Position numbers and translations under genes: made by a program. A stretch of DNA of 64,000 nt from the NCBI GenBank assembly GCA_041694815.1, contig JBGFSC010000033.1, forward strand, positions 8,148 through 72,147. Direction: 5' to 3'. Under the pieces are notes generated by a model that was not told the DNA's origin, did not search any database, and saw only the letters and a list, made by a program, of their open reading frames with translations. Numbering within the stretch: position 1 is the first letter of the stretch; each line of letters begins with the position of its first letter. The DNA comes from Elusimicrobiota bacterium (GTDB lineage: Bacteria; Elusimicrobiota; Elusimicrobia; UBA1565; JACRDR01). Positions 1 through 64,000 of the stretch are shown here, piece after piece.

Positions 1-312
1 AGGCAGTATCCTTGGTAGCTCAGGGGGCGCAGCAGGTAGCTGGAGATGCGTCCCGAGGCGATTTCGCCGACCACCTCCCAGCCGCGCCCCGTGAACGCGA
101 AGGAGCGTAGCAGGGAGACGGCGAGCACGTAGCTGAGCATCTGGGCCCTGGAGTAGCCCAAAAAGCGTTCGTCTTGGCCCAGCAGGGCGGACCAGAAGAA
201 ATACAGCGCGAGGATGGCCGCCAGGCCCCCGACGCGGTCCATCAGTAGGGAGGCGCGCCGCTGCAGCACGTTCTGCAGGCTCAGCGAATAAACGTAGAGG
301 TACTTGCTCATG
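1..312 (-). CDS. ABC-2 type transporter permease, partial (N-terminal part; gene continues past window start)
   Basis: Minus-strand ORF starting MSKYLYVYSLSLQNVLQRRASLLMDR..., hydrophobic. Its start overlaps the stop of the upstream ATPase gene (CATCTGGCATGAGC). Confidence 0.5.
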
Positions 313-1294
313 CCAGATGGGAGCTGTCGGCGAAAAGGCTGCGGACTACTTCCTGCACGGGGGTCTCCTCGATGGTGAGGTCCGCGACGGGAAAGCGGGA
401 GAGCAGAGCGGCGGCGCGCTTGGAAACCTCCGAGCGCGGCACCTCGATGACCGCGTGCAGCCCTCCGTTTTCGGCCACCCGGCCGATCTCCTCGAGCGCG
501 GAGGCGGGGACCGCCTCGTTGAAGTCCGCGCGGATCACCTTGACCGGGGCGTAGCGCTCCACGACCCGGCGCAGCGAGCCGTCGTATAGCAGCCGCCCCG
601 AATCGATGATCAACACGCGGGGGCAGAGCTCGACGATATCGTCCATGTTGTGGCTGGTGAGCAATACGGTGGCCTTGTTGCGCCGGTTGTATTCCAGGAC
701 GAATTGGCGCACGCGCTTCTGCATCACCACGTCGAGCCCCAGGGTCGGCTCGTCTAGCAGCAGCAATCTAGGCCGATGGAGTATGGCCACCGCCAGCTCC
801 GCCTTCATGCGCTGGCCGAGCGAGAGCTTCTTGACCGGGATCGACAGGCAGCCTTGCAGCTCGAGCAGGTCGACGAGCTCCTCGACGCTGCGCCGGTACT
901 CGGCCTCGGGGACCTCGTAGATCTTCTGATTCAGGCGGAAGGTCTCCTGCGCGGGCAATTCCCACCACAATTGGGAGCGATGCCCCATGACCAGCGAGAA
1001 CTGCTTCTGGAATTCCGATTCCCGCTTCCAGGGCACGAAGCCGAGCACGGAGGCCGTGCCGGAGCTGGGGTTGAGCAGGCCCGAGAGCATCTTGAGGGTC
1101 GTCGTCTTCCCCGCGCCGTTGGCGCCTAAAAATCCGACGAGCTCGCCTTCCTCGATCCGGAAGCTGGCGCCGACGACGGCGGGAATGTCGCGCCATTGGC
1201 GGTGCAACAGGGATTTAAAGGCGTTCCAGAGTCCGGGCCCCTTCTCCGGCACTCGAAAAGTCTTGCTGAGGTTGGAAGCCTCGACGATAGCCAC
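308..1294 (-). CDS. ABC transporter ATP-binding protein
   Basis: Walker A GANGAGKTT, ABC signature LSLGQRMK, Walker B LLLLDEPT, H-loop TSHNM. Confidence 0.9.
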   Translation of the reverse strand: MAIVEASNLSKTFRVPEKGPGLWNAFKSLLHRQWRDIPAVVGASFRIEEGELVGFLGANGAGKTTTLKMLSGLLNPSSGTASVLGFVPWKRESEFQKQFSLVMGHRSQLWWELPAQETFRLNQKIYEVPEAEYRRSVEELVDLLELQGCLSIPVKKLSLGQRMKAELAVAILHRPRLLLLDEPTLGLDVVMQKRVRQFVLEYNRRNKATVLLTSHNMDDIVELCPRVLIIDSGRLLYDGSLRRVVERYAPVKVIRADFNEAVPASALEEIGRVAENGGLHAVIEVPRSEVSKRAAALLSRFPVADLTIEETPVQEVVRSLFADSSHLA

Positions 1295-1320
1295 GCCTTA
1301 TTGTACTAAAGCTATGCGTT

Positions 1321-1818
1321 TTAAGGTTTGAATCCAATTTTCGGAGAGGGCCTTTTCTGGCCCGCCATAAGCCGCCGAATGGCACCGAAAATGTTCTGGA
1401 TGTAGATGTCATGGCCCTGCATTTTACGCTCGAGTTTCTGTAATTTTTGGGCGGACTCTTTGTGGGTAGAGATTATTTCGCGCAGTCGAATGAAGGCCCG
1501 CGCTATTTTTACGCTGGCCTCGATGGCGACCGGGGTGTGGAGAACGCTGGAAAGCATGACTGCGCCATACTCCGTAAAGACGTGCGGGAGATAACGGCGT
1601 CCTCCGCGGCCCATGTTTGAGGTTGCAAAATGCAACCTCAAAGAATCGGCCTCCTCGGGAGTCAATTGGAACATGAAGTCTTCGGGAAAGCGCTTTCAAT
1701 TGCGGCTGACTTGTTGATTAAGCCGTTTTGTCGTGACGCCGTAAAGAGCTACGAGATCAACGTCGAGCATGACTTTGTGGCTGCGAATCAAATAAATGCG
1801 GCGCTCGATTTGTTCCAT
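1321..1818 (-). pseudogene. ORF6N-domain protein interrupted by a single in-frame TGA
   Basis: N-terminal 40 codons MEQIERRIYLIRSHKVMLDVDLVALYGVTTKRLNQQVSRN (1818..1699), then TGA at 1698-1696. The same frame continues KRFPEDFMFQLTPEE...GGRRYLPHVFTEYGAVMLSSVL (track ORF 1321..1674). The joined ~165 aa matches the ORF6N family end to end. Confidence 0.65.
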
Positions 1819-1951
1819 GGGAATTATTGATTTCATTCGGGCTCCTGCTACATATATATACGAGTGAACCCCACCTTTTGTTCCCTTCTTCTGCAGAAAT
1901 TCTGCAACAAAGGCCTATTGGGGTATTAGGTCTTTAGTCTCATGCGGGGGT

Positions 1952-2644
1952 ATGAGATCCGGGGTTACTATAAGCCAGGTCATGAAAAGGCGATTTCGTC
2001 GATATGGCCTAGCGGCTCTTTTCCTATGCCAGGGCCTGGGACTTTCCGGATTTCGCCGGCCTGAATCCAGCGTGGGAAAGCCATCGAACCCGGAACCAAA
2101 ATTTCCTTTGCTTGGCGACGTCGTTGACCTGGATGCAGTCACAGAGGAGCTGTTAGGAGAGTTGGATAAGTTGCGAACTTCGACGAGTCCGTCGCCGTTA
2201 GGCGTTATGGATCCTCGTGATCTAATTGACCCGGCGTTAGGCGGGCGCTTGGCAAGGTCGATTCAATTCCGTTTGCCTGGGCCGGCCGAAGCGGAACGTC
2301 TTTTGCGGTATTATGTACGCAAGAAACGTATATCACTGGACATCGATGTTGATTTGCGGGCGGTGGCCTCCGAGGCTCAGGGTTTATCCTCTGCTCAACT
2401 AAAACAGCTAGTCGATGAGGCAGGCTCACAGATGGCGTGTCGGTGGGCGTCTTCAGTGAATGCGGATGATTTCCGTGAAGCATTGGAGGTGTTGCAAATG
2501 GGGCCGGTCCAAGCTGAGGAAGCGAGGAGAAGAAGAAGGGAAGAAGCAATGAATGAGCTGGCAGAGCGTTTCCGCCATCAGGCGACCGCCTTGCCTGGCG
2601 AAGGAATCGAAACCGCTGTAGAGCGATTTAGGTTGCAGTGGTAA
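1952..2644 (+). CDS. exported degenerate AAA+ domain protein (sensor and lid regions kept, no Walker A); probable start 1982
   Basis: MKRRFRRYGLAALFLCQGLGLSG is signal-peptide-like. DLIDPALGGRLARSIQFRLPGPAEAERLL resembles the AAA second region of homology. DVDLRAVASEAQGLSSAQLKQLVDEAG is a lid-like helix. No GxxGxGKT motif. C-terminal tail ...TAVERFRLQW. Confidence 0.5.
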   Translation: MRSGVTISQVMKRRFRRYGLAALFLCQGLGLSGFRRPESSVGKPSNPEPKFPLLGDVVDLDAVTEELLGELDKLRTSTSPSPLGVMDPRDLIDPALGGRLARSIQFRLPGPAEAERLLRYYVRKKRISLDIDVDLRAVASEAQGLSSAQLKQLVDEAGSQMACRWASSVNADDFREALEVLQMGPVQAEEARRRRREEAMNELAERFRHQATALPGEGIETAVERFRLQW

Positions 2645-3369
2645 CTGTTCCTAAAGTTGAGAATGCGTGGAAAGTGGATGCCTGGCACCCAATGAATCGC
2701 CTGGGGCGATCCGTTCGTCTTTTGATCTTTTTGTCGAGCGCGTTGACGCCGGCCTCCGCCATCGGGCCTCGTGGTCCGGGGACGCCGCCGCCAACGTCTT
2801 CGGATCCCGCAAAAACCCGGTTAGCGGATTTGCTAGCCAAGCTGCGAGGAACAGGAAACAAAATTTGTGCAGCAACAATATTACTCACGGGTGTAGAGGA
2901 TAGAGATCGAGACGACATACTTTCTTTGTTGGATCCGATGCCGATAGTTGTAGTTCATCCCGATGGGCTCCGTGCGAACTATGTCGGAGGAGCCTCCCAG
3001 CGTCTTAATGAGGTGTTCAGCCAGGTGACGGCTAAGCACGACGGAGGAGCTTTGTATCTTGATGATTTTGATGAATTTAATAAGGACCCGGTATTAAGGT
3101 CGCAAACGATAATGGGCATAGATACGGCGGTCGCGCTGAGCAAACTAAAGGGATTTCCGGTATTGATATTTGCGCAGACCAATTGGCCGGAGCGCCTAGA
3201 CCCTGCTTTGCGTCGCCGCTTCGCGTACGTGATCAACTGGCGAGCGGACGAACTTCTTCGTGATAAGCAGATTAAGAGGCTGCAAGAACTCCTGGCCGAT
3301 CAGGCTTCGCCGGTCTCTGCTTGGGCGGATGCCGAGACTGCGGAGCGGCGCTTCAAGCTGCCTTGGTAG
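2638..3369 (+). CDS. exported P-loop-less AAA+-like protein; probable start 2692
   Basis: MNRLGRSVRLLIFLSSALTPASA is signal-peptide-like. ILLTGVEDRDRDD sits where GPPGTGKT would be. LYLDDFDEF is Walker-B-like. VLIFAQTNWPERLDPALRRRF matches the sensor-1/arginine-finger region. C-terminal tail ...ETAERRFKLPW. Confidence 0.5.
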   Translation: MVTVPKVENAWKVDAWHPMNRLGRSVRLLIFLSSALTPASAIGPRGPGTPPPTSSDPAKTRLADLLAKLRGTGNKICAATILLTGVEDRDRDDILSLLDPMPIVVVHPDGLRANYVGGASQRLNEVFSQVTAKHDGGALYLDDFDEFNKDPVLRSQTIMGIDTAVALSKLKGFPVLIFAQTNWPERLDPALRRRFAYVINWRADELLRDKQIKRLQELLADQASPVSAWADAETAERRFKLPW

Positions 3370-3407
3370 TTGCTTCCCCGGGCTTATTTTGATAATATAA
3401 CGTTTCC

Positions 3408-3719
3408 ATGTACGCGATCATCGAGACGGGCGGCAAGCAGTTCTGGGTCACCCCCGGCGAGGTCATCCGGGTCGAGAAACTCGAGGCCAAGGAAGGCTCG
3501 GAGCTTAAGCTCAAGGCCCTCTGGGCCGCGGGCGAGCCCGGGCAGGGCGGCGACTCCAAGAAGCTGCCCTCCGCCGAGGTAACGGTGCAGGTCGTCAAGC
3601 AGCTGCGCGCGCCCAAGGTCATCGTCTTCAAGAAGCGAACCAAGAAGGCCTACCAGAAGACCCAGGGCCATCGCCAGGACCTGACCGAGATACGCATCAA
3701 AGAAATTTCCCTGAATTAA
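3408..3719 (+). CDS. rplU: 50S ribosomal protein L21
   Basis: MYAIIETGGKQFWVTPGEVIRVEKL is a typical L21 N-terminus. Sits directly upstream of L27. Confidence 0.9.
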   Translation: MYAIIETGGKQFWVTPGEVIRVEKLEAKEGSELKLKALWAAGEPGQGGDSKKLPSAEVTVQVVKQLRAPKVIVFKKRTKKAYQKTQGHRQDLTEIRIKEISLN

Positions 3720-3731
3720 CCGGATTTATTT

Positions 3732-4010
3732 ATGGCACATACAAAAGCGCAGGGCTCTTCCTCAAACGGACGCGACAGCCATGGGCAGCGCCTGGGCGTC
3801 AAGCGCTACGGCGGCCAATTCGTCCTGGCCGGCTCGGTGCTGGTCCGCCAGCGTGGCACCAAGTTCCTTCCGGGGCTCAACGTGGGCCGCGGCAAGGACG
3901 ACACCCTCTTCGCCAAAGCCTCGGGTGTGGTGACATTCCAGTGGGCCAAGAAGGACAAGAAGCGCCTGAGCGTCATCCCTTCCGGCAACGGCGCCGCGAA
4001 CGGCCAGTAA
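3732..4010 (+). CDS. rpmA: 50S ribosomal protein L27
   Basis: [31 protein letters not shown] is the canonical L27 N-terminus. Confidence 0.9.
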
Positions 4011-4037
4011 GACTCCGTTTTCCTCGAGGACCGGCGA

Positions 4038-5354
4038 GTGACAAACTTCGTCGATAAAGTCCGCATTTTTGCCAAGGGCGGGCAGGGGGGAGACGGCTGC
4101 CTTTCCTTCCGTCGGGAGAAATACGTAGAATTCGGTGGACCCGACGGCGGAGACGGCGGGCGGGGCGGCGACGTCTACCTCGTCGCCGACCGTAATCTTG
4201 GCACCCTGCTGGATTTTACCCGTCGGCCCCATCTCGAGGCTTTATCCGGAGAAAACGGCAAGGGCGCCAATAAGACGGGGCGGGGGGCAGACGATCTTAT
4301 CGTCTCGGTCCCGATCGGGACGATGGTCTACAAAAGGGACCAATTGCTCGCGGATCTAGTCGAAGAGGGCCAGAGGGTGCTCGTCGCCAAGGGCGGCCGC
4401 GGCGGCCGAGGTAACCTGTCATTCAAGAGCCAGCGCAACACCGCTCCCCGCATCGCCGAGAAGGGCGAGCCCGGCGAGCAGGCCGTCGTCGACCTGGAGC
4501 TCAAGCTCATCGCCGACGTGGGCCTGACCGGGCTGCCCAACGCGGGCAAGTCGACGCTGCTGGCCAGGCTCAGCCGCGCGCGCCCCAAGATCGCGGATTA
4601 CCCGTTCACCACCCTGGCGCCGCATTTAGGCGTCGTCGAGCATAAGCGCTCGAGCTTCATCATGGCCGACATCCCGGGGCTCATCGAGGGGGCGCATCGC
4701 GGCAAGGGCTTGGGTGACGCCTTCCTGCGCCATATCGAGCGCACGCGCCTGCTGGTTCACTTGGTCGATCCGTTGGGCTACGGCGGCAAAAGCGCCGAGG
4801 ATGGGGTGCGCGTCATCGAGGCGGAGCTTAAGTCTTTTTCCGCGAGGCTGGCGAAGAAGCCGCGCGTTCTGGTGGTCAACAAGATGGATCTGCCCGAGGG
4901 CCCCGTCGTGCTGCGCCGATTGCGCGGCCGCTACAGAACCCGTCCCGTCTTCGGCATCTCCTGCGCCTCGGGGCAGGGGGTCTCCGAGCTCGCCGACCGG
5001 CTCGCCGAGGAGCTCGCCCGCCTGCCTCGGGAGGGCGAGGGGGCGGCCCGGCCGGCCGGGCCCGAGAAGCTCCTGGTTAGCCCCGGCTTCGAGATCCGGC
5101 GGAGGCAGGGGGGCTTCGAGGTCTCGGGAGCCTACGTCGAGCGGATCGTGCGCATGGCCGACCTGTCGCTGCCCGAATCGGTCGCGCGGCTGCAGCTGGC
5201 CCTGCGGAAGGTCGGGGTCGACCGTGCGCTTCGTAAGGCCGGCATCCAGAACGGCGACGTCGTTCGCGTGGCGGGGCACGAATTCGAGTGGTCGGACGCC
5301 CCCTTCGCCCCACCGCCCCGCATCCCCCGTACCCGGCGCACCCGCATCCAATGA
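4038..5354 (+). CDS. obg: GTPase Obg/CgtA
   Basis: Obg fold N-terminal domain [27 protein letters not shown]...[13 protein letters not shown]-domain motifs [22 protein letters not shown]. Conserved rplU-rpmA-obg order. Confidence 0.9.
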
Positions 5355-6232
5355 ACACGCTGCGGGAGTACGAGGCGCGGATACAGGACGTGGGAGGCAT
5401 CGACGGCGCCGTCTTGTTCTGCGAGCGCCTGGCCTCCCGCCACTACGAGAATTTCCCCGTCGCCTCCAGGCTGCTGCCGCGGCACACCCGGCGCCACGTG
5501 GCCGTGCTCTACGCCTTCGCGCGCATCGCCGACGATTTCTCCGACGAGGCCGAGTACGAGGGCGTGCGCCGCCAGCGCCTGGAGGACTGGCGCAGGCAGC
5601 TGTGGGCTATCGGCAAGGAGCCGCCCCGGCATCCGGTGTTCCTGGCCATGGAGGAGAGCCTCCGGCAGCTCGACCTGCCCCGCGAGCCCTTCGACGACCT
5701 GCTGAGCGCGTTCCTGCAGGATGTCGACAAGCGCCGCTACGCCAGCTTCGATGAGGTGGCCGATTATTGCCGGCGCTCCGCTAATCCCGTGGGCCGGATC
5801 GTGCTCATGATACACGGCTACCGCGATCCGGAGCTCTTCAAGCTCTCCGACGCCATCTGCACCGGGCTGCAGCTCGCCAATTTCTGGCAGGACGTGTCCG
5901 TCGATCTGAAAAAGGACCGCATCTACATCCCGGAGGAGGATTTCCGCCACTTCGGCTACGGCGAGGCGGACCTTCGCATGGGAGTCGTCAACGAGCGCTT
6001 CCGCAACCTCATGAAGCACCAGTGGAAGCGCACCCGGGCCCTCTTCGAGACCGGCCGGCACCTGTGGCCGAGGCTCCGGTTCCCGCTCTCCTGGGAGATC
6101 AAGCTGACCTGGCTGGGGGGAAACCAGGTGCTTCATAAGATACGCCGCGCCGGTTTCGACACGCTGCACCAGCGCCCAGCCCTGACGAAATGGGATTGGA
6201 TGAAGCTGCTGTTGTTCGGGTGGGCGGCGTGA
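5351..6232 (+). CDS. hpnC: squalene/phytoene-synthase-family enzyme, HpnC-like (hydroxysqualene synthase)
   Basis: YENFPVASRLLP, AFARIADDFSDE and YIPEEDF motifs. Precedes an HpnD-like and an HpnE-like gene. Confidence 0.7.
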   Translation: MNTLREYEARIQDVGGIDGAVLFCERLASRHYENFPVASRLLPRHTRRHVAVLYAFARIADDFSDEAEYEGVRRQRLEDWRRQLWAIGKEPPRHPVFLAMEESLRQLDLPREPFDDLLSAFLQDVDKRRYASFDEVADYCRRSANPVGRIVLMIHGYRDPELFKLSDAICTGLQLANFWQDVSVDLKKDRIYIPEEDFRHFGYGEADLRMGVVNERFRNLMKHQWKRTRALFETGRHLWPRLRFPLSWEIKLTWLGGNQVLHKIRRAGFDTLHQRPALTKWDWMKLLLFGWAA

Positions 6233-7077
6233 CGGGCGGGGAGGCGGCGGCCCGGCGCTCGAGCTTCTACGTGGGGTTCCTGTTTTTGCCCTCCGAGAAG
6301 CGCCGCGCGCTCACCGAGGTCTACGGCTTCTGCCGGATGATCGACGACATCGTCGATTCGGGAGAGCTCACCCGTGTTGAAGCCGAGAAGAGGCTTGAGT
6401 TCTGGCGCGAGGAGATCGCGCGGCTCTACGAGGGCAGGCCGGGCCATCCCGTGTCCCAGGCGCTCGCCTACCCCGTCGAGCGCTTCGCCCTGCCGCGGCA
6501 GGCCTTCCTGGACCTCATCGGCGGCTGCGCGATGGACTTGGAGCGCCGCCGCTACGAGGATTTCAAGGAGCTGGAGGCCTATCTCTACGGCGTCGCCGTC
6601 ACGGTGGGGCTTCTCTGCGTCGAGATTTTCGGCTACCGTCACAGCGACGCGGCGCGCGTTCGGGAATACGCGACGCACCTGGGCTACGCCTTCCAGCTCA
6701 CCAATATCCTGCGCGACGTGGGCGCCGATCTCGAGATGGGGCGGATCTACCTGCCCCTCTCGGAAATGCGCGCGGCAGGCTACTGCGTCGAGGAGCTCCA
6801 TAGCCGCCAGCATAACAAGGCCTTCGTGGCGCTCATGGAGGCGCAGTATGCGCGCGCCAAGGGCTATTACGCCCGCGCGCGGACCCTGCTGGACCCGCGC
6901 GATCGCGCGGGGATGCTCGCCGCCGAGCTCATGGCCCGTCATTATGAAGGGGTGCTCGACGAGATACGCCGGCGGCAGTACAGGGTCTTCTTCGAGCGGA
7001 TCGGCTTGAGCCCCTGGCAGAAGCTGCGTTTGGCCGCGGCCGGCTGCGCCTACAGCTATGGGCTTGTGACACCATAA
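6190..7077 (+). CDS. hpnD: presqualene diphosphate synthase HpnD-like
   Basis: SSFYVGFLFLPSEKRRALTEVYGFCRMIDDIVDS, YAFQLTNILRDVGADLEMGRIYLP. Second squalene-synthase-family paralog in the hpnC-D-E order. Confidence 0.7.
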   Translation: MGLDEAAVVRVGGVTGGEAAARRSSFYVGFLFLPSEKRRALTEVYGFCRMIDDIVDSGELTRVEAEKRLEFWREEIARLYEGRPGHPVSQALAYPVERFALPRQAFLDLIGGCAMDLERRRYEDFKELEAYLYGVAVTVGLLCVEIFGYRHSDAARVREYATHLGYAFQLTNILRDVGADLEMGRIYLPLSEMRAAGYCVEELHSRQHNKAFVALMEAQYARAKGYYARARTLLDPRDRAGMLAAELMARHYEGVLDEIRRRQYRVFFERIGLSPWQKLRLAAAGCAYSYGLVTP

Positions 7078-7329
7078 TATGGACGATCTGGAGGCCCGAG
7101 CTTGAGACGATTTCGAGGCGCGACGAGGGAGCATAGCCGTAGGCTATGTGACCGAGGAGCAACGATGAAATCGGCCAAGCTCGGGCCTCCCCGCAGGGGC
7201 CGGGCGATTTTGGGCTGCGCCAGCGTCGCTCGTCGCTCACATACCGCTGCGGGTATGCTCGCTCCTCGCTCCTTGGCTCGCTCCAAAATCGCCTCGGCCA
7301 GATCGTCCATATTATGGTGTCACAAGCCC
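7060..7329. repeat. intergenic element bounded by a perfect 32-bp inverted repeat (gggcttgtgacaccataatatggacgatctgg), with internal hairpins
   Basis: Left arm 7060-7091, right arm 7298-7329 as exact reverse complement. Inner palindromes catagccgtaggctatg and cataccgctgcgggtatg. Overlaps the hpnD stop and ends 2 nt before the hpnE ATG. Confidence 0.7.
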
Positions 7330-7330
7330 T

Positions 7331-8680
7331 ATGGCCTTCTCTGACGTCGTCGTCCTGGGCGGCGGCTTCGCCGGCCTCGCCTGCGCGAGCGCGCTGGCCG
7401 AGCGCGGCGCGCGCGTGACCTTGCTCGAGAAGAAGCCCCATCTGGGCGGGCGCGCCTATTCCTTCAGGGAGCCCGGGACAGGCGCCGTCATCGACAACGG
7501 ACAGCATCTGTTCATGGGCTGCTACGGCGAGACGAAGGCCTTCCTGGGCCGCGTCGGCTCGGCTTCCTTGTTGCGTTTCTCCCGGGGGACTCGCGTCGAC
7601 TACCGCGACGGCATGGGCCGGCGCGACGCGCTGTCGTGCCCCGCGGCGCTGCCGGCGCCCTGGCATCTGGCCTTCGGCGTGCTCGGGCTCGCGGGGCTGT
7701 CCTTGCTCGACAAATGGAATCTCCGGAAGCTCAAGACCTTCTTCGATGAGGGCGGCAGGGACCGCTCCGCCGAGCTCGATGCCATGACGGCGCGGCAATG
7801 GTTGAGTTCCGTCGGCCAGTCGCCGCGGGCCCAAGAGAGGCTCTTTGACCCCATCGCCATCGGAGCCTTGAACGAGTCGCCGGAGCGCGCCTCGGCGCTG
7901 GGCCTGGCCCAGGTGCTCGAGCGCCTCTTCTTCCGCGACGCCGAGGATTCCCGGCTCGGCCTCGCGTCCGTTGGCCTAAGCGAGCTCTATACCGAGCAGG
8001 CGCGGCGATTCATCGAGTCCCGCGGCGGCCGCGTCGTGCTCGGCAAGAAGGCCGCCGCCTTGGAAAGCGAGGGCGGCAGGATTTCCGCGGTGAGAACCTT
8101 ATCCGGAGAGCGCATCGCGGCCGATGCGTTCGTCTCGACCCTGCCGCCGTGGGCATTGGACAAGCTCGAGCGGCCCCTTGAGCTTCACGGGGAGTGGTCG
8201 GGACTTAAGCCCTCGCCGATCATCGGCATTAATCTGTGGCTTGATCGGGCCGTGCTGGAGGAGCCCTTGATCGGGCTCCTGGGAACCTCGATCCATTGGA
8301 TTTTCAACAAGAACGCGCTCTGGGGGCTCCGCACGCAAGAGCAATATCTGTCGCTGGTCATCAGCGGAGCCCATGATTTCCTCGGCGCCCCGCCCGCCTC
8401 CTTGCTGGAATTGGCCAAGCGGGATCTGGAGCGCTGCTTGCCCGATTTTAAAAAAGCTAACATAAGCCGATGGTACGTGGTCAAGGAGCCCTTCGCGACG
8501 CTGTCTCCGGTTTGCGGCTCCGACCGGCTGCGGCCGCGCCACGAGTCGCCGCTGCCGAACTTTTTTTACGGCGGGGATTGGACGCAGACCGGGCTTCCGG
8601 CGACCATCGAGAGCGCGGTGCAAAGCGGCCACGCCTGCGCGCGGCTGATAGGGAGGGGAGTCCATGATCAAGTCCGATAA
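7331..8680 (+). CDS. hpnE: FAD-dependent hydroxysqualene dehydroxylase HpnE-like (amine-oxidase family)
   Basis: [40 protein letters not shown] dinucleotide-binding motif. Sits directly downstream of hpnD. Confidence 0.7.
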
Positions 8681-9233
8681 GTGGATACGGAAAATGTCGC
8701 TGCAGCATAAGATGATCGACCCCTTCGTTGAAAAGCTGCAGGCCAACGGCCAGATTTCCTACGGGCTCTCCTCGTATGGCTACGATATCCGCGTCACCGA
8801 CCAATTCAAGATCTTCACCAACGTGCTGGGGGCCGTCGTCGACCCCAAGAATTTCGACGAGAAGTCCTTCGTTGATTTCAGAGGCCCTTTCTGCATGGTC
8901 CCGCCCAACTCCTTCGCACTCGCCCACTCCTTCGAATATTTCCGCATCCCGCGCAACGTGCTAGGGATATGCATTGGCAAGAGCACCTACGCCCGGTGCG
9001 GCATCGTCGTCAACATTACCCCGTTGGAGGCCGAGTGGGAGGGGCACCTGACGATCGAGATATCCAACACGACGCCCCTGCCGGCCAAGATCTATTCGAA
9101 TGAAGGGATCGCGCAACTCATCTTCCTGGAGTCCGACGAGGTCTGCGAGACCTCGTATAAAGACCGCAAGGGCAAGTACCAGGCCCAGCAAGGCATCACC
9201 CTGCCGCGCATCCTGAGCGCTTCGGCGTCGTAA
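8664..9233 (+). CDS. dcd: dCTP deaminase
   Basis: [31 protein letters not shown] and [15 protein letters not shown] motifs. Confidence 0.85.
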
Positions 9234-9482
9234 AAAGCGGTAACTTTCGCCTGCAAACGCGGCTTCGGCCTGTTCCCCAGCGCCGCTACTTGAGGCGTAC
9301 CTTTTAGTAGCCGCGTTCGTCGCTCTTTGATTCGTCTCGAAATCCGTATTTTTGCGTTCGAACCGTGTTTTTGAACGGCTTCTAGAAAAATATCCACCTT
9401 ATTGCAAAAACCATTTATAACAATTGCGTTTTTTGCGCCAACTCCGTCTGAAAAGAGTTGGAGCGAAAAGACTTTATAGAAC

Positions 9483-10427
9483 ATGCGCTTTTTTACCCAA
9501 TGTGGATATTTTTCGAGTCGGGACGGAACTTATTCGTGGCTCGATCGTATATATAGTATGGCGATGATCGAGTTAGACGGCGAGCGATTGCTCGCCGAAT
9601 GCGACACGAAGAAAGATGCCGAACTGTTTGCCAGGCTGGAGCGCTTTCGAGGAGAAGAGTCCGAGTCGCTCGCGCAGACATTGGCATGTTTGGCGACGTT
9701 GGATAGACGCAAGGCGGCTGATGAGCTTGCGGACGGTTCTCTGTTTCTCTATTGCACTCGGAAACTCGGTTATTCCGAGGCAGAAGCCTATATGAGAATC
9801 CGGGTGGCGCGAGCCGCCAACGACTTTCCGCGGATTCTAACGATGATCGGTCGCGGGCAGATCCATGTCAGCGCGGTCGCCCGGATAGCGCCTTATCTGG
9901 ATTCCGAAAATTATAGGAGCCTGCTGGGCAAGGCCAGTCGGCGAAGCCGCGAGGAACTCGATCGGCTGATTGCGGAATTAGAGCCGCAGATAGAGAGGCG
10001 ACCGGTCATTCGCTCTCTATCCGTGGGGAATAATGCTCGCGCTCCGATTGTCACAGCGGAATCGCTCTTCGAACCGCCTTCGCCGCAGCTTCACTCTTCT
10101 TTCTCGCAGTCGGCATCGGGAAGGGAAAATAAAATCGAGATGAAGATCGAGCCCTGGCTGCCGACGGCCGTGCCTGATAACGCCGGCGCGTGTTCCGTTC
10201 GCCCGCCTGCCGGCCGGGTTTTATTTAGCTTCGTCGGCAGCGAGGCCTTTCGGGCTAAATACAAGCGGGCGAAGGAAATATTGCTTCATAAATATCCCGA
10301 TGGAAGTCCAGAGAAGATATTCGATGACGCGTTGGAAGCGCTGTTGGACAAAAAAGATCCTTGGCGCCGATTGGCGAGGAAAGAAAGGCGCCGGGCGATG
10401 GCAGGCTCTGAGGTGGATTCTTCATAG
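9483..10427 (+). CDS. DUF222-like (13E12-repeat) domain protein with no detectable HNH nuclease domain
   Basis: ARLERFRGEESESLAQTLACLATLDRRKAADELADGS...RIRVARAANDFPRILTMIGRGQIHVSAVARIAPYL resembles the N-terminal domain of DUF222/HNH proteins. AT-rich DNA on both sides. Confidence 0.4.
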   Translation: MRFFTQCGYFSSRDGTYSWLDRIYSMAMIELDGERLLAECDTKKDAELFARLERFRGEESESLAQTLACLATLDRRKAADELADGSLFLYCTRKLGYSEAEAYMRIRVARAANDFPRILTMIGRGQIHVSAVARIAPYLDSENYRSLLGKASRRSREELDRLIAELEPQIERRPVIRSLSVGNNARAPIVTAESLFEPPSPQLHSSFSQSASGRENKIEMKIEPWLPTAVPDNAGACSVRPPAGRVLFSFVGSEAFRAKYKRAKEILLHKYPDGSPEKIFDDALEALLDKKDPWRRLARKERRRAMAGSEVDSS

Positions 10428-10577
10428 CTCTGGTGCATGGGCCCGCTTCCAAATACGATAAACGCTTGCGCAGTGACATCATAGGACCTTAGGCCTATTT
10501 CCAGGAGTCCTAAAAAACCACGTATTAAGGCCCTAAAGGCTCAGGCGGCTTAGCCGTTTGGCGCGTACACTTTACCA

Positions 10578-11285
10578 ATGCGTTTGCCGTGGATTCTCTG
10601 CTGTTTGCTCGCCGTCGCACCGTCTCTGGCGGCCGAAACCGTCGAGTCGATCAAGGCCGGCTCCGGCGTTGACTTCGGAGAAGGAGCGACGGCGGTTGGC
10701 CTGACGGGAAATCCCTCGAATTCCTCTTTCGGGTCTCAATTCGCCGCCCTATTTAAGCTCGGCCAAGCCAGGAGGCAGACGCCTGGAGTTAGGCGCAGGG
10801 GGCCGATCATCGTCAAGGAGCCGGCGCCTCCGCCGTTTCCGAAAAATCACGATTATTGCTGGCCAAGCGCCTTGGACCGCGCGGCGGGTTTCGTGATCGG
10901 AGTTGTTTTTCCGACGGTGCTTCTAACCGCCTTGAGTTTTGCCTCGGGCATCGGCTTGGGGACCGGCTTAGAGAGTGCTACCAGCATGGCCGGCTTCCTA
11001 TTGCCCCGACTCGCGGGAGTCCTCTACGGGGTCACTACGGTGATGGCATGGGCTCATATAGTGAATTGGATGCTCCGTCAGACATGGATTCAATGGCCGA
11101 AAGGCCGCGCGAAACCGGTGGATCCCATGGCGATCGTAATGGCGTTCGCCCTAGGATTCTTTTCTCCTCCGCTGGCCGGATTGATCATCGGCTGGAGTAT
11201 GGGCCGGCATTGGGCGGCGTTCCTATCCCAGAGACTGGGCTGCGCGGTTGAGAAACTTCTCTATCGAATATGGTATCGCCTATGA
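10578..11285 (+). CDS. signal-peptide/multi-pass membrane protein, paralog A of a five-member family (divergent)
   Basis: SP MRLPWILCCLLAVAPSLAAE, then ETVESIKAGSGVDFGEGA, PIIVKEPAPPPFPKNHDYCW, then 3-4 predicted TM helices. Same architecture as paralogs B-E. Confidence 0.5.
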   Translation: MRLPWILCCLLAVAPSLAAETVESIKAGSGVDFGEGATAVGLTGNPSNSSFGSQFAALFKLGQARRQTPGVRRRGPIIVKEPAPPPFPKNHDYCWPSALDRAAGFVIGVVFPTVLLTALSFASGIGLGTGLESATSMAGFLLPRLAGVLYGVTTVMAWAHIVNWMLRQTWIQWPKGRAKPVDPMAIVMAFALGFFSPPLAGLIIGWSMGRHWAAFLSQRLGCAVEKLLYRIWYRL

Positions 11286-12415
11286 AACCGATTTTATTGG
11301 CTCTTGCCCTGGCCCTCGCCGCCGACGCGCCGGCCTCGGCCGGCGAAAGCGAGGAGCTCAAGGCGGCTCTCGAGGAGACCCGGGGCCTGCTGGACATGAA
11401 CAAGCCCCGCCGGGAATTCGAGCGCCATAGCGGCGATATGCGTTCGGTGGCCTTTTCCTCCGACGGCTCCATGATCCTCTCTGCCAGCCACGGCAACGTG
11501 TTCCTCTGGGGGGTCGACGACCTGGAGTTTATCACTAAATTTGAGCCGCCGAACGAATACGGTGGCTTCCACGGGGCCCAGCTCAGTCCGAAAGATGAAA
11601 CGCGAATCCTTACCGCTAGCACGAACTGGGTCATCCTGTGGCGGTGGAACCAGGAGGAAGGCGCGCTCGAGCGGGTCAAGAAACTCGACGTTGGGGGAGA
11701 CGGCGCCGAGATCGCGATCTACAGCACCGATGGCTCTCGCATCGTCACGGCTCACGGCAAGAGCGCTATCGTATGGGACGCCGATGGTAACAAGTTGGCC
11801 CTCATCGAGGCGCCGGGCGACATCCATTCGGTTTCGATCAACCCGGAAGGCTCGAGATTGGTCACGGTGCATCGGGACGGGTCGGCCAGCGTGTGGGAAG
11901 TCGGAGTCCTGAAAAAGAAGCTTCTCCTGTTTGATGTGATTGGTGGGAAAAGGCTTCTGGACCTTCCCAAAGGCAATCGGCGGGGAGCCGCGCTTTTTAG
12001 CCCCGATGGTTCCAAGTTCCTGACCCTCGGCGGAGATTTCAGGCTGCGGGATGCGTCGAACTGGCAAGATTTGGGGATTTTCAAGCCAGAACAGGGGGTG
12101 TTTTCGACGGCGGCGTTCAGCCGGGACGGCTCGCGAATTGCGGCCGCTAACGATAAGGAAACGGTGGTATTCAACGCCAGGACGGGTGAGATCGTCAAGG
12201 TGCTGCCGCCCGCCCTTTGCGTGGGATTTAGCCCGGAGGGTACTTATCTGGCGACCGGAGGGATCGATCGCGTGGTTCGAGTTTGGAAGATAGCCTTCTC
12301 GTCGCAGGAGCTCAAGGCCGTGGAGCATCGTCTAAAGAATAAGGCGAACGCCGCCGATCCTGAAAAGGCGAAGGACGAGATCCAGACGGCCGAGGAGCGC
12401 TTTAGGCTTGATTAG
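11270..12415 (+). CDS. exported WD40 beta-propeller protein 1, ends ...TAEERFRLD
   Basis: SP MKPILLALALALAADAPASA. WD40 blades, e.g. SVAFSSDGSMILSASHGNVFLWGVDD, VSINPEGSRLVTVHRDGSASVWEV, VGFSPEGTYLATGGIDRVVRVWKI. Overlaps both flanking paralog genes. Confidence 0.7.
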   Translation: MVSPMKPILLALALALAADAPASAGESEELKAALEETRGLLDMNKPRREFERHSGDMRSVAFSSDGSMILSASHGNVFLWGVDDLEFITKFEPPNEYGGFHGAQLSPKDETRILTASTNWVILWRWNQEEGALERVKKLDVGGDGAEIAIYSTDGSRIVTAHGKSAIVWDADGNKLALIEAPGDIHSVSINPEGSRLVTVHRDGSASVWEVGVLKKKLLLFDVIGGKRLLDLPKGNRRGAALFSPDGSKFLTLGGDFRLRDASNWQDLGIFKPEQGVFSTAAFSRDGSRIAAANDKETVVFNARTGEIVKVLPPALCVGFSPEGTYLATGGIDRVVRVWKIAFSSQELKAVEHRLKNKANAADPEKAKDEIQTAEERFRLD

Positions 12416-13010
12416 GGTCCTAGCGGCAGCTTTGGTATTGTCTTATTTTTGCGTGCCAGCCGGCGCCGGCGAGCTGGAGGAGGCCAAGCAGGAGTCCGGG
12501 ATCGAGTTCGGCGAGGCGGGGGCCGCCGCTTCGGTCCTAAGTCCGATCCCCGCGCGCGCCCCGGGCCCGATCGCGGGCCTGATGCATTTGGTTCAGAAGG
12601 CCAGGCGCGGAGGCCCGCCGGCGCCCATCGTCGTTTCCGAACCCATCAATCATAAGAATTGTTTGTGCAAAAACAGCGCGGACGAAGAATTTCTAGGTTA
12701 TATAGTCGCTCTCTTGCCCCTAGCCGCCGGGATTCTCGTAATGATCGTTTTTGGAGACCCATTTTTTGGCGGCGTGGCACGCGCCGCGATTCCCCAAATG
12801 ATTCTGGCGCGACTTGCCGCATCCGCGCTTGTCACCGCCTGGTTTTGTCGCTTGCGGAGTCCTATAAAATTCGATTGGTTAACGGGCACCACTCTCGGGC
12901 TCATCGCTGTGACGACGGCGGTTTTTCCGCCTATTGGCGGAGCTTTCCTGAGCTACTTATTGGTTGGGGATCTAATTAGGTGGTTCCATCATTTCCTGCG
13001 CCGAGAATGA
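12408..13010 (+). CDS. signal-peptide/multi-pass membrane protein, paralog B
   Basis: SP, GELEEAKQESGIEFGE, PIVVSEPINHKNC, 3-4 TM helices, C-terminal WFHHFLRRE. Confidence 0.6.
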   Translation: MIRVLAAALVLSYFCVPAGAGELEEAKQESGIEFGEAGAAASVLSPIPARAPGPIAGLMHLVQKARRGGPPAPIVVSEPINHKNCLCKNSADEEFLGYIVALLPLAAGILVMIVFGDPFFGGVARAAIPQMILARLAASALVTAWFCRLRSPIKFDWLTGTTLGLIAVTTAVFPPIGGAFLSYLLVGDLIRWFHHFLRRE

Positions 13011-13597
13011 AGACCTCTATTTTCTTGACCTTAATCGTTCTGGTGGCTTCGGGTCAGCGAGAGAGGCTTTTCGCCGGCCAAGCCGAGGCGATAAGGCATG
13101 AGTCGGGAATTTTTTTCGGGGAAGGCATGTCCGTGCCCTCCTCGGTCGCGGCGGAGGACAGGCGGATCGGCCCCTCCGCCCTGCTGTTCGCCTTCCAAAA
13201 AAAGAAAGCCGGGCCGAGAGGGCCCATCGTAGTGAAGGAACCGATCAATCACAAGGTTTGTTCTCCAAATCGGCGCGAGCAATTGGCCGGAGCGGTGGCT
13301 GGAATTATCGTCCCGACCCTTGCGGTCTTGGGAATGGAACTCGCTTGGGCCTTTAGTGGTGTTTCCTCACCCATGACTTTCCTGGCGCCGCGGGCCATCG
13401 GCATGGCGCTGGCCGGAGTTTTGGCCTTGGCCTGGGGCCGGTCTCGTAAAACCAGTCTTTCCGAGAATGCGATGTTTTCGACCATGGCGGCCGCCACGGG
13501 CTTTATATCCCCGTCCGCCGGCATATTCGTGTTAGGGATGGTCTTTACGAGCCAGGTCTTGGCCTCCTGGTTCCACCGCCGTCTTCATCTCTTATGA
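13007..13597 (+). CDS. signal-peptide/multi-pass membrane protein, paralog C
   Basis: SP MKTSIFLTLIVLVASG, AEAIRHESGIFFGE, PIVVKEPINHKVC, TM helices, C-terminal WFHRRLHLL. Confidence 0.6.
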   Translation: MKTSIFLTLIVLVASGQRERLFAGQAEAIRHESGIFFGEGMSVPSSVAAEDRRIGPSALLFAFQKKKAGPRGPIVVKEPINHKVCSPNRREQLAGAVAGIIVPTLAVLGMELAWAFSGVSSPMTFLAPRAIGMALAGVLALAWGRSRKTSLSENAMFSTMAAATGFISPSAGIFVLGMVFTSQVLASWFHRRLHLL

Positions 13598-14151
13598 AGA
13601 ACTCAGCTTTCAGATACGTATTCCTTGGCCTCGCCTTCGCGGCGGGCGTACTGCACGCCGGGTCCCTCGAGGAGGCCAAGGATGGGTCGGGAAGCGTGTT
13701 CGGGGAGTCCGCTGGCTCTTCGGCCTCCGCCCCGCCCGCGCGGCTAGGGATTACCGATAAGGTCCGACCGCTCGTAGCCAGACTTTACCGGCCCCGTAGG
13801 GAGCCGATCATCGTCAAGGAACCGCCCAATCATCGGCTCTGCTTTCCAGATAATAAGGACGCTAAAATCGCGACCTGGATCGCCGTCATCCTGCCCGCGA
13901 CGGCCATTACGGTGCTGGCCGCCACCTCGGCCTTGGGGCTGTCGCCCATTTCCTTCGCAGTGCCGGGCGCCATCGGCGCGGGACTGACCATCATCGGCCT
14001 AATTAGGGCTGACATGTTTAGGCCCAGCTGGAAGGCGATCGCCGTCGCCGCCGCCTTGGGTTTCTTCTTGCCGGCTATTCCGGTGCTTTTCTGGGGCGCC
14101 GGCTTATGGGATGGCGCCGTGTCCTGGATTCATCGGCTGAGGCATCGATGA
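13594..14151 (+). CDS. signal-peptide/multi-pass membrane protein, paralog D
   Basis: SP, GSLEEAKDGSGSVFGE, PIIVKEPPNHRLC, TM helices, C-terminal WIHRLRHR. Confidence 0.6.
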   Translation: MKNSAFRYVFLGLAFAAGVLHAGSLEEAKDGSGSVFGESAGSSASAPPARLGITDKVRPLVARLYRPRREPIIVKEPPNHRLCFPDNKDAKIATWIAVILPATAITVLAATSALGLSPISFAVPGAIGAGLTIIGLIRADMFRPSWKAIAVAAALGFFLPAIPVLFWGAGLWDGAVSWIHRLRHR

Positions 14152-15262
14152 ATATCCTCTTTATGGCCGCAGCCGTGCTCGCGGCCTCGTTGCCCGGCCG
14201 CGCCTTCGCCCAGGCTCGAGGCATACTCGCGGAGCGCAAGGCCTTTCTCGAGGAGATCGAAGCGCAGCGGCCCACCGAGCCGACGCTGACCCACACCCTG
14301 CAGGCTTCGGGACCCATCGCGTTTAACGGAGACGGTTCCCTGGCGCTTATCGGCTCGACCTTGTTCGACGCCAGGAGCTGGAAGGTGGCCGGATATTTGG
14401 ACGGCCATAAGCAGGCGGTGACCGCCGCGGCCGTTTCCCAGGACGGCAGGATCGCGGCGACGGCGAGCTGGCACAGCCGGGACAAGACGGCGATCCTATG
14501 GGAGCTTCCCTCCGGCCGCCAGGCTCGCGCGATCAAGGGGCCTTCGGCCATACTCTCGCTCGCCTTGAGCCCCGACGGTTCGCGGCTCGTCACGGGACAT
14601 CATAATAAAAGCGCGATCATCTGGGATGTCGCCACCGGCAAGAGGGTGCTCGAACTCATAGGGAATGAGAATACGGTCTACGCCGTGGCGTACAGCCCCA
14701 GCGGAGAAAAGATCGCCACGGCGGGGGCGGATGAAAAAATCCATATCTGGGACGCCAAGACTGGAAAACGGACGCATTGGGCCGAGGGTAGCCTTGGCGC
14801 GATCATCTCCTTGGCGTTTACTCCAAACGGCGATAAGATCATCAGCGGTTCCGATAAAGGGATGGTGGAAGCCACGCCCGTCAACGGCGGTCGAGGATGG
14901 AAACCTCTCTTTAAGAACGTCGGCAAACCGTATTCAATCGCCGTCAGCCCTAATGGGAAAAAAATCGTGGCGGCCGGCACGATACCCAGGCTGTTTGATG
15001 AGGTGAGCGAACGGTTCTCCTTTTTCGAGCTGACGGCCTCCCGGTCGAAGGGGACTTCTTTTCCGTCGCGTTTTCTCCCGGGGGTTATGAAATATTGATC
15101 TCCGGGCTCGATGGGATCACCAGGGTATGGTCCATCGCTATGTCGCCCGAAAGGATACGGGAGAAGCTCAAGGAGTTCGACGAGCGCCTCAGGCAATCCG
15201 CGGCCATCCAAGCCGCCAACGGAGAAGCCATCGACGCCGAGGAGAGGTTCAAATTATGGTAG
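14106..15262 (+). CDS. exported WD40 beta-propeller protein 2 with an apparent frameshift (possible pseudogene or homopolymer error); ends ...DAEERFKLW
   Basis: Track ORF 14106..15098 has SP plus WD40 blades (VTAAAVSQDGRIAATAS, LSLALSPDGSRLVTGHHNKSAIIWDV, VYAVAYSPSGEKIATAGADEKIHIWDA). The last blade FFSVAFSPGGYEILISGLDGITRVWSI...AEERFKLW* reads only in another frame, open from about 15004 to 15262. The shift lies near a T5 run around 15025-15040. Confidence 0.55.
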
Positions 15263-15843
15263 CGCGCCTATGCCTCGCCTTCATTCTATATTTGCCCGTC
15301 ATGTCGCGGGCCGGGGAGACGGAAAAGCTCAAGCAGGAGTCCGGTATTCTATTTGGAGAGAGTCGGCAAAACACCGGTGCCGTGTCGTTCTTTAGGCTGC
15401 CGGGACGCAAGGCCGGACCCGCGGCGGCGAACGCCGCGGCGCCCAAGGCCATGCCGCCCAATATCATCCCTCCGCCGCGATTTAACAGGTATGACGTTCC
15501 TACCTGGGAAATTTTAGCAAGCTTCTTGGTGACGGTCGCCCTGCCTTTGGCGGCCGCCGGGGCGGCTCAGCTGGGCATTCAGGCGAGCATACAGGCGAGC
15601 GCAGGGCTTCCTTTGATCGGCTGGCGCGTGTTGGGCGGCTTGGCATGCGGCATTTGGGCGCTCGCCTGCGGTTGGGCCAATCCGAAGCAAAGGATGAATA
15701 AATGGGTTTTCGGCGCCTTGATGGCGGGGCTCGGGAGTTTTTTGCCGGGCGGCGCCGCTTTTTTGCTATCTGCCGTCTCCATGAACCAATTGCTCGGCCC
15801 GGTCGCCTCATGGATACACAGCGCCCTTAAGCGAGAGCCGTGA
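15256..15843 (+). CDS. signal-peptide/multi-pass membrane protein, paralog E
   Basis: SP MVARLCLAFILYLPVMSRAG, ETEKLKQESGILFGE, Pro-rich linker, TM helices, C-terminal WIHSALKREP. Its ATG overlaps the TGG-TAG end of WD40 protein 2. Confidence 0.6.
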   Translation: MVARLCLAFILYLPVMSRAGETEKLKQESGILFGESRQNTGAVSFFRLPGRKAGPAAANAAAPKAMPPNIIPPPRFNRYDVPTWEILASFLVTVALPLAAAGAAQLGIQASIQASAGLPLIGWRVLGGLACGIWALACGWANPKQRMNKWVFGALMAGLGSFLPGGAAFLLSAVSMNQLLGPVASWIHSALKREP

Positions 15844-15892
15844 CCCGGTTCGCGTTTACATCCCGTACATAATTTAGTACCATTCTTCAGTC

Positions 15893-16327
15893 ATGCCGCA
15901 GGGGACTTTCGTCGCCGATTCCAAGCTCGCCCAGCAGAACCGCCGCTGGCATGTCATTGACGCCGATGGGCAGGTGCTGGGCCGGCTCGCCAGCCGCGCC
16001 GCGGTGCTGCTTAAGGGAAAGCACAAGCGCTTTTTCAGCCCGGCGGTGGACTGTGGGGATTTCGTGGTGGTGACCAACGCCGCCAAGATCCGTCTCACCG
16101 GCAACAAGCTCAACCAGAAATTTTACTTCTCGCATTCGGGCTATGCCTCCGGCGCCAAGACGACCCCCCTTAAGCTGCAGATGGAGCGCGATCCCCGCAA
16201 GGTCGTCTACCTGGCGGTCAAGCGCATGCTCGACTCCAACCGCCTCCGCTCGCCGCAATTGAGGCGGCTGCGCGTCTATAAGGGCGATAAGCATCCCCAC
16301 CCGCTCCCCGAGGCCGCGCGTGGCTAA
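15893..16327 (+). CDS. rplM: 50S ribosomal protein L13
   Basis: RRWHVIDADGQVLGRLASRAAVLLKGKHK and FYFSHSGY are L13 signatures. Directly upstream of S9. Confidence 0.9.
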   Translation: MPQGTFVADSKLAQQNRRWHVIDADGQVLGRLASRAAVLLKGKHKRFFSPAVDCGDFVVVTNAAKIRLTGNKLNQKFYFSHSGYASGAKTTPLKLQMERDPRKVVYLAVKRMLDSNRLRSPQLRRLRVYKGDKHPHPLPEAARG

Positions 16328-16721
16328 GAACGGGGACTGGGTACTGGCCACGGGCCGCCGGAAGACCTCCATCGCCCAGGTCAAGCTGCTACGGCAGGGA
16401 GACGGCAAGGTGACGGTCAATTCCAAGCCCTTGGACCAGTATTTCCACGGCCGGGACCGCCAGGTGCAGGACGTGCTCTCGCCCTTGAAGGCCGAGGGCG
16501 CCGGCGGCTACAACGTGTCGGTGAAGGTCTTCGGCGGCGGCGTCAACGGGCAGGCCGGGGCCATCCGGCACGGCATCGCCCGGGCCTTGGCCAAAATCGA
16601 CGAGAAGCTCAAGAAGGCGATGCGCCTTCAGGGATTTCTGACCCGCGACGACCGCATGGTCGAGCGCAAGAAGTCGGGCCAGCCGAAAGCGCGCAAGCGC
16701 TTCCAGTACTCCAAGCGTTAG
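16320..16721 (+). CDS. rpsI: 30S ribosomal protein S9
   Basis: GGGVNGQAGAIRHGIARAL and C-terminal KARKRFQYSKR. Confidence 0.9.
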   Translation: MAKNGDWVLATGRRKTSIAQVKLLRQGDGKVTVNSKPLDQYFHGRDRQVQDVLSPLKAEGAGGYNVSVKVFGGGVNGQAGAIRHGIARALAKIDEKLKKAMRLQGFLTRDDRMVERKKSGQPKARKRFQYSKR

Positions 16722-16743
16722 GGCGGCCCGCCCTCCCACCCTC

Positions 16744-17052
16744 TTGACGGAAACGATCAAGATACGAGGCCTCCTCCGGATCCCGGCCTGGATATTCGGC
16801 GTCTGGGGATTGGCCGTCTCGGCGAAGGGCGCCTGGGACCTGCTGGGCTTCGGCGAGCCCGAGGCCAACCGCTACGCCCCGCGCCCCTGGGAATTCGTGA
16901 GCCAGGCCGAATGGGCCCGCTACGCCTTCTTCGAGCTCTGCTATGGGCTGGCCTGCCTTGCCCTGGCCTGCCTTATGATGCGATTTGCGCGCTTTTTGCC
17001 CGAGACCCTGGAGCGCCCGAAGGCCGAGCCGGCCTTCGACATATTCCGTTAG
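16744..17052 (+). CDS. small hypothetical membrane protein
   Basis: Two hydrophobic segments (AWIFGVWGLAVSA, FFELCYGLACLALACLMM). No recognisable family. Confidence 0.3.
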   Translation: MTETIKIRGLLRIPAWIFGVWGLAVSAKGAWDLLGFGEPEANRYAPRPWEFVSQAEWARYAFFELCYGLACLALACLMMRFARFLPETLERPKAEPAFDIFR

Positions 17053-17053
17053 C

Positions 17054-18304
17054 ATGCCCCCGCTGCCGGCAACTACTAAGGCACTCTCGTCGCTGCCTCC
17101 CTACTTGTTCGTCAAGCTCAACTCCGTCAAGGAGGAGGCCCAGCGGCGCGGGTTAAGCCTGATCGATCTCGGCATGGGCAACCCCGACCGGCCCACGCCG
17201 GAGCATGTCGTGGGGGCCCTGTGCCGCGCGGCCAAGGACGACCCCTCCACGCACCGCTACCCGCAGACCCGAGGGACTGCGGCGCTGCGCAAGGCCATCG
17301 CCGACTGGTACGGCCGCCGTTTCGGCGTGGCTCTAGATCCCGAGACCGAGGTGCTGCCCTTGATCGGCTCCAAGGAGGGGCTGGCCCATCTTTTCTTCGC
17401 TTATCTGGGGCCTTCCGATTACGCGCTCATCCCCAGCCCGTGTTATCCGGTCCACTACAACGGCACTTTGCTCACCGGCACCAAGCTGCATTTGATGCCG
17501 CTCCTCGAGCGCAACGCCTTCCTGCCGGAGCTCTCCAAGATCCCCAAGGCGGTCGCCGCGAAGGCGAAGATCCTCCTCATCAATTATCCGAACAACCCGA
17601 CGGGGGCCGTCGTCGAGGATCTTTCCCTGTTCGAACGCTGCGTCGCCTTCGCCAAGAAGCACCGCTGCTTCGTGGTGCATGACAACGCCTACTCGGAGAT
17701 CGCCTTCGACGGCTACCGCGCGCCGTCCTTCCTCCAGGCCAAGGAGGCCAAGCGTTTCGGCGTGGAATTCCACTCCTTCTCGAAATCCTATTCGATGGCC
17801 GGCTGGCGGGTGGCCTTCGTGGTCGGCAACTCCGAGATCATCGCCAACCTGGCCAAGTTCAAGTCCTTTTTGGACTACGGGATCGCCGGGTTCGTCCAGG
17901 CGGCCGCCGTGGAGGCCTTGCGCGGCCCTCAGGATTACGTGGCGGCGGTTACCGAGCTCTACCGCGACCGGCGGGATGTCTTGGCCCGCAGCCTTCGCGA
18001 GGCGGGCTGGCCGGCGCAAGCCCCCAAGGCCAGCATGTACTTGTGGGCCGGCCTGCCCCCCGGATTCGCGCGCATGGGCTCCTTCGCCTTCTGCCAGTCC
18101 CTGCTGCTCAAGCAAGGCGTCGTTTTGGCTCCGGGAGTCGGCTTCGGCCCCCATGGGGAGGGTTTCGTCCGCTTCGCCCTCGTAGAGGAGCAAGGGCGCA
18201 TCCAGGAGGCGGTCCGCCGCATCGCCCGCTTCCTCCAGGACGGCCCGCAGCGCGCCAAGAAGACCGGGCCCGGCGGCAAGAGCGTGTTGCTCGTCGAGCA
18301 CTGA
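17054..18304 (+). CDS. class I/II PLP-dependent aminotransferase (AlaT/DapL-like)
   Basis: GMGNPD, NNPTG, and SFSKSYSMAGWRVAF, which is the PLP-lysine motif. About 416 aa. Confidence 0.75.
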   Translation: MPPLPATTKALSSLPPYLFVKLNSVKEEAQRRGLSLIDLGMGNPDRPTPEHVVGALCRAAKDDPSTHRYPQTRGTAALRKAIADWYGRRFGVALDPETEVLPLIGSKEGLAHLFFAYLGPSDYALIPSPCYPVHYNGTLLTGTKLHLMPLLERNAFLPELSKIPKAVAAKAKILLINYPNNPTGAVVEDLSLFERCVAFAKKHRCFVVHDNAYSEIAFDGYRAPSFLQAKEAKRFGVEFHSFSKSYSMAGWRVAFVVGNSEIIANLAKFKSFLDYGIAGFVQAAAVEALRGPQDYVAAVTELYRDRRDVLARSLREAGWPAQAPKASMYLWAGLPPGFARMGSFAFCQSLLLKQGVVLAPGVGFGPHGEGFVRFALVEEQGRIQEAVRRIARFLQDGPQRAKKTGPGGKSVLLVEH

Positions 18305-18314
18305 CGTCCCTGCG

Positions 18315-19052
18315 ATGAACCCCATCCATATCGGTTGCTCCGGATTTCCCATCAATCGCGCCGGTTATTTCGGCACCCTGGCATCGGTGGAGATCCGCTC
18401 CTCGTTCATCCGACTGCCGCGCCTGGATACGGCGCGGCGCTGGCGGCAGGAGGCGCCGCGAGGATTCATCTTCTCCCTGCAAGCTACGAGCGGCATCACG
18501 CACCCCTCGCCCGGCGTTCCGGGGTCCGGCTTCTTCCGCCGCAGCGCCGCCGTCTCGGAATGCTGGAGCAGGACGGCCGAGGTGGCAGACGCCCTCAAGG
18601 CTAATTTCGTGCTCTTCGAGACTCCGGCGAGCTTCTACCCGAACGCGGACCATCTGCGGGACATGTACGCCTTCTTCAAGGGCGTGGGCCGCGGCCGGTT
18701 TTTGTTCGCATGGCAGCCGCACGGCAAATGGGAGGCGGCGCTGGTGCGCAAGATCTGCGGGGACCTGCGCCTCATCCACGCGGTCGACCCGCTGGCCGTC
18801 AAGCCGGAGGCGGGGTCCGTGCGCTACTTCCGGATGAGCGGCGCCGGTCCCGGCCGGCCGAGCTGGCGCGGGCACGGCTATAGCGACGGGGAGCTGCGGG
18901 AGCTGCGGGGGTTGTGCGAGGAGAAGGCGTCCTTCGTCTTTTTTCTCAACGCCGACATGTGGAAGGACGCGCGGCGATTTCAGGCGATGACGAACCCTAT
19001 CACACCGCTTAGGCCCTCCCGCTACTGGCCCCCCCGCGGGGGGGGCCAGTAG
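18315..19052 (+). CDS. DUF72 (YecE-like) family protein
   Basis: MNPIHIGCSGFPINRAGYF...VEIRSSFIRLP...VLFETPASFYP pattern typical of DUF72. Confidence 0.55.
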   Translation: MNPIHIGCSGFPINRAGYFGTLASVEIRSSFIRLPRLDTARRWRQEAPRGFIFSLQATSGITHPSPGVPGSGFFRRSAAVSECWSRTAEVADALKANFVLFETPASFYPNADHLRDMYAFFKGVGRGRFLFAWQPHGKWEAALVRKICGDLRLIHAVDPLAVKPEAGSVRYFRMSGAGPGRPSWRGHGYSDGELRELRGLCEEKASFVFFLNADMWKDARRFQAMTNPITPLRPSRYWPPRGGGQ

Positions 19053-19055
19053 CCT

Positions 19056-20909
19056 ATGTGCGGTATCGCCGGAGCCCTTCGCCTCGACGGGGCCCCTCCC
19101 CGCGCCGAGGCCGTCGCGGCGATGCGTGCCGCCCTGGCCCATCGCGGGCCGGACGACGAAGGGCAATGGTCCCAGGGGCCCGCCTGCTTCGGCTTCCGCC
19201 GCCTGTCGATCCTGGATTTAAGCGGCGGGCGCCAACCGATGTCCTCGGCCGACGGGAGGCTCACCGTCGTCTTCAACGGCGAAATCTATAACCATCCGCA
19301 GCTCCGCTCCGAGCTGGAGGCGGCGGGCGCACGCTACCGCACGCGTTCGGACACCGAGACCATACTCCATCTCTACGAGCGATACGGCGCCGGCGCCTTG
19401 GGTCGCCTACGCGGCATGTTCGCCGTCGCGTTATGGGACTCCTCCAGCGCGGAGCTACTGCTCGCCCGCGACCCGATCGGTATCAAGCCCCTTTATTACA
19501 GCGCCGGCCCGCGCGAGCTGCTTTTCGCCTCCGAATTGCGCGCCTTGGTGGCCGGGGGCGTCTCGACGCGGCTCGATGAGCGCGGCGTTTGGGAATACCT
19601 GCTCGACGGCTTCGTGCGCGCCCCGCGCACGGCCCTCGCGAGCGTCCGCAAGCTGCCGCCGGGGCATCTGCTGAGGGCCGGCGCCGCGGGCGTGCGCGTC
19701 GAGCGATTCTGGAGCCCTCCGCCGGCGCAGACCCGCATCGACGACGAACGGGAGGCTTTGGAGCGGCTGGAGTCCCTGCTCCTCGATTCGGTCCGCTCGC
19801 AAATGCTTAGCGACGTGCCGGTCGGAGCGTTCTTGAGCGGGGGGGTCGATTCGAGCCTGGTGGCCGCCCTCATGACGCGGGCCTCGCCCCGCCCGGTCTC
19901 CACATTCTCGATCGGCTTTTCCGGAGCGCGTCCCGGGCTCGACGAGTCCGCTTACGCCAGGACGGTCGCCCGGCATTTGGGAACCGACCATCACGAGCTG
20001 GTCCTCGGGGCTCGGGTGCTCGACGACCTCGAGCGGCTCTCGGAGTGCTTAGACGAGCCGGTGGCCGATTCGGCGATGCTGCCGACCCTGCTCTTGTCGC
20101 GCTTCGCCCGCGAACGCGTGAAGGTCGTTCTCACCGGAGAGGGTGCTGACGAGCTTTTCGCCGGGTATAACCGGTACAAGGCGGCTCTCCTTTCCGAGCG
20201 CATCCAAGGCCTTCCGGGCTGGCTACGGCCGCCGGCCGCCGCGCTCGCCCGGCGCCTCGGCCGGGGCCGCGTATTCGAGGGCATCCCCTATTCCTCGCTG
20301 GTCGACTGGGCCTCGGCCTTAAGGCACGGGGACGCGGCCGGGCTGCGTTCGGTTTGCGCGCCGGAATTTTTCGAAAGCGCGAGCCGCGAGCCGGCGCCGG
20401 ATGGCTGGGAGCGGCCCGGCCTCGACGCCGCATTGGCCTACGACCTACGCAACGTGCTCTGCGACGCGCTGCTCATGAAGGTCGACAAATCGAGCATGCG
20501 CGCTTCCTTGGAGGCTCGCGTCCCTTTCCTGGACCCGGGGCTGGTCTCCTTCGCGGCCCGGCTCCACCCGAGCCTCAAGATGCGCCGCTTCAAGGGCAAA
20601 TACCTGCTGCGGCGCCTGGCGGAGAAGCTACTCCCGCGGTCCATCGCCTGGCGGCGCAAGCACGGCTTCATCGTGCCTTGGGAAGAATGGCTGAGCCGTC
20701 CCTCCGAGGCGACCTCCGCCTTGCTCAGCGGCCAGACGTTAAGGGACTGCGGTATTTTCGACCTGGCGGCCGTCGGGCGCCTGCGCGGCGCCTTGATCGC
20801 GGGACGCGCCGGCGACGCGGGGCTGCTATTTAGGGTGGCGGTGTTCGCCTTGTGGCTCGACGGGATTCAAGAAAAAGCCGAAAAATTGATAGCATATCGC
20901 CGCTCATGA
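19056..20909 (+). CDS. asnB: asparagine synthetase (glutamine-hydrolysing)
   Basis: N-terminal MCGIAG nucleophile. SGGVDSS PP-loop. About 617 aa. Confidence 0.85.
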   Translation: MCGIAGALRLDGAPPRAEAVAAMRAALAHRGPDDEGQWSQGPACFGFRRLSILDLSGGRQPMSSADGRLTVVFNGEIYNHPQLRSELEAAGARYRTRSDTETILHLYERYGAGALGRLRGMFAVALWDSSSAELLLARDPIGIKPLYYSAGPRELLFASELRALVAGGVSTRLDERGVWEYLLDGFVRAPRTALASVRKLPPGHLLRAGAAGVRVERFWSPPPAQTRIDDEREALERLESLLLDSVRSQMLSDVPVGAFLSGGVDSSLVAALMTRASPRPVSTFSIGFSGARPGLDESAYARTVARHLGTDHHELVLGARVLDDLERLSECLDEPVADSAMLPTLLLSRFARERVKVVLTGEGADELFAGYNRYKAALLSERIQGLPGWLRPPAAALARRLGRGRVFEGIPYSSLVDWASALRHGDAAGLRSVCAPEFFESASREPAPDGWERPGLDAALAYDLRNVLCDALLMKVDKSSMRASLEARVPFLDPGLVSFAARLHPSLKMRRFKGKYLLRRLAEKLLPRSIAWRRKHGFIVPWEEWLSRPSEATSALLSGQTLRDCGIFDLAAVGRLRGALIAGRAGDAGLLFRVAVFALWLDGIQEKAEKLIAYRRS

Positions 20910-22420
20910 GGCGCGCCTTGTGGGGCCTGCTGCTCGTTCTCGCGGCGCCGGCGCACGCCGGCAAAATCCGCCTCGTCGTCTACCACACCAACGACGTGCA
21001 CGGCTGGATCATGGCGCAGCCGGCGACATTCTCGGCCGACGTCTCCTCGCGGATGATCGGCGGCTACCCGGCGCTGGCCCGCCTGCTCTCGCGCGAGAAA
21101 TTGCCCCGCCTGCTGCTCGACGGCGGCGACTGGTTCCAGGGCACGCCGGAGGGCACGCTCACCAACGGCCGCGCCGTCGCCGAGTGCATGAACGCCGTGG
21201 GCTACGACGCGGTGGTGGTGGGCAACCATGACTTCGACCTGGGTCAGGGAAGGCTGCGGGAGCTGGTGTCGGCCCTCAAGATGCCCGTGCTGGGCGCCAA
21301 CGTCTACGATGCCGAGGGCCGCCGCGCCGATTTCGTCAAGCCCTACGTCCTGCGCCGGGTAGGGGGGGTTCGGATCGGCATCTTCGGCCTGCTGACCTCG
21401 GAGATGCGCCGCCTGAGCTTTCCCAAGAACATCGCGGGCTTGCGCTTTAGGCGCGAGGTCGACGAGGCGCGCGAGATGGTGCGGCAATTGCGCCGCGAGG
21501 GCGCCGACGTGATCATCGCCGTCAACCACGTCGGCTTCGAGAATCCCGACGGCTCCGCCTTCGAGGGGGACAAGTTCCTGGCCTCCGAGGTGCCCGGCAT
21601 CGATTTGATCGTCGGCGGGCATACGCACACCCGCCTGCGCCATCCCGTCCGCGATCCGAGAAACGGCACGCTGATCGTGCAGGCGGGATGCTACCTGACC
21701 CAGGTCGGCAAGGTGACCTTGGATATCGACCCGGCGACGAAGAAGGTCATTCATTCGGAAGGGCGCCTGATCAACCTATGGGTCGACGAGCTGGGCGAGG
21801 ACGCGCGGCTCAAGAAAATCGTCGATAGGCACCACCGTTCGGTTGACGGGCAGCTCAACCAGGTCATCGGCACCGCGGCCGAAGCGCTCGACCGAGGCTA
21901 TCACGAGGAATCGGCCTTGGGCAATTGGGTCACCGATTGCTCCCGATCGTGGGCCGGCACGGAGCTCGCTTTCCAGAACTCGGGCGGGCTACGCCGCAGC
22001 CTGCCGGCGGGGCCGGTGACCGTGCGGCGGATATTCGAGATCATGCCTTTCGAGAATGCGGTCGCCACCTTCACCATCACCGGGGCGCAGGTCCGCGAGG
22101 CGCTCGAGCATGGGGTTTCCGGCAGGCGGGGGGTGCTCCAAGTCGGGGGGCTGCGTTTCACCTACGATCCGAGGGCCGCGGTAGGCCGCCGGGTGCGCGA
22201 GATATGGGTCAACGGCGCGCCATTGGAGGAGGAGCGCCGCTACAGCGCCTCGGCGGCCGACTTCATGCTTGAAAGCGGCGACGGGTCCGCGGTGTTCCAG
22301 GAAGTCGCGGATAAAACAGTGACCCCCCTCTTGGTTCGGGACATGCTCTTGTGGTGCGCCGAAAACCATTCTCCGATCCACGCGCCCCCGAAAAATCGTA
22401 TGATGGAGCTCAAGGACTGA
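20906..22420 (+). CDS. secreted bifunctional metallophosphatase/5'-nucleotidase (UshA-like)
   Basis: SP MRRALWGLLLVLAAPAHA. HTNDVHG, GGDWFQGT, GNHDFD and NHVGF metallophosphoesterase motifs, plus a C-terminal 5'-nucleotidase domain. Confidence 0.75.
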   Translation: MRRALWGLLLVLAAPAHAGKIRLVVYHTNDVHGWIMAQPATFSADVSSRMIGGYPALARLLSREKLPRLLLDGGDWFQGTPEGTLTNGRAVAECMNAVGYDAVVVGNHDFDLGQGRLRELVSALKMPVLGANVYDAEGRRADFVKPYVLRRVGGVRIGIFGLLTSEMRRLSFPKNIAGLRFRREVDEAREMVRQLRREGADVIIAVNHVGFENPDGSAFEGDKFLASEVPGIDLIVGGHTHTRLRHPVRDPRNGTLIVQAGCYLTQVGKVTLDIDPATKKVIHSEGRLINLWVDELGEDARLKKIVDRHHRSVDGQLNQVIGTAAEALDRGYHEESALGNWVTDCSRSWAGTELAFQNSGGLRRSLPAGPVTVRRIFEIMPFENAVATFTITGAQVREALEHGVSGRRGVLQVGGLRFTYDPRAAVGRRVREIWVNGAPLEEERRYSASAADFMLESGDGSAVFQEVADKTVTPLLVRDMLLWCAENHSPIHAPPKNRMMELKD

Positions 22421-22421
22421 C

Positions 22422-23009
22422 ATGCTCGAAAAGGCCAAGGTGAAGGTAGAGAAGTTCTGGACCTTCGGCAAGAAGACGCTGGCGGCCCTAAGCTTCTGGG
22501 GCCTGGTGTTTAGCCTCGTCACCATCGGGCGCCTGCGCGCCGCCTTCGACTACGACGACACCTTGGTGGACTCAACACCCGCCTTCAACAAGGCCTTTAA
22601 GAGCGGCTCGCAGCCCTTCTCGACCCAGTTCTGGTCCGTCGTCAACCGCAACTACGACCTCGAGCGGCGCAAGCTCTTGAGCAACGCCCTGGCCTGGACG
22701 CTGAGGATTTTCGGCTTCAAGATCACGATCATCGCGACCCGCCCGCCGGTGGAGGCGGAGGCCCTGCGCAAGGAGTGGCGGCATCTGGCCGCGCAATTCG
22801 TGTTCTCGGAGAATCGCGCGGCGCGGCATCTGCTGCTCAAGCAGGCCAATTACGTGCTCTTCTTCGGCGATTCCGATTCCGACATCCAGGCCGGCCGTAA
22901 CGCGAACGTGTTCACCGCCAGAATTCGCCGTAGTCCCAAGTCCTCGTATAAGGAGGATTATCATCCCGGTGCCCTGGCCGAGTGGGTCATTCCCTTGAGC
23001 GAATACTAA
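22422..23009 (+). CDS. HAD-superfamily phosphatase, class B acid phosphatase (AphA)-like
   Basis: N-terminal TM/SP. Motif I FDYDDTLV. Motif IV FGDSDSDI. Confidence 0.5.
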   Translation: MLEKAKVKVEKFWTFGKKTLAALSFWGLVFSLVTIGRLRAAFDYDDTLVDSTPAFNKAFKSGSQPFSTQFWSVVNRNYDLERRKLLSNALAWTLRIFGFKITIIATRPPVEAEALRKEWRHLAAQFVFSENRAARHLLLKQANYVLFFGDSDSDIQAGRNANVFTARIRRSPKSSYKEDYHPGALAEWVIPLSEY

Positions 23010-24446
23010 ATGGATATTCCCGACCATTCCGCCGCGTACCGCTTCCGCCGGATGCTCAATTGGTTTCCGCTCGGCCTAGCCTACGCTTTCTTCTACATGG
23101 GCCGTTACAATCTGACGGTCGCCAAAAGCGCGCTAGGCGACGCCCTGATGACCAAGGCGGACTTCGGAACGATATTCGCCGTCGGCGCTTGGGTCTATGG
23201 CCTGTCCTTCTTGGTGACGGGACCTCTTACCGACAAGCTCGGCGGGCGCAAAGCCATGCTCGCGGGCACCGCCGGCGCGATTGCGGCCAACCTCCTCATG
23301 GGATTGACGCTCTATGGAATCGCGAATTGGGGATGGACAGTCCCGATCTTCTGGTCCTTCATGATTCTCTACGCGGTTAACATGCATTTTCAGAGTTACG
23401 GCGCCGTCGCCATCGTCACGGTCAAGGCGCCGTGGTTCCATGTGCGCGAGCGCGGGACGTTCTCGACGATCTTCGCCGTCATGATCACGCTCGGCATCTT
23501 CTTCGCCTTCGATTGGGGCTTCGCGATCGTCGGCGCGACGCGGAGCCTGCCGCCTGAATCGCTCGGCTTCTGGGGAGCGGTTTTTAAATCCATGATTCCG
23601 GCCGGCGCGGGGGTTGACAGGAACTGGTGGCTCTTCTTCATGCCGGCGTGGCTCCTGGGCGCGTGCTGGGCGGCGATGTTTCTTTGGCTTCGCGACAATC
23701 CCAGCGAAGCCGGCTTTAAGGACTTCGACACGGGAGAGGAATCCGTCTCGCATGACGGCAAGCGCCTGCCGGTGCGCGAGGTTTTCTATAAGATTGTCAC
23801 GCACCCAGTCCTGATCGTCGTTTGCGGTATCGAATTCTGCAGCGGCGTGCTGCGCAACGGCATCATGCATTGGTATCCTCTCTTCGCCGCCGAGGTTGGA
23901 TTCAAGAAATCGTTCTGGATCACCCAAAACTGGGGCTTGACGCTGCTCATCGCCGGGGTGGCCGGCGCTTTCCTTACGGGCTGGGCTTCCGACCGACTAT
24001 TCCAGTCCCGCCGCGCGCCGATGGCGGCCATCCTCTACGGGCTGATGGCGGTCAGTTCGCTCGTGATGGCATTGACGCTCGGCAAGTCGCTGTGGTGGGG
24101 AGGAGCGGCGACGCTGCTCATTTCGCTCTCCGTTATCGGCGTCCACGGCATCCTGTCGGGAACGTCGACTGCAGATTTCGGAGGCGCCAAAAACGCGGGC
24201 GCCGCGGTCGGCGTTGTCGATGGCATGGTTTATCTTGGCACGGGCCTGCAATCGGTAATCATCGGTAACATCACCCCGGTCGGAGAGGCCGCCAAGGATC
24301 CCGGCAATTGGTTTTGGTGGCCTATGTTTCTTGTGCCGTTCTCATTTATCGGCCTCGTTCTGTCGGCGAGAATATGGAACGCCGTGCCGAGGAAGGCCGG
24401 AGCATCGGTCCCGGTACCAAATACCGCAGAAGCGGCGGCAGCCTAG
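23010..24446 (+). CDS. MFS transporter, possibly an organophosphate:phosphate antiporter (GlpT/UhpT)-like
   Basis: About 12 hydrophobic segments. FYMGRYNLTVA and PLTDKLGGRKAM loops resemble the GlpT/UhpT family. The family call is by inspection only. Confidence 0.55.
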   Translation: MDIPDHSAAYRFRRMLNWFPLGLAYAFFYMGRYNLTVAKSALGDALMTKADFGTIFAVGAWVYGLSFLVTGPLTDKLGGRKAMLAGTAGAIAANLLMGLTLYGIANWGWTVPIFWSFMILYAVNMHFQSYGAVAIVTVKAPWFHVRERGTFSTIFAVMITLGIFFAFDWGFAIVGATRSLPPESLGFWGAVFKSMIPAGAGVDRNWWLFFMPAWLLGACWAAMFLWLRDNPSEAGFKDFDTGEESVSHDGKRLPVREVFYKIVTHPVLIVVCGIEFCSGVLRNGIMHWYPLFAAEVGFKKSFWITQNWGLTLLIAGVAGAFLTGWASDRLFQSRRAPMAAILYGLMAVSSLVMALTLGKSLWWGGAATLLISLSVIGVHGILSGTSTADFGGAKNAGAAVGVVDGMVYLGTGLQSVIIGNITPVGEAAKDPGNWFWWPMFLVPFSFIGLVLSARIWNAVPRKAGASVPVPNTAEAAAA

Positions 24447-24521
24447 CGGGTCTCATTTCCTCAAAAAGTACCAATCTTCTAAGGACACAGCTTTTTCCTG
24501 GTTAAAGGCGATTTTCTTATG

Positions 24522-24529
24522 CTATAATT
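24522..24529 (+). promoter_or_regulatory. candidate -10 element (tataat) upstream of tpiA and the BMC gene run
   Basis: Exact tataat at about 24523-24528 in an AT-rich 130-bp intergenic region before tpiA. No strong -35. Confidence 0.25.
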
Positions 24530-24578
24530 GTGCCCTGTCGTTGACGGTGCCGTTTGTGGCCAAATTGACCACAATCGA

Positions 24579-25373
24579 ATGACATCCACGCTTAGACGGC
24601 CGATCATCGCGGGCAATTGGAAGATGAATTTGAGCCTGCGGGAATCGGCCGATTTGATTCGCGCCCTGCTCGACGGCATCCCCGCCCCAGGCTCGGGTCC
24701 CGAGATCATTGTTGCCCCTCCCTTCACCGCCTTGACCGTGGCCGCCGAGCTTCTTAGGGGCCGGCCCGTGCGCCTGGCGGCTCAAAATCTCTTTTGGGAG
24801 AAATCCGGGGCTTTCACCGGCGAGATATCTCCCGCCCAGCTCAAGGACGCCGGCTGTTCCGCGGTGATCATAGGCCACTCGGAACGCCGCAGGCTTTTCG
24901 GCGACAGCGACGCCTCCGTGGCCAAGAAGCTCAAGGCGGCGCTGGGCGAGGGGCTCCTCCCAATCGTCTGCATCGGCGAGACCTTGGAGGAACGCGAAGG
25001 CCAGAAAACCTACCGGGTGCTTGAGACCCAGATCCAGGGGGCCCTGCAGGGACTGGCACCGTCCGAGCTGGCGACCCTGGTGATCGCCTACGAGCCGGTC
25101 TGGGCCATCGGCACGGGCAAAACGGCCACGCCGGCCCAGGCCCAGGACGCGCATCTGTTCATCCGCAAGCAATTAGCGAGGCTGCACGGCGAGGGCTTCG
25201 CCCAGGCCGCGCGAATCCTATACGGGGGATCGGTGGCCCCGGAGAACATCGACTCCCTGATGGCGCAGCCGGATGTCGACGGCGCCTTAGTCGGGGGGGC
25301 CAGCCTAAAACCCGTTTCATTCCTCAGGATCGTTCATTATAAAAAGGAGATTTTGCATGGATCAAAATCCTGA
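24579..25373 (+). CDS. tpiA: triosephosphate isomerase
   Basis: [34 protein letters not shown]. Confidence 0.85.
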
Positions 25374-25995
25374 ATTGGCCAAGCGGATCACCGAAAAGGT
25401 GGTCGAGAGGATGGAGCGCTCCAAGACTCCGATTCCCGTCGGCGTGTCCAACCGGCATGCCCATCTGGACCAGGCGCATTGGGACATCCTTTTCGGCAAG
25501 GAGCTCTCCCCCCGCAAGTTCCGCTCGGTCAAGCAGCCTGGTTTCTTCGCCTGCTACGAGACCGTCGACATCGAGGGCCCCAAGGGTAAAATCTCCAACG
25601 TGCGTCTCATCGCCCCGCACCGCCCCAAGACCCAGATCGAAATTTCTAAAACCGACGCCAGCACGCTGGGCCTGCGCCCCCCGGTGCGGGACTCGGGCAA
25701 GCTGGAAGGGTCGGCCCCCGTGCGCATCATCGGCCCCAAGGGCTCCATCGAGATCAAGGAGGGGCTCATCATCGCCCGGCGGCACATCCATTTCCACCCG
25801 CTCGAAGCCAAGGCCATGGGCGTGCAGGACGGCGAGATCGTCCGGGTACGCGCGGGATCGGGCGGCATCCGCGAACTGATTTTCGAGCAGGTCTTGGTGA
25901 GGGTCTCCGACCAGTTCAGCTTGGAGATCCACCTGGACACGGACGAGGCCAACGCCGCATGGGTGAAGTCGGGCGACTTGGTGAATATCTGTTAA
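25357..25995 (+). CDS. pduL: phosphate acyltransferase PduL (BMC-associated phosphotransacylase)
   Basis: Two PduL repeats with [10 protein letters not shown] and [11 protein letters not shown]-terminal [14 protein letters not shown] matches the PduL end almost exactly. Confidence 0.85.
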
Positions 25996-26005
25996 GGAGG
26001 AGAAC

Positions 26006-26305
26006 ATGGATGCTCTGGGAATGATCGAGACGAGGGGCCTGGTGGCCTGCGTGGAAGCCGCCGACGCGGCGGTCAAGGCCGCCAACGTGCGGCTGGTGGG
26101 TTATGAGAAGGTGGGCACGGGACTGGTGACGGTGCTCTTCCGCGGAGAGGTCGCGGCCTGCCGGGCCGCCTGCGACGCGGGAGCCGCCGGCGCGCAGAAG
26201 GTGGGCGAGCTCGTGGCGGTGCACGTGATCCCGCAGCCTCACCCCGACCTCGAGGGCAAGATGCCCATCTCGCTGCCCGAGACGGTCAATCGCGGGAGGA
26301 AGTAA
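26006..26305 (+). CDS. BMC shell protein, BMC-H (Pfam00936-type hexamer)
   Basis: [52 protein letters not shown]...VHVIPQPH. Confidence 0.85.
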
Positions 26306-26371
26306 CCGTCGTGGGATTAAAACGAATAGGCCCCCTCGGCTACTCGCCTCCCCGTGGGGGAGGCGAGTGAC

Positions 26372-26677
26372 ATGATATTTGCCAAGGTCGTCGGCACCGT
26401 CGTTTGCACGCTTAAGGACGAGAAGCTCGTCGGCACCAAATTGCTCCTGGTCCAGCCGGTGGACTTGGGTCGCCAGCCGAAGGGAAATCCCATCGTCGCC
26501 GTCGATGCCGTCGGCGCCGGCGAGGGGGAGCTGGTGCTGCTGGTGCAAGGATCGAGCGCCCGGCAGACCGTGCGCACCGAGAGCCGCCCCGTCGACTGCG
26601 CGATCTTCGCCATCGTCGACACCGTCGAGAAGGAGGGCAAGACCCTCTTCCACAAAGGCCAGGAGGCCGCCGCCTGA
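26372..26677 (+). CDS. BMC vertex protein BMC-P (EutN/CcmL/PduN family), copy 1
   Basis: MIFAKVVGTVVCT...KLLLVQP...VAVDAVGAGEGELVLL pattern of pentamer proteins. Confidence 0.75.
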   Translation: MIFAKVVGTVVCTLKDEKLVGTKLLLVQPVDLGRQPKGNPIVAVDAVGAGEGELVLLVQGSSARQTVRTESRPVDCAIFAIVDTVEKEGKTLFHKGQEAAA

Positions 26678-28110
26678 TGGCGCTCGAACAGAAGGACATC
26701 GCCGAGATCGTGGGCGAGGTGCTCAAGCGGCTGAGCGCGCTTCCAGCGGATCGGCCGCCCGCCCCGCAGGCGACGGGGACAGGCGTGGTGTTCGCCTCCG
26801 TGGACGAGGCGGTGCGGGCGGCGGCCAAGGCGCAGGCCGCCTTCCAGGAGCTCGGCCTCGAGAAGAGGCGCGCCGTCATCGCGGCGATGCGCGAGGCGGC
26901 CGTCTCGAGCGCCGAACGCTGGGCCAAGATGGCTGTCGAGGAGACCGGCATGGGGCGCTGGCAGGACAAGGTCCAAAAAAACCTCGTCTGCGCCAAGAAG
27001 ACTCCCGGAGTCGAGGACCTGCAGTCGCGTTCTTACACGGGGGACACGGGCCTGACCTTGGTCGAATACGCGCCCTACGGAGTCGTCGCGGCGGTCACGC
27101 CCTCCACCAATCCGGCCGCCACCATCATCAACAACTCGATCTCGATACTCTCGGCGGGTAACAGCGTGGTGTTCGCGCCCCACCCCGCGGCTAAGAGGGT
27201 CTGCCAGGACGCGATGAGGGCCTTAAGCGAGGCCGCCGTTTCCGCCGGGGCGCCCGCCGGAGTGATTACTACCTTCGCCGAGGCGACGCAGGAGAACACC
27301 AAGGCCTTGCTCGCGCATCCCGAGGTCCGCGTCAACATGGTCACCGGCGGCCCGGCCATCGTTAAGGTCGCCATGACCACCGGCAAGACCTGCAAGACCA
27401 TCGCCGCCGGGCCGGGAAATCCGCCTGCTGTCGTTGATGAGACAGCCCTTTTTCCTAAATGCGCCTCCGACATCATCTTCGGGGCGAGCTTCGACAACTG
27501 CGTGCTCTGCACGGCGGAGAAGGAGGCGATCGTCACGCAGGCGGCCCGCGAGCGCTTCCTCAACTCGATGCGCTCCGACTCGAGGGCCTTCGAGCTTTCC
27601 CCCAAGCAGCTCGAGCAATTGACCGCCCTGGTCATCCAGGAGGGCGGGCGCGGCTGCAAGGATCCTCGGCTTAACCGCGACTATGTCGGCCGCGACGCCG
27701 CCGTCATCGCCAAGGGCATCGGGCTCAGCCTCCCGGAGGGCGCGCGGCTTTTATGGGCCGAGGTCCCCAACGATCACCCCCTGATCTGGACCGAGCAGCT
27801 CATGCCTGTCCTGCCGGTGACCGTCGCCCGCGACGTGGACGCCGCCATAGAATTGGCCTACGAGGCCGAGGGCGGCAATCACCACACCGCCTCGATGCAC
27901 TCGATGAACGTCGACCATCTCACGCGCATGGCGCGGCGCATGCAATGCTCCATCTTCGTCAAGAACGCCCCGACGCTATACGGATTGGGCCTGGGGGAGG
28001 GCTACGCCTCGATGTCGATCGGCACGCCGACGGGAGACGGGTTGACCAAGGCGAGCCATTTCGCCCGGCCGCTGCATTGCAGCCTGGTCGGGTATTTTAG
28101 GATCGCTTAG
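26677..28110 (+). CDS. CoA-acylating aldehyde dehydrogenase (PduP/EutE-like) with an N-terminal encapsulation-peptide-like helix
   Basis: ALDH fold with catalytic FDNCVLCTAEKE. N-terminal amphipathic DIAEIVGEVLKRL followed by a Pro-rich linker. Confidence 0.8.
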   Translation: MALEQKDIAEIVGEVLKRLSALPADRPPAPQATGTGVVFASVDEAVRAAAKAQAAFQELGLEKRRAVIAAMREAAVSSAERWAKMAVEETGMGRWQDKVQKNLVCAKKTPGVEDLQSRSYTGDTGLTLVEYAPYGVVAAVTPSTNPAATIINNSISILSAGNSVVFAPHPAAKRVCQDAMRALSEAAVSAGAPAGVITTFAEATQENTKALLAHPEVRVNMVTGGPAIVKVAMTTGKTCKTIAAGPGNPPAVVDETALFPKCASDIIFGASFDNCVLCTAEKEAIVTQAARERFLNSMRSDSRAFELSPKQLEQLTALVIQEGGRGCKDPRLNRDYVGRDAAVIAKGIGLSLPEGARLLWAEVPNDHPLIWTEQLMPVLPVTVARDVDAAIELAYEAEGGNHHTASMHSMNVDHLTRMARRMQCSIFVKNAPTLYGLGLGEGYASMSIGTPTGDGLTKASHFARPLHCSLVGYFRIA

Positions 28111-28118
28111 GAGGAAGC

Positions 28119-28670
28119 ATGCAAGCCAATCTCGCGGTGGGACTTCTGGAGACCTCCTCGATCGCCCGCGGCATCGAGGCGGCCGACGCGATGTGCAAGA
28201 CGGCGTCGGTGACCTTGAATAAGACCAATATCATCGCCCGCGGAAAATACACGATCTTGATCTCGGGGCCCGTCGGGGAGGTTGAATCCTCGCTGCGCGC
28301 CGGCATTGAGATCGCCAAGGACTCCGTCATCCATCAATTCATCATCCGCAACGTGCACCAGCAAGTGCTCGACGCCTTGGAGAAGCGCCTGCCGGTGGAG
28401 GCCTTGGAGGCTGTCGGCATCATCGAGACGAAGGAGGCCATCGCGGCCGTGCACGCCGCGGACTCCGCGGCGAAGGCGGCCCGCGTGCATCTGCTCGAGG
28501 TGAGGGCCGTCGTGCCCGGAGGCAAGGGGCTCGTGACCATGACGGGCGAAGTCGGCGCCGTGCGCTCGGCGGTGGCCGCGGGCATCGCCTCCGTTCCGCA
28601 GGGGATGCTCGTCAGCCATGTCATTATCCCGCAGGCGGATCGGCAGTTATTGGGCGCGGTCGGCAAATGA
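28119..28670 (+). CDS. tandem-domain BMC shell protein (BMC-T, PduT-like)
   Basis: Two BMC domains of about 90 aa each (VGLLETSSIARGIEAADAMCKTASV... and VGIIETKEAIAAVHAADSAAKAARV...) in 183 aa. Confidence 0.65.
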   Translation: MQANLAVGLLETSSIARGIEAADAMCKTASVTLNKTNIIARGKYTILISGPVGEVESSLRAGIEIAKDSVIHQFIIRNVHQQVLDALEKRLPVEALEAVGIIETKEAIAAVHAADSAAKAARVHLLEVRAVVPGGKGLVTMTGEVGAVRSAVAAGIASVPQGMLVSHVIIPQADRQLLGAVGK

Positions 28671-29122
28671 ATCTCGTTATCGGCTCCGACCACGCCGGCT
28701 TCGAGGCCAAGGAGAGGCTCAAGAAATTCCTCCAGGCCCAGGGGCATGCCGTGACCGATTTCGGCTGCTATTCGACGGAGGCTGTCGATTATCCCGATAT
28801 CGCCCAACTCGTCGGCGAGAGCGTCGCGCGGGGCGAGTTCGAGCGCGGGGTGCTTTTGGACGGCTTCGGAGGGGCCGTGGCCTTCGCCGCTAACAAGGTG
28901 CCCGGCGTTCGGGCCGTCTGCGCCTACGACATCGTCAGCGCCCGTTTTTCGGCGGCCCACGAGAACGCCAACGTGCTCTGCGTCGGCGGCAAGACGCATG
29001 GCGAATTGGCCCTGCAGGAGATACTCAAGGCCTTCTTGTCGACCCCCTTCGAGGGCGGGCGGCACGAGCGGCGATTGGCCAAGGTGTTGTCCATCGAGTC
29101 GAAGTACGGGGGAACCAGGTGA
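28667..29122 (+). CDS. ribose-5-phosphate isomerase B (RpiB/LacAB)-like, BMC-locus variant
   Basis: GSDHAGF, AFAANKVPGVRAV, AAHENANVL and GGRHERR align with RpiB. The position of the E. coli catalytic Cys (ILICGTG) reads LLDGFGG here. Confidence 0.75.
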   Translation: MNLVIGSDHAGFEAKERLKKFLQAQGHAVTDFGCYSTEAVDYPDIAQLVGESVARGEFERGVLLDGFGGAVAFAANKVPGVRAVCAYDIVSARFSAAHENANVLCVGGKTHGELALQEILKAFLSTPFEGGRHERRLAKVLSIESKYGGTR

Positions 29123-29400
29123 AGCTGGCTCGGGTGATCGGCCGCGTGTTCTGTGCCCGCCAGTCGGAGGCGATCGACGGCAAAAAGTTGCTCTTGATCC
29201 AGCCCCTCGCGTGGGAAGACGAGACGCCGAAGGGAGACCCGCTGGTCGCTTTGGATGCCGTCGGCGCCGGGGCCTCCGAAAAAGTCTACTGGGTCGCGGC
29301 GCGCGAGGCGGCCGTCGCCTTCGAGGACCTGCCTCCCACCGACGCCGCCGTCGTCGGCATCGTCGAGGGGCATCAGGTCCGAGACTTCAGGAGGCAATGA
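29119..29400 (+). CDS. BMC vertex protein BMC-P, copy 2
   Basis: MKLARVIGRVFCARQ...KLLLIQPL...VALDAVGAGASEKV. Confidence 0.7.
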   Translation: MKLARVIGRVFCARQSEAIDGKKLLLIQPLAWEDETPKGDPLVALDAVGAGASEKVYWVAAREAAVAFEDLPPTDAAVVGIVEGHQVRDFRRQ

Positions 29401-29696
29401 TGTTCTTAGCGGAAGTGGTCGGCAATGTCTGGGGGACGCGCAAACACCCCTCCCTGGAGGGCAAGCGCCTGCTGCTGGTGCGGCCGATCGACCCGATGAC
29501 GGAAAAGCCCCTTGGCGAGACGCTCATGGCCCTAGACGGTGGGGTAGGCTCGGGGCCGGGCTCCGTCGTGTTGGTGATGGACGAAGGGGGTTCCGCCCGG
29601 CAGATTTTAAAGGACGAGAAGGCGCCCGTTCGGGCAGTGGTCTGCGCGGTGGTCGACCAGGTCGCCGCGGGGCGGGAGGCGAAGCGCTATGCGTGA
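29397..29696 (+). CDS. BMC vertex protein BMC-P, copy 3
   Basis: [31 protein letters not shown]...[23 protein letters not shown] start overlaps the stop of copy 2. Confidence 0.65.
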
Positions 29697-30729
29697 GGCC
29701 GAGATCAAGCAGGTCGTCGATGCCGTCGTGCGGGTACTGGCCGAGAAGGGGATGCTCAATAAGGATTGCGGCTGCGGGGCGTCTTCCAAGGCGCACCAGC
29801 CGGTGACGGTAACGACCGGCACGGCCGGCAAGATTTTTTCGGACGCGTGGCGCTCGCCAAGCCCGGCTAAAAGCGCTCCGGTCCGGCCCCAGGCGCAGTC
29901 CCAGCCGGAAGAGGAGATCGAGCATACCTCCGCTCCCGGCTGCCCGCATTGCGCGCCCGTGGCCGAATGTAGCCCCGGGCAACTCTCGGCCCTGGGGGTC
30001 GACCGCATCGCGGTCTGTCACCCCACCAAGAACTGCTCTAAGATCGCTCGCACCGTCGACCATACCCTGCTTAAGCCCAACGCCACCCAGGAGGAGGTCG
30101 CCAAGCTTTGCGAGGAGGCGCGCGCCTACTGCTTCGCCTCCGTCTGCGTCAACCCGAGCTATGTGGCGCTCTGTTCGAGGCTGCTTAAGGGCTCGGGGGT
30201 CAAGATCTGCACCGTCATCGGATTCCCCCTGGGCTCCACCACGCCGACGGTCAAGGCCATCGAGGCGAGGGATGCCATCGCCAACGGGGCTGACGAGATC
30301 GACATGGTGCTAAACATCGGGGCCCTCAAGTCGGGCAATGACGCGCTGGCCGAGGGAGATATCCGCGCGGTGCGCGAGGCCACCCGAGGCAAAGTCTTGA
30401 AAGTGATTTTGGAAACTGCTCTCCTGACCCAGGACGAGAAGCTGCGCGCCTGTAAGCTCGCCAAATCGGCGGGCGCCGACTTCGTCAAGACCTCGACCGG
30501 CTTCGGCGGGGGAGGGGCGACGGTCGAGGATATCCGCCTCATGCGCGGGGCGGTTGGGCCGCTCATGGGTGTCAAGGCCTCCGGGGGCATCCGCGACGCC
30601 GCCACCGCGCAGGCCATGCTGGAGGCCGGAGCGACCCGGCTGGGCACCTCGGCGAGCATCGCGATCGTCACCACGCCGGGCGCCGCTGAGGCCGCCGCCC
30701 CCGGCGCCAAGGAAGGAGGGAAATACTGA
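29689..30729 (+). CDS. deoC: deoxyribose-phosphate aldolase (DeoC) with an N-terminal extension of about 120 aa
   Basis: C-terminal 220 aa align to class I DeoC ([29 protein letters not shown] with the Schiff-base Lys, GVKASGGIR). N-terminus is amphipathic ([19 protein letters not shown]), then a Cys/Pro-rich linker. Confidence 0.8.
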
Positions 30730-31001
30730 TGGCGACACGGATCAAGATGCGAATCGACCTTCAATGCGGGTCCTGCTCCGCCCTGATCCATCAAGCCGAC
30801 CCGCCGCAGCGTTTTTGCCCGTGCTGCGGGGCCGGCTTCGAGCGCTTTTGCCTCAAATGCGGCAAGAAGGTGGACATGTACTTCGAGGAGTGGTGGCCCG
30901 AGGAAGACGAGTGCCTGAGGACCTATTCTCCCGCCAAACGCTGTCCTAGCTGCAATAGCGGCTTGGAAGTCGAAGAACGCGAAATCGAAGAGGGGGACTA
31001 A
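30729..31001 (+). CDS. small zinc-ribbon protein (four CxxC pairs), hypothetical
   Basis: CGSCS...CPCC...CLKC...CPSC in 90 aa. Embedded between deoC and a BMC-H gene. Confidence 0.4.
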
Positions 31002-31300
31002 TGTCAGAAATCCGGGAAGCGCTGGGGCTCGTGGAAACCAAGGGGTTCGTCGGCATGATCGAGGCCTCCGACGCCATGGCCAAGGCGGCCAAGGTGCGGC
31101 TAGTCGGCTACGAGAAGGTGGGCAACGGGCTGGTCACGACTCTTTGCCGGGGCGAGGTGGGCGCCGTGCGCGCGGCCGTCGAGGCGGCTGCCGCAGCCGC
31201 CCAGAAGGTCGGCGAACTGGTGTCCGTCCACGTGATTCCCAGGCCCCACGACGACCTGGAACGGTACCTGGATGCCATCGCCGTGAAGCTCAAGGCGTAA
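31001..31300 (+). CDS. BMC shell protein, BMC-H, copy 2
   Basis: [52 protein letters not shown]...VHVIPRPH. Confidence 0.85.
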
Positions 31301-31324
31301 GCCCTCCGGGCGCGACGCCGGACG

Positions 31325-31558
31325 ATGTACACCGCCGACGACCTTATCGACGCTATTTTCGAATGCCTGCCCCGCGACGCCCGGGCGCCGCGGCCACCCG
31401 CCCCCTCCCCCCGCGGTCGGCCTTTCCTGACGGAGGCGGCCATCAAAAAGGCGTTGACTCCCGGAGCCCGACACCTTACAATACCAAGGGACTCCATCGT
31501 CAGCCCTTTGGCCCTCGATTGGCTGACGCTCAAGGGCGTAGAAATCATCCGCGAGTAG
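31325..31558 (+). CDS. small hypothetical protein in the BMC locus (77 aa)
   Basis: N-terminal helix DDLIDAIFECL. C-terminal LTIPRDSIVSPLALDWLTLKGVEI. High GC3. No family assigned. Confidence 0.3.
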   Translation: MYTADDLIDAIFECLPRDARAPRPPAPSPRGRPFLTEAAIKKALTPGARHLTIPRDSIVSPLALDWLTLKGVEIIRE

Positions 31559-31577
31559 CATTATTAAGGAGAGCCGA

Positions 31578-32654
31578 ATGGACGTAAGCAGCTTGCTCAA
31601 ATTGATGGTCCAAAGGGAGATTTCCGACATCCATTTCAAGGCGGATTCTTCCCCCGCCTTAAGGATCCATGGCCAGATGATCCCGGCCTCGAACATCCAG
31701 AAGCTTAGCGCCGAGGACGTCAAGGGAATCGCCTATCAATTGATGACCCCCCAGCAGGTCAAGCATTTCGAGGGAGAAGACGAGATGGATTTTGCCTACA
31801 GCCTTCCCGGGGTGGCGCGTTTTCGCATCAACGTCTACCGGCAGAGGGGCTCGGTGGGCCTGACCATGCGGGTAGTTCCCTTGAAGGTGGGTGATTTCCA
31901 GTCGCTCAATCTTCCCGCCCAAGCCTTGACCCGGTTGGCCCAGGAAAGCCGCGGCCTGATCCTGTTTACGGGCATCACCGGGGCGGGAAAAACAACCTCG
32001 ATGAACAGTTTCCTCAACTATATCAACGCCAACTACCAGTACCGGATCATCACCGTCGAAGACCCCATCGAGTTCTATCATCAGGACCTCAAATCCTCCG
32101 TCGTGCAGCGGGAGGTGGGCCACGACACCCGCTCCTTCGCCCACGCCCTGCGGCACGTGCTCCGGCAGGACCCGGACCTCGTCGTCATCGGGGAGATGCG
32201 GGACTTCGAGACGATCCAGGCGGCGATACTGGCGGCCGAGACAGGTCATCTGGTGCTCTCGACCCTGCATACGATGGACGCGGTGCAGACCATCGACCGA
32301 ATCATCGACGCCCATCCCGCGCACCAGCACCCCCAGGTGCGGCAGCAATTGGCCAACACGCTCAAGGGGGTCGTCGGGCAGCGCCTGGTGCCGACCCAGG
32401 ACGGCAAGGGCCGCGTCCCCGCCACCGAGATCATGGTGGCCAACAGCCTGTCCCGGCGGCATATCCTGGAGGGCAAGAACGCCGAGCTCTATAAGCTGAT
32501 GGAGGGCGGCGCCTACTACGGCATGCACACCTTCGACCAGGACCTTATCCGCCTCGTCCAAGAGCAGAAGATCGACCAGAAGACAGCGTTGGAGAACGCC
32601 AGCAATCCCGAGGATATCGCGCTCAAGATGCGCGGCGTTTCGGCGGGGGTCTAA
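31578..32654 (+). CDS. pilT: type IV pilus retraction ATPase PilT/PilU family
   Basis: SDIHFKADSSPALRIHG, Walker A GITGAGKTTS, EDPIEF, Walker B LVVIGEMRD, His box STLHT. Confidence 0.85.
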   Translation: MDVSSLLKLMVQREISDIHFKADSSPALRIHGQMIPASNIQKLSAEDVKGIAYQLMTPQQVKHFEGEDEMDFAYSLPGVARFRINVYRQRGSVGLTMRVVPLKVGDFQSLNLPAQALTRLAQESRGLILFTGITGAGKTTSMNSFLNYINANYQYRIITVEDPIEFYHQDLKSSVVQREVGHDTRSFAHALRHVLRQDPDLVVIGEMRDFETIQAAILAAETGHLVLSTLHTMDAVQTIDRIIDAHPAHQHPQVRQQLANTLKGVVGQRLVPTQDGKGRVPATEIMVANSLSRRHILEGKNAELYKLMEGGAYYGMHTFDQDLIRLVQEQKIDQKTALENASNPEDIALKMRGVSAGV

Positions 32655-33428
32655 GTGGGAGAACCGGAGGGAGAGAAGGAGGTCGAGTCGATCCTGACGG
32701 ATCTGGAGTCGATCTTGTCCGGGACTCCTCCCGCCACCCCGCCGGCCAAGGAGGCGCCCGCCAAGGCGATTGCCGCCAAGCCGGCCGATGTGCCGGAAAT
32801 CAAGCTTTCCGCGAGCACGACCGCACCGGCCGAAGCAACTCCTCCGATTCCGGCATCGGCACCGCCTCCTCCGACCATCTCGCTGCCCGCGGCCGCTCCG
32901 CCGCCGGTTCAAGCCAAGCCAGCGGTCCAGGCTCCTCCCCTGGTCCAAGCGCCGCCACCGGTCCAAGAGCCGCCTCCCGTGTCCGTTCCGACGCCGGCGA
33001 CCGCAGCAACACCGCCCGCTGCCGCGCCGCAGGCTTCCGGGGTTCCCGAGAATACTCCTAAGGACCAGATCCGGCGCGTCGGCTTTCTCTACGCCCCGGA
33101 GCAGAAAGGGAACGTGGAGGAGTTTCTGAAATTCATCGATTCGGTGGCATTGAAGGTGTCCAAGAAACCGTTGTACATCGAACGTGTGATGGTGAGCGAG
33201 TTTCCCGAGCAAGGAGATCCCAAGTTGGCCTTCGAGCAGGCTAAGGCAGGGAAGGCCGTAGGCGTGGTCGGGGTGTTGGCCTCGCTGCCCGAAAGCAGGA
33301 TACGCGAAATCGAGGAGGTATTCTCTGAAAACGGCATGTTTTATCGGACCGTGCATCCAGACGACATGCTCAAACGCTCGACCGTGGTCGATCTGCTCGT
33401 AGACCTGATGTTGAGCAGCCCTGCTTGA
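32655..33428 (+). CDS. Pro/Ala-rich hypothetical protein with a conserved-looking C-terminal domain
   Basis: Low-complexity PAPA-rich N-terminal half. Globular C-terminal roughly 120 aa (IRRVGFLYAPEQKGNVEEFLKFIDS...). Overlaps the pilT stop. Confidence 0.4.
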   Translation: MGEPEGEKEVESILTDLESILSGTPPATPPAKEAPAKAIAAKPADVPEIKLSASTTAPAEATPPIPASAPPPPTISLPAAAPPPVQAKPAVQAPPLVQAPPPVQEPPPVSVPTPATAATPPAAAPQASGVPENTPKDQIRRVGFLYAPEQKGNVEEFLKFIDSVALKVSKKPLYIERVMVSEFPEQGDPKLAFEQAKAGKAVGVVGVLASLPESRIREIEEVFSENGMFYRTVHPDDMLKRSTVVDLLVDLMLSSPA

Positions 33429-34981
33429 CGATGCTGGAGATGTGGGAGCTCATCCCTTCGCCGACCGCCGCCCAGCCCCATCGGCAAACGTTGTGGCTCA
33501 AGGGCCAATTGGCGGACGTCAACGCCGTCATCCGCCGTTTGGGCTCGGTTTGCGGCCGCCCCCGCAAGGGGTCGCGCGGCAAGTTCAATTTCAGTCTCTA
33601 CCTGCATCCCGACGGCCCGCAGGCCATCGGGAATATCCAGTCGGCCCTACGGGACATCACCTCACCGGGCTCCACCGCCGCGACGCCGCCGGTCAAGCCG
33701 GCTCCGGCCGCGCCCGCCGAAGCTCCGGAACTCCCCGCGCCCAAGCCGATCGTTCAGGAAACGCCGAGCGCGACTCCGGCCGCAGCCGCTCCAGCGCCCG
33801 CTCCGCAGCCGCTCTTCGGCGCCGCGCTGGAGCCTAATAGCGACTACAATTTCGAGGCCATGGTGGTGGGTTCCTTCAACCGCTTCTCGCACGCGGCTGC
33901 CAACTCGGTGGTCTCCAATCCCGGGACGATGTACAACCCCCTGTTCCTCTTCGGCAATCCCGGCACGGGCAAGACCCACCTACTGAGCGCCATCGCCCAG
34001 GCCTTGCAGCAGCCGGTTTGGCTCAGCAGCGGGCCACGGCTGGCGCGGGCCGTCGCGCGGGCCGCGCCAGCGGGAAGGATCGGAGAGCTAGAGGAGTTGG
34101 CCGAACGCTCGCGGGCCCTGCTCATCGACGACATCCATTTACTCTCGGTCAACGAGCACAACCAGGACGGACTGGTGAAGCTGCTGCGCCGTTTCTTTTC
34201 GGCCTCCAAACAGGTCGTCATGAGCTCCGCCTACCCCCCGCGCGCGTTGACGGCCATGGAGCAGGCCCTGGATTTCAAAATCGCTTCGGGCTGGGCGGTC
34301 GAAATGAAGGCCTTTGGCCCGGAGGTCCAGCGCGAGATCCTCGCCATGGCCCTGCAGCGCGCCGGGTTTGCCAACGACGAGGTTGCCGTAACGCAGGTCC
34401 TGGGCCATATCGGCGAGGCCTTTTTCGATCTCGGCCGGTGGCTGCGGCGCCTCAAATCCCTCGCCGCGTTGCGCGCCGCCGCGGGCCAGGCCGCCTCGCT
34501 GCACGAGCTGCTGCCCGTCCTTTTCGTGCCCGAGCTGCCGGTGCCGGAGCCCCTTTCCGACGAGGAGGTCCAGGGCCTTCTCGGGCAGATGCCCCCGGCG
34601 CCCGCCGGCGCCGCCCAAGGCGCCGTCTTTTTCCCGAAAGGACGTAGCGCCCATGCCGAACTTATGCTGCGCCGTTTGGCCGCCGTGTCCAAGCCCAACG
34701 GCTGGCCATTCCCGATCCGCCGGGCGGCGCTGGAGGCCTACGACCCGGACCAGCTCTTCGGCGTGCCTTTCGAAATAGCCGAGGCCTGTGAAAACGCGCG
34801 CGCCGGAGCTGCCCTGGTGTTGGGCCCCGCTCCCGGTTCGGGCCTGGCGGGCCGGGAGACCGAGCTCGCGCACGCGGTGGGGCATATACTCGAAAGCTTG
34901 GGCATACGGTTCGGTTGGATCCCATTTAGCCGAGTCAACGAGCTGGCCCCGTATTTTCGCGCGGGGCTCGATCTGAGATGA
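33425..34981 (+). CDS. DnaA-like AAA+ ATPase paralog lacking the C-terminal DNA-binding domain IV
   Basis: YNFEAMVVGSFNRFSHAAANSVVSNPGTMYNPLFLFGNPGTGKTHLLSAIAQAL matches DnaA domain III closely, including Walker A. LLIDDIHLL is Walker B. No domain-IV HTH. Pro/Ala linker at the N-terminus. Confidence 0.6.
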   Translation: MTMLEMWELIPSPTAAQPHRQTLWLKGQLADVNAVIRRLGSVCGRPRKGSRGKFNFSLYLHPDGPQAIGNIQSALRDITSPGSTAATPPVKPAPAAPAEAPELPAPKPIVQETPSATPAAAAPAPAPQPLFGAALEPNSDYNFEAMVVGSFNRFSHAAANSVVSNPGTMYNPLFLFGNPGTGKTHLLSAIAQALQQPVWLSSGPRLARAVARAAPAGRIGELEELAERSRALLIDDIHLLSVNEHNQDGLVKLLRRFFSASKQVVMSSAYPPRALTAMEQALDFKIASGWAVEMKAFGPEVQREILAMALQRAGFANDEVAVTQVLGHIGEAFFDLGRWLRRLKSLAALRAAAGQAASLHELLPVLFVPELPVPEPLSDEEVQGLLGQMPPAPAGAAQGAVFFPKGRSAHAELMLRRLAAVSKPNGWPFPIRRAALEAYDPDQLFGVPFEIAEACENARAGAALVLGPAPGSGLAGRETELAHAVGHILESLGIRFGWIPFSRVNELAPYFRAGLDLR

Positions 34982-36345
34982 CCCTGCCCGTGTGGGTGGC
35001 CCTACTGCTCTGCGCCGCCTCGGCGGCCGCCGCGGCGCTCGCGGCTCGCCGCGTTGGCGCGAACGGGGAAGGCGAGAAGAGGCCGAAGGCTCCCGGGATC
35101 GCGCTGGAGTCGACGCTGCGCGAGGTTGCCGCCACCATCGCGGCCCGCCCCAGCCGGCCTTCCGACAGCCTGGGGGCGATCGTCTCGATCATCGCGAAGG
35201 CGGTCAGCGCCGACCTGTGCGCTTTTTTGCTCTTCGAGGAGGCCAGCGGGGAGTTGGTCACGCAGCCCGGGGCCTACGGCCTGTCCTCGGGACAGGAAGG
35301 CTCGCTCTATCGCCTCCCGCTCAACAACGATACCTCTTCCTCGGTGCGGGTGTTTAAGACCGGGTTGTCGTTCTTGACTGGGGACGCTCAAAGCGACCCA
35401 AGGGTCATCAGTCATTACGTCAAATTGTGGAAATGCCATTCCCTGATGGTGGTTCCCTTGACCCTCGAAGGCAAGCGCGTCGGCGTTCTCCGCGTGGGGA
35501 GCTTCCAAAAGGACTTTTTTTCCGCCGAGCATCTCCGTTTCGTCGAGCTGCTCGCGGAGGAGGCGGTCGTCATTCTAGGAGGGGCCCTGCTGACGCAGAA
35601 GCTGCGCGAGACCAACCAGCGGCTCGAGGAGCTTAACCGGCTCAAGGATGAGTTCGTCTCCACGGTAAGCCACGAGTTCAAGACGCCGTTGACCTCCATC
35701 AAGGGATTTGCGACCGTCATGCTCGAGGGGTCGCCGGGCCCGATCAACGCCGACCAGAGGAAATTCCTGACCATCATCCAGAACGCCTGCGACCGCCTGA
35801 CGATGCTGGTCTCGGAGCTCCTCGACATCTCACGCCTGGAGGCGGGCGTGCGCATGGAAATGCAGGAAGTGTCCTTGGAGGAGATGCTCCGCGTCTCGCA
35901 GGAGAACCTCCAATGGCAGGCCGAGAGCCGAGGCATCCGTCTGTCGCTCGAGCTCCGGGACTCCCTGCCACCCATCCAAGGGGATCCCCGCTGGCTGCGC
36001 CAGGTGGTCGACAACCTGCTTTCGAACGCGATCAAGTTCACGCCCAAGGGCGGCAGCGTCTGTATGCGGGCGTGCCTCCAGGGCGACGCCGTCGAGGTGA
36101 CCGTCGAGGACACTGGCGTGGGGATCGCGCCGGAGGACCAGCCGCACATCTTCCAGAAATTCTATCGCGCCCGCAGCCAGGCCCCTTTGAACGCGCCGGG
36201 GACGGGGCTGGGCCTGGCGATCGCCAAGACGGTAGTGGAGAAGCACGGCGGGCGGCTCTGGTTCGATTCGCAGCCCAACCGCGGCTCGAGATTTTACTTT
36301 GTCTTGCCGACCGCCGAGGCGGCGGCGCGGATGCAGCGTGTCTAA
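34978..36345 (+). CDS. sensor histidine kinase with GAF domain
   Basis: N-terminal TM, GAF-like region, HisKA (STVSHEFKTPLTSIKGF), HATPase_c (N-box LLSNAIKFT, G-boxes DTGVGI and GTGLGLAI). Confidence 0.8.
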   Translation: MTLPVWVALLLCAASAAAAALAARRVGANGEGEKRPKAPGIALESTLREVAATIAARPSRPSDSLGAIVSIIAKAVSADLCAFLLFEEASGELVTQPGAYGLSSGQEGSLYRLPLNNDTSSSVRVFKTGLSFLTGDAQSDPRVISHYVKLWKCHSLMVVPLTLEGKRVGVLRVGSFQKDFFSAEHLRFVELLAEEAVVILGGALLTQKLRETNQRLEELNRLKDEFVSTVSHEFKTPLTSIKGFATVMLEGSPGPINADQRKFLTIIQNACDRLTMLVSELLDISRLEAGVRMEMQEVSLEEMLRVSQENLQWQAESRGIRLSLELRDSLPPIQGDPRWLRQVVDNLLSNAIKFTPKGGSVCMRACLQGDAVEVTVEDTGVGIAPEDQPHIFQKFYRARSQAPLNAPGTGLGLAIAKTVVEKHGGRLWFDSQPNRGSRFYFVLPTAEAAARMQRV

Positions 36346-36381
36346 CGGTGCCTGGCACCGACAAATAGGAGGGGGGACTCT

Positions 36382-36834
36382 ATGCGAAAAAACTGGAAGG
36401 CAATGGGCTGGGCCTTGGCGTGCGCCGCCCTGGCCGCCGGATGCTACGGCCCGCAGAGCCGCGTCAAGAAGGGCCAGGTGCAGAACACAATCAACCAGGA
36501 CCCGAACCGCAACCAATACTTAGAGGCGATCGGCATCGGCGCATCCGATCCGGCGCTCGCCAGCGACACGCAGCGCAAGGCCCTCGCGCGCGACGCCGCC
36601 ATCGTCAAGGCGCAGTATGAGATGCTCTCCATGGTCAAGGGCGTCATGCTCCAGGGAGGGGTGACCGTCCAGCGGGCGATGGAGACCGATTCCACGCTCG
36701 AGGCGAAGGTCAATGACGTCATCAAAGGCGCCGAGATACTCAAGAGCGAGTTTACCGCCGACAACGGCTGCGTCGTGACGATCCGACTCCCGAAGAAGCG
36801 GTTGGAGGAGATGATGGGAGTGAAGTTCAAATGA
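36382..36834 (+). CDS. lipoprotein, LPP20/FlgP-like
   Basis: Lipobox LAAGC. ARDAAIVKAQYEMLSMVKG...VQRAMETD is LPP20-like. Confidence 0.45.
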   Translation: MRKNWKAMGWALACAALAAGCYGPQSRVKKGQVQNTINQDPNRNQYLEAIGIGASDPALASDTQRKALARDAAIVKAQYEMLSMVKGVMLQGGVTVQRAMETDSTLEAKVNDVIKGAEILKSEFTADNGCVVTIRLPKKRLEEMMGVKFK

Positions 36835-37871
36835 GTCGCCTATGGCTGGCCGCGCTCTTGATCGCGGCCGGTTGCTCGCACGGGCGCCTAAAGCCGGGGC
36901 CGGGCGAGCAGGGCGAGGTCATCGAATCCGAGGGATGGTCGCCTTCAGACGGCGACCTGCTCAAGTCGCGCCAACGAGCGCTGGCGGAGGCGCAGAGGAA
37001 GGCGGTCGAACGCGTGGTGGGGGTATTTATTTCCGCCAAGACCCGCGTCGACGCCGCGGTGCACGTGGATTCCCGGATAATGGCCAATGTCGAGGGGTAT
37101 ATCCGGAAATACGACGTGTTGGAGGAACGAAACGAGGCGGGTTTCTTTAAGATGCGCATCCGCGCCCTGGTGCTCTACCGCAAGATCGGCGACGATTTAA
37201 GGGAGCTCGGCCTGCTTCGCCCGCCTCCTCCCCCGGGCAATCCGAGGGTGAGCGTGCTGCTTAAGCCCGACGGCGCTGCGGGATCTGGGAGCCTGGCCGC
37301 GCGTGGGGTGCGCACGGCACTCGTGGAGCGTGGGTTCGCGGTGATCGACGGCGAGGGCGCCTACGACCTCGCGGTGACGGGGGATGCCGACGCGCATCCC
37401 ATCGAGGACTCCCGCCTGGCGGGATTCCGCTCCTTCCGCGCGCGCGTCTCACTGCAGGCCAGCAAGATGGGCTCATCGCAGCTCTTGAGCCGCAAGACCC
37501 AGGAGGCCTCCGCACTCGACCCCTCACCAGAGGTGGCCCGGGCCAAGGCCCTCGACGTCGCCGGCGCCATGGCCGGCGAAGCCTTGGCGGCGGAACTCTC
37601 GAAGGCGCTGGCCTCGCGCATCGAGGTGCGTCTGCGCATCCATGGGATCAAGGGGCTCGAGAAGATACGGGCCGTGGCCGAGGATGTGCGGGGCAATCCC
37701 GGGGTGGCCGCGGTGACGCTGTCGGCCTATCGGGACGGGATCGCGGAATTACAGGTGACGACGGAGCGGATCCCGGGCGACGAGCTGGCGGCGCTCATGC
37801 TCCGGATGCGATCGCACCGCTTCGCCGCCAGGTCGGTGTCTCCCTATGAGGTCGAACTGGAGGGGCAATAG
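36831..37871 (+). CDS. lipoprotein, hypothetical
   Basis: Lipobox LIAAGC. Start overlaps the previous gene. Confidence 0.4.
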   Translation: MSRLWLAALLIAAGCSHGRLKPGPGEQGEVIESEGWSPSDGDLLKSRQRALAEAQRKAVERVVGVFISAKTRVDAAVHVDSRIMANVEGYIRKYDVLEERNEAGFFKMRIRALVLYRKIGDDLRELGLLRPPPPPGNPRVSVLLKPDGAAGSGSLAARGVRTALVERGFAVIDGEGAYDLAVTGDADAHPIEDSRLAGFRSFRARVSLQASKMGSSQLLSRKTQEASALDPSPEVARAKALDVAGAMAGEALAAELSKALASRIEVRLRIHGIKGLEKIRAVAEDVRGNPGVAAVTLSAYRDGIAELQVTTERIPGDELAALMLRMRSHRFAARSVSPYEVELEGQ

Positions 37872-38466
37872 CCTTGCCGCCCTGCTCGTGGCGGCCGGCT
37901 GCGCTCCGGCGCCGGTGCGTTTCACCTCCGCCAATTTCCACGCGCTGGCTCCGCCTCGCGTGGCCGTGCTGCCGTTCGACAACTGGAGCGTCGACTTGGT
38001 CGGTCCGGCGATGCTCCGGAGCCTATTCGAGGCGCGCCTGCGGGAGCGCGGCTACGAGGTGGTCTCTATGGAGGCGGTCGATGCCCGATTGCGGGAGCTG
38101 GGCGTCACCCACGGGGGCCAGCTGAAGGCCTTTTCGCCCCAGGCGCTCGGTTCGGCCCTGGGGGTGGAGGGGCTCATCTACGGGACGGTCGAGGAGTTCG
38201 TGATGCAGAACATCGGCTTCATCGCGCGGCGCTGCGTGCGCCTGCACGCCAGATTGGTGCATGCCGCCGGCGGCGAGCGGCTCTGGGAGGACACGGGGGA
38301 GGGGAATTGGGCCCGGGTAACTTTCGACAAGAAGGAGGCGCAGCGTATCTTCTTGGAGGGTTGGACCTACCGCGAGATCGAAAATATATTCAGGAATCCC
38401 CTTTTACCCGAATCGAAGGCGGCCGTGCAAGACCTCATTTCGCGCCTGCCGAGGAGGAGTTCATGA
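37846..38466 (+). CDS. lipoprotein, DUF799 (GNA1162)-like
   Basis: Lipobox LVAAGC. VAVLPFDNWSVD plus SLFEARLRERGYEVV resemble the DUF799 family that is usually found next to CsgG-like genes. Confidence 0.4.
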   Translation: MRSNWRGNSLAALLVAAGCAPAPVRFTSANFHALAPPRVAVLPFDNWSVDLVGPAMLRSLFEARLRERGYEVVSMEAVDARLRELGVTHGGQLKAFSPQALGSALGVEGLIYGTVEEFVMQNIGFIARRCVRLHARLVHAAGGERLWEDTGEGNWARVTFDKKEAQRIFLEGWTYREIENIFRNPLLPESKAAVQDLISRLPRRSS

Positions 38467-39395
38467 ACAAGCGTTTGTTTTTAGCCGTGATCCTTGGGCT
38501 TTCGGCCTGCGGCCCCAGCGCGTCGGTGCATAGGCGCCAGCCCGTTACGGCCACGGAGACTCGCGCGCTCGACTCGAAATATACCGGCCCCAAGCGCCGC
38601 ATCGGCATCGTCGATTTCGAGAACAAGAGCGCCTACGGACAGAACCGGCTGGGGAGCGCAGCCTCCGACATACTCGTCACCGAGCTGGCCAAGACCGGCA
38701 AATTCGTCGTGGTGGAGCGCGATAAGCTGCAGAAAATATTCGACGAGCAGAAATTGCAGGCTTCCGGGGCCGTCGACGCCAGGACCGTCGTGCGGGTCGG
38801 CAAGATCCTGGGGCTAAACGCCATCGTCACCGGCGCCGTCTCGCAATTCGGCGTCAAGGAGGAGGGCAGCGACTACCTCCTGGTGGCCTCCAAGCGTCAG
38901 GTCGCCGAGGTGACGGTGGACATACGCGTCGTCGACGCGGAGAACGGGCAAGTGCTCTACGCGGACTCCGGCAAGGGGGTGGGCAAGAGCACCAAGCGCA
39001 ACGTGCTCGGCCTGGGGGGACGAGGGGGCTACGACGAGACGATAGAGGGCGAGGCGCTGCGGGCGGCGATCGTGCAGTTTACCGCCAACGTGGTCAGCCA
39101 GGTGCACAAGAAGCCCTGGTCCTGCCGGATCGCCGCCGTCAGCGGCGGCCGTCTCTACCTCAACGCGGGGCCGACGATGGGGCTCGAGAAGGGGGCCTCC
39201 TTGGACTGCTTCCACCTGGGCTCGGAGGTCATCGATCCGACGACGGGGCTGGTGCTGGGCCATGAGGAGGTAGCCTTGGGTCGGGCGGTGGTAGACGGGC
39301 CTTTCGGCGACAACGGGGAGGGTTCCGTGGCGCGCCTGGTGCGCCCCAGCGGGCCGGCCCCGGCGGCGAAGGATATTTGCCGGTTGGCGGAATGA
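38463..39395 (+). CDS. CsgG-family lipoprotein (curli-type secretion channel-like)
   Basis: Lipobox LSAC. RIGIVDFENKS, SDILVTELAKTGKFVVVERDKLQKIFDEQKLQASG and LNAIVTGAVSQFG motifs characteristic of CsgG. Confidence 0.6.
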   Translation: MNKRLFLAVILGLSACGPSASVHRRQPVTATETRALDSKYTGPKRRIGIVDFENKSAYGQNRLGSAASDILVTELAKTGKFVVVERDKLQKIFDEQKLQASGAVDARTVVRVGKILGLNAIVTGAVSQFGVKEEGSDYLLVASKRQVAEVTVDIRVVDAENGQVLYADSGKGVGKSTKRNVLGLGGRGGYDETIEGEALRAAIVQFTANVVSQVHKKPWSCRIAAVSGGRLYLNAGPTMGLEKGASLDCFHLGSEVIDPTTGLVLGHEEVALGRAVVDGPFGDNGEGSVARLVRPSGPAPAAKDICRLAE

Positions 39396-39560
39396 ACGAC
39401 AGCTTTTACGCGCTCCATAACAACGGACGCGGCGCCGACCGGAGTGTCGGCGCCGGACTTCGTCGCGCTTCGCGCGACGAAGTTCGAGGTTTCTCGCGAG
39501 TATTCCGCGCGACGAAGCTCTTTAACGACAGCTTTTACGCGCTTTGGGCGCGTGACTCGG
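39395..39560. repeat. structured intergenic repeat element, copy A (about 1.8 tandem units with a perfect 25-bp palindrome)
   Basis: aacgacagcttttacgcgct occurs at 39395 and 39525. Palindrome cttcgtcgcgcttcgcgcgacgaag at 39458-39482. A reverse-complement copy is at 47713-47787. Confidence 0.7.
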
Positions 39561-39617
39561 CGCCGAGTTCGGGATTTAACAGATGGAACTTATTGGCATG
39601 AGAATCGTATATACGGT

Positions 39618-41138
39618 ATGCTCGCCAAGGTCTGGTCCGCGGGGGTCCGCGGCGTCGACGGCTATCCCGTATCCGTGGAACTCGACATCGCCAACGGCCT
39701 GCCGGGCTACACCACCGTCGGCTTGCCGGACAGCGCCGTGCGCGAGTCCCGGGAACGCGTCCTCAGCGCCTTGCGCAACTCGGGATTCCAATTCCCTCCG
39801 CGCCGGGTCACGGTCAACCTGGCGCCGGCGCAGCTGCGCAAGCGCGGCACCCAGTTCGACCTTCCGGTCGGGCTGGGACTCTTGGCCGCCTCGGGCCAGC
39901 TTCCCGCCGGCGACTGGATGCGGCGCTACTGCTTCCTGGGGGAGCTGGCCTTGGACGGGAGCGTGAGGCCCGTCTCCGGGGTGCTGCCCATGGCCGCGGC
40001 GGCCCTTTCGGCCGGGGCCCAGGGGGTGCTGCTCGCGCGCGAGAATTCGGGCGAGGCGGCGGCCGTGGGGATCAAGAGCTACGGCGTCTGCACCCTGCAG
40101 GAGGCAGTGCAATTCGTCGCCGGCGCCTCCGCCCTGCCGCCTGCCCGCGCTCCCCGGCCCAAGCCCATCCTTCGCGGCGAGGACATCGCGGATGTCCGGG
40201 GGCAGAGCCTGGCCAAACGGGCCCTCGAGGTCGCGGCGGCCGGAGGGCATCACCTTCTTTTAAGCGGGCCTCCGGGCTCCGGCAAGACCATGCTCGCCCG
40301 GCGCCTGCCCGGGCTGCTTCCCCCGTTGAGTCGCGGCGAATCGCTGGAGCTCGCGAGGATACTTTCGGTACGCGGCGAGGCCGCCAGTCGCTGTTGGCCC
40401 TCGGAACGCCCCTTCCGCGCGCCTCACCACGGTGCCACCATGGCGGCGCTCATCGGGGGCGGGCCCTACTGCCGGCCGGGCGAGATATCGATGGCGCATC
40501 GCGGCGTTTTATTCTTGGACGAGCTGCCGGAATTCAAGCGCGAGGCGCTGGAGGCGCTCCGCGTTCCCTTGGAAACGCGGCGCGTGCTGGTCTCCCGAAT
40601 CAAGGAGACCGTCGAATACCCGGCCGATTTCATCCTCGTGGCGGCGCAGAATCCCTGCCCCTGCGGCTTTCTGGGGCACCCGACGCGCCCCTGCCGCTGC
40701 GGCCCGCGCGCGGTGGACGCCTACCGGCGGAGAATTTCGGGGCCCCTGCTTGAGCGCATTGACCTGCGCATCGAGGTCTCGCCGCTTCCCTTCTCCGATT
40801 GGAACGCCGACGGTCCCTGCGCCGGAGCGGAGACTTCGGCGGCGGTGCGCGAGCGGGTGTCGCGGGCGCGCCGCAGGCAGGCGGCCCGCCTGGGTGAGGG
40901 CCGAGACAATGCTTCGCTTGGGCCCGCCGAGCTGCGCCGCCACTGCGCGTTCGCGGACCGGGGGCGGGCCCTGCTCGAGGCCGCCGCCTCCCGCTGGGGT
41001 CTGTCGGCCCGGAGCCTCGACCGGATATTGAAGGTCGCCCGCACCCTGGCGGACTTGGCGGACTCGCCGAAGTTGGAGACCCCGCATTTGACCGAGGCGA
41101 TCGCGTTATGCGCCGAAAACACAGGCACGGAGGTTTGA
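39618..41138 (+). CDS. YifB/ComM-family Mg-chelatase-like AAA+ ATPase
   Basis: N-terminal Lon-protease-like domain (AVRESRERVLSALRNSGF). LLLSGPPGSGKTMLARRL Walker A, then a ChlI-type domain. About 507 aa. Confidence 0.8.
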   Translation: MLAKVWSAGVRGVDGYPVSVELDIANGLPGYTTVGLPDSAVRESRERVLSALRNSGFQFPPRRVTVNLAPAQLRKRGTQFDLPVGLGLLAASGQLPAGDWMRRYCFLGELALDGSVRPVSGVLPMAAAALSAGAQGVLLARENSGEAAAVGIKSYGVCTLQEAVQFVAGASALPPARAPRPKPILRGEDIADVRGQSLAKRALEVAAAGGHHLLLSGPPGSGKTMLARRLPGLLPPLSRGESLELARILSVRGEAASRCWPSERPFRAPHHGATMAALIGGGPYCRPGEISMAHRGVLFLDELPEFKREALEALRVPLETRRVLVSRIKETVEYPADFILVAAQNPCPCGFLGHPTRPCRCGPRAVDAYRRRISGPLLERIDLRIEVSPLPFSDWNADGPCAGAETSAAVRERVSRARRRQAARLGEGRDNASLGPAELRRHCAFADRGRALLEAAASRWGLSARSLDRILKVARTLADLADSPKLETPHLTEAIALCAENTGTEV

Positions 41139-41139
41139 G

Positions 41140-41856
41140 ATGATCAACGCGTGGTTGTTATCCGTTTTACTTTGTAGGGCGGCGTCGGCTGAACGCAGCC
41201 ATACGGTGGTCGAGAAGGACACGCTGTGGGACCTGGCCTCCCGTTACTACGGCGACCCGTTCCAGTGGAGGAAGATCTCGGAGGCGAATCCTCCCCCCGA
41301 GGTGCGCGACCCGCATTGGATATATCCCGGCCAACGCCTGATCATCCCGGACCTCGAGGCGGCGGGGCAGCCGCAAGATCAAGCCGAAGAAAAGCCAGAA
41401 GCCGAGCCCGCGCCTATCGCCGCCGCTCCGCCGCCGGAGCCGGCCGTAGAGCCGGCTCCCGCTCCACCCGCTCAGGTGGCGAGCGAATCCATTTCGACGA
41501 GATTCCCGGAGGGCCTCGTCGCCCAGCCGCCCTCCAATGTCCGCCTACTCGCCAAGCCTGGCTGGTCGGCGGATGGGGCCGTCAGCGGCTTCGAAGGGCA
41601 GGAATCCATGGCCGCCGAGGGCGATCTCATCGACATCCGTCTCAAGCCAGGGCTGTCGGCCTCGCCGGGAGAGCGCTTCTTCGTCTTCCGCAAGGCCGCG
41701 CCCGGCGAGGCGGACGCCGACAAGAAGGCGACGTATCTAGTTGAGATCGGCAGGATACGGATCAAGAAGGTCCTGGCCGACGGCGGCTATCGCGCCGTGA
41801 TACTCAAATCGAACGATTCCCTGCAGATCGCAGACCTCGTCCAGCGAGGGGGGTAA
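41140..41856 (+). CDS. LysM-domain protein with Pro/Ala-rich spacer
   Basis: SP, then HTVVEKDTLWDLASRYYGDPFQWRKISEAN...IYPGQRLIIP, a LysM motif. Confidence 0.6.
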   Translation: MINAWLLSVLLCRAASAERSHTVVEKDTLWDLASRYYGDPFQWRKISEANPPPEVRDPHWIYPGQRLIIPDLEAAGQPQDQAEEKPEAEPAPIAAAPPPEPAVEPAPAPPAQVASESISTRFPEGLVAQPPSNVRLLAKPGWSADGAVSGFEGQESMAAEGDLIDIRLKPGLSASPGERFFVFRKAAPGEADADKKATYLVEIGRIRIKKVLADGGYRAVILKSNDSLQIADLVQRGG

Positions 41857-41860
41857 TGGT

Positions 41861-42259
41861 ATGGAATTCGACGGCTTAAAGAAGCTTCTCTGGTTCTTGG
41901 CGATACTCATCGGGCTGGGCCTCTACGTCCGCTCCCATTACGACTTTCAGGACGCGCTGCGCTTCTCCAGGCGGCACCCGCACCCGAAACTGTCGCCGGC
42001 CGTGGATTATTATTCGGGCATGGCCTATTACCTGCGCGAGGATTACCCGCGCGCGGTGGACGCCTTCACGCAGCTGCTGACGGACTACCCCACCTCCTAC
42101 TACGCGCCGCGCGGCCTCTTGAGGCTGGGCAGCAGTCATATGGAGATGCGGCAATACCAGCAGGCCCGCGAGGCGTTCGAGAAATACATGGAGGAATTCC
42201 CTAATGGCAAGGACAGGGCCTTGGTCGATTCCAAATACGAATTCATCAAGTTCCGATGA
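41861..42259 (+). CDS. TPR-like repeat membrane-anchored protein
   Basis: N-terminal TM helix. Paired helical repeats (YYSGMAYYLREDYPRAVDAF, YAPRGLLRLGSSHMEMRQYQQAREAF). Confidence 0.4.
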   Translation: MEFDGLKKLLWFLAILIGLGLYVRSHYDFQDALRFSRRHPHPKLSPAVDYYSGMAYYLREDYPRAVDAFTQLLTDYPTSYYAPRGLLRLGSSHMEMRQYQQAREAFEKYMEEFPNGKDRALVDSKYEFIKFR

Positions 42260-42651
42260 GCCCCGCGCCGCAGCCGCCTTTCGCCGGGCTCGTCCGCGAG
42301 CGGATGCGCGAGCGGGGCATCGGCCTTCGTGAGCTCTGCCGCGCCGTGCGCCTCGACCCCTCCTTCTTCTCCAAGGTGCTCGCTGGCAAGCGCAGCCCTC
42401 CCTCCGAGGAGGCCGTGCTTCGCCGCATCGCCGAGGCCCTGGCCATGGACGCCTCCGCCCTCGTCGTATCCGCCGGCCGCATCCCGATGGAATGGAGCGG
42501 CGTATGGAAGGACCCCGGCCTTTTCGAGTCCATGCATCGACTGGCTCTCCGGGGCGTCCAGGCTCCCGTCCGGCAGGCCGCTTCCTCGTGGTCGACCGGG
42601 CCCGAGCGCAAGGTGGCCAAGGCCAAGGCGTTCGGCGACGAATTGCTGTGA
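42256..42651 (+). CDS. XRE-family helix-turn-helix protein
   Basis: LVRERMRERGIGLRELCRAVRLDPSFFSKVLAG is an HTH_3-type motif. Confidence 0.5.
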   Translation: MSPAPQPPFAGLVRERMRERGIGLRELCRAVRLDPSFFSKVLAGKRSPPSEEAVLRRIAEALAMDASALVVSAGRIPMEWSGVWKDPGLFESMHRLALRGVQAPVRQAASSWSTGPERKVAKAKAFGDELL

Positions 42652-43521
42652 CGGCGGCCGAGGAGCGCCGGCTTTCGCGGGAGCAATTCCCGGCTCTATT
42701 AGCCTCCATCGAGGATGCGCCCCAGGCGCTGCACGTCCGCGGCGATCTCGACGAGGGCCCCGCGGTGGCCATCGTAGGCTCGCGCAGGCCGACCCCCTAC
42801 GGTTGCCGGGTCGCGCGGGCACTGGCCTCGGGCGCCGCCGCGGCCGGCTTGCGCGTGGTCAGCGGACTGGCCCGAGGCATCGACGCCCGGGCGCATGAGG
42901 CGGCGCTGGAGGCCGGAGGGAAGACCTGGGCCGTGCTCGGCTCGGGACTGGGCCGCGTCTACCCTCCCGAGCATCGCGGGCTGGCCGAGCGCATCGTCTC
43001 GGCGGGCGGCGCGTTGCTGAGCGAATACCCGTTCGACCGCGGCCCCGAGGCGTATCACTTCCCGATGCGCAACCGTATCCTAGCTGGGCTCTCGTGGGCG
43101 ACGGTCGTCGTCGAGGGCGACATGAAGTCCGGCTCCCTGATCACGGCGCGCGAGGCGCTCAAGCAGGGGCGGCAGGTCCTGGCCGTCCCTGGTCCCGTCG
43201 ATTCGCCGATGAGCGAGGGGCCGAACTGGCTTCTGCAAAACGGGGCGGCCCCGGCCTGCGGCGTCGAGGACATCCTGGGCGCCCTCCCGCCTTCCGTTAG
43301 GTCCCAGTTGGACGCCTCCGGTGTCACGCCCGGCCGCGGCGAAGGCGCCGGGCAAGGCGATACTACACCTGAGGAGCAAAAAATCTTAGAATTACTCGGC
43401 CCGAATTGCCGTCACTTAGACGAGATCGTCTGGGAGACGGGGATGGACGCCTCGGCCTTGTCCCGGATCCTGGTGGGTCTGCGGATGAAGGATTTGATCG
43501 GCGCGTATCCCGGGCAGCGTT

Positions 43522-43535
<14 letters not shown>
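42649..43535 (+). CDS. dprA: DNA processing protein DprA/Smf (GTG start)
   Basis: VAIVGSRRPTPYG...LARGIDARAHEAALEAGGKTWAVLGSGL...ESDLKSGSLITAREALKQGRQVLAVPG Rossmann-like DprA core, plus a C-terminal winged helix. Upstream of topA, as is common. Confidence 0.75.
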
Positions 43536-45834
<2,299 letters not shown>

Positions 45835-45849
45835 AGAGACCCAACGGTC

Positions 45850-46752
45850 GTGGCAGACGATTTAGCTTATTGGATCCAACGCTTCCTGCTGCATCTGCGT
45901 TCCCAGCGCAATTATTCCGCGCACACCCTGCGCTCCTATTCTGGCGACCTCAAGCGGTTTGAGGCTTTCATGGCGAAGCAGGGCGCCGGGGCGTCCGGCC
46001 TGGAGCGCCGGCATGTCCGCGCCTATCTGGCCTCGCTGCAGGCGGCCGGGGGCAAGCGCAGTTCCCTGCTGCGAAGGATGGCCAGCCTGCGTTCCTTGCG
46101 CGCATTCCTCATCGAGCAGGGGGTCCTCGCGCGCGACCCGTTTTTGGCCGTCCGTCTTCCCAAGAAGGAGTCGCGGCTGCCCAAGTTCTTGACCGAATCG
46201 GAAATGAGCTCGCTGCTCTCGGCCCTGCCCGACCGTCGCGGAGGCTTCGACTGGCCCGAGCGCGACCTGGCGATACTGGAGCTGCTCTACTCCTGCGGGC
46301 TGCGCCGCTCGGAGCTGCACGGGCTCAACGTGGCCGACGTGGATTTCCTGGGCGGGGCCCTGCGCGTGACGGGTAAGGGTTCCAAGGAACGGGTCGTTCC
46401 CATCGGCGAGCGCGCGCTCAAGACGCTGCGCCGCTACCTGGCCTCGCGCAAGAGCGCGGGCGGGGAGGCGGGTGGAGAGGCGCTTTTCCTCAACGCGCGT
46501 GCTGGAAGGCTTTCGGAGGAGGGCATCGCCTTCATTCTCCGCCGCTGGGCGAAGGCCGCGGGTTTCCTTAAACCCGTATCGCCGCATCTATTCCGCCACA
46601 GCTTCGCCACGCATCTGGTCTCGCGCGGCTGCGACTTGAGAAGCGTCCAGGAAATGCTCGGGCATAAGAATATCTCCAATACCCAGATTTACACGCATCT
46701 CTCGCTCGAGCACATTAAGGAAGTCTATCGGCAGAGCCACCCCCGCGCATGA
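45850..46752 (+). CDS. tyrosine recombinase XerC/XerD
   Basis: N-terminal SAM-like core-binding domain (FLLHLRSQRNYSAHTLRSYSGDLKRF). Catalytic R...HxxR...Y (LLYSCGLRRSEL, HLFRHSFATHL, IYTHLS). Confidence 0.85.
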   Translation: MADDLAYWIQRFLLHLRSQRNYSAHTLRSYSGDLKRFEAFMAKQGAGASGLERRHVRAYLASLQAAGGKRSSLLRRMASLRSLRAFLIEQGVLARDPFLAVRLPKKESRLPKFLTESEMSSLLSALPDRRGGFDWPERDLAILELLYSCGLRRSELHGLNVADVDFLGGALRVTGKGSKERVVPIGERALKTLRRYLASRKSAGGEAGGEALFLNARAGRLSEEGIAFILRRWAKAAGFLKPVSPHLFRHSFATHLVSRGCDLRSVQEMLGHKNISNTQIYTHLSLEHIKEVYRQSHPRA

Positions 46753-47690
46753 AAGACAAGATCACGCTGCTTATGGAGGAAACCGGCTGCGAGCAGGGGG
46801 AAGCCGAGCTGGCGCTGGAGCTTTGCGGCTATGAGCTGGAAAAGGCCGTGGCCGCCGTGCCGCGCCTTTTTCAAAATATTATAGTTTTGAAGGGGAAATT
46901 TAAGGAAGAGGTGGAGGGACTATACGGCCTTCTCCTCATAATCTTGAATCTGCGCGAACACTCCCTACTGCGCGCCAAATCGGTTGTTTCGTACAACCCG
47001 GCCATCTACGCCGCCTCCCTGGAGCAGAACTGGTTCGAGTTCGAGAAACATCTCTATGCCTCGCGGCTTTGGGAGGGGACCCTGCAGCCCTTGAGCCAGG
47101 AGATCGAGCAGCTCATGACCGGGTATTTCAGCTCTGAGGAATCGGCGCCCTTTTACTCTGATAGCCGGGGCCTGCCGGTGCAGCAGGAGACGCTGGCATT
47201 GAGATCCTTGTTGGGCAGGCGCTTCGCCGCCGAAGGCTTCCGCTTGTTGCTCCAACGCGACGTGCTGGACATGGGCCAGTTCCAGGAGATACGCCCTTAC
47301 GCCGGAAACGGGCGCCGCCCGGGGACGCGGCGCAGAGGCCCGTCCCGTGGGGGGCCGCTGATTTTGCGCATCACGCTCGAGGGTTCGCCCGATGGAGTGG
47401 AGGCGGCCGACCTGCGGGCGGGGGACATGGTCTACGCCCAGATCACCGACACGCGGGATATCGCCCAGTACCTTTCTAAGCTATTCGGGCCCGGCGCCTC
47501 GGAGGACACGAGCTCACTGCTCGTGCCGGTAGAGGCGGTCGAAAGCGGCCCTAGCCAGGAGATCGGCATCCGCGTCCGTTTCTCGCTGGGCGTTTGCGGA
47601 GACGTGAACGTGGCTCCGGAGACGAGGCTCAAGGTGATTCGCCGTTCGTCGAGATCGAAGGAGTCTTGGTGGAAGAAGTTCTTTGGGTAA
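46749..47690 (+). CDS. hypothetical protein with UBA-like N-terminus
   Basis: TLLMEETGCEQGEAELALELCGYELEKAV. No further family assignment. Confidence 0.35.
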   Translation: MKDKITLLMEETGCEQGEAELALELCGYELEKAVAAVPRLFQNIIVLKGKFKEEVEGLYGLLLIILNLREHSLLRAKSVVSYNPAIYAASLEQNWFEFEKHLYASRLWEGTLQPLSQEIEQLMTGYFSSEESAPFYSDSRGLPVQQETLALRSLLGRRFAAEGFRLLLQRDVLDMGQFQEIRPYAGNGRRPGTRRRGPSRGGPLILRITLEGSPDGVEAADLRAGDMVYAQITDTRDIAQYLSKLFGPGASEDTSSLLVPVEAVESGPSQEIGIRVRFSLGVCGDVNVAPETRLKVIRRSSRSKESWWKKFFG

Positions 47691-47712
47691 TTCTCGCGAG
47701 AAACCTCGAACT

Positions 47713-47787
47713 TCGTCGCGCGAAGCGCGACGAAGTCACGCGCCCGAGGCGCGTAAAAGTCGCCGTTTAGTAGTTACGGAGGCATCA
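47713..47787. repeat. structured intergenic repeat element, copy B (reverse-complement, compact version of copy A)
   Basis: ctcgcgagaaacctcgaacttcgtcgcgcgaagcgcgacgaag is the exact reverse complement of 39458-39500. The tail gcgcgtaaaagtcgccgtt approximates the reverse complement of aacgacagcttttacgcgc. Confidence 0.7.
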
Positions 47788-49076
47788 TGCCGGCCTTGGT
47801 CGTCGTAGGCGCCCAGTGGGGCGATGAGGGAAAGGGCAAGATCGTCGACTTCCTCAGCCGCGGGGCCGACATGGTGGTCCGCTACCAGGGAGGCAATAAC
47901 GCCGGGCATACCATCATTTTCAAAGGACGCCCGCTCGCCCTGCACCTGATCCCATCCGGCATCTTGTTCGCCGGCAAGCGCAACGTCATCGGAAACGGCG
48001 TCGTCGTCAGCCCGGGCGCGTTCCGCGACGAGGTGCGCCTGCTGCAGGCCCGTGGCGTGCGCGTGCGCGGCCGGCTCTTTGTGAGCCTGGGCGCGCACGT
48101 GATCCTTCCCTACCACATCGTGCTCGACGGGCTGCGGGAGGAGGGCGGCAGGGGTATCGGCACGACCAAGAAGGGCATCGGTCCTTGCTACGAGGACAAG
48201 GTCGCGCGCATCGGCATCCGCGTCTGTGATTTCCTCGACCCGGAACTGTTCAAGTCCCTGGTGGAGCAGAACCTGCGCGTCCGGGCGGTGGAATTGGGCG
48301 CGGGCCCCAAGCCCTTGGCTCAGATCCGCCGTGAGGTATTCGGCGACTACGGCGCCTTGCGGGCCTTCCTTAAGCCCTTTGCGGTCGACACGCCCCCGAT
48401 CATCAACGAGGCATTGAGCCGAGGGCGGCGGGTGCTTTTCGAGAGCGCGCAGGGCGCCATGCTCGATCTGGATTTCGGGACCTACCCGTTCGTGACTTCC
48501 TCCAATCCGGTCGCCGGAGGCGCCTGCATCGGCGCGGGCGTCGGCCCAAGCCAGGTCGGCCATATCTTGGGGGTCACCAAGGCCTACACCACCCGCGTAG
48601 GCCTGGGCCCGTTCCCTACGGAGCTCGACGGGCATATCGGGCGCTACCTCCGCGAGAAGGGCAAGGAGTACGGCGCTACGACGGGCAGGCCCCGGCGCAT
48701 CGGCTGGCTCGACCTGGTCCAGCTCAAGCGCGCCATCCTCGTCAGCGGGATCCGTTCGCTTGTGATGACCAAGCTCGACACGCTCGCCAACGTGCATCCC
48801 GTCAAGGTCTGCGTCGCCTACCGGCTGGGCCGCAAGAGGCTGGCGGCGTTCCCCATGGGACGCCGGGAGCAGCTCGAATGCGAGCCCGTTTACGAGACCC
48901 TGCCCGGCTTCAGCGGGGATTTTACGGGGATCCGCCGCTTCGACGCGCTGCCCAAGGCCGCGCGGGATTATGTGGCCTGGGTGGAGAAGCGCCTGGAGAC
49001 ACCGATCGATATCGTGTCGGTGGGCCAGAGGCGGGAAGAGACGATCGTCCGCCGGCCGAATTCCGCTTGGAAATAA
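47787..49076 (+). CDS. purA: adenylosuccinate synthetase
   Basis: VVVGAQWGDEGKGKIVD, GGNNAGHT and GIGPCY motifs. 429 aa. Confidence 0.9.
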   Translation: MPALVVVGAQWGDEGKGKIVDFLSRGADMVVRYQGGNNAGHTIIFKGRPLALHLIPSGILFAGKRNVIGNGVVVSPGAFRDEVRLLQARGVRVRGRLFVSLGAHVILPYHIVLDGLREEGGRGIGTTKKGIGPCYEDKVARIGIRVCDFLDPELFKSLVEQNLRVRAVELGAGPKPLAQIRREVFGDYGALRAFLKPFAVDTPPIINEALSRGRRVLFESAQGAMLDLDFGTYPFVTSSNPVAGGACIGAGVGPSQVGHILGVTKAYTTRVGLGPFPTELDGHIGRYLREKGKEYGATTGRPRRIGWLDLVQLKRAILVSGIRSLVMTKLDTLANVHPVKVCVAYRLGRKRLAAFPMGRREQLECEPVYETLPGFSGDFTGIRRFDALPKAARDYVAWVEKRLETPIDIVSVGQRREETIVRRPNSAWK

Positions 49077-49107
49077 AGCCTTAAATCCGTGTCAAGGGCC
49101 TAGGTCT

Positions 49108-49136
49108 TGACAGGCCAAGGGCATCTGCTATACTTC
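49108..49136 (+). promoter_or_regulatory. sigma70-like promoter (cttgaca - 16 nt - tatact)
   Basis: Near-consensus -35 at 49108-49114 and -10 at 49131-49136, directly upstream of the structured RNA. Confidence 0.5.
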
Positions 49137-49144
49137 GACTGTTG

Positions 49145-49238
49145 TACCGATAAACCGGCAAACCCTCCGCGAGGAGGGGGCGCAAAGCGTAGGGCCTGGA
49201 GGTCCAGGTCGCCTGGCTACCGAAGACAACAGTAGGTT
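49145..49238 (+). promoter_or_regulatory. candidate c-di-GMP-I (GEMM) riboswitch aptamer
   Basis: ggCAAACC-cuccGCGAggagg-GGCGCAAAGC-...-uggCUACCGaag matches the GEMM signature: GNRA-capped hairpin, CGCAAAGC junction, second hairpin, UACCG. Enclosing stem acuguugu/acaacagu. Confidence 0.5.
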
Positions 49239-49270
49239 CCGGGGTCGCGCAGCTGGAGTTCCCGTTTCCG

Positions 49271-49335
49271 CCCGGCCTTGACTGGCTATCTTCGGGATAG
49301 AGGGGTGAGATAGTCAGCGAGGCCGGGCCTTTTAT
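49271..49335 (+). terminator. intrinsic terminator / riboswitch expression platform
   Basis: Imperfect long hairpin cccggccttgactggctatc...gatagtcagcgaggccggg followed by cctttt. Confidence 0.45.
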
Positions 49336-49864
49336 GGGCAACGGGAGGCGCTTGAAAGGGAATATCGAGGCGGCTTGGGCGTACTGCGGATGGACCGCGT
49401 GGCTCGCGGTCTGGGGGTATTGCCTCCCCGCCCCCGCGTACGCCGAGCCGGCTCCGGTGGGGTTAGAGGCCCAAGGAGTCGATCCTTGGGCCGCTTTGCA
49501 TAGTCGCGACCTGGACGTGCGTGACGCCTTCAATCGCCCGGTATCCAGGCGCCTCATCGAGGGCCAAATCAAGGCGGCATCCTCCGGGGCCCGGGATTCG
49601 GTCTCATTTTTCTCCAGGCTTCCCAAGGCGCGCTCGGTGCTGGTCTCCTTGGAACGGATGCTGATAGCCAGCTGCGGCCTGGCGGCGCCCTCGCCATGGT
49701 CCGGTTTACGTATCGCCGTCACTTCCTGGCTGTGCCGCCCGTCGCCCAAGATCTCGGTGTTCTGGGCCTTCCTGAGTGTCGCCTCGGCTGCCGCTGCGTC
49801 GATTTCGCTGGTCGTCATGCAACCCCGCAAAATCGCCTCCCCCGCGCCGGTCCTGCGCTGTTAA
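49334..49864 (+). CDS. hypothetical ORF immediately downstream of the riboswitch terminator
   Basis: Only sizeable + strand ORF between the riboswitch and the HEAT gene. High GC3 fits coding. Hydrophobic N-terminal segment. No family recognised. Confidence 0.25.
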   Translation: MGNGRRLKGNIEAAWAYCGWTAWLAVWGYCLPAPAYAEPAPVGLEAQGVDPWAALHSRDLDVRDAFNRPVSRRLIEGQIKAASSGARDSVSFFSRLPKARSVLVSLERMLIASCGLAAPSPWSGLRIAVTSWLCRPSPKISVFWAFLSVASAAAASISLVVMQPRKIASPAPVLRC

Positions 49865-49963
49865 TTCCCGTAAAAGCCCCGTAACAAGTTCCCTGTACAG
49901 TTGTTGAAGTTTTGCCGCTCGAGCATTCGGTTTGACGTGGAAAACGAGGAGGAATTTTAAGCC

Positions 49964-50737
49964 ATGCCGTTTTACGCGCGCGCGCGCTTCTATAGCGTCC
50001 TGATGTGGATCGCCGGGCCGGCGCTTGGGGGTGATGTGCTCCAGAAAGAACTCGGCCGCATGTCCGACCGAAACCCCGCCGTTCGACGGCAGGCGGCCGC
50101 TCGGCTGGCTCATGCCGAAGGGCGCTCGGCTGCGGCGGCGCTCGAGTCCGCCCTGAAGGATTCCGACGCTTCCGTCCGCCGCGAGGCCGCGCTGGCCCTG
50201 GGCCTGCGCGGGTCTCTGGGGTCCGCCCAAGTCCTGATCTCCTGCCTCAAGGACCGGGACGCGCAGGTCCGCCAGGGCTGCATCCGGGCGCTGGGACTGA
50301 TCCGGGCACCCCAGGGGGTCGCACCGCTGTCTTCGGAGCTTAAGCGCGGGGACGCGCATGAGAAGGCGGCGGTCTTGGAAAGCCTGGGCCATATAGGCGG
50401 CCCCGAGGCTTTCGGCGCCGTCCGCGATGCCTTGAGCGCCTTGCGCGGGAACCGTCGCCGTGGAGCGCCTATCGATCAGCCCCTGATGCAGGAGGAAGAG
50501 GCGATCCGGGCCTTAGGCAGGCTGGGCCGACCCGAGGGAATCCCCTTGGCGAAAGAGGGACTGAGCTCTCCGGACGATCGCATCCGCGCGGTTTCCTGCT
50601 TGGCACTGGCTCGGATGGGCGACGGCTCCGAGCGCCTGCGCTGCGCGGCCCTTCTGTCTCATCCGGACCCGTTGGTCCTCAAGGATGCGGCCGAGGCCTT
50701 GAGCCGGATGGAAGCAAGGGAGAAGGCGCGGGAATAA
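49964..50737 (+). CDS. HEAT/PBS-lyase-like repeat protein
   Basis: Repeated D(S/A)xVRxxAxxALGxxG units (NPAVRRQAAARLAHAEG, DASVRREAALALGLRGS, DAQVRQGCIRALGLI, DDRIRAVSCLALARMGD). Stop lies 1 nt before the giant ORF start. Confidence 0.55.
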   Translation: MPFYARARFYSVLMWIAGPALGGDVLQKELGRMSDRNPAVRRQAAARLAHAEGRSAAAALESALKDSDASVRREAALALGLRGSLGSAQVLISCLKDRDAQVRQGCIRALGLIRAPQGVAPLSSELKRGDAHEKAAVLESLGHIGGPEAFGAVRDALSALRGNRRRGAPIDQPLMQEEEAIRALGRLGRPEGIPLAKEGLSSPDDRIRAVSCLALARMGDGSERLRCAALLSHPDPLVLKDAAEALSRMEAREKARE

Positions 50738-50738
50738 T

Positions 50739-53700
50739 ATGGCACGCCCTATCGCCCTGCTGGCCGGCCTTCTTCTGGCGCCAAGCTTTTGTTGGGCGGT
50801 CCCTCAGGATATCTCCGGCGGCATCTCCACCGCCGAACCGGGCTCGAGGAAGGTATTCTATCACGAATCCTATGATCGGACATGGGTGTTCTACCAGAAC
50901 AGCTTAAGCAAGTTCGCCTACCAGTCCTACGACGGGGTCAACTGGACGGCAGACACCCAGGTTTTTCCGGCGGCGGATGTTTCCGCGGCCGGCTGCACCG
51001 GAACCCCGGGCCCCGTGGGTAGCATCTGGTATGTCGCTTCCTCCACCCGCGTTTATGCCATTGCTGGGGAGGATTCCGCGAACGAAACCAACGACAATAC
51101 CAACGCCAACTATCCCAACAAGGTCTATTTGCGCCGCGGAGACTTAAATTCGGATGGGACGATCACCTGGGGCAGCGTGGCTTGCCGGGCCCGAGACATC
51201 ACCTTTGACGGCGGATTGGGGGATTATCTGGCGGGGATGTCCGTGTCCATCGCGGTTCCCGAGGATGAAACCGCAAACGGCGGCAACAACCTCATGTGGG
51301 TGGCTCATTTTAGGCGCAGGACCACCGTTTTCCGCCAGGCCCCAGCCGGACAGAACCAAATCACGGCGGCGACTCTGGGCGGCGGAGTGGATTTGCAAGA
51401 CGGCCACGCCCTTCAAGAAGCCAGCAACGCCAATGGCTTTGAGAGCGTGGTGCCTATCAACGATGCCGGGACCTGGAAATTCTTGGTAGGCAATAATGAT
51501 CGTTCCGATCAATCGGATCCGATCGTAGACCGTTTTGTAGTCAGCGCCGCGGCCCGGGAGCTTGGCGGAGAACTCGACCCTACCGGTCCCGGGATCAACA
51601 ACAACGCCTACTCCGTCTCCTTGGCTCCCGAGGGGGCCTCCTCCATTGTCCATGCGGCCTATGTCGACAGCAGCGGCCGTATCGCGTATCAAAGGCGCAC
51701 AGGCGCGGGGACCTGGGCCGCGGCGATCGTGGTGGATGCTTGCGCGGCGGTCAATAGCTCTCCGTGCAAAAATCCGTCCGTGGCTTATGTGCCAGACCCC
51801 GCGACCTTTAATAGGGTGTATATCGTATATCTTTCCAGCTACGGCGCCGTCAATTATGCCGTAGGCCCGGCCACCGCCACGGCAGCCGGAGAATTCACCG
51901 TCATCCAAGGCTGGCAGTCGAGCGGATCGAATCCGATCGTTCCGGTTAAAAGCACGGCCCCGGCGCCGCTGGCGGTCGTTTGGAACGACGCCTCCCCACA
52001 AGCCAAGATCGACTTTATCATCACCTCCGGATACGCGTCCCCGACTGTCAGCTCGGTGGCCGAAAGCCCCGGCAAGGCCTGGTTAAGCTCCAACAAATTC
52101 GATCTGTTGATAACGGGGTCCAACTTCCTGGATCTGGGAGGCACGAAGAAGCCAAAGGTCAAGCTGTTGGAGAATGGAGCGGATCAATCCGCTATCACGG
52201 TCACTTCCACCACCTTCGTCAATGCCAGCACTCTTCGGGCTTCCATCGTCCTGATCGCGCCGACGACCTCCTATGACGTGAGGGTTATCAATCCCGACGC
52301 GAAGTTTACCGTGTTTCAGGACACGGTGACCATTTCGTCTCCCACCCTGAGCTCTCTGACGGATGCAGACGGGAACATTCTTTCCGGAGGTATTTTCCCC
52401 AACAATAACGGTACGACCGCCATGACGCGGGATGTGACGGTCAACGGTTCTAACTTTCAGAACTGGGGCTCCAGCGTTCCCAAGGTCTCCGTCGTTTCAG
52501 GGATTTCCTTATATGCCATTACGGGCCTTAGCAGCAACTCGTTTGTCGCAAGACTCAAGATTTCAACGACGACGGTTGCCGGCACCTATGCCCTCACGGT
52601 TCAGAATCCGGACAATCAATCCGTGACCCAGTCCTCCACCTTTACGGTGACCCGGCCCTCGGCCACTATCAACTATCCCATCGAAGGCAACGGCCTGCTG
52701 GGCGGATTTACCACGGGCTTTGCCACCCTCAACGGGGTGGCAGACTATGATACCACGGGGGACGGCCTGGGGGATTCGGTCGCCGGGATCACTCAAAATA
52801 CATCGGATATACGCATCGTCTCCCTTGGAGGCGCCGGTTGTCCTGCAAACGGCTATCTCTGGAACGGAAGCGGATTCGCCGCGCCCGGGAGCTTCGCGGA
52901 TCAGGAGCAGGAGTGGCAGGCGGCCAGCGCCCCGAGCCCGTGGGCGTACTCCACCCTCAATATGAATCTATTCCAAGCGGTCGATACCGAAGGGTGTCCC
53001 TTCCGGCTGGAATCCCGGGGAAGGAGCTCCGATGGGGGGCGAAGCATGGCTTCCGGAGCCGGAATCGTCACCCTGACCATGGACCGCAAAAGGCCGGTGA
53101 TCGATGTCACCTCTCCACCGGGCGGCCAGATCATCAATACGGCCGATAATATTTTCATGGTTTTCAGCGATGTCTCCGGAGTCAAGAAAGTGGAATTCAC
53201 GCTCCAGGCGGATACCGAAACGGCCCGTTACTGGACCGGATCCTCCTGGACGGCGAACGAGATGTGGCTTTCCACCCCGGCCAGTCCCCAGATGCAGTTC
53301 AACCCTCCCACCGCCAGCAACAATGTCACCATCAGGACGATAACGGACGATCTCAAGCGCCCGGCCTGGGTGGATGGATGGAAATATCGGATCAAGGCCA
53401 GGGCCACCGACCGGTTGGAGCAATTGGGTTATGCTCCCGGCGGGGCGTCTGCCCCCACCGAAACGGTGTTCTTCTACGACGTTTCGGCTCCTACGGTGAC
53501 CTTGGAGTCTCAATGGCTGAACGTCTCCACATGCACCGTGGCCTCCGGTTGCGCTACCAGCTGGAAAAGGTCCGTCCCGTCGATCGGCGGCGGCATTTCC
53601 GACAATGTTTCGATCCTGGAGGCGATCCACAACCCCAACGTCAAATTAAGGATTTTCGACATCACCGCCACCAACCTTTACCTGGACACCGGCACCTTGA

Positions 53701-56700
53701 GCTTCACCAACATCGCGGCGGGCAACGCCTGGTTCGACGCCAAGAAAAGCGGAGGCCATGCCAATTGCAGCGTCAACGGCAGCGCCGGAACCTGGAATTG
53801 CAGCTTCAGCGCGGTGCCTGTCGGCGGCTCCTGCGGGGCGCAGGGAGGGCCCGGCTGCGGCTGGCAGAATGGCCGAGAATACCGCATCGAGGTCTACGGG
53901 TTAGACGGGGCCGGCAACTCGACCGGCACGGCGGCCAGCCCGCTGTTTACACGCTATTTCAAATTCGACGCGGACAATCCCACGATCACGATCGACTATC
54001 CGATCGAGGGCGGTCTCTACGGGCTCAACGGGACCAACGACCCGCGCGGAAGCTCGGGCGATTCCACCAGCGGCGTCGACTATGTCGAATACCGACTGGA
54101 GTATCCGGGCTCGGGCGGCCTCACCAAATGGACCAAGGGCGTGACCGGATCCTGTTCGGGCGGAGCCAAGGGCCCCAACGACTGGTGCGACCAGACCGCC
54201 GCGATCTGGAACATCGCCGGCACGACCACGACAGTCCCTTATGCCGTCTGGCACGCCTCCGAGGCCACCAACGCCGGCAAATGGGTCAACGGCGAGCAAT
54301 ACGCACTGATCGCGCGCGTCGTCGACAAGGCCGGCAATTTCTCGGTGACTTACGCCACCGTCACCTTCAAGCTCGACTCCTCCTCGCCCGTCGCCTCGGT
54401 GAGCTTTCCGGGCGCCTCCACCTTCTTTAGCGCCCAAATCGGAGGCGTCAATGGGTTCGTCCAGGATTATCCGTTGACCACGCGGCAAAGCGGAATCGAT
54501 CTCATGAAAATCGGCATCCAGCGCTTGGGCGACGGCTTCTGGTGGAATGGGGCCTCCGGCTGGCAGGCGACCCGCAATGACCCGGCCCAAGCAGTGGTTC
54601 AGGGCAGCCCCGGGGAAAACACGGCTTGGAGCCACGCGAACTTCGGAGGGTTCTGGAGCAATATCACCTGGAGCAGCGAGACCTTCCGCGTCTATGCCTG
54701 GGCGCAGGACAAGGTGGATCAGCCGAGCTCCGCCTACCGCAATGTGGAGTCGTCCCAGACCTTGGATCAGACCTTCTATTATGACGTCATGTCCCCGACT
54801 TCCTCGGTCATCGCCCCGATCAACAATCAATGGTACAGCGCCGTCTCCGGCTACGACCTCTCTTATATATTGGGCACCGCCACGGATCGTCCGGCCTCGG
54901 GGCCGGGCTCGGGAAACACCATCTTCCGGGCCTACGCGGAGATCCGCTATCCTGACGACGGCGATGCCAACAAATGTTGGGGCGGCACGGCTTTCGACAA
55001 GCAATGCTATCAGGACGGAGGCGCCACCTGCGGCTCGGCCGCCTCCAGCTGGCAAGAAATGACGATCTCGGGCAGCTCCTGGACCTTTCCGGTCCAAGCC
55101 GGAGGAGGGGCTTTATGGACCGCCATGACGGACGGCAAGACCTATCAGGTCCGGGTCTGCTCGCTCGACAACGCCGCCGACAGCACGGGCGCATCGAATT
55201 TCAGCAGCCGGAACAAAGAAACGAACTTCACGAGCAACGTCAACGAGAAAAGCCTGCGCGTCGACAAGTCCGGCCCGAGCTCGCTGATCCAATCCCCGAA
55301 CCAGGCGGAGGTCTCGATCCTGACGACGATCAGCGGGACCGCCAGCGACGGCAATAGCGGGATATTCCATGTCCGGGTGGCGTATTACGGCGAGACGGAA
55401 GCCAATTGGTGGAACCCCGTCACCCGGGCCTTCGACCTGGGGGGCGCCTCCTCCAATCCGCCGGATTCCGCTTTCATCGCCGCCTCCACGCAGACGTTAA
55501 ACCCTGTTCCTTGGGAGGTCAGCGGAGCTTCCATTCCCGCCATGGTCAACGGCCAATTCTACCGCATCTTCGCCGCGGGCCAGGACCAGGTCTCGAATAC
55601 GACCACCTTCCCCGGACATGGGAGCTACACGAATCCGCCGACCCAATCTTCCTTTATAAGGATCAAGCGCGTCGCCGCCGCCCCGACCTCGGCCATCAAT
55701 GTTCCCGGAGCCGGAGAGCCCCATTACAAGCCCAGCGGCGGACAGTCGCTGACCTCGATCTCCGGCTCGCTCGCCGACGCCACCACCCTGCAGATCCGCC
55801 TGACGAACGTGAGCGCCGAACCGGATCAGGTATGGACTGGGGCCTCCTGGGTGTCCACCGTCACGTATCTGGCCGGCTGCACGAACACGACCTATGTCGT
55901 CGGGCAGTCCACCTGCGGTTTCATCGGCGCCGACAATACGACATGGTCGGAAAGCGTCAGCGCACTGCCTTGGCCCGCGGGAACCAACCGCATCCAATGC
56001 GAGGCGCGGGCGGCCACGGAAAGCCCGCTGGTCGTGCAGAACGAGCCCTTCCCCTCGCGGCTCTTCGTTATCGACGGCGATAATCCCAACAATACCCTGA
56101 CCGAACCTAACGCGGCCTATGAGAGATGGCTCTCGACGATCACCGGCATCGCTACGGACATCGGCTTGGGCGTCATCTCGAACGTGGAAATCGCCCTCTC
56201 GACCGCCAGCCAGTCCAGTTATTGGAACGGCTCCGGCTCCTGGGTGGTAGGGCCGGCGATATGGCTGGGCGCGACGGCAAATTCTCCGCCCTTCGATTCC
56301 AATAACGAAGCCTGGTCGCGTTCCTCGGGCCTGCCGGCGTTCGAGAACAACAAGACCTACGAGATCCAGGTCCGCCTGACGGAGAAATCAGGACGGACAT
56401 TCCTGTTCCCGCAACCAGGGCCGACCTTCAATTTCACGATCGATACGGCCTCCCCGACCGCGCGCATCCTCGCCCCGGTCGTCAACTCGGGCATCCGCAG
56501 CCTGCCGCAATTATGGGGCACCGCGGCCGATAACGGCCAGAACCAGAGCGTGCAGATCGCGATCCAGAAGCTTTCGGCGACCCCGCTCTGGTACGACGGC
56601 GCGGACTTCCTGGTGCCCGGTTCCAATCCCAACTGGATCTTCATCCAAAACGGTATCAACGGCTTTTTGTCCGCGGACGCGACGAGCTGGACCTACGCCC

Positions 56701-59700
56701 CGGCGGGTGTCGACGGGGATTTCACCGGGGGTTTCGAATATCTGGTGCTGACGCGCTCGACGGATGTGGCCGGCAATATCCAGGATACCTTCGCCGCGGA
56801 CGTTTCCTCGCGCGTGATCCGCATCGACAAGAGGGCGCCGGAGTCCTACGGATCGTTTCCGGTCGACGATGGCGACGGCGCCAGCGGGCGTTATCGTTCA
56901 TCGCTGGTCGGGCAGACGGGGAATTCGACCCATATTCGAGGTACGGCCCAGGACCCGGCCGAGGGGAGCACCCCGTCCGCCGGCGTATTCGCGACACAGC
57001 TCCGTCTCTCGTATTTGAGCGGAGGGACCTCGTACTATTGGACCGGGACCACGTTCAGCTCCTGGACGGTGACGCAGAATTCCGCCTGGAACAGCGCCCT
57101 GGTGACCGGCAGCGCCCCCACTTGGAATTGGGATTACCTCGTCAATATCGACTTCAACGAGGTCGACGGGGCCGCGCAGCCCGCCGTCGACCGCGAGTAC
57201 CGGCTCGAGATGCGCTCCGAGGACGCCTCCCGACTGGCCGACGGAAGCGGGGCCGGCAATGTCGAAACGCCATCCAATCCGCCGGCCGACACCCTCCATT
57301 TCATCGTCGACGATTCGACCCCGGCCGTGCTTATCACCACGCCTTCGGCCGCGGCGCTGGGCTCCTTGAGCGAGATCTCAGGCACGGCCGCCGCCGCCCT
57401 TTCGGGCCATCGAAGGACGGAACTCAAGATTTCGACGGGCACCGGGGCTAGCACCCGCTACTGGACCGGTTCTACGTGGACCGCCAACGAGCATTGGATC
57501 ACGACCGCGAGGCTTGGCCAGAGCTCCTGGACCTACACCGTGCCGGCCAACCTATTCGACGGCGATCTTCCGCTGACCGAATACACGTTCATCGCGCGTA
57601 CTCTCGATTACGCGGGCAACTATTCCTCGCTGTACTCGACCAAGACCCTGGTCCATGACGACGTCGCTCCCTATGCGGCCGTCGGATTTCCCATCTCGGG
57701 AGGCTTCTACAACGCCGCCGGGATCGTGACGAGCTCTGGCAGCGTCTCGGACAGCGCCGCCGGGAATACGGGAATCACCGATGTTCGGATCGTTTTAAAA
57801 CGCGTCGACCCGCCGGTCGGATATTGGAAACAATCGGATAATACCTTTCCGCCCGGCATCCAGCGATCGACGGTCAATATTTTCACTAGCTCGTGGACCG
57901 TCGCGATGCCTGCGCTATTTAGCAACGTCAGCTACCGTATGTGGGTGGAGGCCACCGACGGCGCGGGGAACATCTACTGGGCCAACGCGAACGCCTCGCA
58001 GGCCGCGGCCGACACGGACATCGGCAATAATGTCGGGGGGGTGCCCTTCCTCTACGATAACGATGTCCCGCTATCGGTCACGACCTCTCCCGCCAACAAC
58101 GCCTTAATCCGCTCGCAGCTCTCGGCAATCGCCGGAACGAGCATCGACGGCCTGGGCTCCTCGGGACTGTCGACCTCCGCCGGAGACCAGTTCCGCTTCC
58201 GCCTGCTGCGCAGCTCCGGCCCCCCGGGAAATTACCAATATTGGCAGGGAGGGGCTTCTTGGGGCAGCGTGGCCGATTTCTTCATCACCCCCGTTGAGAT
58301 TGACGCCGCGAACAAGAAATTTTCGTGGATCCAGGCACTTCCCGCCGGGGCCTTCCTGGATGACGGGCGCGAATATAAAACCCGGATCCGCGCCCGGGAC
58401 CAGGCCAACAATACGGAATCGGAGAAGGAATACCGCTTCATCTTCGACAGCTCCGTACCGGACAGCAAGATTACCTCCCCCGCGCACGATTCCTTTATCA
58501 ATGCCACCGCCTTCACGATCTCCGGCACGGCCGATGATCGCATCAATTACGGCCAGGGGCAGGATTTCGAGGCCGGTTTGGCCGTCAACGGGGCCTCCGT
58601 GGCCGTGCAGCGATTGAGCGACAATCAATGGTGGAGCGGTACCGCTTTCAATCAAAGCTCCCCTTTCTGGAGTTCCGCTACCTTTGTCGGCGCTTCCTCG
58701 GGGACCTTCAGCTACGCGATCACCCTCACGGCCGATACCAGCTATTACGTGGTCGCCAGGGCATTGGACCTGGCGGGCAATCTCGAAACGGATCTAAGCA
58801 CCAACACCTTCACCGTCGACCTCCAGAACCCCACCTCCCGGTCGACCTCTCCGACCGGGACGCTCAACCAAATGACGGCCATCTACGGCACGGCGAGCGA
58901 CCTGCTGCCGGGCCAGCTCGACGGGATTCTCCTTAACATCGTCCAGACGGCCGGGACTGGCTCGCCTCAGACCTGGACGGACACGGGCTGGACGGCGGGG
59001 GACTCGAGCATCTGGGTGGGCACCGGCACGATCGGCGCGCTCATCACCGGAACCACCTACGCCTGGAGCTTCTCCGGCAGCACGATCGCCTGGCTCGCCG
59101 ATTCCAGCTATAAGGTAAGCACCCGCGCCCGGGACAAGGCCGGCAATTACCGCCCGATTCCCGGCAGTCCGGATATCACCTTCTCGCTCGCCGGGCCCTT
59201 ATCCGGCATCACCACTCCGAGCAACGGCGCCCCGCATTTCAAGTCGGCGGCCCTGACCTCGATACTGGGCACGGCGATCAATTCCTCGACCGCCGCCGTG
59301 CGCCTGACCCAGGCCGGCCCGGACCATGCCTTCGCGGTGGGCAACGACGATCTGGCCTGGCATAGCGGCTTGGGCTGGGTGTCGACCAACACCTTCAACG
59401 GCTACATCGGCGTGACCAGCTACAACGGCGCCCCCGACCCGGACACCTGGAGCTATTCCTTCTTGGCCGCCAACTGGCAGAACAATCGCAAGTACAAGGC
59501 CGAGTCCATAGGCCGCACCCTATCGCCCGCCGTGGACCAGAGCGTGTTCACGGGAGCGGAGACCCGCGAGTTCATCATCGACGATTCCGCGCCTTCGGCG
59601 GCCGTCACCCTGCCCAGCGCGCTCTATTACCGAGCCGGGCAATTGCCGAATTTCACCGGCACGATCACGGATACGGTCCCCGGAGCGGCCAATTCGGCCA

Positions 59701-62700
59701 GCGTGCGCTTTAGGCTCTTGCGCATGAAGGATAGCTACGAGTGGAACGGTTCGACCTTCGCGGCCTCCGGCATCGACCTCGTCCCGACCGATCAGGGCGG
59801 GGGCAATTACAGCTTCGCCAACTCCACCGGCGACGCGGTGTTCGAGGACGGCCTTCTCTACAAGGTGCGCATCACCGCCCAGGACCTGGCGACGAACCAG
59901 ACGGTGGTCGAGCAGCCCTCTCCCAACGGGTTCCGCTTCGACGTGTCCAAGCCCACGGCGACGATCAGCGTCCCCAAGGCAGGGTATGTCATCAATAGCC
60001 TGCCGCAGCTCAGCGGCACGGCGGCCGATTTCATGTCCGGTTCGGGCAATTATCAGGGCTCCGGGGTGTCCGGCGTGAATGTCTACCTGCAGAACCTGGC
60101 CAACGGCAGCTATTTCAACGGCTCGGGCTTTTTGAGCGCGACGCCGGTGCCCTTGGCGGCCTCCTTCTACGCGCCGAGCGGCACCTGGACCTATACCTCG
60201 GGATCGCTGGAGTCCTCGCTGACCGACGGGCTCTACAGCCTCTACGTCGAGGCCGCCGATAACGCGGGCAATGTCCAGGTGAATTTCACCGCCAACAACT
60301 CCTCGAGGACCTTCGCCATCGACAAGACGGCGCCGAGTAGGGCCATCACGACTCCCGTGTCCCAGGCCTATACCCCCGCGGCGATATTTTCCGCCAATGT
60401 CACGGGCACGAACACCGATTCCGTGGTCAACAGCACGGCGGCCGGGGCGGATTTCGTCGAATTGCAATTGTGGTATGTCGTCGGGGTCAGCAGCTATTAC
60501 TGGAGCGGCTCCTGGAGCACGACGATCAGCACGCTGCAGGCCTCCGGCGCCTCCTGGAGCCTTCTGGCCCAGCAGCCGCCTCAGACCGGAGCCAACAGTT
60601 GGGCCCGCGGCGCCGACGCGGTGGATACCGAGCGGCGCTATTACGTTCGAGTGCGGGCGCATGACAAATCCACCCTCGGAGACGGTTCGGTGAGTCCTTC
60701 TACGGGTAATGTAAGCAGCTGGAGCTCGCCGCTGGGATTCATCGTCGACCCGATCCTGCCTGTCTCCTCGGTGACGACGCCTTCCAACGGCAGCTTCGCC
60801 AGCGCCCTGCCCTCGATCTCGGGCACGGCCGACGGGGGGCTTTCGGGTCTCGGTTCCCCCGGCGGGGTGGTGGTCCGCATCACGACCAACCCGAGCACCG
60901 GCCCGGACTGGAACGGAAGCGCGTATTCGTTCACGGGGGTGCCGATATTCCGTTCCGTGACGGTCACGGGCAACAGCTGGTCGTATCCGGGATCTACGGG
61001 AGACAATTTGACGGGGGCCTTCCAGGACCATAACGTCTACTACGTCTATTCGAAGGCCACCGACGGCGCCGGAAATCCCGAGTCAGGCATGTTCGTTTCC
61101 ACCGTCACCATCGACGCCTCGGCGCCGAGCTTGTCGATCAGCCATCCGAGCACTCCGCCGAACCCGCCCTTCTATTCGAACAACACCGAATCGACGCGCA
61201 AGAGCACCTATACCTGGGGCGCAATTTCGGACCCCGCTCCCGTGCCTTCCGGCGTCACGCAGGTCTGGGTGGCGATTGCCTCCGGCTCCTCGCTCAATGT
61301 TTGGTGGAGCACGACGACCAACAGCTTCAGCGTCAATCAAACCGCCGTCCACTGGTCGACGCAGGTATACGTGCCCGGCGCCGCGCGCTGGGAATATTAT
61401 CCGCCCTGGACGCTTTCGGACCAGATCAGCTACAAGGTCTTCGTCCGGGCCAGCGATGGGGCAGGCAACTGGACGGGCAACATCGTCAATCCCGGCGATG
61501 CCGGAGAGCTCTCGCAGCAGTTCAAGTACGACATACTCCGCCCCACGGGCACGGTGAGCGGTCCGGCCAACGGGAGCAACGTCAAATCCTTGGCCGCCTT
61601 CTCGGGCAGCGCGGCCGACCCCGGCGGCAGCGCGGGCTCGGGCATCCAGATCGTCTATGCCGGCGTGAAGAAGACCTCGGTGATCCCGAACGAATGGTGG
61701 AACTGGGGCACGAAGCAATTCGATTCCGGGCTCAGCGATCCTCCGGCCCTCTCCCCTTTAAGCGCGGCCTGGACCCAGGTGGCGACCACCAGCGCCCAAG
61801 GCTTCAATTCCGTCGGCTGGTCGACGCCGGTGCCGGTGAATATGCTGGTGAGCTCCAACACCTACCAGGTGGTGGTGGCGGCCGTGGACTGGGCGACGAA
61901 TCGCCCGCCGGACGCTGAGCCGACGCTCTCGGGAGCCGGCGCGAATTTCCGCTACGACACCCAGGCCCCGGTGGTGGCGGCCACCTTTCCGGTCAGCGGG
62001 CTGGCCTATAACGCGGCGAGCCTGACTCCTCTCGCCGGCACGGCGGCGGACAACACGACGGGCAATTCCGGAGTGCAGAGCGTCCAGATCTTGCTTAAGA
62101 ACAGCGTGACCAACTCCTATTGGAGCGGCAGCGGCAATATCTTCGATGCCCCGCCTTCCGGCTATTCCAATTGGGTAACGATGAGCGGCAAGGAAACCTG
62201 GAGCCGCTCCTGGCCGTCGCTCGACAGCAACGTCAAATACATCCTGTGGGTGCGGGGCAGCGATAACGCTGTCAACATCTCGACCTACCCGGCCTACCCG
62301 GCCGATCAGGGCCGGCTCGACGCCAACCAGAACATCGACGGCAGCGTGGCGATCAACTTCATCTACGACACCGACCCGCCGGTGTCCAAGATGACCTCGC
62401 CCCAGCCGGGGGCCTATATCCAGAACCCGGCCGTTTTGGCGACCGTCTCCGGCACGGCCTATTCAGACGTCGCCAACGTTTCGGGAGCCTCCTATGTCGA
62501 CCAGGTGCGGCTCAATCTGTATTGCTCGGGCTGCGCGGCGGGCGATGTGCCGGGCTGGTGGACGGGAGGCGGTTGGAGCACGACGCAGCCCGATCCGCCG
62601 CAATTCGCCGCCTCCGGACCGCCTGGCAGCCCCTCGGTCAACTGGAGCTTTAGCTTCTCGAACAGTTGGGCTGAGGGCTACCAGTACATCGTCTACTCCC

Positions 62701-64000
62701 GCGCCCGGGATTTCGCCACGAACCTGGAGTCGCCCCAGGCCCAGGGCGGCTTCATCGTGGACCTGAGCACTCCTTCGGCGAGCCTCGTCTCTCCCGCCAA
62801 TAATGTCTTCTACGTGAGCGTCAGCTCGGTCACGGGGTCGGCCGACGACCGCTTCTGCACCTTCAACCCGGCTTTGTGCGTCGTCAACAACCGCGACAAG
62901 CAGGCCGGCATCGCCGGCTCCAGCGTCACCGTGGTGATCCAGCGCCTGAGCGACTACAAATACTGGAGCGGTACCGCCTTCGACTCCACCGTGCCCGTCT
63001 GGTCCTCGGCCAATTTCGTCGGGATGTCCAGCGGAACCTGGAGCTACTCGATCAACCCGAGCTTCCTGGTCGACGGATCGAGCTTCGCGGTGACGGCGCG
63101 GGCCAAGGACCAGGCGGGCAATCTGCAGCTTTCCTATAGCACGAATGTCTTCACCATCGACTCGCAAGCCCCGACTTCGATGGCTACGGCGCCGGCTACG
63201 ACGGTCGATGTGATGACTCCCATCTACGGCACGGCCAGCGACCCCGCCATCGGAGTGCTCGATGGCGTGCTGCTCAACATCGTGCAAACGGTGGGCAACG
63301 GCTCGCCTCAGACCTGGACGGACACGGGCTGGGTCGCCGGGAACTCGAGCATCTGGGTGGGCACCGGCACGATCGGCGCGCTCATCACCGGAACCACCTA
63401 CGCCTGGAGCTTCTCCGGCAGCACGATTACCTGGCTGTCGAACTCCACCTATCAGATCAAGACCCGCGCCCGGGACAAGGCCGGAAATTACCGTCCCGTT
63501 CCCGGCAGCGCGGACCTGAGCTTCTCCATCTCCGGCCCGCTTTCGGGCATCACCACTCCGAGCAACGGCGCCCCGCATTTCAAGTCGGCGGCCCTGACCT
63601 CGATACTGGGCACGGCGATCAATTCCTCGACCGCCGCCGTGCGCCTGACCCAGGCCGGCCCGGACCATGCCTTCGCGGTGGGCAACGACGATCTGGCCTG
63701 GCATAGCGGCTTGGGCTGGGTGTCGACCAACACCTTCAACGGCTACATCGGCGTGACCAGCTACAACGGCGCCCCCGACCCGGACACCTGGAGCTATTCC
63801 TTCTTGGCCGCCAACTGGCAGAACAATCGCAAGTACAAGGCCGAGTCCATAGGCCGCACCCTATCGCCCGCCGTGGACCAGAGCGTGTTCACGGGAGCGG
63901 AGACCCGCGAGTTCATCATCGACGATTCCGCGCCTTCGGCGGCCGTCACCCTGCCCAGCGCGCTCTATTACCGAGCCGGGCAATTGCCGAATTTCACCGG
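50739..64000 (+). CDS. giant secreted Ig-like-repeat surface protein (adhesin-like), partial; at least 4,420 codons with no stop before the window end
   Basis: SP MARPIALLAGLLLAPSFCWA. Continuous reading frame from 50739 to 64000, which the ORF track misses because there is no in-window stop. Dozens of roughly 100-aa repeats carry YW(S/T)G(S/T)xW and (A/T)xDxAGN strand motifs typical of bacterial Ig-like domains. All overlapping track ORFs are in other frames. Confidence 0.8.
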   Translation, partial: MARPIALLAGLLLAPSFCWAVPQDISGGISTAEPGSRKVFYHESYDRTWVFYQNSLSKFAYQSYDGVNWTADTQVFPAADVSAAGCTGTPGPVGSIWYVASSTRVYAIAGEDSANETNDNTNANYPNKVYLRRGDLNSDGTITWGSVACRARDITFDGGLGDYLAGMSVSIAVPEDETANGGNNLMWVAHFRRRTTVFRQAPAGQNQITAATLGGGVDLQDGHALQEASNANGFESVVPINDAGTWKFLVGNNDRSDQSDPIVDRFVVSAAARELGGELDPTGPGINNNAYSVSLAPEGASSIVHAAYVDSSGRIAYQRRTGAGTWAAAIVVDACAAVNSSPCKNPSVAYVPDPATFNRVYIVYLSSYGAVNYAVGPATATAAGEFTVIQGWQSSGSNPIVPVKSTAPAPLAVVWNDASPQAKIDFIITSGYASPTVSSVAESPGKAWLSSNKFDLLITGSNFLDLGGTKKPKVKLLENGADQSAITVTSTTFVNASTLRASIVLIAPTTSYDVRVINPDAKFTVFQDTVTISSPTLSSLTDADGNILSGGIFPNNNGTTAMTRDVTVNGSNFQNWGSSVPKVSVVSGISLYAITGLSSNSFVARLKISTTTVAGTYALTVQNPDNQSVTQSSTFTVTRPSATINYPIEGNGLLGGFTTGFATLNGVADYDTTGDGLGDSVAGITQNTSDIRIVSLGGAGCPANGYLWNGSGFAAPGSFADQEQEWQAASAPSPWAYSTLNMNLFQAVDTEGCPFRLESRGRSSDGGRSMASGAGIVTLTMDRKRPVIDVTSPPGGQIINTADNIFMVFSDVSGVKKVEFTLQADTETARYWTGSSWTANEMWLSTPASPQMQFNPPTASNNVTIRTITDDLKRPAWVDGWKYRIKARATDRLEQLGYAPGGASAPTETVFFYDVSAPTVTLESQWLNVSTCTVASGCATSWKRSVPSIGGGISDNVSILEAIHNPNVKLRIFDITATNLYLDTGTLSFTNIAAGNAWFDAKKSGGHANCSVNGSAGTWNCSFSAVPVGGSCGAQGGPGCGWQNGREYRIEVYGLDGAGNSTGTAASPLFTRYFKFDADNPTITIDYPIEGGLYGLNGTNDPRGSSGDSTSGVDYVEYRLEYPGSGGLTKWTKGVTGSCSGGAKGPNDWCDQTAAIWNIAGTTTTVPYAVWHASEATNAGKWVNGEQYALIARVVDKAGNFSVTYATVTFKLDSSSPVASVSFPGASTFFSAQIGGVNGFVQDYPLTTRQSGIDLMKIGIQRLGDGFWWNGASGWQATRNDPAQAVVQGSPGENTAWSHANFGGFWSNITWSSETFRVYAWAQDKVDQPSSAYRNVESSQTLDQTFYYDVMSPTSSVIAPINNQWYSAVSGYDLSYILGTATDRPASGPGSGNTIFRAYAEIRYPDDGDANKCWGGTAFDKQCYQDGGATCGSAASSWQEMTISGSSWTFPVQAGGGALWTAMTDGKTYQVRVCSLDNAADSTGASNFSSRNKETNFTSNVNEKSLRVDKSGPSSLIQSPNQAEVSILTTISGTASDGNSGIFHVRVAYYGETEANWWNPVTRAFDLGGASSNPPDSAFIAASTQTLNPVPWEVSGASIPAMVNGQFYRIFAAGQDQVSNTTTFPGHGSYTNPPTQSSFIRIKRVAAAPTSAINVPGAGEPHYKPSGGQSLTSISGSLADATTLQIRLTNVSAEPDQVWTGASWVSTVTYLAGCTNTTYVVGQSTCGFIGADNTTWSESVSALPWPAGTNRIQCEARAATESPLVVQNEPFPSRLFVIDGDNPNNTLTEPNAAYERWLSTITGIATDIGLGVISNVEIALSTASQSSYWNGSGSWVVGPAIWLGATANSPPFDSNNEAWSRSSGLPAFENNKTYEIQVRLTEKSGRTFLFPQPGPTFNFTIDTASPTARILAPVVNSGIRSLPQLWGTAADNGQNQSVQIAIQKLSATPLWYDGADFLVPGSNPNWIFIQNGINGFLSADATSWTYAPAGVDGDFTGGFEYLVLTRSTDVAGNIQDTFAADVSSRVIRIDKRAPESYGSFPVDDGDGASGRYRSSLVGQTGNSTHIRGTAQDPAEGSTPSAGVFATQLRLSYLSGGTSYYWTGTTFSSWTVTQNSAWNSALVTGSAPTWNWDYLVNIDFNEVDGAAQPAVDREYRLEMRSEDASRLADGSGAGNVETPSNPPADTLHFIVDDSTPAVLITTPSAAALGSLSEISGTAAAALSGHRRTELKISTGTGASTRYWTGSTWTANEHWITTARLGQSSWTYTVPANLFDGDLPLTEYTFIARTLDYAGNYSSLYSTKTLVHDDVAPYAAVGFPISGGFYNAAGIVTSSGSVSDSAAGNTGITDVRIVLKRVDPPVGYWKQSDNTFPPGIQRSTVNIFTSSWTVAMPALFSNVSYRMWVEATDGAGNIYWANANASQAAADTDIGNNVGGVPFLYDNDVPLSVTTSPANNALIRSQLSAIAGTSIDGLGSSGLSTSAGDQFRFRLLRSSGPPGNYQYWQGGASWGSVADFFITPVEIDAANKKFSWIQALPAGAFLDDGREYKTRIRARDQANNTESEKEYRFIFDSSVPDSKITSPAHDSFINATAFTISGTADDRINYGQGQDFEAGLAVNGASVAVQRLSDNQWWSGTAFNQSSPFWSSATFVGASSGTFSYAITLTADTSYYVVARALDLAGNLETDLSTNTFTVDLQNPTSRSTSPTGTLNQMTAIYGTASDLLPGQLDGILLNIVQTAGTGSPQTWTDTGWTAGDSSIWVGTGTIGALITGTTYAWSFSGSTIAWLADSSYKVSTRARDKAGNYRPIPGSPDITFSLAGPLSGITTPSNGAPHFKSAALTSILGTAINSSTAAVRLTQAGPDHAFAVGNDDLAWHSGLGWVSTNTFNGYIGVTSYNGAPDPDTWSYSFLAANWQNNRKYKAESIGRTLSPAVDQSVFTGAETREFIIDDSAPSAAVTLPSALYYRAGQLPNFTGTITDTVPGAANSASVRFRLLRMKDSYEWNGSTFAASGIDLVPTDQGGGNYSFANSTGDAVFEDGLLYKVRITAQDLATNQTVVEQPSPNGFRFDVSKPTATISVPKAGYVINSLPQLSGTAADFMSGSGNYQGSGVSGVNVYLQNLANGSYFNGSGFLSATPVPLAASFYAPSGTWTYTSGSLESSLTDGLYSLYVEAADNAGNVQVNFTANNSSRTFAIDKTAPSRAITTPVSQAYTPAAIFSANVTGTNTDSVVNSTAAGADFVELQLWYVVGVSSYYWSGSWSTTISTLQASGASWSLLAQQPPQTGANSWARGADAVDTERRYYVRVRAHDKSTLGDGSVSPSTGNVSSWSSPLGFIVDPILPVSSVTTPSNGSFASALPSISGTADGGLSGLGSPGGVVVRITTNPSTGPDWNGSAYSFTGVPIFRSVTVTGNSWSYPGSTGDNLTGAFQDHNVYYVYSKATDGAGNPESGMFVSTVTIDASAPSLSISHPSTPPNPPFYSNNTESTRKSTYTWGAISDPAPVPSGVTQVWVAIASGSSLNVWWSTTTNSFSVNQTAVHWSTQVYVPGAARWEYYPPWTLSDQISYKVFVRASDGAGNWTGNIVNPGDAGELSQQFKYDILRPTGTVSGPANGSNVKSLAAFSGSAADPGGSAGSGIQIVYAGVKKTSVIPNEWWNWGTKQFDSGLSDPPALSPLSAAWTQVATTSAQGFNSVGWSTPVPVNMLVSSNTYQVVVAAVDWATNRPPDAEPTLSGAGANFRYDTQAPVVAATFPVSGLAYNAASLTPLAGTAADNTTGNSGVQSVQILLKNSVTNSYWSGSGNIFDAPPSGYSNWVTMSGKETWSRSWPSLDSNVKYILWVRGSDNAVNISTYPAYPADQGRLDANQNIDGSVAINFIYDTDPPVSKMTSPQPGAYIQNPAVLATVSGTAYSDVANVSGASYVDQVRLNLYCSGCAAGDVPGWWTGGGWSTTQPDPPQFAASGPPGSPSVNWSFSFSNSWAEGYQYIVYSRARDFATNLESPQAQGGFIVDLSTPSASLVSPANNVFYVSVSSVTGSADDRFCTFNPALCVVNNRDKQAGIAGSSVTVVIQRLSDYKYWSGTAFDSTVPVWSSANFVGMSSGTWSYSINPSFLVDGSSFAVTARAKDQAGNLQLSYSTNVFTIDSQAPTSMATAPATTVDVMTPIYGTASDPAIGVLDGVLLNIVQTVGNGSPQTWTDTGWVAGNSSIWVGTGTIGALITGTTYAWSFSGSTITWLSNSTYQIKTRARDKAGNYRPVPGSADLSFSISGPLSGITTPSNGAPHFKSAALTSILGTAINSSTAAVRLTQAGPDHAFAVGNDDLAWHSGLGWVSTNTFNGYIGVTSYNGAPDPDTWSYSFLAANWQNNRKYKAESIGRTLSPAVDQSVFTGAETREFIIDDSAPSAAVTLPSALYYRAGQLPNFT
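59205..59659 (+). repeat. intragenic exact repeat, copy 1 (inside the giant ORF)
   Basis: Identical at nucleotide level to 63547-64000. The preceding roughly 260 bp (58947-59204 against 63291-63546) are about 90% identical. Confidence 0.75.
63547..64000 (+). repeat. intragenic exact repeat, copy 2 (truncated by window end)
   Basis: Copy of 59205-59659, offset 4,341 bp, which is not a multiple of 3 by my count. The offset may be off by 1-2 nt. Confidence 0.75.

Follow-up and report, generated by a model that had tools for sequence, protein, structure and literature searches.

The closest described relatives of the RNA considered here are the class I c-di-GMP riboswitches (c-di-GMP-I or GEMM-I; Rfam RF01051), of which Vc2 of Vibrio cholerae is an example. 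In Vc2, the two guanines of c-di-GMP pair with G20 and C92, one with each, and the A47 backbone contacts the ligand, while the cGAMP-sensing relatives carry an A at position 20 (PMC6140456; PMC5888326 for the Vc2 contacts). With respect to the expression platform, Cd1 of Clostridioides difficile has an OFF architecture, in which the aptamer and a separate terminator coexist, and pilM is of the ON type (PMC9262584), whereas in Bc1 of Bacillus thuringiensis the platform affects both transcription and translation (PMC11218506).

A member of this class is present in the window, by which we mean the whole 64,000-nt stretch of Elusimicrobiota DNA that was analysed; all coordinates refer to it, and features lie on the plus strand unless stated otherwise. 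The explanation that we regard as probable is that a c-di-GMP aptamer controls a three-gene operon by termination at a hairpin, most likely as an OFF switch. The riboswitch itself is ordinary; what is out of the ordinary is a reusable 59-nt module with an invariant loop, together with a strictly conserved, uncharacterised cargo. A search of the accessible literature returned no paper linking Elusimicrobiota with c-di-GMP riboswitches.

The aptamer and its probable ligand

When the whole window was scanned against Rfam at gathering thresholds, a single match was obtained, to RF01051 at 49147-49224 (56.9 bits, gathering score 35, E = 1.8e-8), with an alignment that spans the entire model (positions 1-87 of 87). 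The original prediction had recognised the c-di-GMP-I (GEMM-I) layout and proposed RF01051 as the model to search with, and the layout is borne out by a match well over the gathering score. Read 5' to 3', the aptamer consists of GGCAAACC, the P1b stem CCCUCC/GGAGGG (49163-49168 paired with 49173-49178) with its GCGA cap (49169-49172), the CGCAAAGC junction, GGCGCAAAGC, the P3 hairpin and CUACCGAA, with an ACCGAA tail, so that the predicted GNRA-capped hairpin, junction and 3' element are all present at coordinates within a base or two of those proposed. A fold of 49135-49345 contains the P1 closing stem, the GCGA-capped P1b, P3 and a long hairpin (z = -3.28 relative to shuffles), and in the minimum-free-energy fold the 5' strand of P1, ACUGUUGU (49138-49145), pairs with the 3' strand ACAACAGU (49226-49233).

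An alignment of 36 sequences from homologous leaders shows 99.5% pairing for P1b, with four compensatory pairs, and 89.8% for P3, with six such pairs, compared with 37-48% in slid controls, which answers in the affirmative the question of whether the elements keep pairing in homologous leaders. The 8-bp closing stem that had been proposed does pair in the fold, but it is conserved only over its inner five base pairs: GUUGU (49141-49145) and ACAAC are kept in the relatives and the outer three pairs are not, the four inner pairs being formed in roughly 75-80% of the 36 sequences with some compensatory change. The orthologous leaders score 48-61 bits with RF01051. Judged by this match and by the covariation of its helices, 49147-49224 is a genuine c-di-GMP-I riboswitch aptamer, an added member of a well-known class.

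With family members such as Vc2, the aptamer shares the P1/P1b/P3 layout, the GNRA loop of P1b, the GGCAAACC and CGCAAAGC junctions and the equivalents of G20, A47 and C92. It departs from them in its lineage, Elusimicrobiota, and from the RF01051 consensus in the GCGA sequence of its loop and in a short P3 that is devoid of the 11-nt GAAA tetraloop receptor, the receptor columns of the model being deleted in the alignment. In the relatives, the P1b loop is likewise a GNRA loop, reading GAAA, GCAA, GUGA or GGAA. Docking of the GNRA loop into a P3 receptor is a property of type 1 members, and since many accepted c-di-GMP-I members have no such receptor, its absence here is not disqualifying.

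The nucleotides equivalent to the ligand contacts of Vc2 are G 49157 (G20), A 49184 (A47) and C 49220 (C92). Among the 36 leaders, the A47 and C92 positions are invariant, and the G20 position is a G in all but one (L033, where it is a C) and never an A, so that the hallmark of c-AMP-GMP (GEMM-Ib) riboswitches, an A at position 20, is absent from every leader. Given this contact set of G, A and C, c-di-GMP is the ligand to be expected, and it appears to be the most likely one to be sensed, rather than cGAMP or the ligand of the GGC variant. That the aptamer instead senses 3'3'-cGAMP, or the ligand of the c-di-GMP-I-GGC variant (RF03167), we hold to be very improbable. RF03167 is indeed the best model of the clan for seven of the 35 genome loci described below and for the leaders L001-L003 (61-65 bits, gathering score 59), and in a short E-value search it beats RF01051 by E-value in the window. 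However, the window scores only 53.9 bits with RF03167, under that gathering score, all 36 leaders read CGCAAAGC, with CGC-A-AAGC where the RF03167 consensus has CGC-G-AAGC, and the G20 position of the window is a G, in contrast to the A of cGAMP riboswitches (PMC6140456). The leaders resemble RF03167 in overall shape and in the short P3, and several orthologs exceed its gathering score; these matches are best explained by the short P3 without 11-nt receptor that is common to both. They differ from it at the A47 position, which is an A in 36 of 36 leaders and not the G that we take to be the distinguishing nucleotide of RF03167, as suggested by the naming of the variant and in agreement with the Rfam consensus CGCGAAgC.

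The promoter

The aptamer belongs to a 5' leader and runs in the same direction as the gene; a conserved promoter lies 12 nt upstream of it, and a hairpin, a U-run and an open reading frame follow downstream. The promoter (49107-49134) is of the sigma-70 type and consists of TTGACA (49107-49112), a spacer of 16 nt and TATACT (49129-49134), with the TG of an extended -10 element. It agrees with the consensus at 11 of 12 positions, and one such site is found in the 1-kb region, compared with 0.2 expected from shuffles; a near-consensus promoter had been claimed for this site, and rightly. The 36 homologous leaders also have GG(T/C)CTTGACA with a -10-like hexamer after it, TATACT in most cases, and so do the majority of the aptamer-less units discussed below. 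From the position of the -10 element, transcription is likely to start near 49141, which places the outer three pairs of P1 at or upstream of the likely start.

The operon and its conservation

The approximately 630 nt between the hairpin and the HEAT-repeat gene contain an open reading frame of 176 codons (49334-49864; alternative start TTG at 49352), which is the first gene of the operon. The original prediction had the HEAT gene as the next one downstream, and that gene is real, but the conserved 176-aa frame ahead of it had been overlooked. The small protein belongs to an uncharacterised family of proteins of about 170 aa, for which an exhaustive HMMER search yielded 70 cluster representatives, nearly all of 160-185 aa and many of them matching end to end. 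Members have a signal peptide or transmembrane helix, a block VGLEAQGVDPWAAL..LDVRD..RPVS..SRLP, a tail of variable sequence, a hydrophobic helix at the C-terminal side and a near-invariant ...VLRC end (LRC in all 30 aligned sequences, except for one LLC). Neither Pfam nor NCBIfam has a model that matches the small protein. Its AlphaFold model (pLDDT 78.6, pTM 0.44) comprises an N-terminal helix, a small domain, a helical hairpin and the C-terminal hydrophobic helix, and a comparison of the model with PDB folds gave nothing under E = 5.

Two other readings of this region were considered and rejected. An open reading frame on the minus strand (49081-49830) shares the codon phase of 49334-49864, and GC3 and codon usage do not separate the two; homology favours the plus-strand frame. 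The 176-aa frame and the HEAT gene share a reading frame and might be taken for one disrupted gene, but the HEAT gene has a strong Shine-Dalgarno sequence of its own (GAGGAGG at 49946-49952) and the relatives have two genes.

The second gene (49964-50737) encodes a HEAT-repeat protein of 257 aa (Pfam HEAT_2, E = 4e-30). The third (50739-64000) begins with an ATG at 50739 and is still open at the end of the window, so that its product, a giant secreted protein with repeats, has a length of at least 4,420 aa. A giant Ig-repeat frame of this minimum length had been predicted, and its N-terminus indeed resembles a signal peptide (MARPIALLAGLLLAPSFCWA); the protein has Big_13, Big_3_2 and CoaZ repeat matches. 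The N-terminal domain of about 650 aa is conserved in relatives, and a search of the N-terminus against PDB sequences gave no match.

A genome scan with the alignment of the small-protein family identified 35 species-level loci, almost all of them in metagenome-assembled genomes of Elusimicrobia/Elusimicrobiota. At each of the 35 loci, the small gene is closely preceded by a same-strand Rfam match of the GEMM clan that exceeds its gathering score. A homolog of the N-terminal domain of the giant protein was found downstream by tblastn at 26 of the 35, purA lies upstream at 24 (62-77% identity), and a HEAT gene occupies the same position at nine of ten other loci tested. The purA identities assign the window to this phylum. 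When the HEAT protein itself was used as the query of the genome scan, no relatives were found, because HEAT repeats diverge too fast. Promoter, riboswitch, small protein, HEAT protein and giant protein make up a module on the downstream side of purA that is conserved across Elusimicrobiota. In this phylum, which is known mostly from metagenomes, c-di-GMP signalling would thereby be tied to one strictly conserved operon, and a functional lead is obtained for three uncharacterised proteins, namely the small protein with the VLRC tail, the HEAT protein that partners it and the giant surface protein, which exceeds 4,400 aa.

A conserved hairpin module

The aptamer is followed by a spacer (49234-49269) and by a hairpin of 59 nt (49270-49328; -38.8 kcal/mol), directly 3' of which lies C + UUUU (49329-49333). 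The long hairpin with its U-tract had been predicted and is confirmed, the U-run having only 4 U in the window and 5-7 in relatives. The loop CGGGAUAGAGGGGU (49293-49306) is 14 nt long and invariant, as is the outer stem GCCCGGCC/GGCCGGGC, while the inner stem varies yet stays paired. Across the leaders, the stem is 95.9% paired, with nine compensatory pairs, compared with 31-52% in slid controls, and in 30 of the 36 leaders the hairpin measures exactly 59 nt, with the invariant loop CGGGAYAGAGGGGU and a U-run after it. A covariance model built from the hairpin (R1) gives 89.5 bits at the copy in the window, where there is no second copy, and a comparison of the hairpin with Rfam matched no family. 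A simple consensus terminator scan did not report it, probably because the rules of that scan allow only loops of 3-8 nt and this loop has 14. In the window, the hairpin also buries a GAGG upstream of the first ATG (49334).

The position of the hairpin relative to the first gene differs between lineages. About 21 genome loci have an in-frame ATG 5-8 nt past the aptamer, and the frame stays open through the hairpin; at about ten loci, including the window, the hairpin sits in the 5' untranslated region in a different frame; and four loci are devoid of the hairpin, with an ATG 11 nt past the aptamer, directly after P1, and a Shine-Dalgarno sequence (GAAGGG) inside the 3' tail of the aptamer. Since the frame of the hairpin differs by lineage, or the hairpin is not translated, its conservation must be at the level of the RNA, and the pattern of substitutions indicates that the 59-nt hairpin is a conserved RNA module and not a generic terminator.

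These arrangements bear on the possibility that the hairpin acts mainly on translation, by burying the GAGG at 49316-49319 and abutting the ATG at 49334. Ribosome access and hairpin formation would then be coupled in most relatives, in which the frame reads through the hairpin. The in-frame start codons at the 21 or so loci agree with such a role, as does the window, in which the ATG is one base past the U-run and the sole Shine-Dalgarno-like GAGG is part of the 3' strand of the stem. We nevertheless think it unlikely that translation is the main target, as the hairpin is read in differing frames or not at all across lineages, which argues for conservation of the RNA, the U-run is conserved although translational control does not need it, and the alternative start, TTG at 49352, comes with a separate GGGAGG that is not part of the hairpin.

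A partner for the invariant loop was sought in the 5' strand of P1b, the tip of P3, the spacer and a downstream C-rich motif, and none was consistent across loci. The C-rich motif, CCAACCCCCC, follows the first gene and matches the loop at 8 of 9 positions, yet it also occurs at loci without the hairpin. Should the loop be a binding site or a seed sequence, the hairpin would represent a new RNA family, and possibly a hybrid of riboswitch and small RNA.

Among the described systems, Bc1 likewise joins a c-di-GMP-I aptamer to a long platform that is conserved and unusually elaborate, but it has two terminators, no stand-alone copies of its platform have been reported, and the sequence of the platform is unrelated to the 59-nt hairpin.

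Probable termination and the direction of switching

Intrinsic termination at 49329-49333 would be the readout with the best support, although the four-U run of the window and the negative terminator scan weigh against it. Transcripts initiated at the promoter (49107-49134) would start with the class I aptamer (49147-49224), which would control the operon of the VLRC-ended small exported or membrane protein, the HEAT-repeat protein and the giant repeat-rich surface protein by way of the hairpin and U-run (49270-49333) acting as an intrinsic terminator. With c-di-GMP bound, the aptamer would be kept closed, the terminator would form and the operon would be off; without ligand, the 5' half of the terminator would be captured by sequences of the aptamer or the spacer, and the polymerase would read through.

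The direction of switching is less certain than the presence of the switch, and we lean towards bound c-di-GMP turning the operon off. Aptamer and terminator occupy separate stretches of the RNA and both form in the minimum-free-energy fold, which makes OFF the most likely logic, and the hairpin-less leaders with a Shine-Dalgarno sequence inside the aptamer 3' tail favour the same direction. Cd1, a transcriptional OFF switch, shares the separate intrinsic terminator that coexists with a folded aptamer (PMC9262584). Its antiterminator was mapped experimentally, whereas none is supported by covariation in the Elusimicrobiota leaders, and the Elusimicrobiota terminator differs from that of Cd1 in that it is a module of fixed length (59 nt) whose loop is invariant and which also exists without an aptamer. 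The original prediction called the cargo, an adhesin, classically c-di-GMP-regulated, which implies induction, while the architecture suggests an OFF switch instead. We know of no precedent for expecting repression of a surface protein by c-di-GMP here.

In the window, UUCCGGGGUCGCG in the spacer can pair with the 5' strand of the hairpin, which makes it a candidate antiterminator in the subgroup to which the window belongs. When the transcript is cut before the 3' strand of the hairpin, the minimum-free-energy fold has the spacer paired with the hairpin 5' strand and the aptamer still folded. The same pairing is central to an ON switch, in which c-di-GMP would close P1 and free the spacer (49238-49252) to pair with the hairpin 5' strand, so that the operon is expressed, while without ligand the 3' tail of the aptamer would hold the spacer and the terminator would form. 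The coexistence of the folded aptamer and the spacer pairing in the shortened transcript speaks for this arrangement and fits a four-strand design, and UUC(C)GG of the spacer, as read from the sequence, can pair with the CCGAA tail. Moreover, adhesin genes with an upstream c-di-GMP-I ON switch have been described, Bc2 and cap being examples (PMC4933901). We consider an ON switch the less probable direction, although one to be taken seriously, since the spacer varies between subgroups and no spacer helix covaries, the self-contained terminator at 36-45 nt from the aptamer is a layout of the OFF type (PMC9262584), and a Shine-Dalgarno sequence lies within the aptamer in the hairpin-less leaders.

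A further point in favour of the OFF switch, which we prefer, is that in many leaders with an in-frame ATG right after the aptamer the base of the terminator complements the aptamer core (a mean of 2.9 predicted pairs, compared with 0.85 in shuffles). Against it, such pairing is not predicted in the window (0.59 pairs, compared with 1.39 in shuffles). A strict covariation scan over all pairs of positions in 44 leaders returned only P1b, P3 and the hairpin stem, and no antiterminator helix. The proposal that pairing with the aptamer core accounts for the conservation of the UUUC flank and the base of the terminator was weakened, as the flank is kept in aptamer-less copies and the pairing is not predicted in the window.

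Hairpins without an aptamer

A metagenome scan for the loop and 3' stem of the hairpin returned 70 sites, of which 47 follow a GEMM core, three lie too near a contig end to be judged and about seven are chance matches. The remaining 13 are true hairpins with the same type of promoter, a short leader and a U-run, but without an aptamer, and they score 83-98 bits with R1, as high as the aptamer-linked copies. An expression platform can thus be a fixed, reusable RNA module that is present with and without a sensor, which bears on how riboswitches are assembled in evolution. One of the units, L094, resembles a leader that has lost its aptamer core by deletion. Three of the units without an aptamer are found directly 3' of purA, with the same upstream synteny as in the window; at L075 and L088, both located after purA, the next gene encodes a CHASE2-nucleotide-cyclase. 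At L057, L097 and L108, there is no gene to be regulated in cis, because a convergent gene ends 10-17 nt past the unit.

These copies raise the tentative possibility that the hairpin is the body of an independent, hitherto undescribed Elusimicrobiota RNA with its own promoter, either a small RNA or a protein- or ribosome-binding terminator module. The aptamer would then have been inserted in front of it, between promoter and hairpin, after purA in most lineages, and c-di-GMP would decide between release of a short aptamer-hairpin RNA and read-through into the operon, whereas other lineages would use the module without aptamer, before CHASE2-nucleotide-cyclase genes or in isolation. The 13 metagenomic loci with promoter type, hairpin and U-run agree with this idea, in particular the three without a downstream gene in cis, as do the scores of the stand-alone copies, the aptamer-deleted appearance of L094 and a 14-nt loop that is invariant while the stem covaries. 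We regard it as doubtful all the same, considering that no pairing partner of the loop is consistent, that the C-rich motif with its 8/9 match also occurs where the hairpin is absent, and that several stand-alone copies precede genes on the same strand, as would be expected of a plain cis-acting attenuator. SreA and SreB of Listeria, as well as EutX/Rli55, are transcripts that end at a riboswitch terminator and then function as small RNAs. The likeness to these lies in a riboswitch that decides on the release of a short structured RNA; the released part would here carry a conserved hairpin that also exists separately, and with regard to action in trans the likeness is an analogy only.

An inverted repeat at the promoter

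The promoter overlaps an inverted repeat, TGTCAAGGGC-CTA-GGTCTTGACA (49090-49112), which was read from the sequence and whose right arm contains the -35 hexamer. The repeat could serve as an operator, or it could form a hairpin in the RNA where the purA transcript ends. Its arms agree at 8 or more of 10 positions in 17 of the 36 homologous leaders, and the spacer between them is nearly always 3 nt long.

Hairpin Units Without an Aptamer

In 13 metagenomic loci (L048, L052, L057, L072-L075, L088, L090, L094, L097, L103, and L108), a short leader connects the conserved promoter to the 59-nt hairpin and the U-run behind it, and there is no GEMM aptamer. One of these, L094, looks like a leader from which the aptamer core has been deleted, with GUUGGAGCGAUAACC fused to AGAUUUCGCC. 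The recurrent gene downstream of the aptamer-less units encodes a class III nucleotide cyclase with a CHASE2 sensor (L075 8017-10074; L088 2194-4356, minus strand; L048 3171-5285, minus strand), while the gene following the unit of L103 had no Pfam match in the frame tested. In L075, L088, and L103, the aptamer-less unit occupies a post-purA position identical to that of the riboswitch operon in the window.

Variation Around the Aptamer

The promoter itself overlaps a palindrome, TGTCAAGRCC-N3-GGYCTTGACA (window 49090-49112), whose right arm forms the -35 hexamer and whose arms agree at 8 or more of the 10 positions in 17 of the 36 aligned homologous leaders. This palindrome could be the operator of a dimeric regulator, or it could act at the RNA level, as a 3'-terminal hairpin of the purA transcript. 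Within the aptamer, the ortholog in locus L033 (2669-2771) carries C rather than G at the ligand-contact position G20 (Vc2 numbering; CGCAAACC), which could reflect either a variant of altered specificity or an assembly error.

Most relatives (L008 2863-2962 and some 20 further loci) have an in-frame ATG 5-8 nt 3' of the aptamer, with no obvious Shine-Dalgarno sequence. The ORF starting at this ATG runs through the terminator hairpin, which there encodes the Arg-rich N-terminal part of a signal peptide, and translation might be coupled to termination in the loci where the hairpin is crossed in this way.

The Small Gene and Its 3' Flank

The small gene of the window (49334-49864) belongs to an uncharacterised family of ~170-aa proteins that is almost confined to Elusimicrobiota (alignment A1; loci L005-L039), and nearly all members end in V-L-R-C directly before the stop codon. 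The V, L, and R codons differ synonymously among loci, which indicates selection on this tail at the protein level. In 30 of 31 loci, the terminal Cys is encoded by TGT despite a GC3 of ~0.8, suggesting that the U immediately 5' of the stop codon is under additional constraint.

Right behind this stop codon, most loci harbor a C-rich motif (window 49865-49963; e.g., L017 2996-3060 and L027 3421-3480), which reads CCAACCCCCC in many loci and AGCCCCGUAAC in the window, and often has a small covarying hairpin on its 3' side. The motif matches the loop of the leader hairpin (AGAGGGGUU) at 8 of 9 positions, but is present also in loci without that hairpin.

Gene Boundaries and Operon Integrity

The 176-aa ORF of the small gene shares its reading frame with the HEAT gene (window 49334-50737); three stop codons and an AT-richer stretch of 100 nt separate the two. 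They were judged to be two genes on two grounds: a strong Shine-Dalgarno sequence of its own precedes the HEAT gene, and the counterparts in relatives are separate genes. In L001-L003, several tRNA matches (7450-7521, 8310-8383, 9214-9286, and 9805-9944, all minus strand) sit in the interval that separates the HEAT gene from the giant-protein homolog, inside regions called as plus-strand protein genes; these overlapping calls are probably spurious, and the tRNA cluster probably interrupts the operon in that lineage.

Follow-up and report, generated by a model that had tools for sequence, protein, structure and literature searches.

A giant Ig-like repeat protein, probably a surface fiber, as the last visible cistron of a predicted riboswitch-led operon in Elusimicrobiota

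The stretch of Elusimicrobiota DNA analyzed here (the window; 64,000 nucleotides) ends within a giant gene that is preceded by two smaller genes and a structured leader. The arrangement is best explained as a single operon that runs in the order promoter, c-di-GMP-I-type aptamer, terminator-like hairpin, small envelope protein, secreted HEAT protein, and giant protein. Its features, given by position in the window, are as follows.

49107–49134, forward strand: sigma-70-type promoter-like site (TTGACA, 16-nt spacer, TATACT, extended -10 TG; 11 of 12 consensus positions)
49147–49224, forward strand: c-di-GMP-I-type riboswitch aptamer, with P1 extending to 49138–49144 / 49226–49232
49270–49333, forward strand: expression platform predicted by folding, a long G+C-rich hairpin (49270–49328) plus UUUU (49330–49333) that abuts the start codon
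49334–49864, forward strand: predicted small conserved envelope protein, 176 aa, motif LDVRDAFNRPVS
49964–50737, forward strand: HEAT-repeat protein, predicted to be secreted, 257 aa, Pfam HEAT_2
50739–64000, forward strand: 5' portion of the giant gene, no fewer than 4,420 codons, its stop codon lying past the window edge
50739–50798, forward strand: signal peptide of the giant protein (aa 1–20, MARPIALLAGLLLAPSFCWA), from sequence features and hydrophobicity profile
50799–52034, forward strand: N-terminal head (aa 21–432), a rare all-β domain of ~410 aa
52035–52649, forward strand: two IPT/TIG-like domains of ~100 aa (aa 433–637)
52650–63956, forward strand: 28 tandem Ig-like (E-set) modules (aa 638–4406), ~131 aa each
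63213–64000, forward strand: block duplicated within the gene, second copy (first copy 58872–59659; blastn)

The giant gene is real and continuous through the window. As the first-pass annotation had read by eye, the frame that begins at ATG 50739 is open to the window edge; translation gives 0 stops in 4,420 codons, a run with a chance of ~10^-52.6 (~1e-53) given the regional base composition, and the remaining five frames stay open for at most 520 codons. The nearest in-frame stop upstream is TGA 50700–50702, and no ATG, GTG, or TTG lies between it and ATG 50739. The three codon positions have a GC content of 0.52/0.55/0.81. Frame and GC3 stay uniform along the ORF, whose GC3 falls within the range of the window's other genes (0.72–0.91). 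Single-frame proteins from independent MAGs are collinear with the product, P0012 at 41% identity over aa 1899–4420 and P0056 at 27% over aa 2–3362. The gene had been reported as missing from the ORF track, and it is absent only because the track omits ORFs extending past the window edge. The ORFs that are listed antisense to it all lie in a single phase relative to the giant frame and have a GC1 of 0.70–0.86 and a GC3 of ~0.5, and are therefore shadows of the GC3-rich sense frame. They had rightly been called artifacts, but the length of up to 565 aa given for them was wrong: the longest listed is 503 aa, and none of 565 aa was found. The protein itself has at least 4,420 aa and a mass of >460 kDa, is acidic (pI 4.7), and is rich in Ser, Thr, and Asn.

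Control by c-di-GMP had been proposed for this gene without stated grounds, and the operon leader now offers a predicted means of it. The aptamer matches Rfam RF01051 over its full length (model positions 1–87), scoring 56.9 bits (gathering score 35; E 5e-9). Homologous aptamers occur at the matching position in eight other loci, so that a riboswitch heads the operon in nine of the 11 independent loci that contain related giant genes (window included); a sub-threshold search of L014 and L015 found none at E<=1. In a six-sequence alignment drawn from six loci, compensatory changes are seen in 15 of the 28 predicted aptamer pairs. In every locus of the six-locus set the aptamer is flanked by a conserved promoter upstream and by the first cistron downstream, and the same TTGACA-N17-TATACT stands at an equal distance upstream of it in five of the six loci examined. 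The fully syntenic L010 has an identical hairpin sequence and a 6-U run 3' of its aptamer. The type of expression platform differs among loci, with a terminator-type platform in the window and L010 and a start codon 8–11 nt past the aptamer in L001, L006, and L011. Inspected by eye, the leader offers only a weak, unconvincing 7-bp alternative as an anti-terminator pairing. No GGDEF, EAL, or PilZ gene is present among the 29 window proteins scanned.

The core of the window aptamer reads GGC (49179–49181), where the RF01051 consensus has an invariant GAC. The same replacement is found in seven other loci, giving a GGC core in eight of the nine aptamers, with the operon-leader aptamer of L012 as the exception. 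It is possible, if rather unlikely, that these GGC-core aptamers sense a different cyclic dinucleotide or related molecule, in which case the operon would answer a signal other than c-di-GMP and would not be a classical motile/sessile switch. Sensing of c-AMP-GMP has been documented for variants of the c-di-GMP-I RNA (PMC7266159). RF03167 (c-di-GMP-I-GGC) is the best-scoring family for four of the nine aptamers, and those of L001, L006, L010, and L013, which have the same GGGGCGCAAAGC core as the window, exceed its threshold of 59 bits (59.8–70.4 bits). We know of no established ligand for this variant. The L012 aptamer has an A at the position equivalent to G20 of Vc2, and c-AMP-GMP riboswitches reportedly carry an A there. 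The window aptamer itself argues for c-di-GMP, as the nucleotides that we take to be equivalent to Vc2 G20, A47, and C92 are the same G, A, and C that c-di-GMP binders have, and the parent family RF01051 is its best clan member, although the RF03167 score is masked by clan competition.

The two genes between leader and giant gene recur in most related loci, but not in all. The first encodes a small protein with a signal-peptide-like N-terminus, a C-terminal hydrophobic stretch, and VLRC as its last residues, and it has no family match in Pfam or NCBIfam. Its homologs are 24–46% identical in a six-sequence alignment and at most 50% identical in local tblastn matches. Such a homolog is the first gene 3' of the riboswitch in L001, L006, L008, L010, L011, L013, and L016, and one occurs in L014 without a riboswitch. 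The second gene is preceded by a strong GAGGAGG ribosome-binding site, and its product scores 104 bits against PF13646 HEAT_2 (cut-off 27.7), compared to 93 and 118 bits for the homologs in L008 and L010. The N-terminus of the HEAT protein is hydrophobic, and a signal peptide is clear in the L006 homolog. In seven of the 11 loci (window, L001/L003, L006, L008, L010, L014, and L016) the giant gene is preceded by a HEAT_2 gene, which in most of them abuts it; in an eighth, L015, HEAT is fused to a B12/radical-SAM enzyme. In the window the HEAT stop codon (50735–50737) leaves a gap of 1 nt to the giant ATG at 50739, a junction whose coordinates had been given exactly and whose tightness recurs in relatives, and the gap between the small-protein and HEAT genes is 99 nt. 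A scan found no terminator-like site in either intergenic gap; its two weak matches lie within the small-protein gene and occur at shuffle-expected frequency. The visible DNA, which ends within the giant gene, contains no outer-membrane secretion system linked to the locus.

The giant protein begins with MARPIALLAGLLLAPSFCWA, followed by VPQD. This N-terminus is built like a Sec signal peptide, with a basic residue ahead of a hydrophobic core and then C-W-A. No further strongly hydrophobic 19-mer occurs in its 4,420 aa. The signal peptide agrees with the first-pass annotation, which had the modules follow it directly; the first ~637 aa are instead made up of other domains. Of these, the head is tentatively modeled as a six-bladed sialidase-type β-propeller with Asp-box-like motifs. 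The model has a pLDDT of 51 and resembles sialidases at the fold level only, with a sequence identity of 6–12%. Pfam and NCBIfam yield no BNR, sialidase, or GH family match for the head. The Asp-box-like motifs are present, but no arginine triad is apparent in a 5-sequence alignment, because just two arginines are conserved (head-domain numbering): R300, which is invariant, and R17, which is shared by the sequences with a complete N-terminus. A head that acts as a sialidase-like glycoside hydrolase on an Ig-like stalk, degrading host, prey, or matrix glycans, would draw on this likeness of fold, but the same fold is also common among non-catalytic binders, and together with the low confidence of the model and the lack of a family match or triad this makes an enzyme-tipped fiber quite unlikely. 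Word-index homology searches with the head returned 1–3 matches, and its alignment searched against metagenomes returned one weak partial locus (L007) without riboswitch or cassette, which was left out of the counts. Both P0001 and the second ORF found in L001 conserve the IPT-like domains that follow, and aa 558–637 match NCBIfam CoaZ_rpt_PGGG at 32.3 bits (cut-off 30).

The rest of the visible protein is an array of modules with the consensus F..D...P....P....L..I.GTA.D...SGV..V......YW.G..W....W....sWsy....Y.v.vRA.D.AGN. An Ig-like repeat architecture with recurring YW.G, D...P, and D.AGN motifs had been described, and all three motifs are found (D...P at module boundaries); the unit of roughly 100 residues does not stand, as the period is ~131 aa (range 116–163). 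The repeat unit has the features of an Ig-like / E-set β-sandwich fold. The Ig-like assignment also holds in a domain scan, where the whole protein scores 69 bits against Pfam Big_13 (PF19077; Big_3 clan; cut-off 27). When modules are scanned one by one, six of the 28 match Big_13, all under the cut-off (best E 3e-5), so the module is a diverged relative rather than a typical member of Big_13. A word-index homology search with the module gave two matches, an underestimate of the family when set against the 15,182 cluster representatives recovered by an exhaustive profile search, in proteins of up to 7,989 aa.

A protein of this kind could also be a structural component of the envelope or sheath, S-layer-like or a periplasmic scaffold, with no role in attachment. 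It is very acidic and rich in Ser, Thr, and Asn, as are many S-layer proteins, its helpers are predicted to be located in the envelope, and it has a Sec signal peptide, yet no recognizable outer-membrane secretion signal in the visible part. Such a component is nevertheless improbable, since an appendage made under certain conditions would account better than a constitutive wall layer for riboswitch control and for the one distinct head at the terminus, since S-layer proteins, which self-assemble into two-dimensional arrays, are as a rule much smaller, and since the modules most closely resemble those of the fiber adhesins SiiE, Bap, Lap, and MpIBP.

Toward the end of the window the array contains a duplicated block. 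The two copies are offset by 4,341 nt (1,447 aa, or 11 modules) and share 92.8% identity over 793 nt by blastn. Identity rises to 100% in the final 460 nt of the window, which repeat 59200–59659 exactly. Upstream of this identical stretch the copies diverge stepwise, from 92% to <60% at the DNA level, and the module pairs 15/26, 16/27, and 17/28 are 49, 75, and 100% identical, whereas other module pairs in the protein are only 20–35% identical. A repeat-induced misjoin or loop that inflates the ORF, for which the identical end and the contig-truncated state of all close relatives would speak, is very improbable given that the other modules are too divergent for misassembly, that frame and GC3 are uniform throughout, and that the collinear P0012 contains the same duplication; this shared duplication and a graded divergence unexpected from a simple loop led us to reject an assembly loop. 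The duplication and its identical tail would rather point to ongoing intragenic recombination or gene conversion, which may vary the length of the fiber; we propose that such genes break assemblies as a result.

The identified sources of the 11 related loci are almost all Elusimicrobiota. L010 retains the entire gene order of the window (topA-xerC-orphan-purA-...-small ORF-HEAT-giant), with a PurA identity of 68%; such synteny, and not marker genes, was the basis on which the analysis placed the window taxonomically. An exact-protein look-up found no identical HEAT or PurA protein. Among the closest relatives of the giant protein that were looked up, nearly all come from Elusimicrobiota MAGs and are truncated at a contig end, and ten close relatives are all annotated as partial or lack a clean end. 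Their inspected C-terminal tails, which are contig-truncated or frameshifted, contain no sorting or anchoring signal and consist of a second repeat of ~100 aa (LLvLLPGE..PG..GK.G...AG..F.V.V.A.D..WN) without a Pfam match. A scan of genome and metagenome contig collections found no relative of the last unique 404 aa of the giant protein. Elusimicrobia have been reported among the phyla richest in proteins of >5,000 aa (PMC11573180).

Taken together, the giant protein is moderately likely to be a surface fiber or adhesin under second-messenger control, encoded by the last visible cistron of a riboswitch-led operon. An adhesin or S-layer role at the surface had been suggested before, and we likewise infer a surface role from the features described above. 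The protein would be exported via Sec and would form a long, acidic, rod-like fiber of serial β-sandwiches. An Ig-type module usually spans ~4 nm, and from this we estimate a fiber of several hundred nm. Because the head comes right after the signal peptide, the propeller would be the distal binding tip, and the C-terminal part would hold the fiber to the cell. The level of c-di-GMP, or of a close relative, would set transcription or translation of the whole operon through the leader aptamer, and fiber production would thereby be tied to whether the cells are attached or free-living. The two small envelope proteins could be dedicated helpers, for instance a periplasmic chaperone or scaffold and a membrane anchor.

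A bolder version of this surface-fiber hypothesis, which is speculative and unlikely to hold in full, is that Elusimicrobiota share a lineage-wide, hitherto undescribed surface apparatus. It would comprise a small VLRC-ending membrane protein, a secreted HEAT protein, and an Ig-like fiber of 5,000–8,000+ aa with interchangeable heads, gated by a GGC-core c-di-GMP-I variant whose ligand may not be c-di-GMP, and its helpers would give a diderm a new way to export or anchor Sec substrates of megadalton size.

Giant repeat proteins are usually dismissed as "hypothetical adhesins." Here a conserved cyclic-dinucleotide-type riboswitch with a variant core provides a testable regulatory handle, and two uncharacterized envelope partners recur across a poorly studied, mostly uncultured phylum. 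The loci give c-di-GMP-I-GGC variant riboswitches a gene context that could aid ligand identification, and they supply candidates for the export and anchoring of a >460 kDa Sec-dependent protein in a diderm. For metagenomics, the riboswitch, small protein, and HEAT gene form a marker set with which assembly-breaking genes could be found and correctly joined; an ORF track that demands a stop codon misses the largest gene in the window.

Giant repeat proteins are common, but we found no published description of a riboswitch, two helper genes, and a giant gene arranged in this way, and a literature search returned no paper on operons of c-di-GMP riboswitches and giant proteins in Elusimicrobiota. 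The nearest known sequences are Elusimicrobiota MAG proteins annotated as "Ig-like domain repeat" or hypothetical proteins (MBI4425143.1, P0012; MFA5138670.1, P0018; HVA67437.1, P0056; MBI5883380.1, P0011), which share the ~131-aa module and align collinearly in module order over thousands of residues at 27–41% identity; the sequences as a group are only 24–41% identical to it. P0056 has the head in common with the giant protein (HMM), P0018 and P0011 align over the head region at 27–28% identity, and P0012 shares the block duplication. The loci of P0056, P0018, and P0011 have a riboswitch and a small-protein gene upstream, as in the window, and those of P0056 and P0018 a HEAT gene as well. 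All four are partial and none has been studied, and they therefore define a family and not a function. The other likenesses are looser: six-bladed sialidase/BNR (Asp-box) propellers resemble a low-confidence head model that lacks a sequence-family match and a catalytic signature, and the window RNA is a full-length RF01051 match with covarying helices that departs from that family in its core.

Among characterized giant adhesins, the T1SS/RTX proteins (Pseudomonas LapA, Marinomonas MpIBP, and Salmonella SiiE) lack the N-terminal Sec signal that the giant protein has. A domain scan found no RTX repeats in its 4,420 aa, and protein family scans found no T1SS genes in the 50 kb upstream of the giant gene. 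We rejected a T1SS/RTX adhesin on account of its Sec signal and because the visible 4,420 aa hold no RTX repeats. The module, ~131 aa with an insertion of ~35 aa, is also longer than the 90–110 aa units of LapA, MpIBP, SiiE, and Bap-type adhesins, and the distinct head is N-terminal, unlike in T1SS/RTX and Bap-type adhesins. Control differs as well, with a predicted leader riboswitch here and LapD/LapG proteolysis in LapA-type adhesins. In this respect the closest parallel is Clostridioides difficile CD2831, a surface adhesin gene directly controlled by a cyclic-di-GMP aptamer in its 5' leader (PMC6447587, PMC6366702). The window likewise places a cyclic-di-GMP-type aptamer in the 5' leader of an adhesin-like gene, but CD2831 is a sortase-anchored, collagen-binding protein of ordinary size from a Gram-positive bacterium, whereas the window, from a presumed diderm, holds a three-gene operon with a product of >460 kDa. 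The two also differ in aptamer class, which is class II in CD2831 and of the class I type, with its GGC core, in the window.

The giant gene, which the first-pass annotation had read from an ATG at 50739 to the window edge, is continuous: translation of 50739-63998 (+) gives 4,420 codons with 0 stops. At a stop probability of 0.027 per codon, taken from the base composition of the giant-gene region itself, a stop-free run of 4,420 codons has a chance of ~10^-52.6, and six-frame translation finds at most 520 open codons in each of the remaining five frames over the same 13.3 kb. The closest in-frame stop on the 5' side lies at 50700-50702, and no start codon comes between it and ATG 50739. By codon position (1/2/3), GC is 0.52/0.55/0.81; this GC3 matches the 0.72-0.91 of the window's other genes. 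The gene was absent from the ORF track because the ORF lister leaves out ORFs running off the source. The long antisense ORFs all share one phase relative to the giant frame, with GC1 of 0.70-0.86 and GC3 of ~0.5, and are therefore shadows of the sense frame, artefacts as had been proposed.

The product begins like a signal peptide, continues with a distinct head and then carries 28 or more Ig-like modules. In agreement with the earlier prediction, residues 1-20 (MARPIALLAGLLLAPSFCWA) show the n/h/c organisation of a Sec signal peptide, and no second strongly hydrophobic 19-mer occurs elsewhere in the 4,420 aa. The head (aa 21-432) is an all-beta domain, tentatively a propeller, and is followed by two IPT/TIG-like domains (aa 433-637). 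An iterated self-HMM then places 28 tandem modules at aa 638-4406, spaced 116-163 aa apart. Their mean spacing is near 131 aa, and the original estimate of ~100 residues was therefore too short, while the motifs picked out by eye do recur in the module consensus (boundary F..D...P, GTA.D, SGV, YW.G..W and RA.D.AGN). The overall interpretation is supported, with corrections for module size and for the distinct 640-aa N-terminal region. The visible protein has a pI of 4.7 and a mass of 464 kDa.

The sole DNA-level self-similarity in the gene is between 58872-59659 and 63213-64000 (92.8%), where identity climbs from <60% and reaches 100% across the last 460 window nucleotides. The offset of 4,341 nt equals 1,447 aa, or 11 modules, and module pairs at this offset are graded in identity (13/24 36%, 15/26 49%, 16/27 75%, 17/28 100%), with modules otherwise 20-35% identical. 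Because of this gradient, and because the closest relative, P0012, has the same block duplication, the duplication is real and old, with part of it freshly homogenised. It is a plausible reason why such giant genes end contigs.

The protein belongs to a large, uncharacterised family of giant Ig-like repeat proteins. An exhaustive search with the module profile returned 15,182 cluster representatives at E<=1e-3, of which 1,298 reached E<=1e-30, and family members reach 7,989 aa with 40-55 modules. BLASTP alignments collinear with the window protein include P0012 (41% over aa 1899-4420) and P0056 (27% over aa 2-3362), with similarly long alignments to P0018, P0011 and P0013. Eight of the ten top relatives are partial proteins from Elusimicrobiota/Elusimicrobia MAGs annotated as "hypothetical" or "Ig-like domain repeat protein", and one of the ten comes from an archaeal MAG. 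Another relative, P0010 (33% identity over 2,100 aa), runs ~5,000 residues past the position at which the window gene is cut, so that gene may be much longer than its visible 13.3 kb. After their module arrays, P0010 (aa 5789-7550) and the tails of P0016, P0036, P0064 and P0067 carry a second ~100-aa repeat (consensus LLvLLPGE..PG..GK.G...AG..F.V.V.A.D..WN) without a Pfam match, spanning 500 to 1,900 aa or more; to judge by these relatives, such a repeat may also lie beyond the window edge.

The giant gene is part of a conserved operon that also encodes two envelope proteins and is preceded by a cyclic-dinucleotide-type aptamer, likewise conserved. The 257-nt gap after purA holds the promoter, aptamer and hairpin:

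Features of the operon upstream of the giant gene
49107-49134, +, sigma-70-type promoter with extended -10 (11/12 consensus match)
49147-49224, +, full-length c-di-GMP-I riboswitch aptamer (RF01051, 56.9 bits vs 35)
49270-49328, +, long G+C-rich hairpin then UUUU, terminator-like, directly 5' of ATG 49334
49334-49864, +, small protein of 176 aa, first cistron
49964-50737, +, HEAT_2 protein whose N-terminus is hydrophobic, preceded by a strong GAGGAGG site, second cistron

The small protein matches no known family. As claimed earlier, the HEAT gene ends in TAA at 50735-50737 and the giant-gene ATG follows at 50739, with 1 nt between them. The scan for terminator-like sites reported none in the two intergenic gaps of the operon; two weak matches fall inside the small-protein gene (49584-49605), in a scan totalling 5 against 4.9 expected from shuffles.

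This arrangement was compared across 11 independent loci encoding module-bearing giant proteins: the window, L001/L003, L006, L008 (P0056), L010 (P0018), L011 (P0013), L012 (P0015), L013 (P0011), L014 (P0009), L015 (P0007) and L016 (P0023). A c-di-GMP-I-type aptamer occupies the leader, on the coding strand, in 9/11 loci (best model RF01051 in five, the c-di-GMP-I-GGC model RF03167 in four); none turned up in L014 or L015 even at E<=1. In an alignment of six aptamers, compensatory changes affect 15 of the 28 predicted pairs, and the promoter TTGACA-N17-TATACT is kept in 5/6 of these loci. The terminator-like hairpin sequence is common to the window and L010, and in L001, L006 and L011 a start codon 8-11 nt 3' of the aptamer takes its place. 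The small protein is found in nine loci (absent from L012 and L015), with the motif LD[VI]RD.(F/L)NRPVS and a C-terminal hydrophobic stretch, ending LRC in six loci and LLC in L001. In 7/11 loci the giant gene is preceded by a HEAT_2 gene, which in most of them adjoins it directly; L001/L003 have other ORFs and tRNA genes in between. In L015, a locus without riboswitch, the gene directly upstream (760-3000) is a B12-binding/radical-SAM/HEAT_2 fusion, a hint that a modifying enzyme may be recruited by the HEAT partner.

The window and L010 share topA-xerC-orphan-purA synteny (identity: XerC 56%, orphan 54%, PurA 68%). This synteny, together with the best relatives, suggests that the window comes from Elusimicrobiota. 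The orphan (46749-47690, +, 313 aa), between xerC/D and purA, has no Pfam or NCBIfam family; its L010 counterpart (955-1935, 54% identity) holds the same position. In the JA2.bin36-type relatives (L001 7264-12708 and L001 12705-17270), the head-plus-IPT protein P0001 (797 aa) terminates at a stop codon, and the ORF after it opens with a different N-terminus, LamG-like, ahead of IPT domains and modules; the HEAT and head genes are separated there by tRNA genes and a ParE toxin. The L001 locus is therefore rearranged or split.

For the c-di-GMP control suggested by the first-pass annotation, the leader aptamer is real evidence, pointing to regulation by a cyclic dinucleotide. The Rfam scan found no further families elsewhere in the window. 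Eight loci, the window included, have GGC in the aptamer core in place of the consensus GAC; the 2017 paper defining this variant reportedly left its ligand open. The three ligand-contacting positions (G20, A47 and C92 in Vc2 numbering, by our own mapping) are canonical in the window aptamer. L012 has two c-di-GMP-I matches (782-866 and 2075-2180), and its operon-leader aptamer has a canonical GAC core but an A at the G20-equivalent position, the change typical of c-AMP-GMP-sensing variants. A scan of 29 window proteins detected no diguanylate cyclase, phosphodiesterase or PilZ gene.

We propose that the leader would couple production to second-messenger level, and that the giant protein, exported by Sec as its N-terminus predicts, would form a long acidic rod with the N-terminal propeller as distal binding tip. 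The C-terminal part, outside the window, would keep the protein on the cell, and the small membrane protein and periplasmic HEAT protein would serve as dedicated helpers.

Elsewhere in the window, a lipoprotein cluster at 36382-39395 (+) comprises an LPP20-like gene (36382-36834), an orphan of 346 aa (36831-37871), a small ORF and, at 38307-39395, the gene for a CsgG-family outer-membrane channel lipoprotein (109 bits). The stretch upstream of the cluster (31578-36345) encodes a T2SSE-type ATPase, a DnaA-like AAA protein and a GAF-histidine kinase. This CsgG-like cluster could be a secretion channel; it lies 11 kb upstream of the operon, with housekeeping genes in between. An island of lower GC (9234-15892; 0.55-0.60 vs 0.64 for the window) carries two genes for WD40 beta-propellers (11270-12415 and 14106-15098, GC3 0.74); ahead of each stand small signal-peptide ORFs (10578-11285, 12408-13010 and 12980-13597) with a common N-terminal ESG(I/V).FGEG motif. 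A 2.1 kb stretch at 1295-3407 (GC 0.52) holds no ORF with window codon bias and no Rfam match.

Elusimicrobia are reported to belong to the phyla in which proteins longer than 5,000 aa are most abundant (PMC11573180). Our literature search found no report joining Elusimicrobia, c-di-GMP and riboswitch, nor did we find a description of the unit that riboswitch, small protein, HEAT protein and giant gene form together. Its interest would be greater if the helpers proved to be a new route of export or anchoring, or if the ligand of the GGC-core aptamers proved to be new. We rate the unit as one form of riboswitch-controlled adhesin systems; C. difficile CD2831 is the precedent for an adhesin under a c-di-GMP riboswitch (PMC6447587, PMC6366702).
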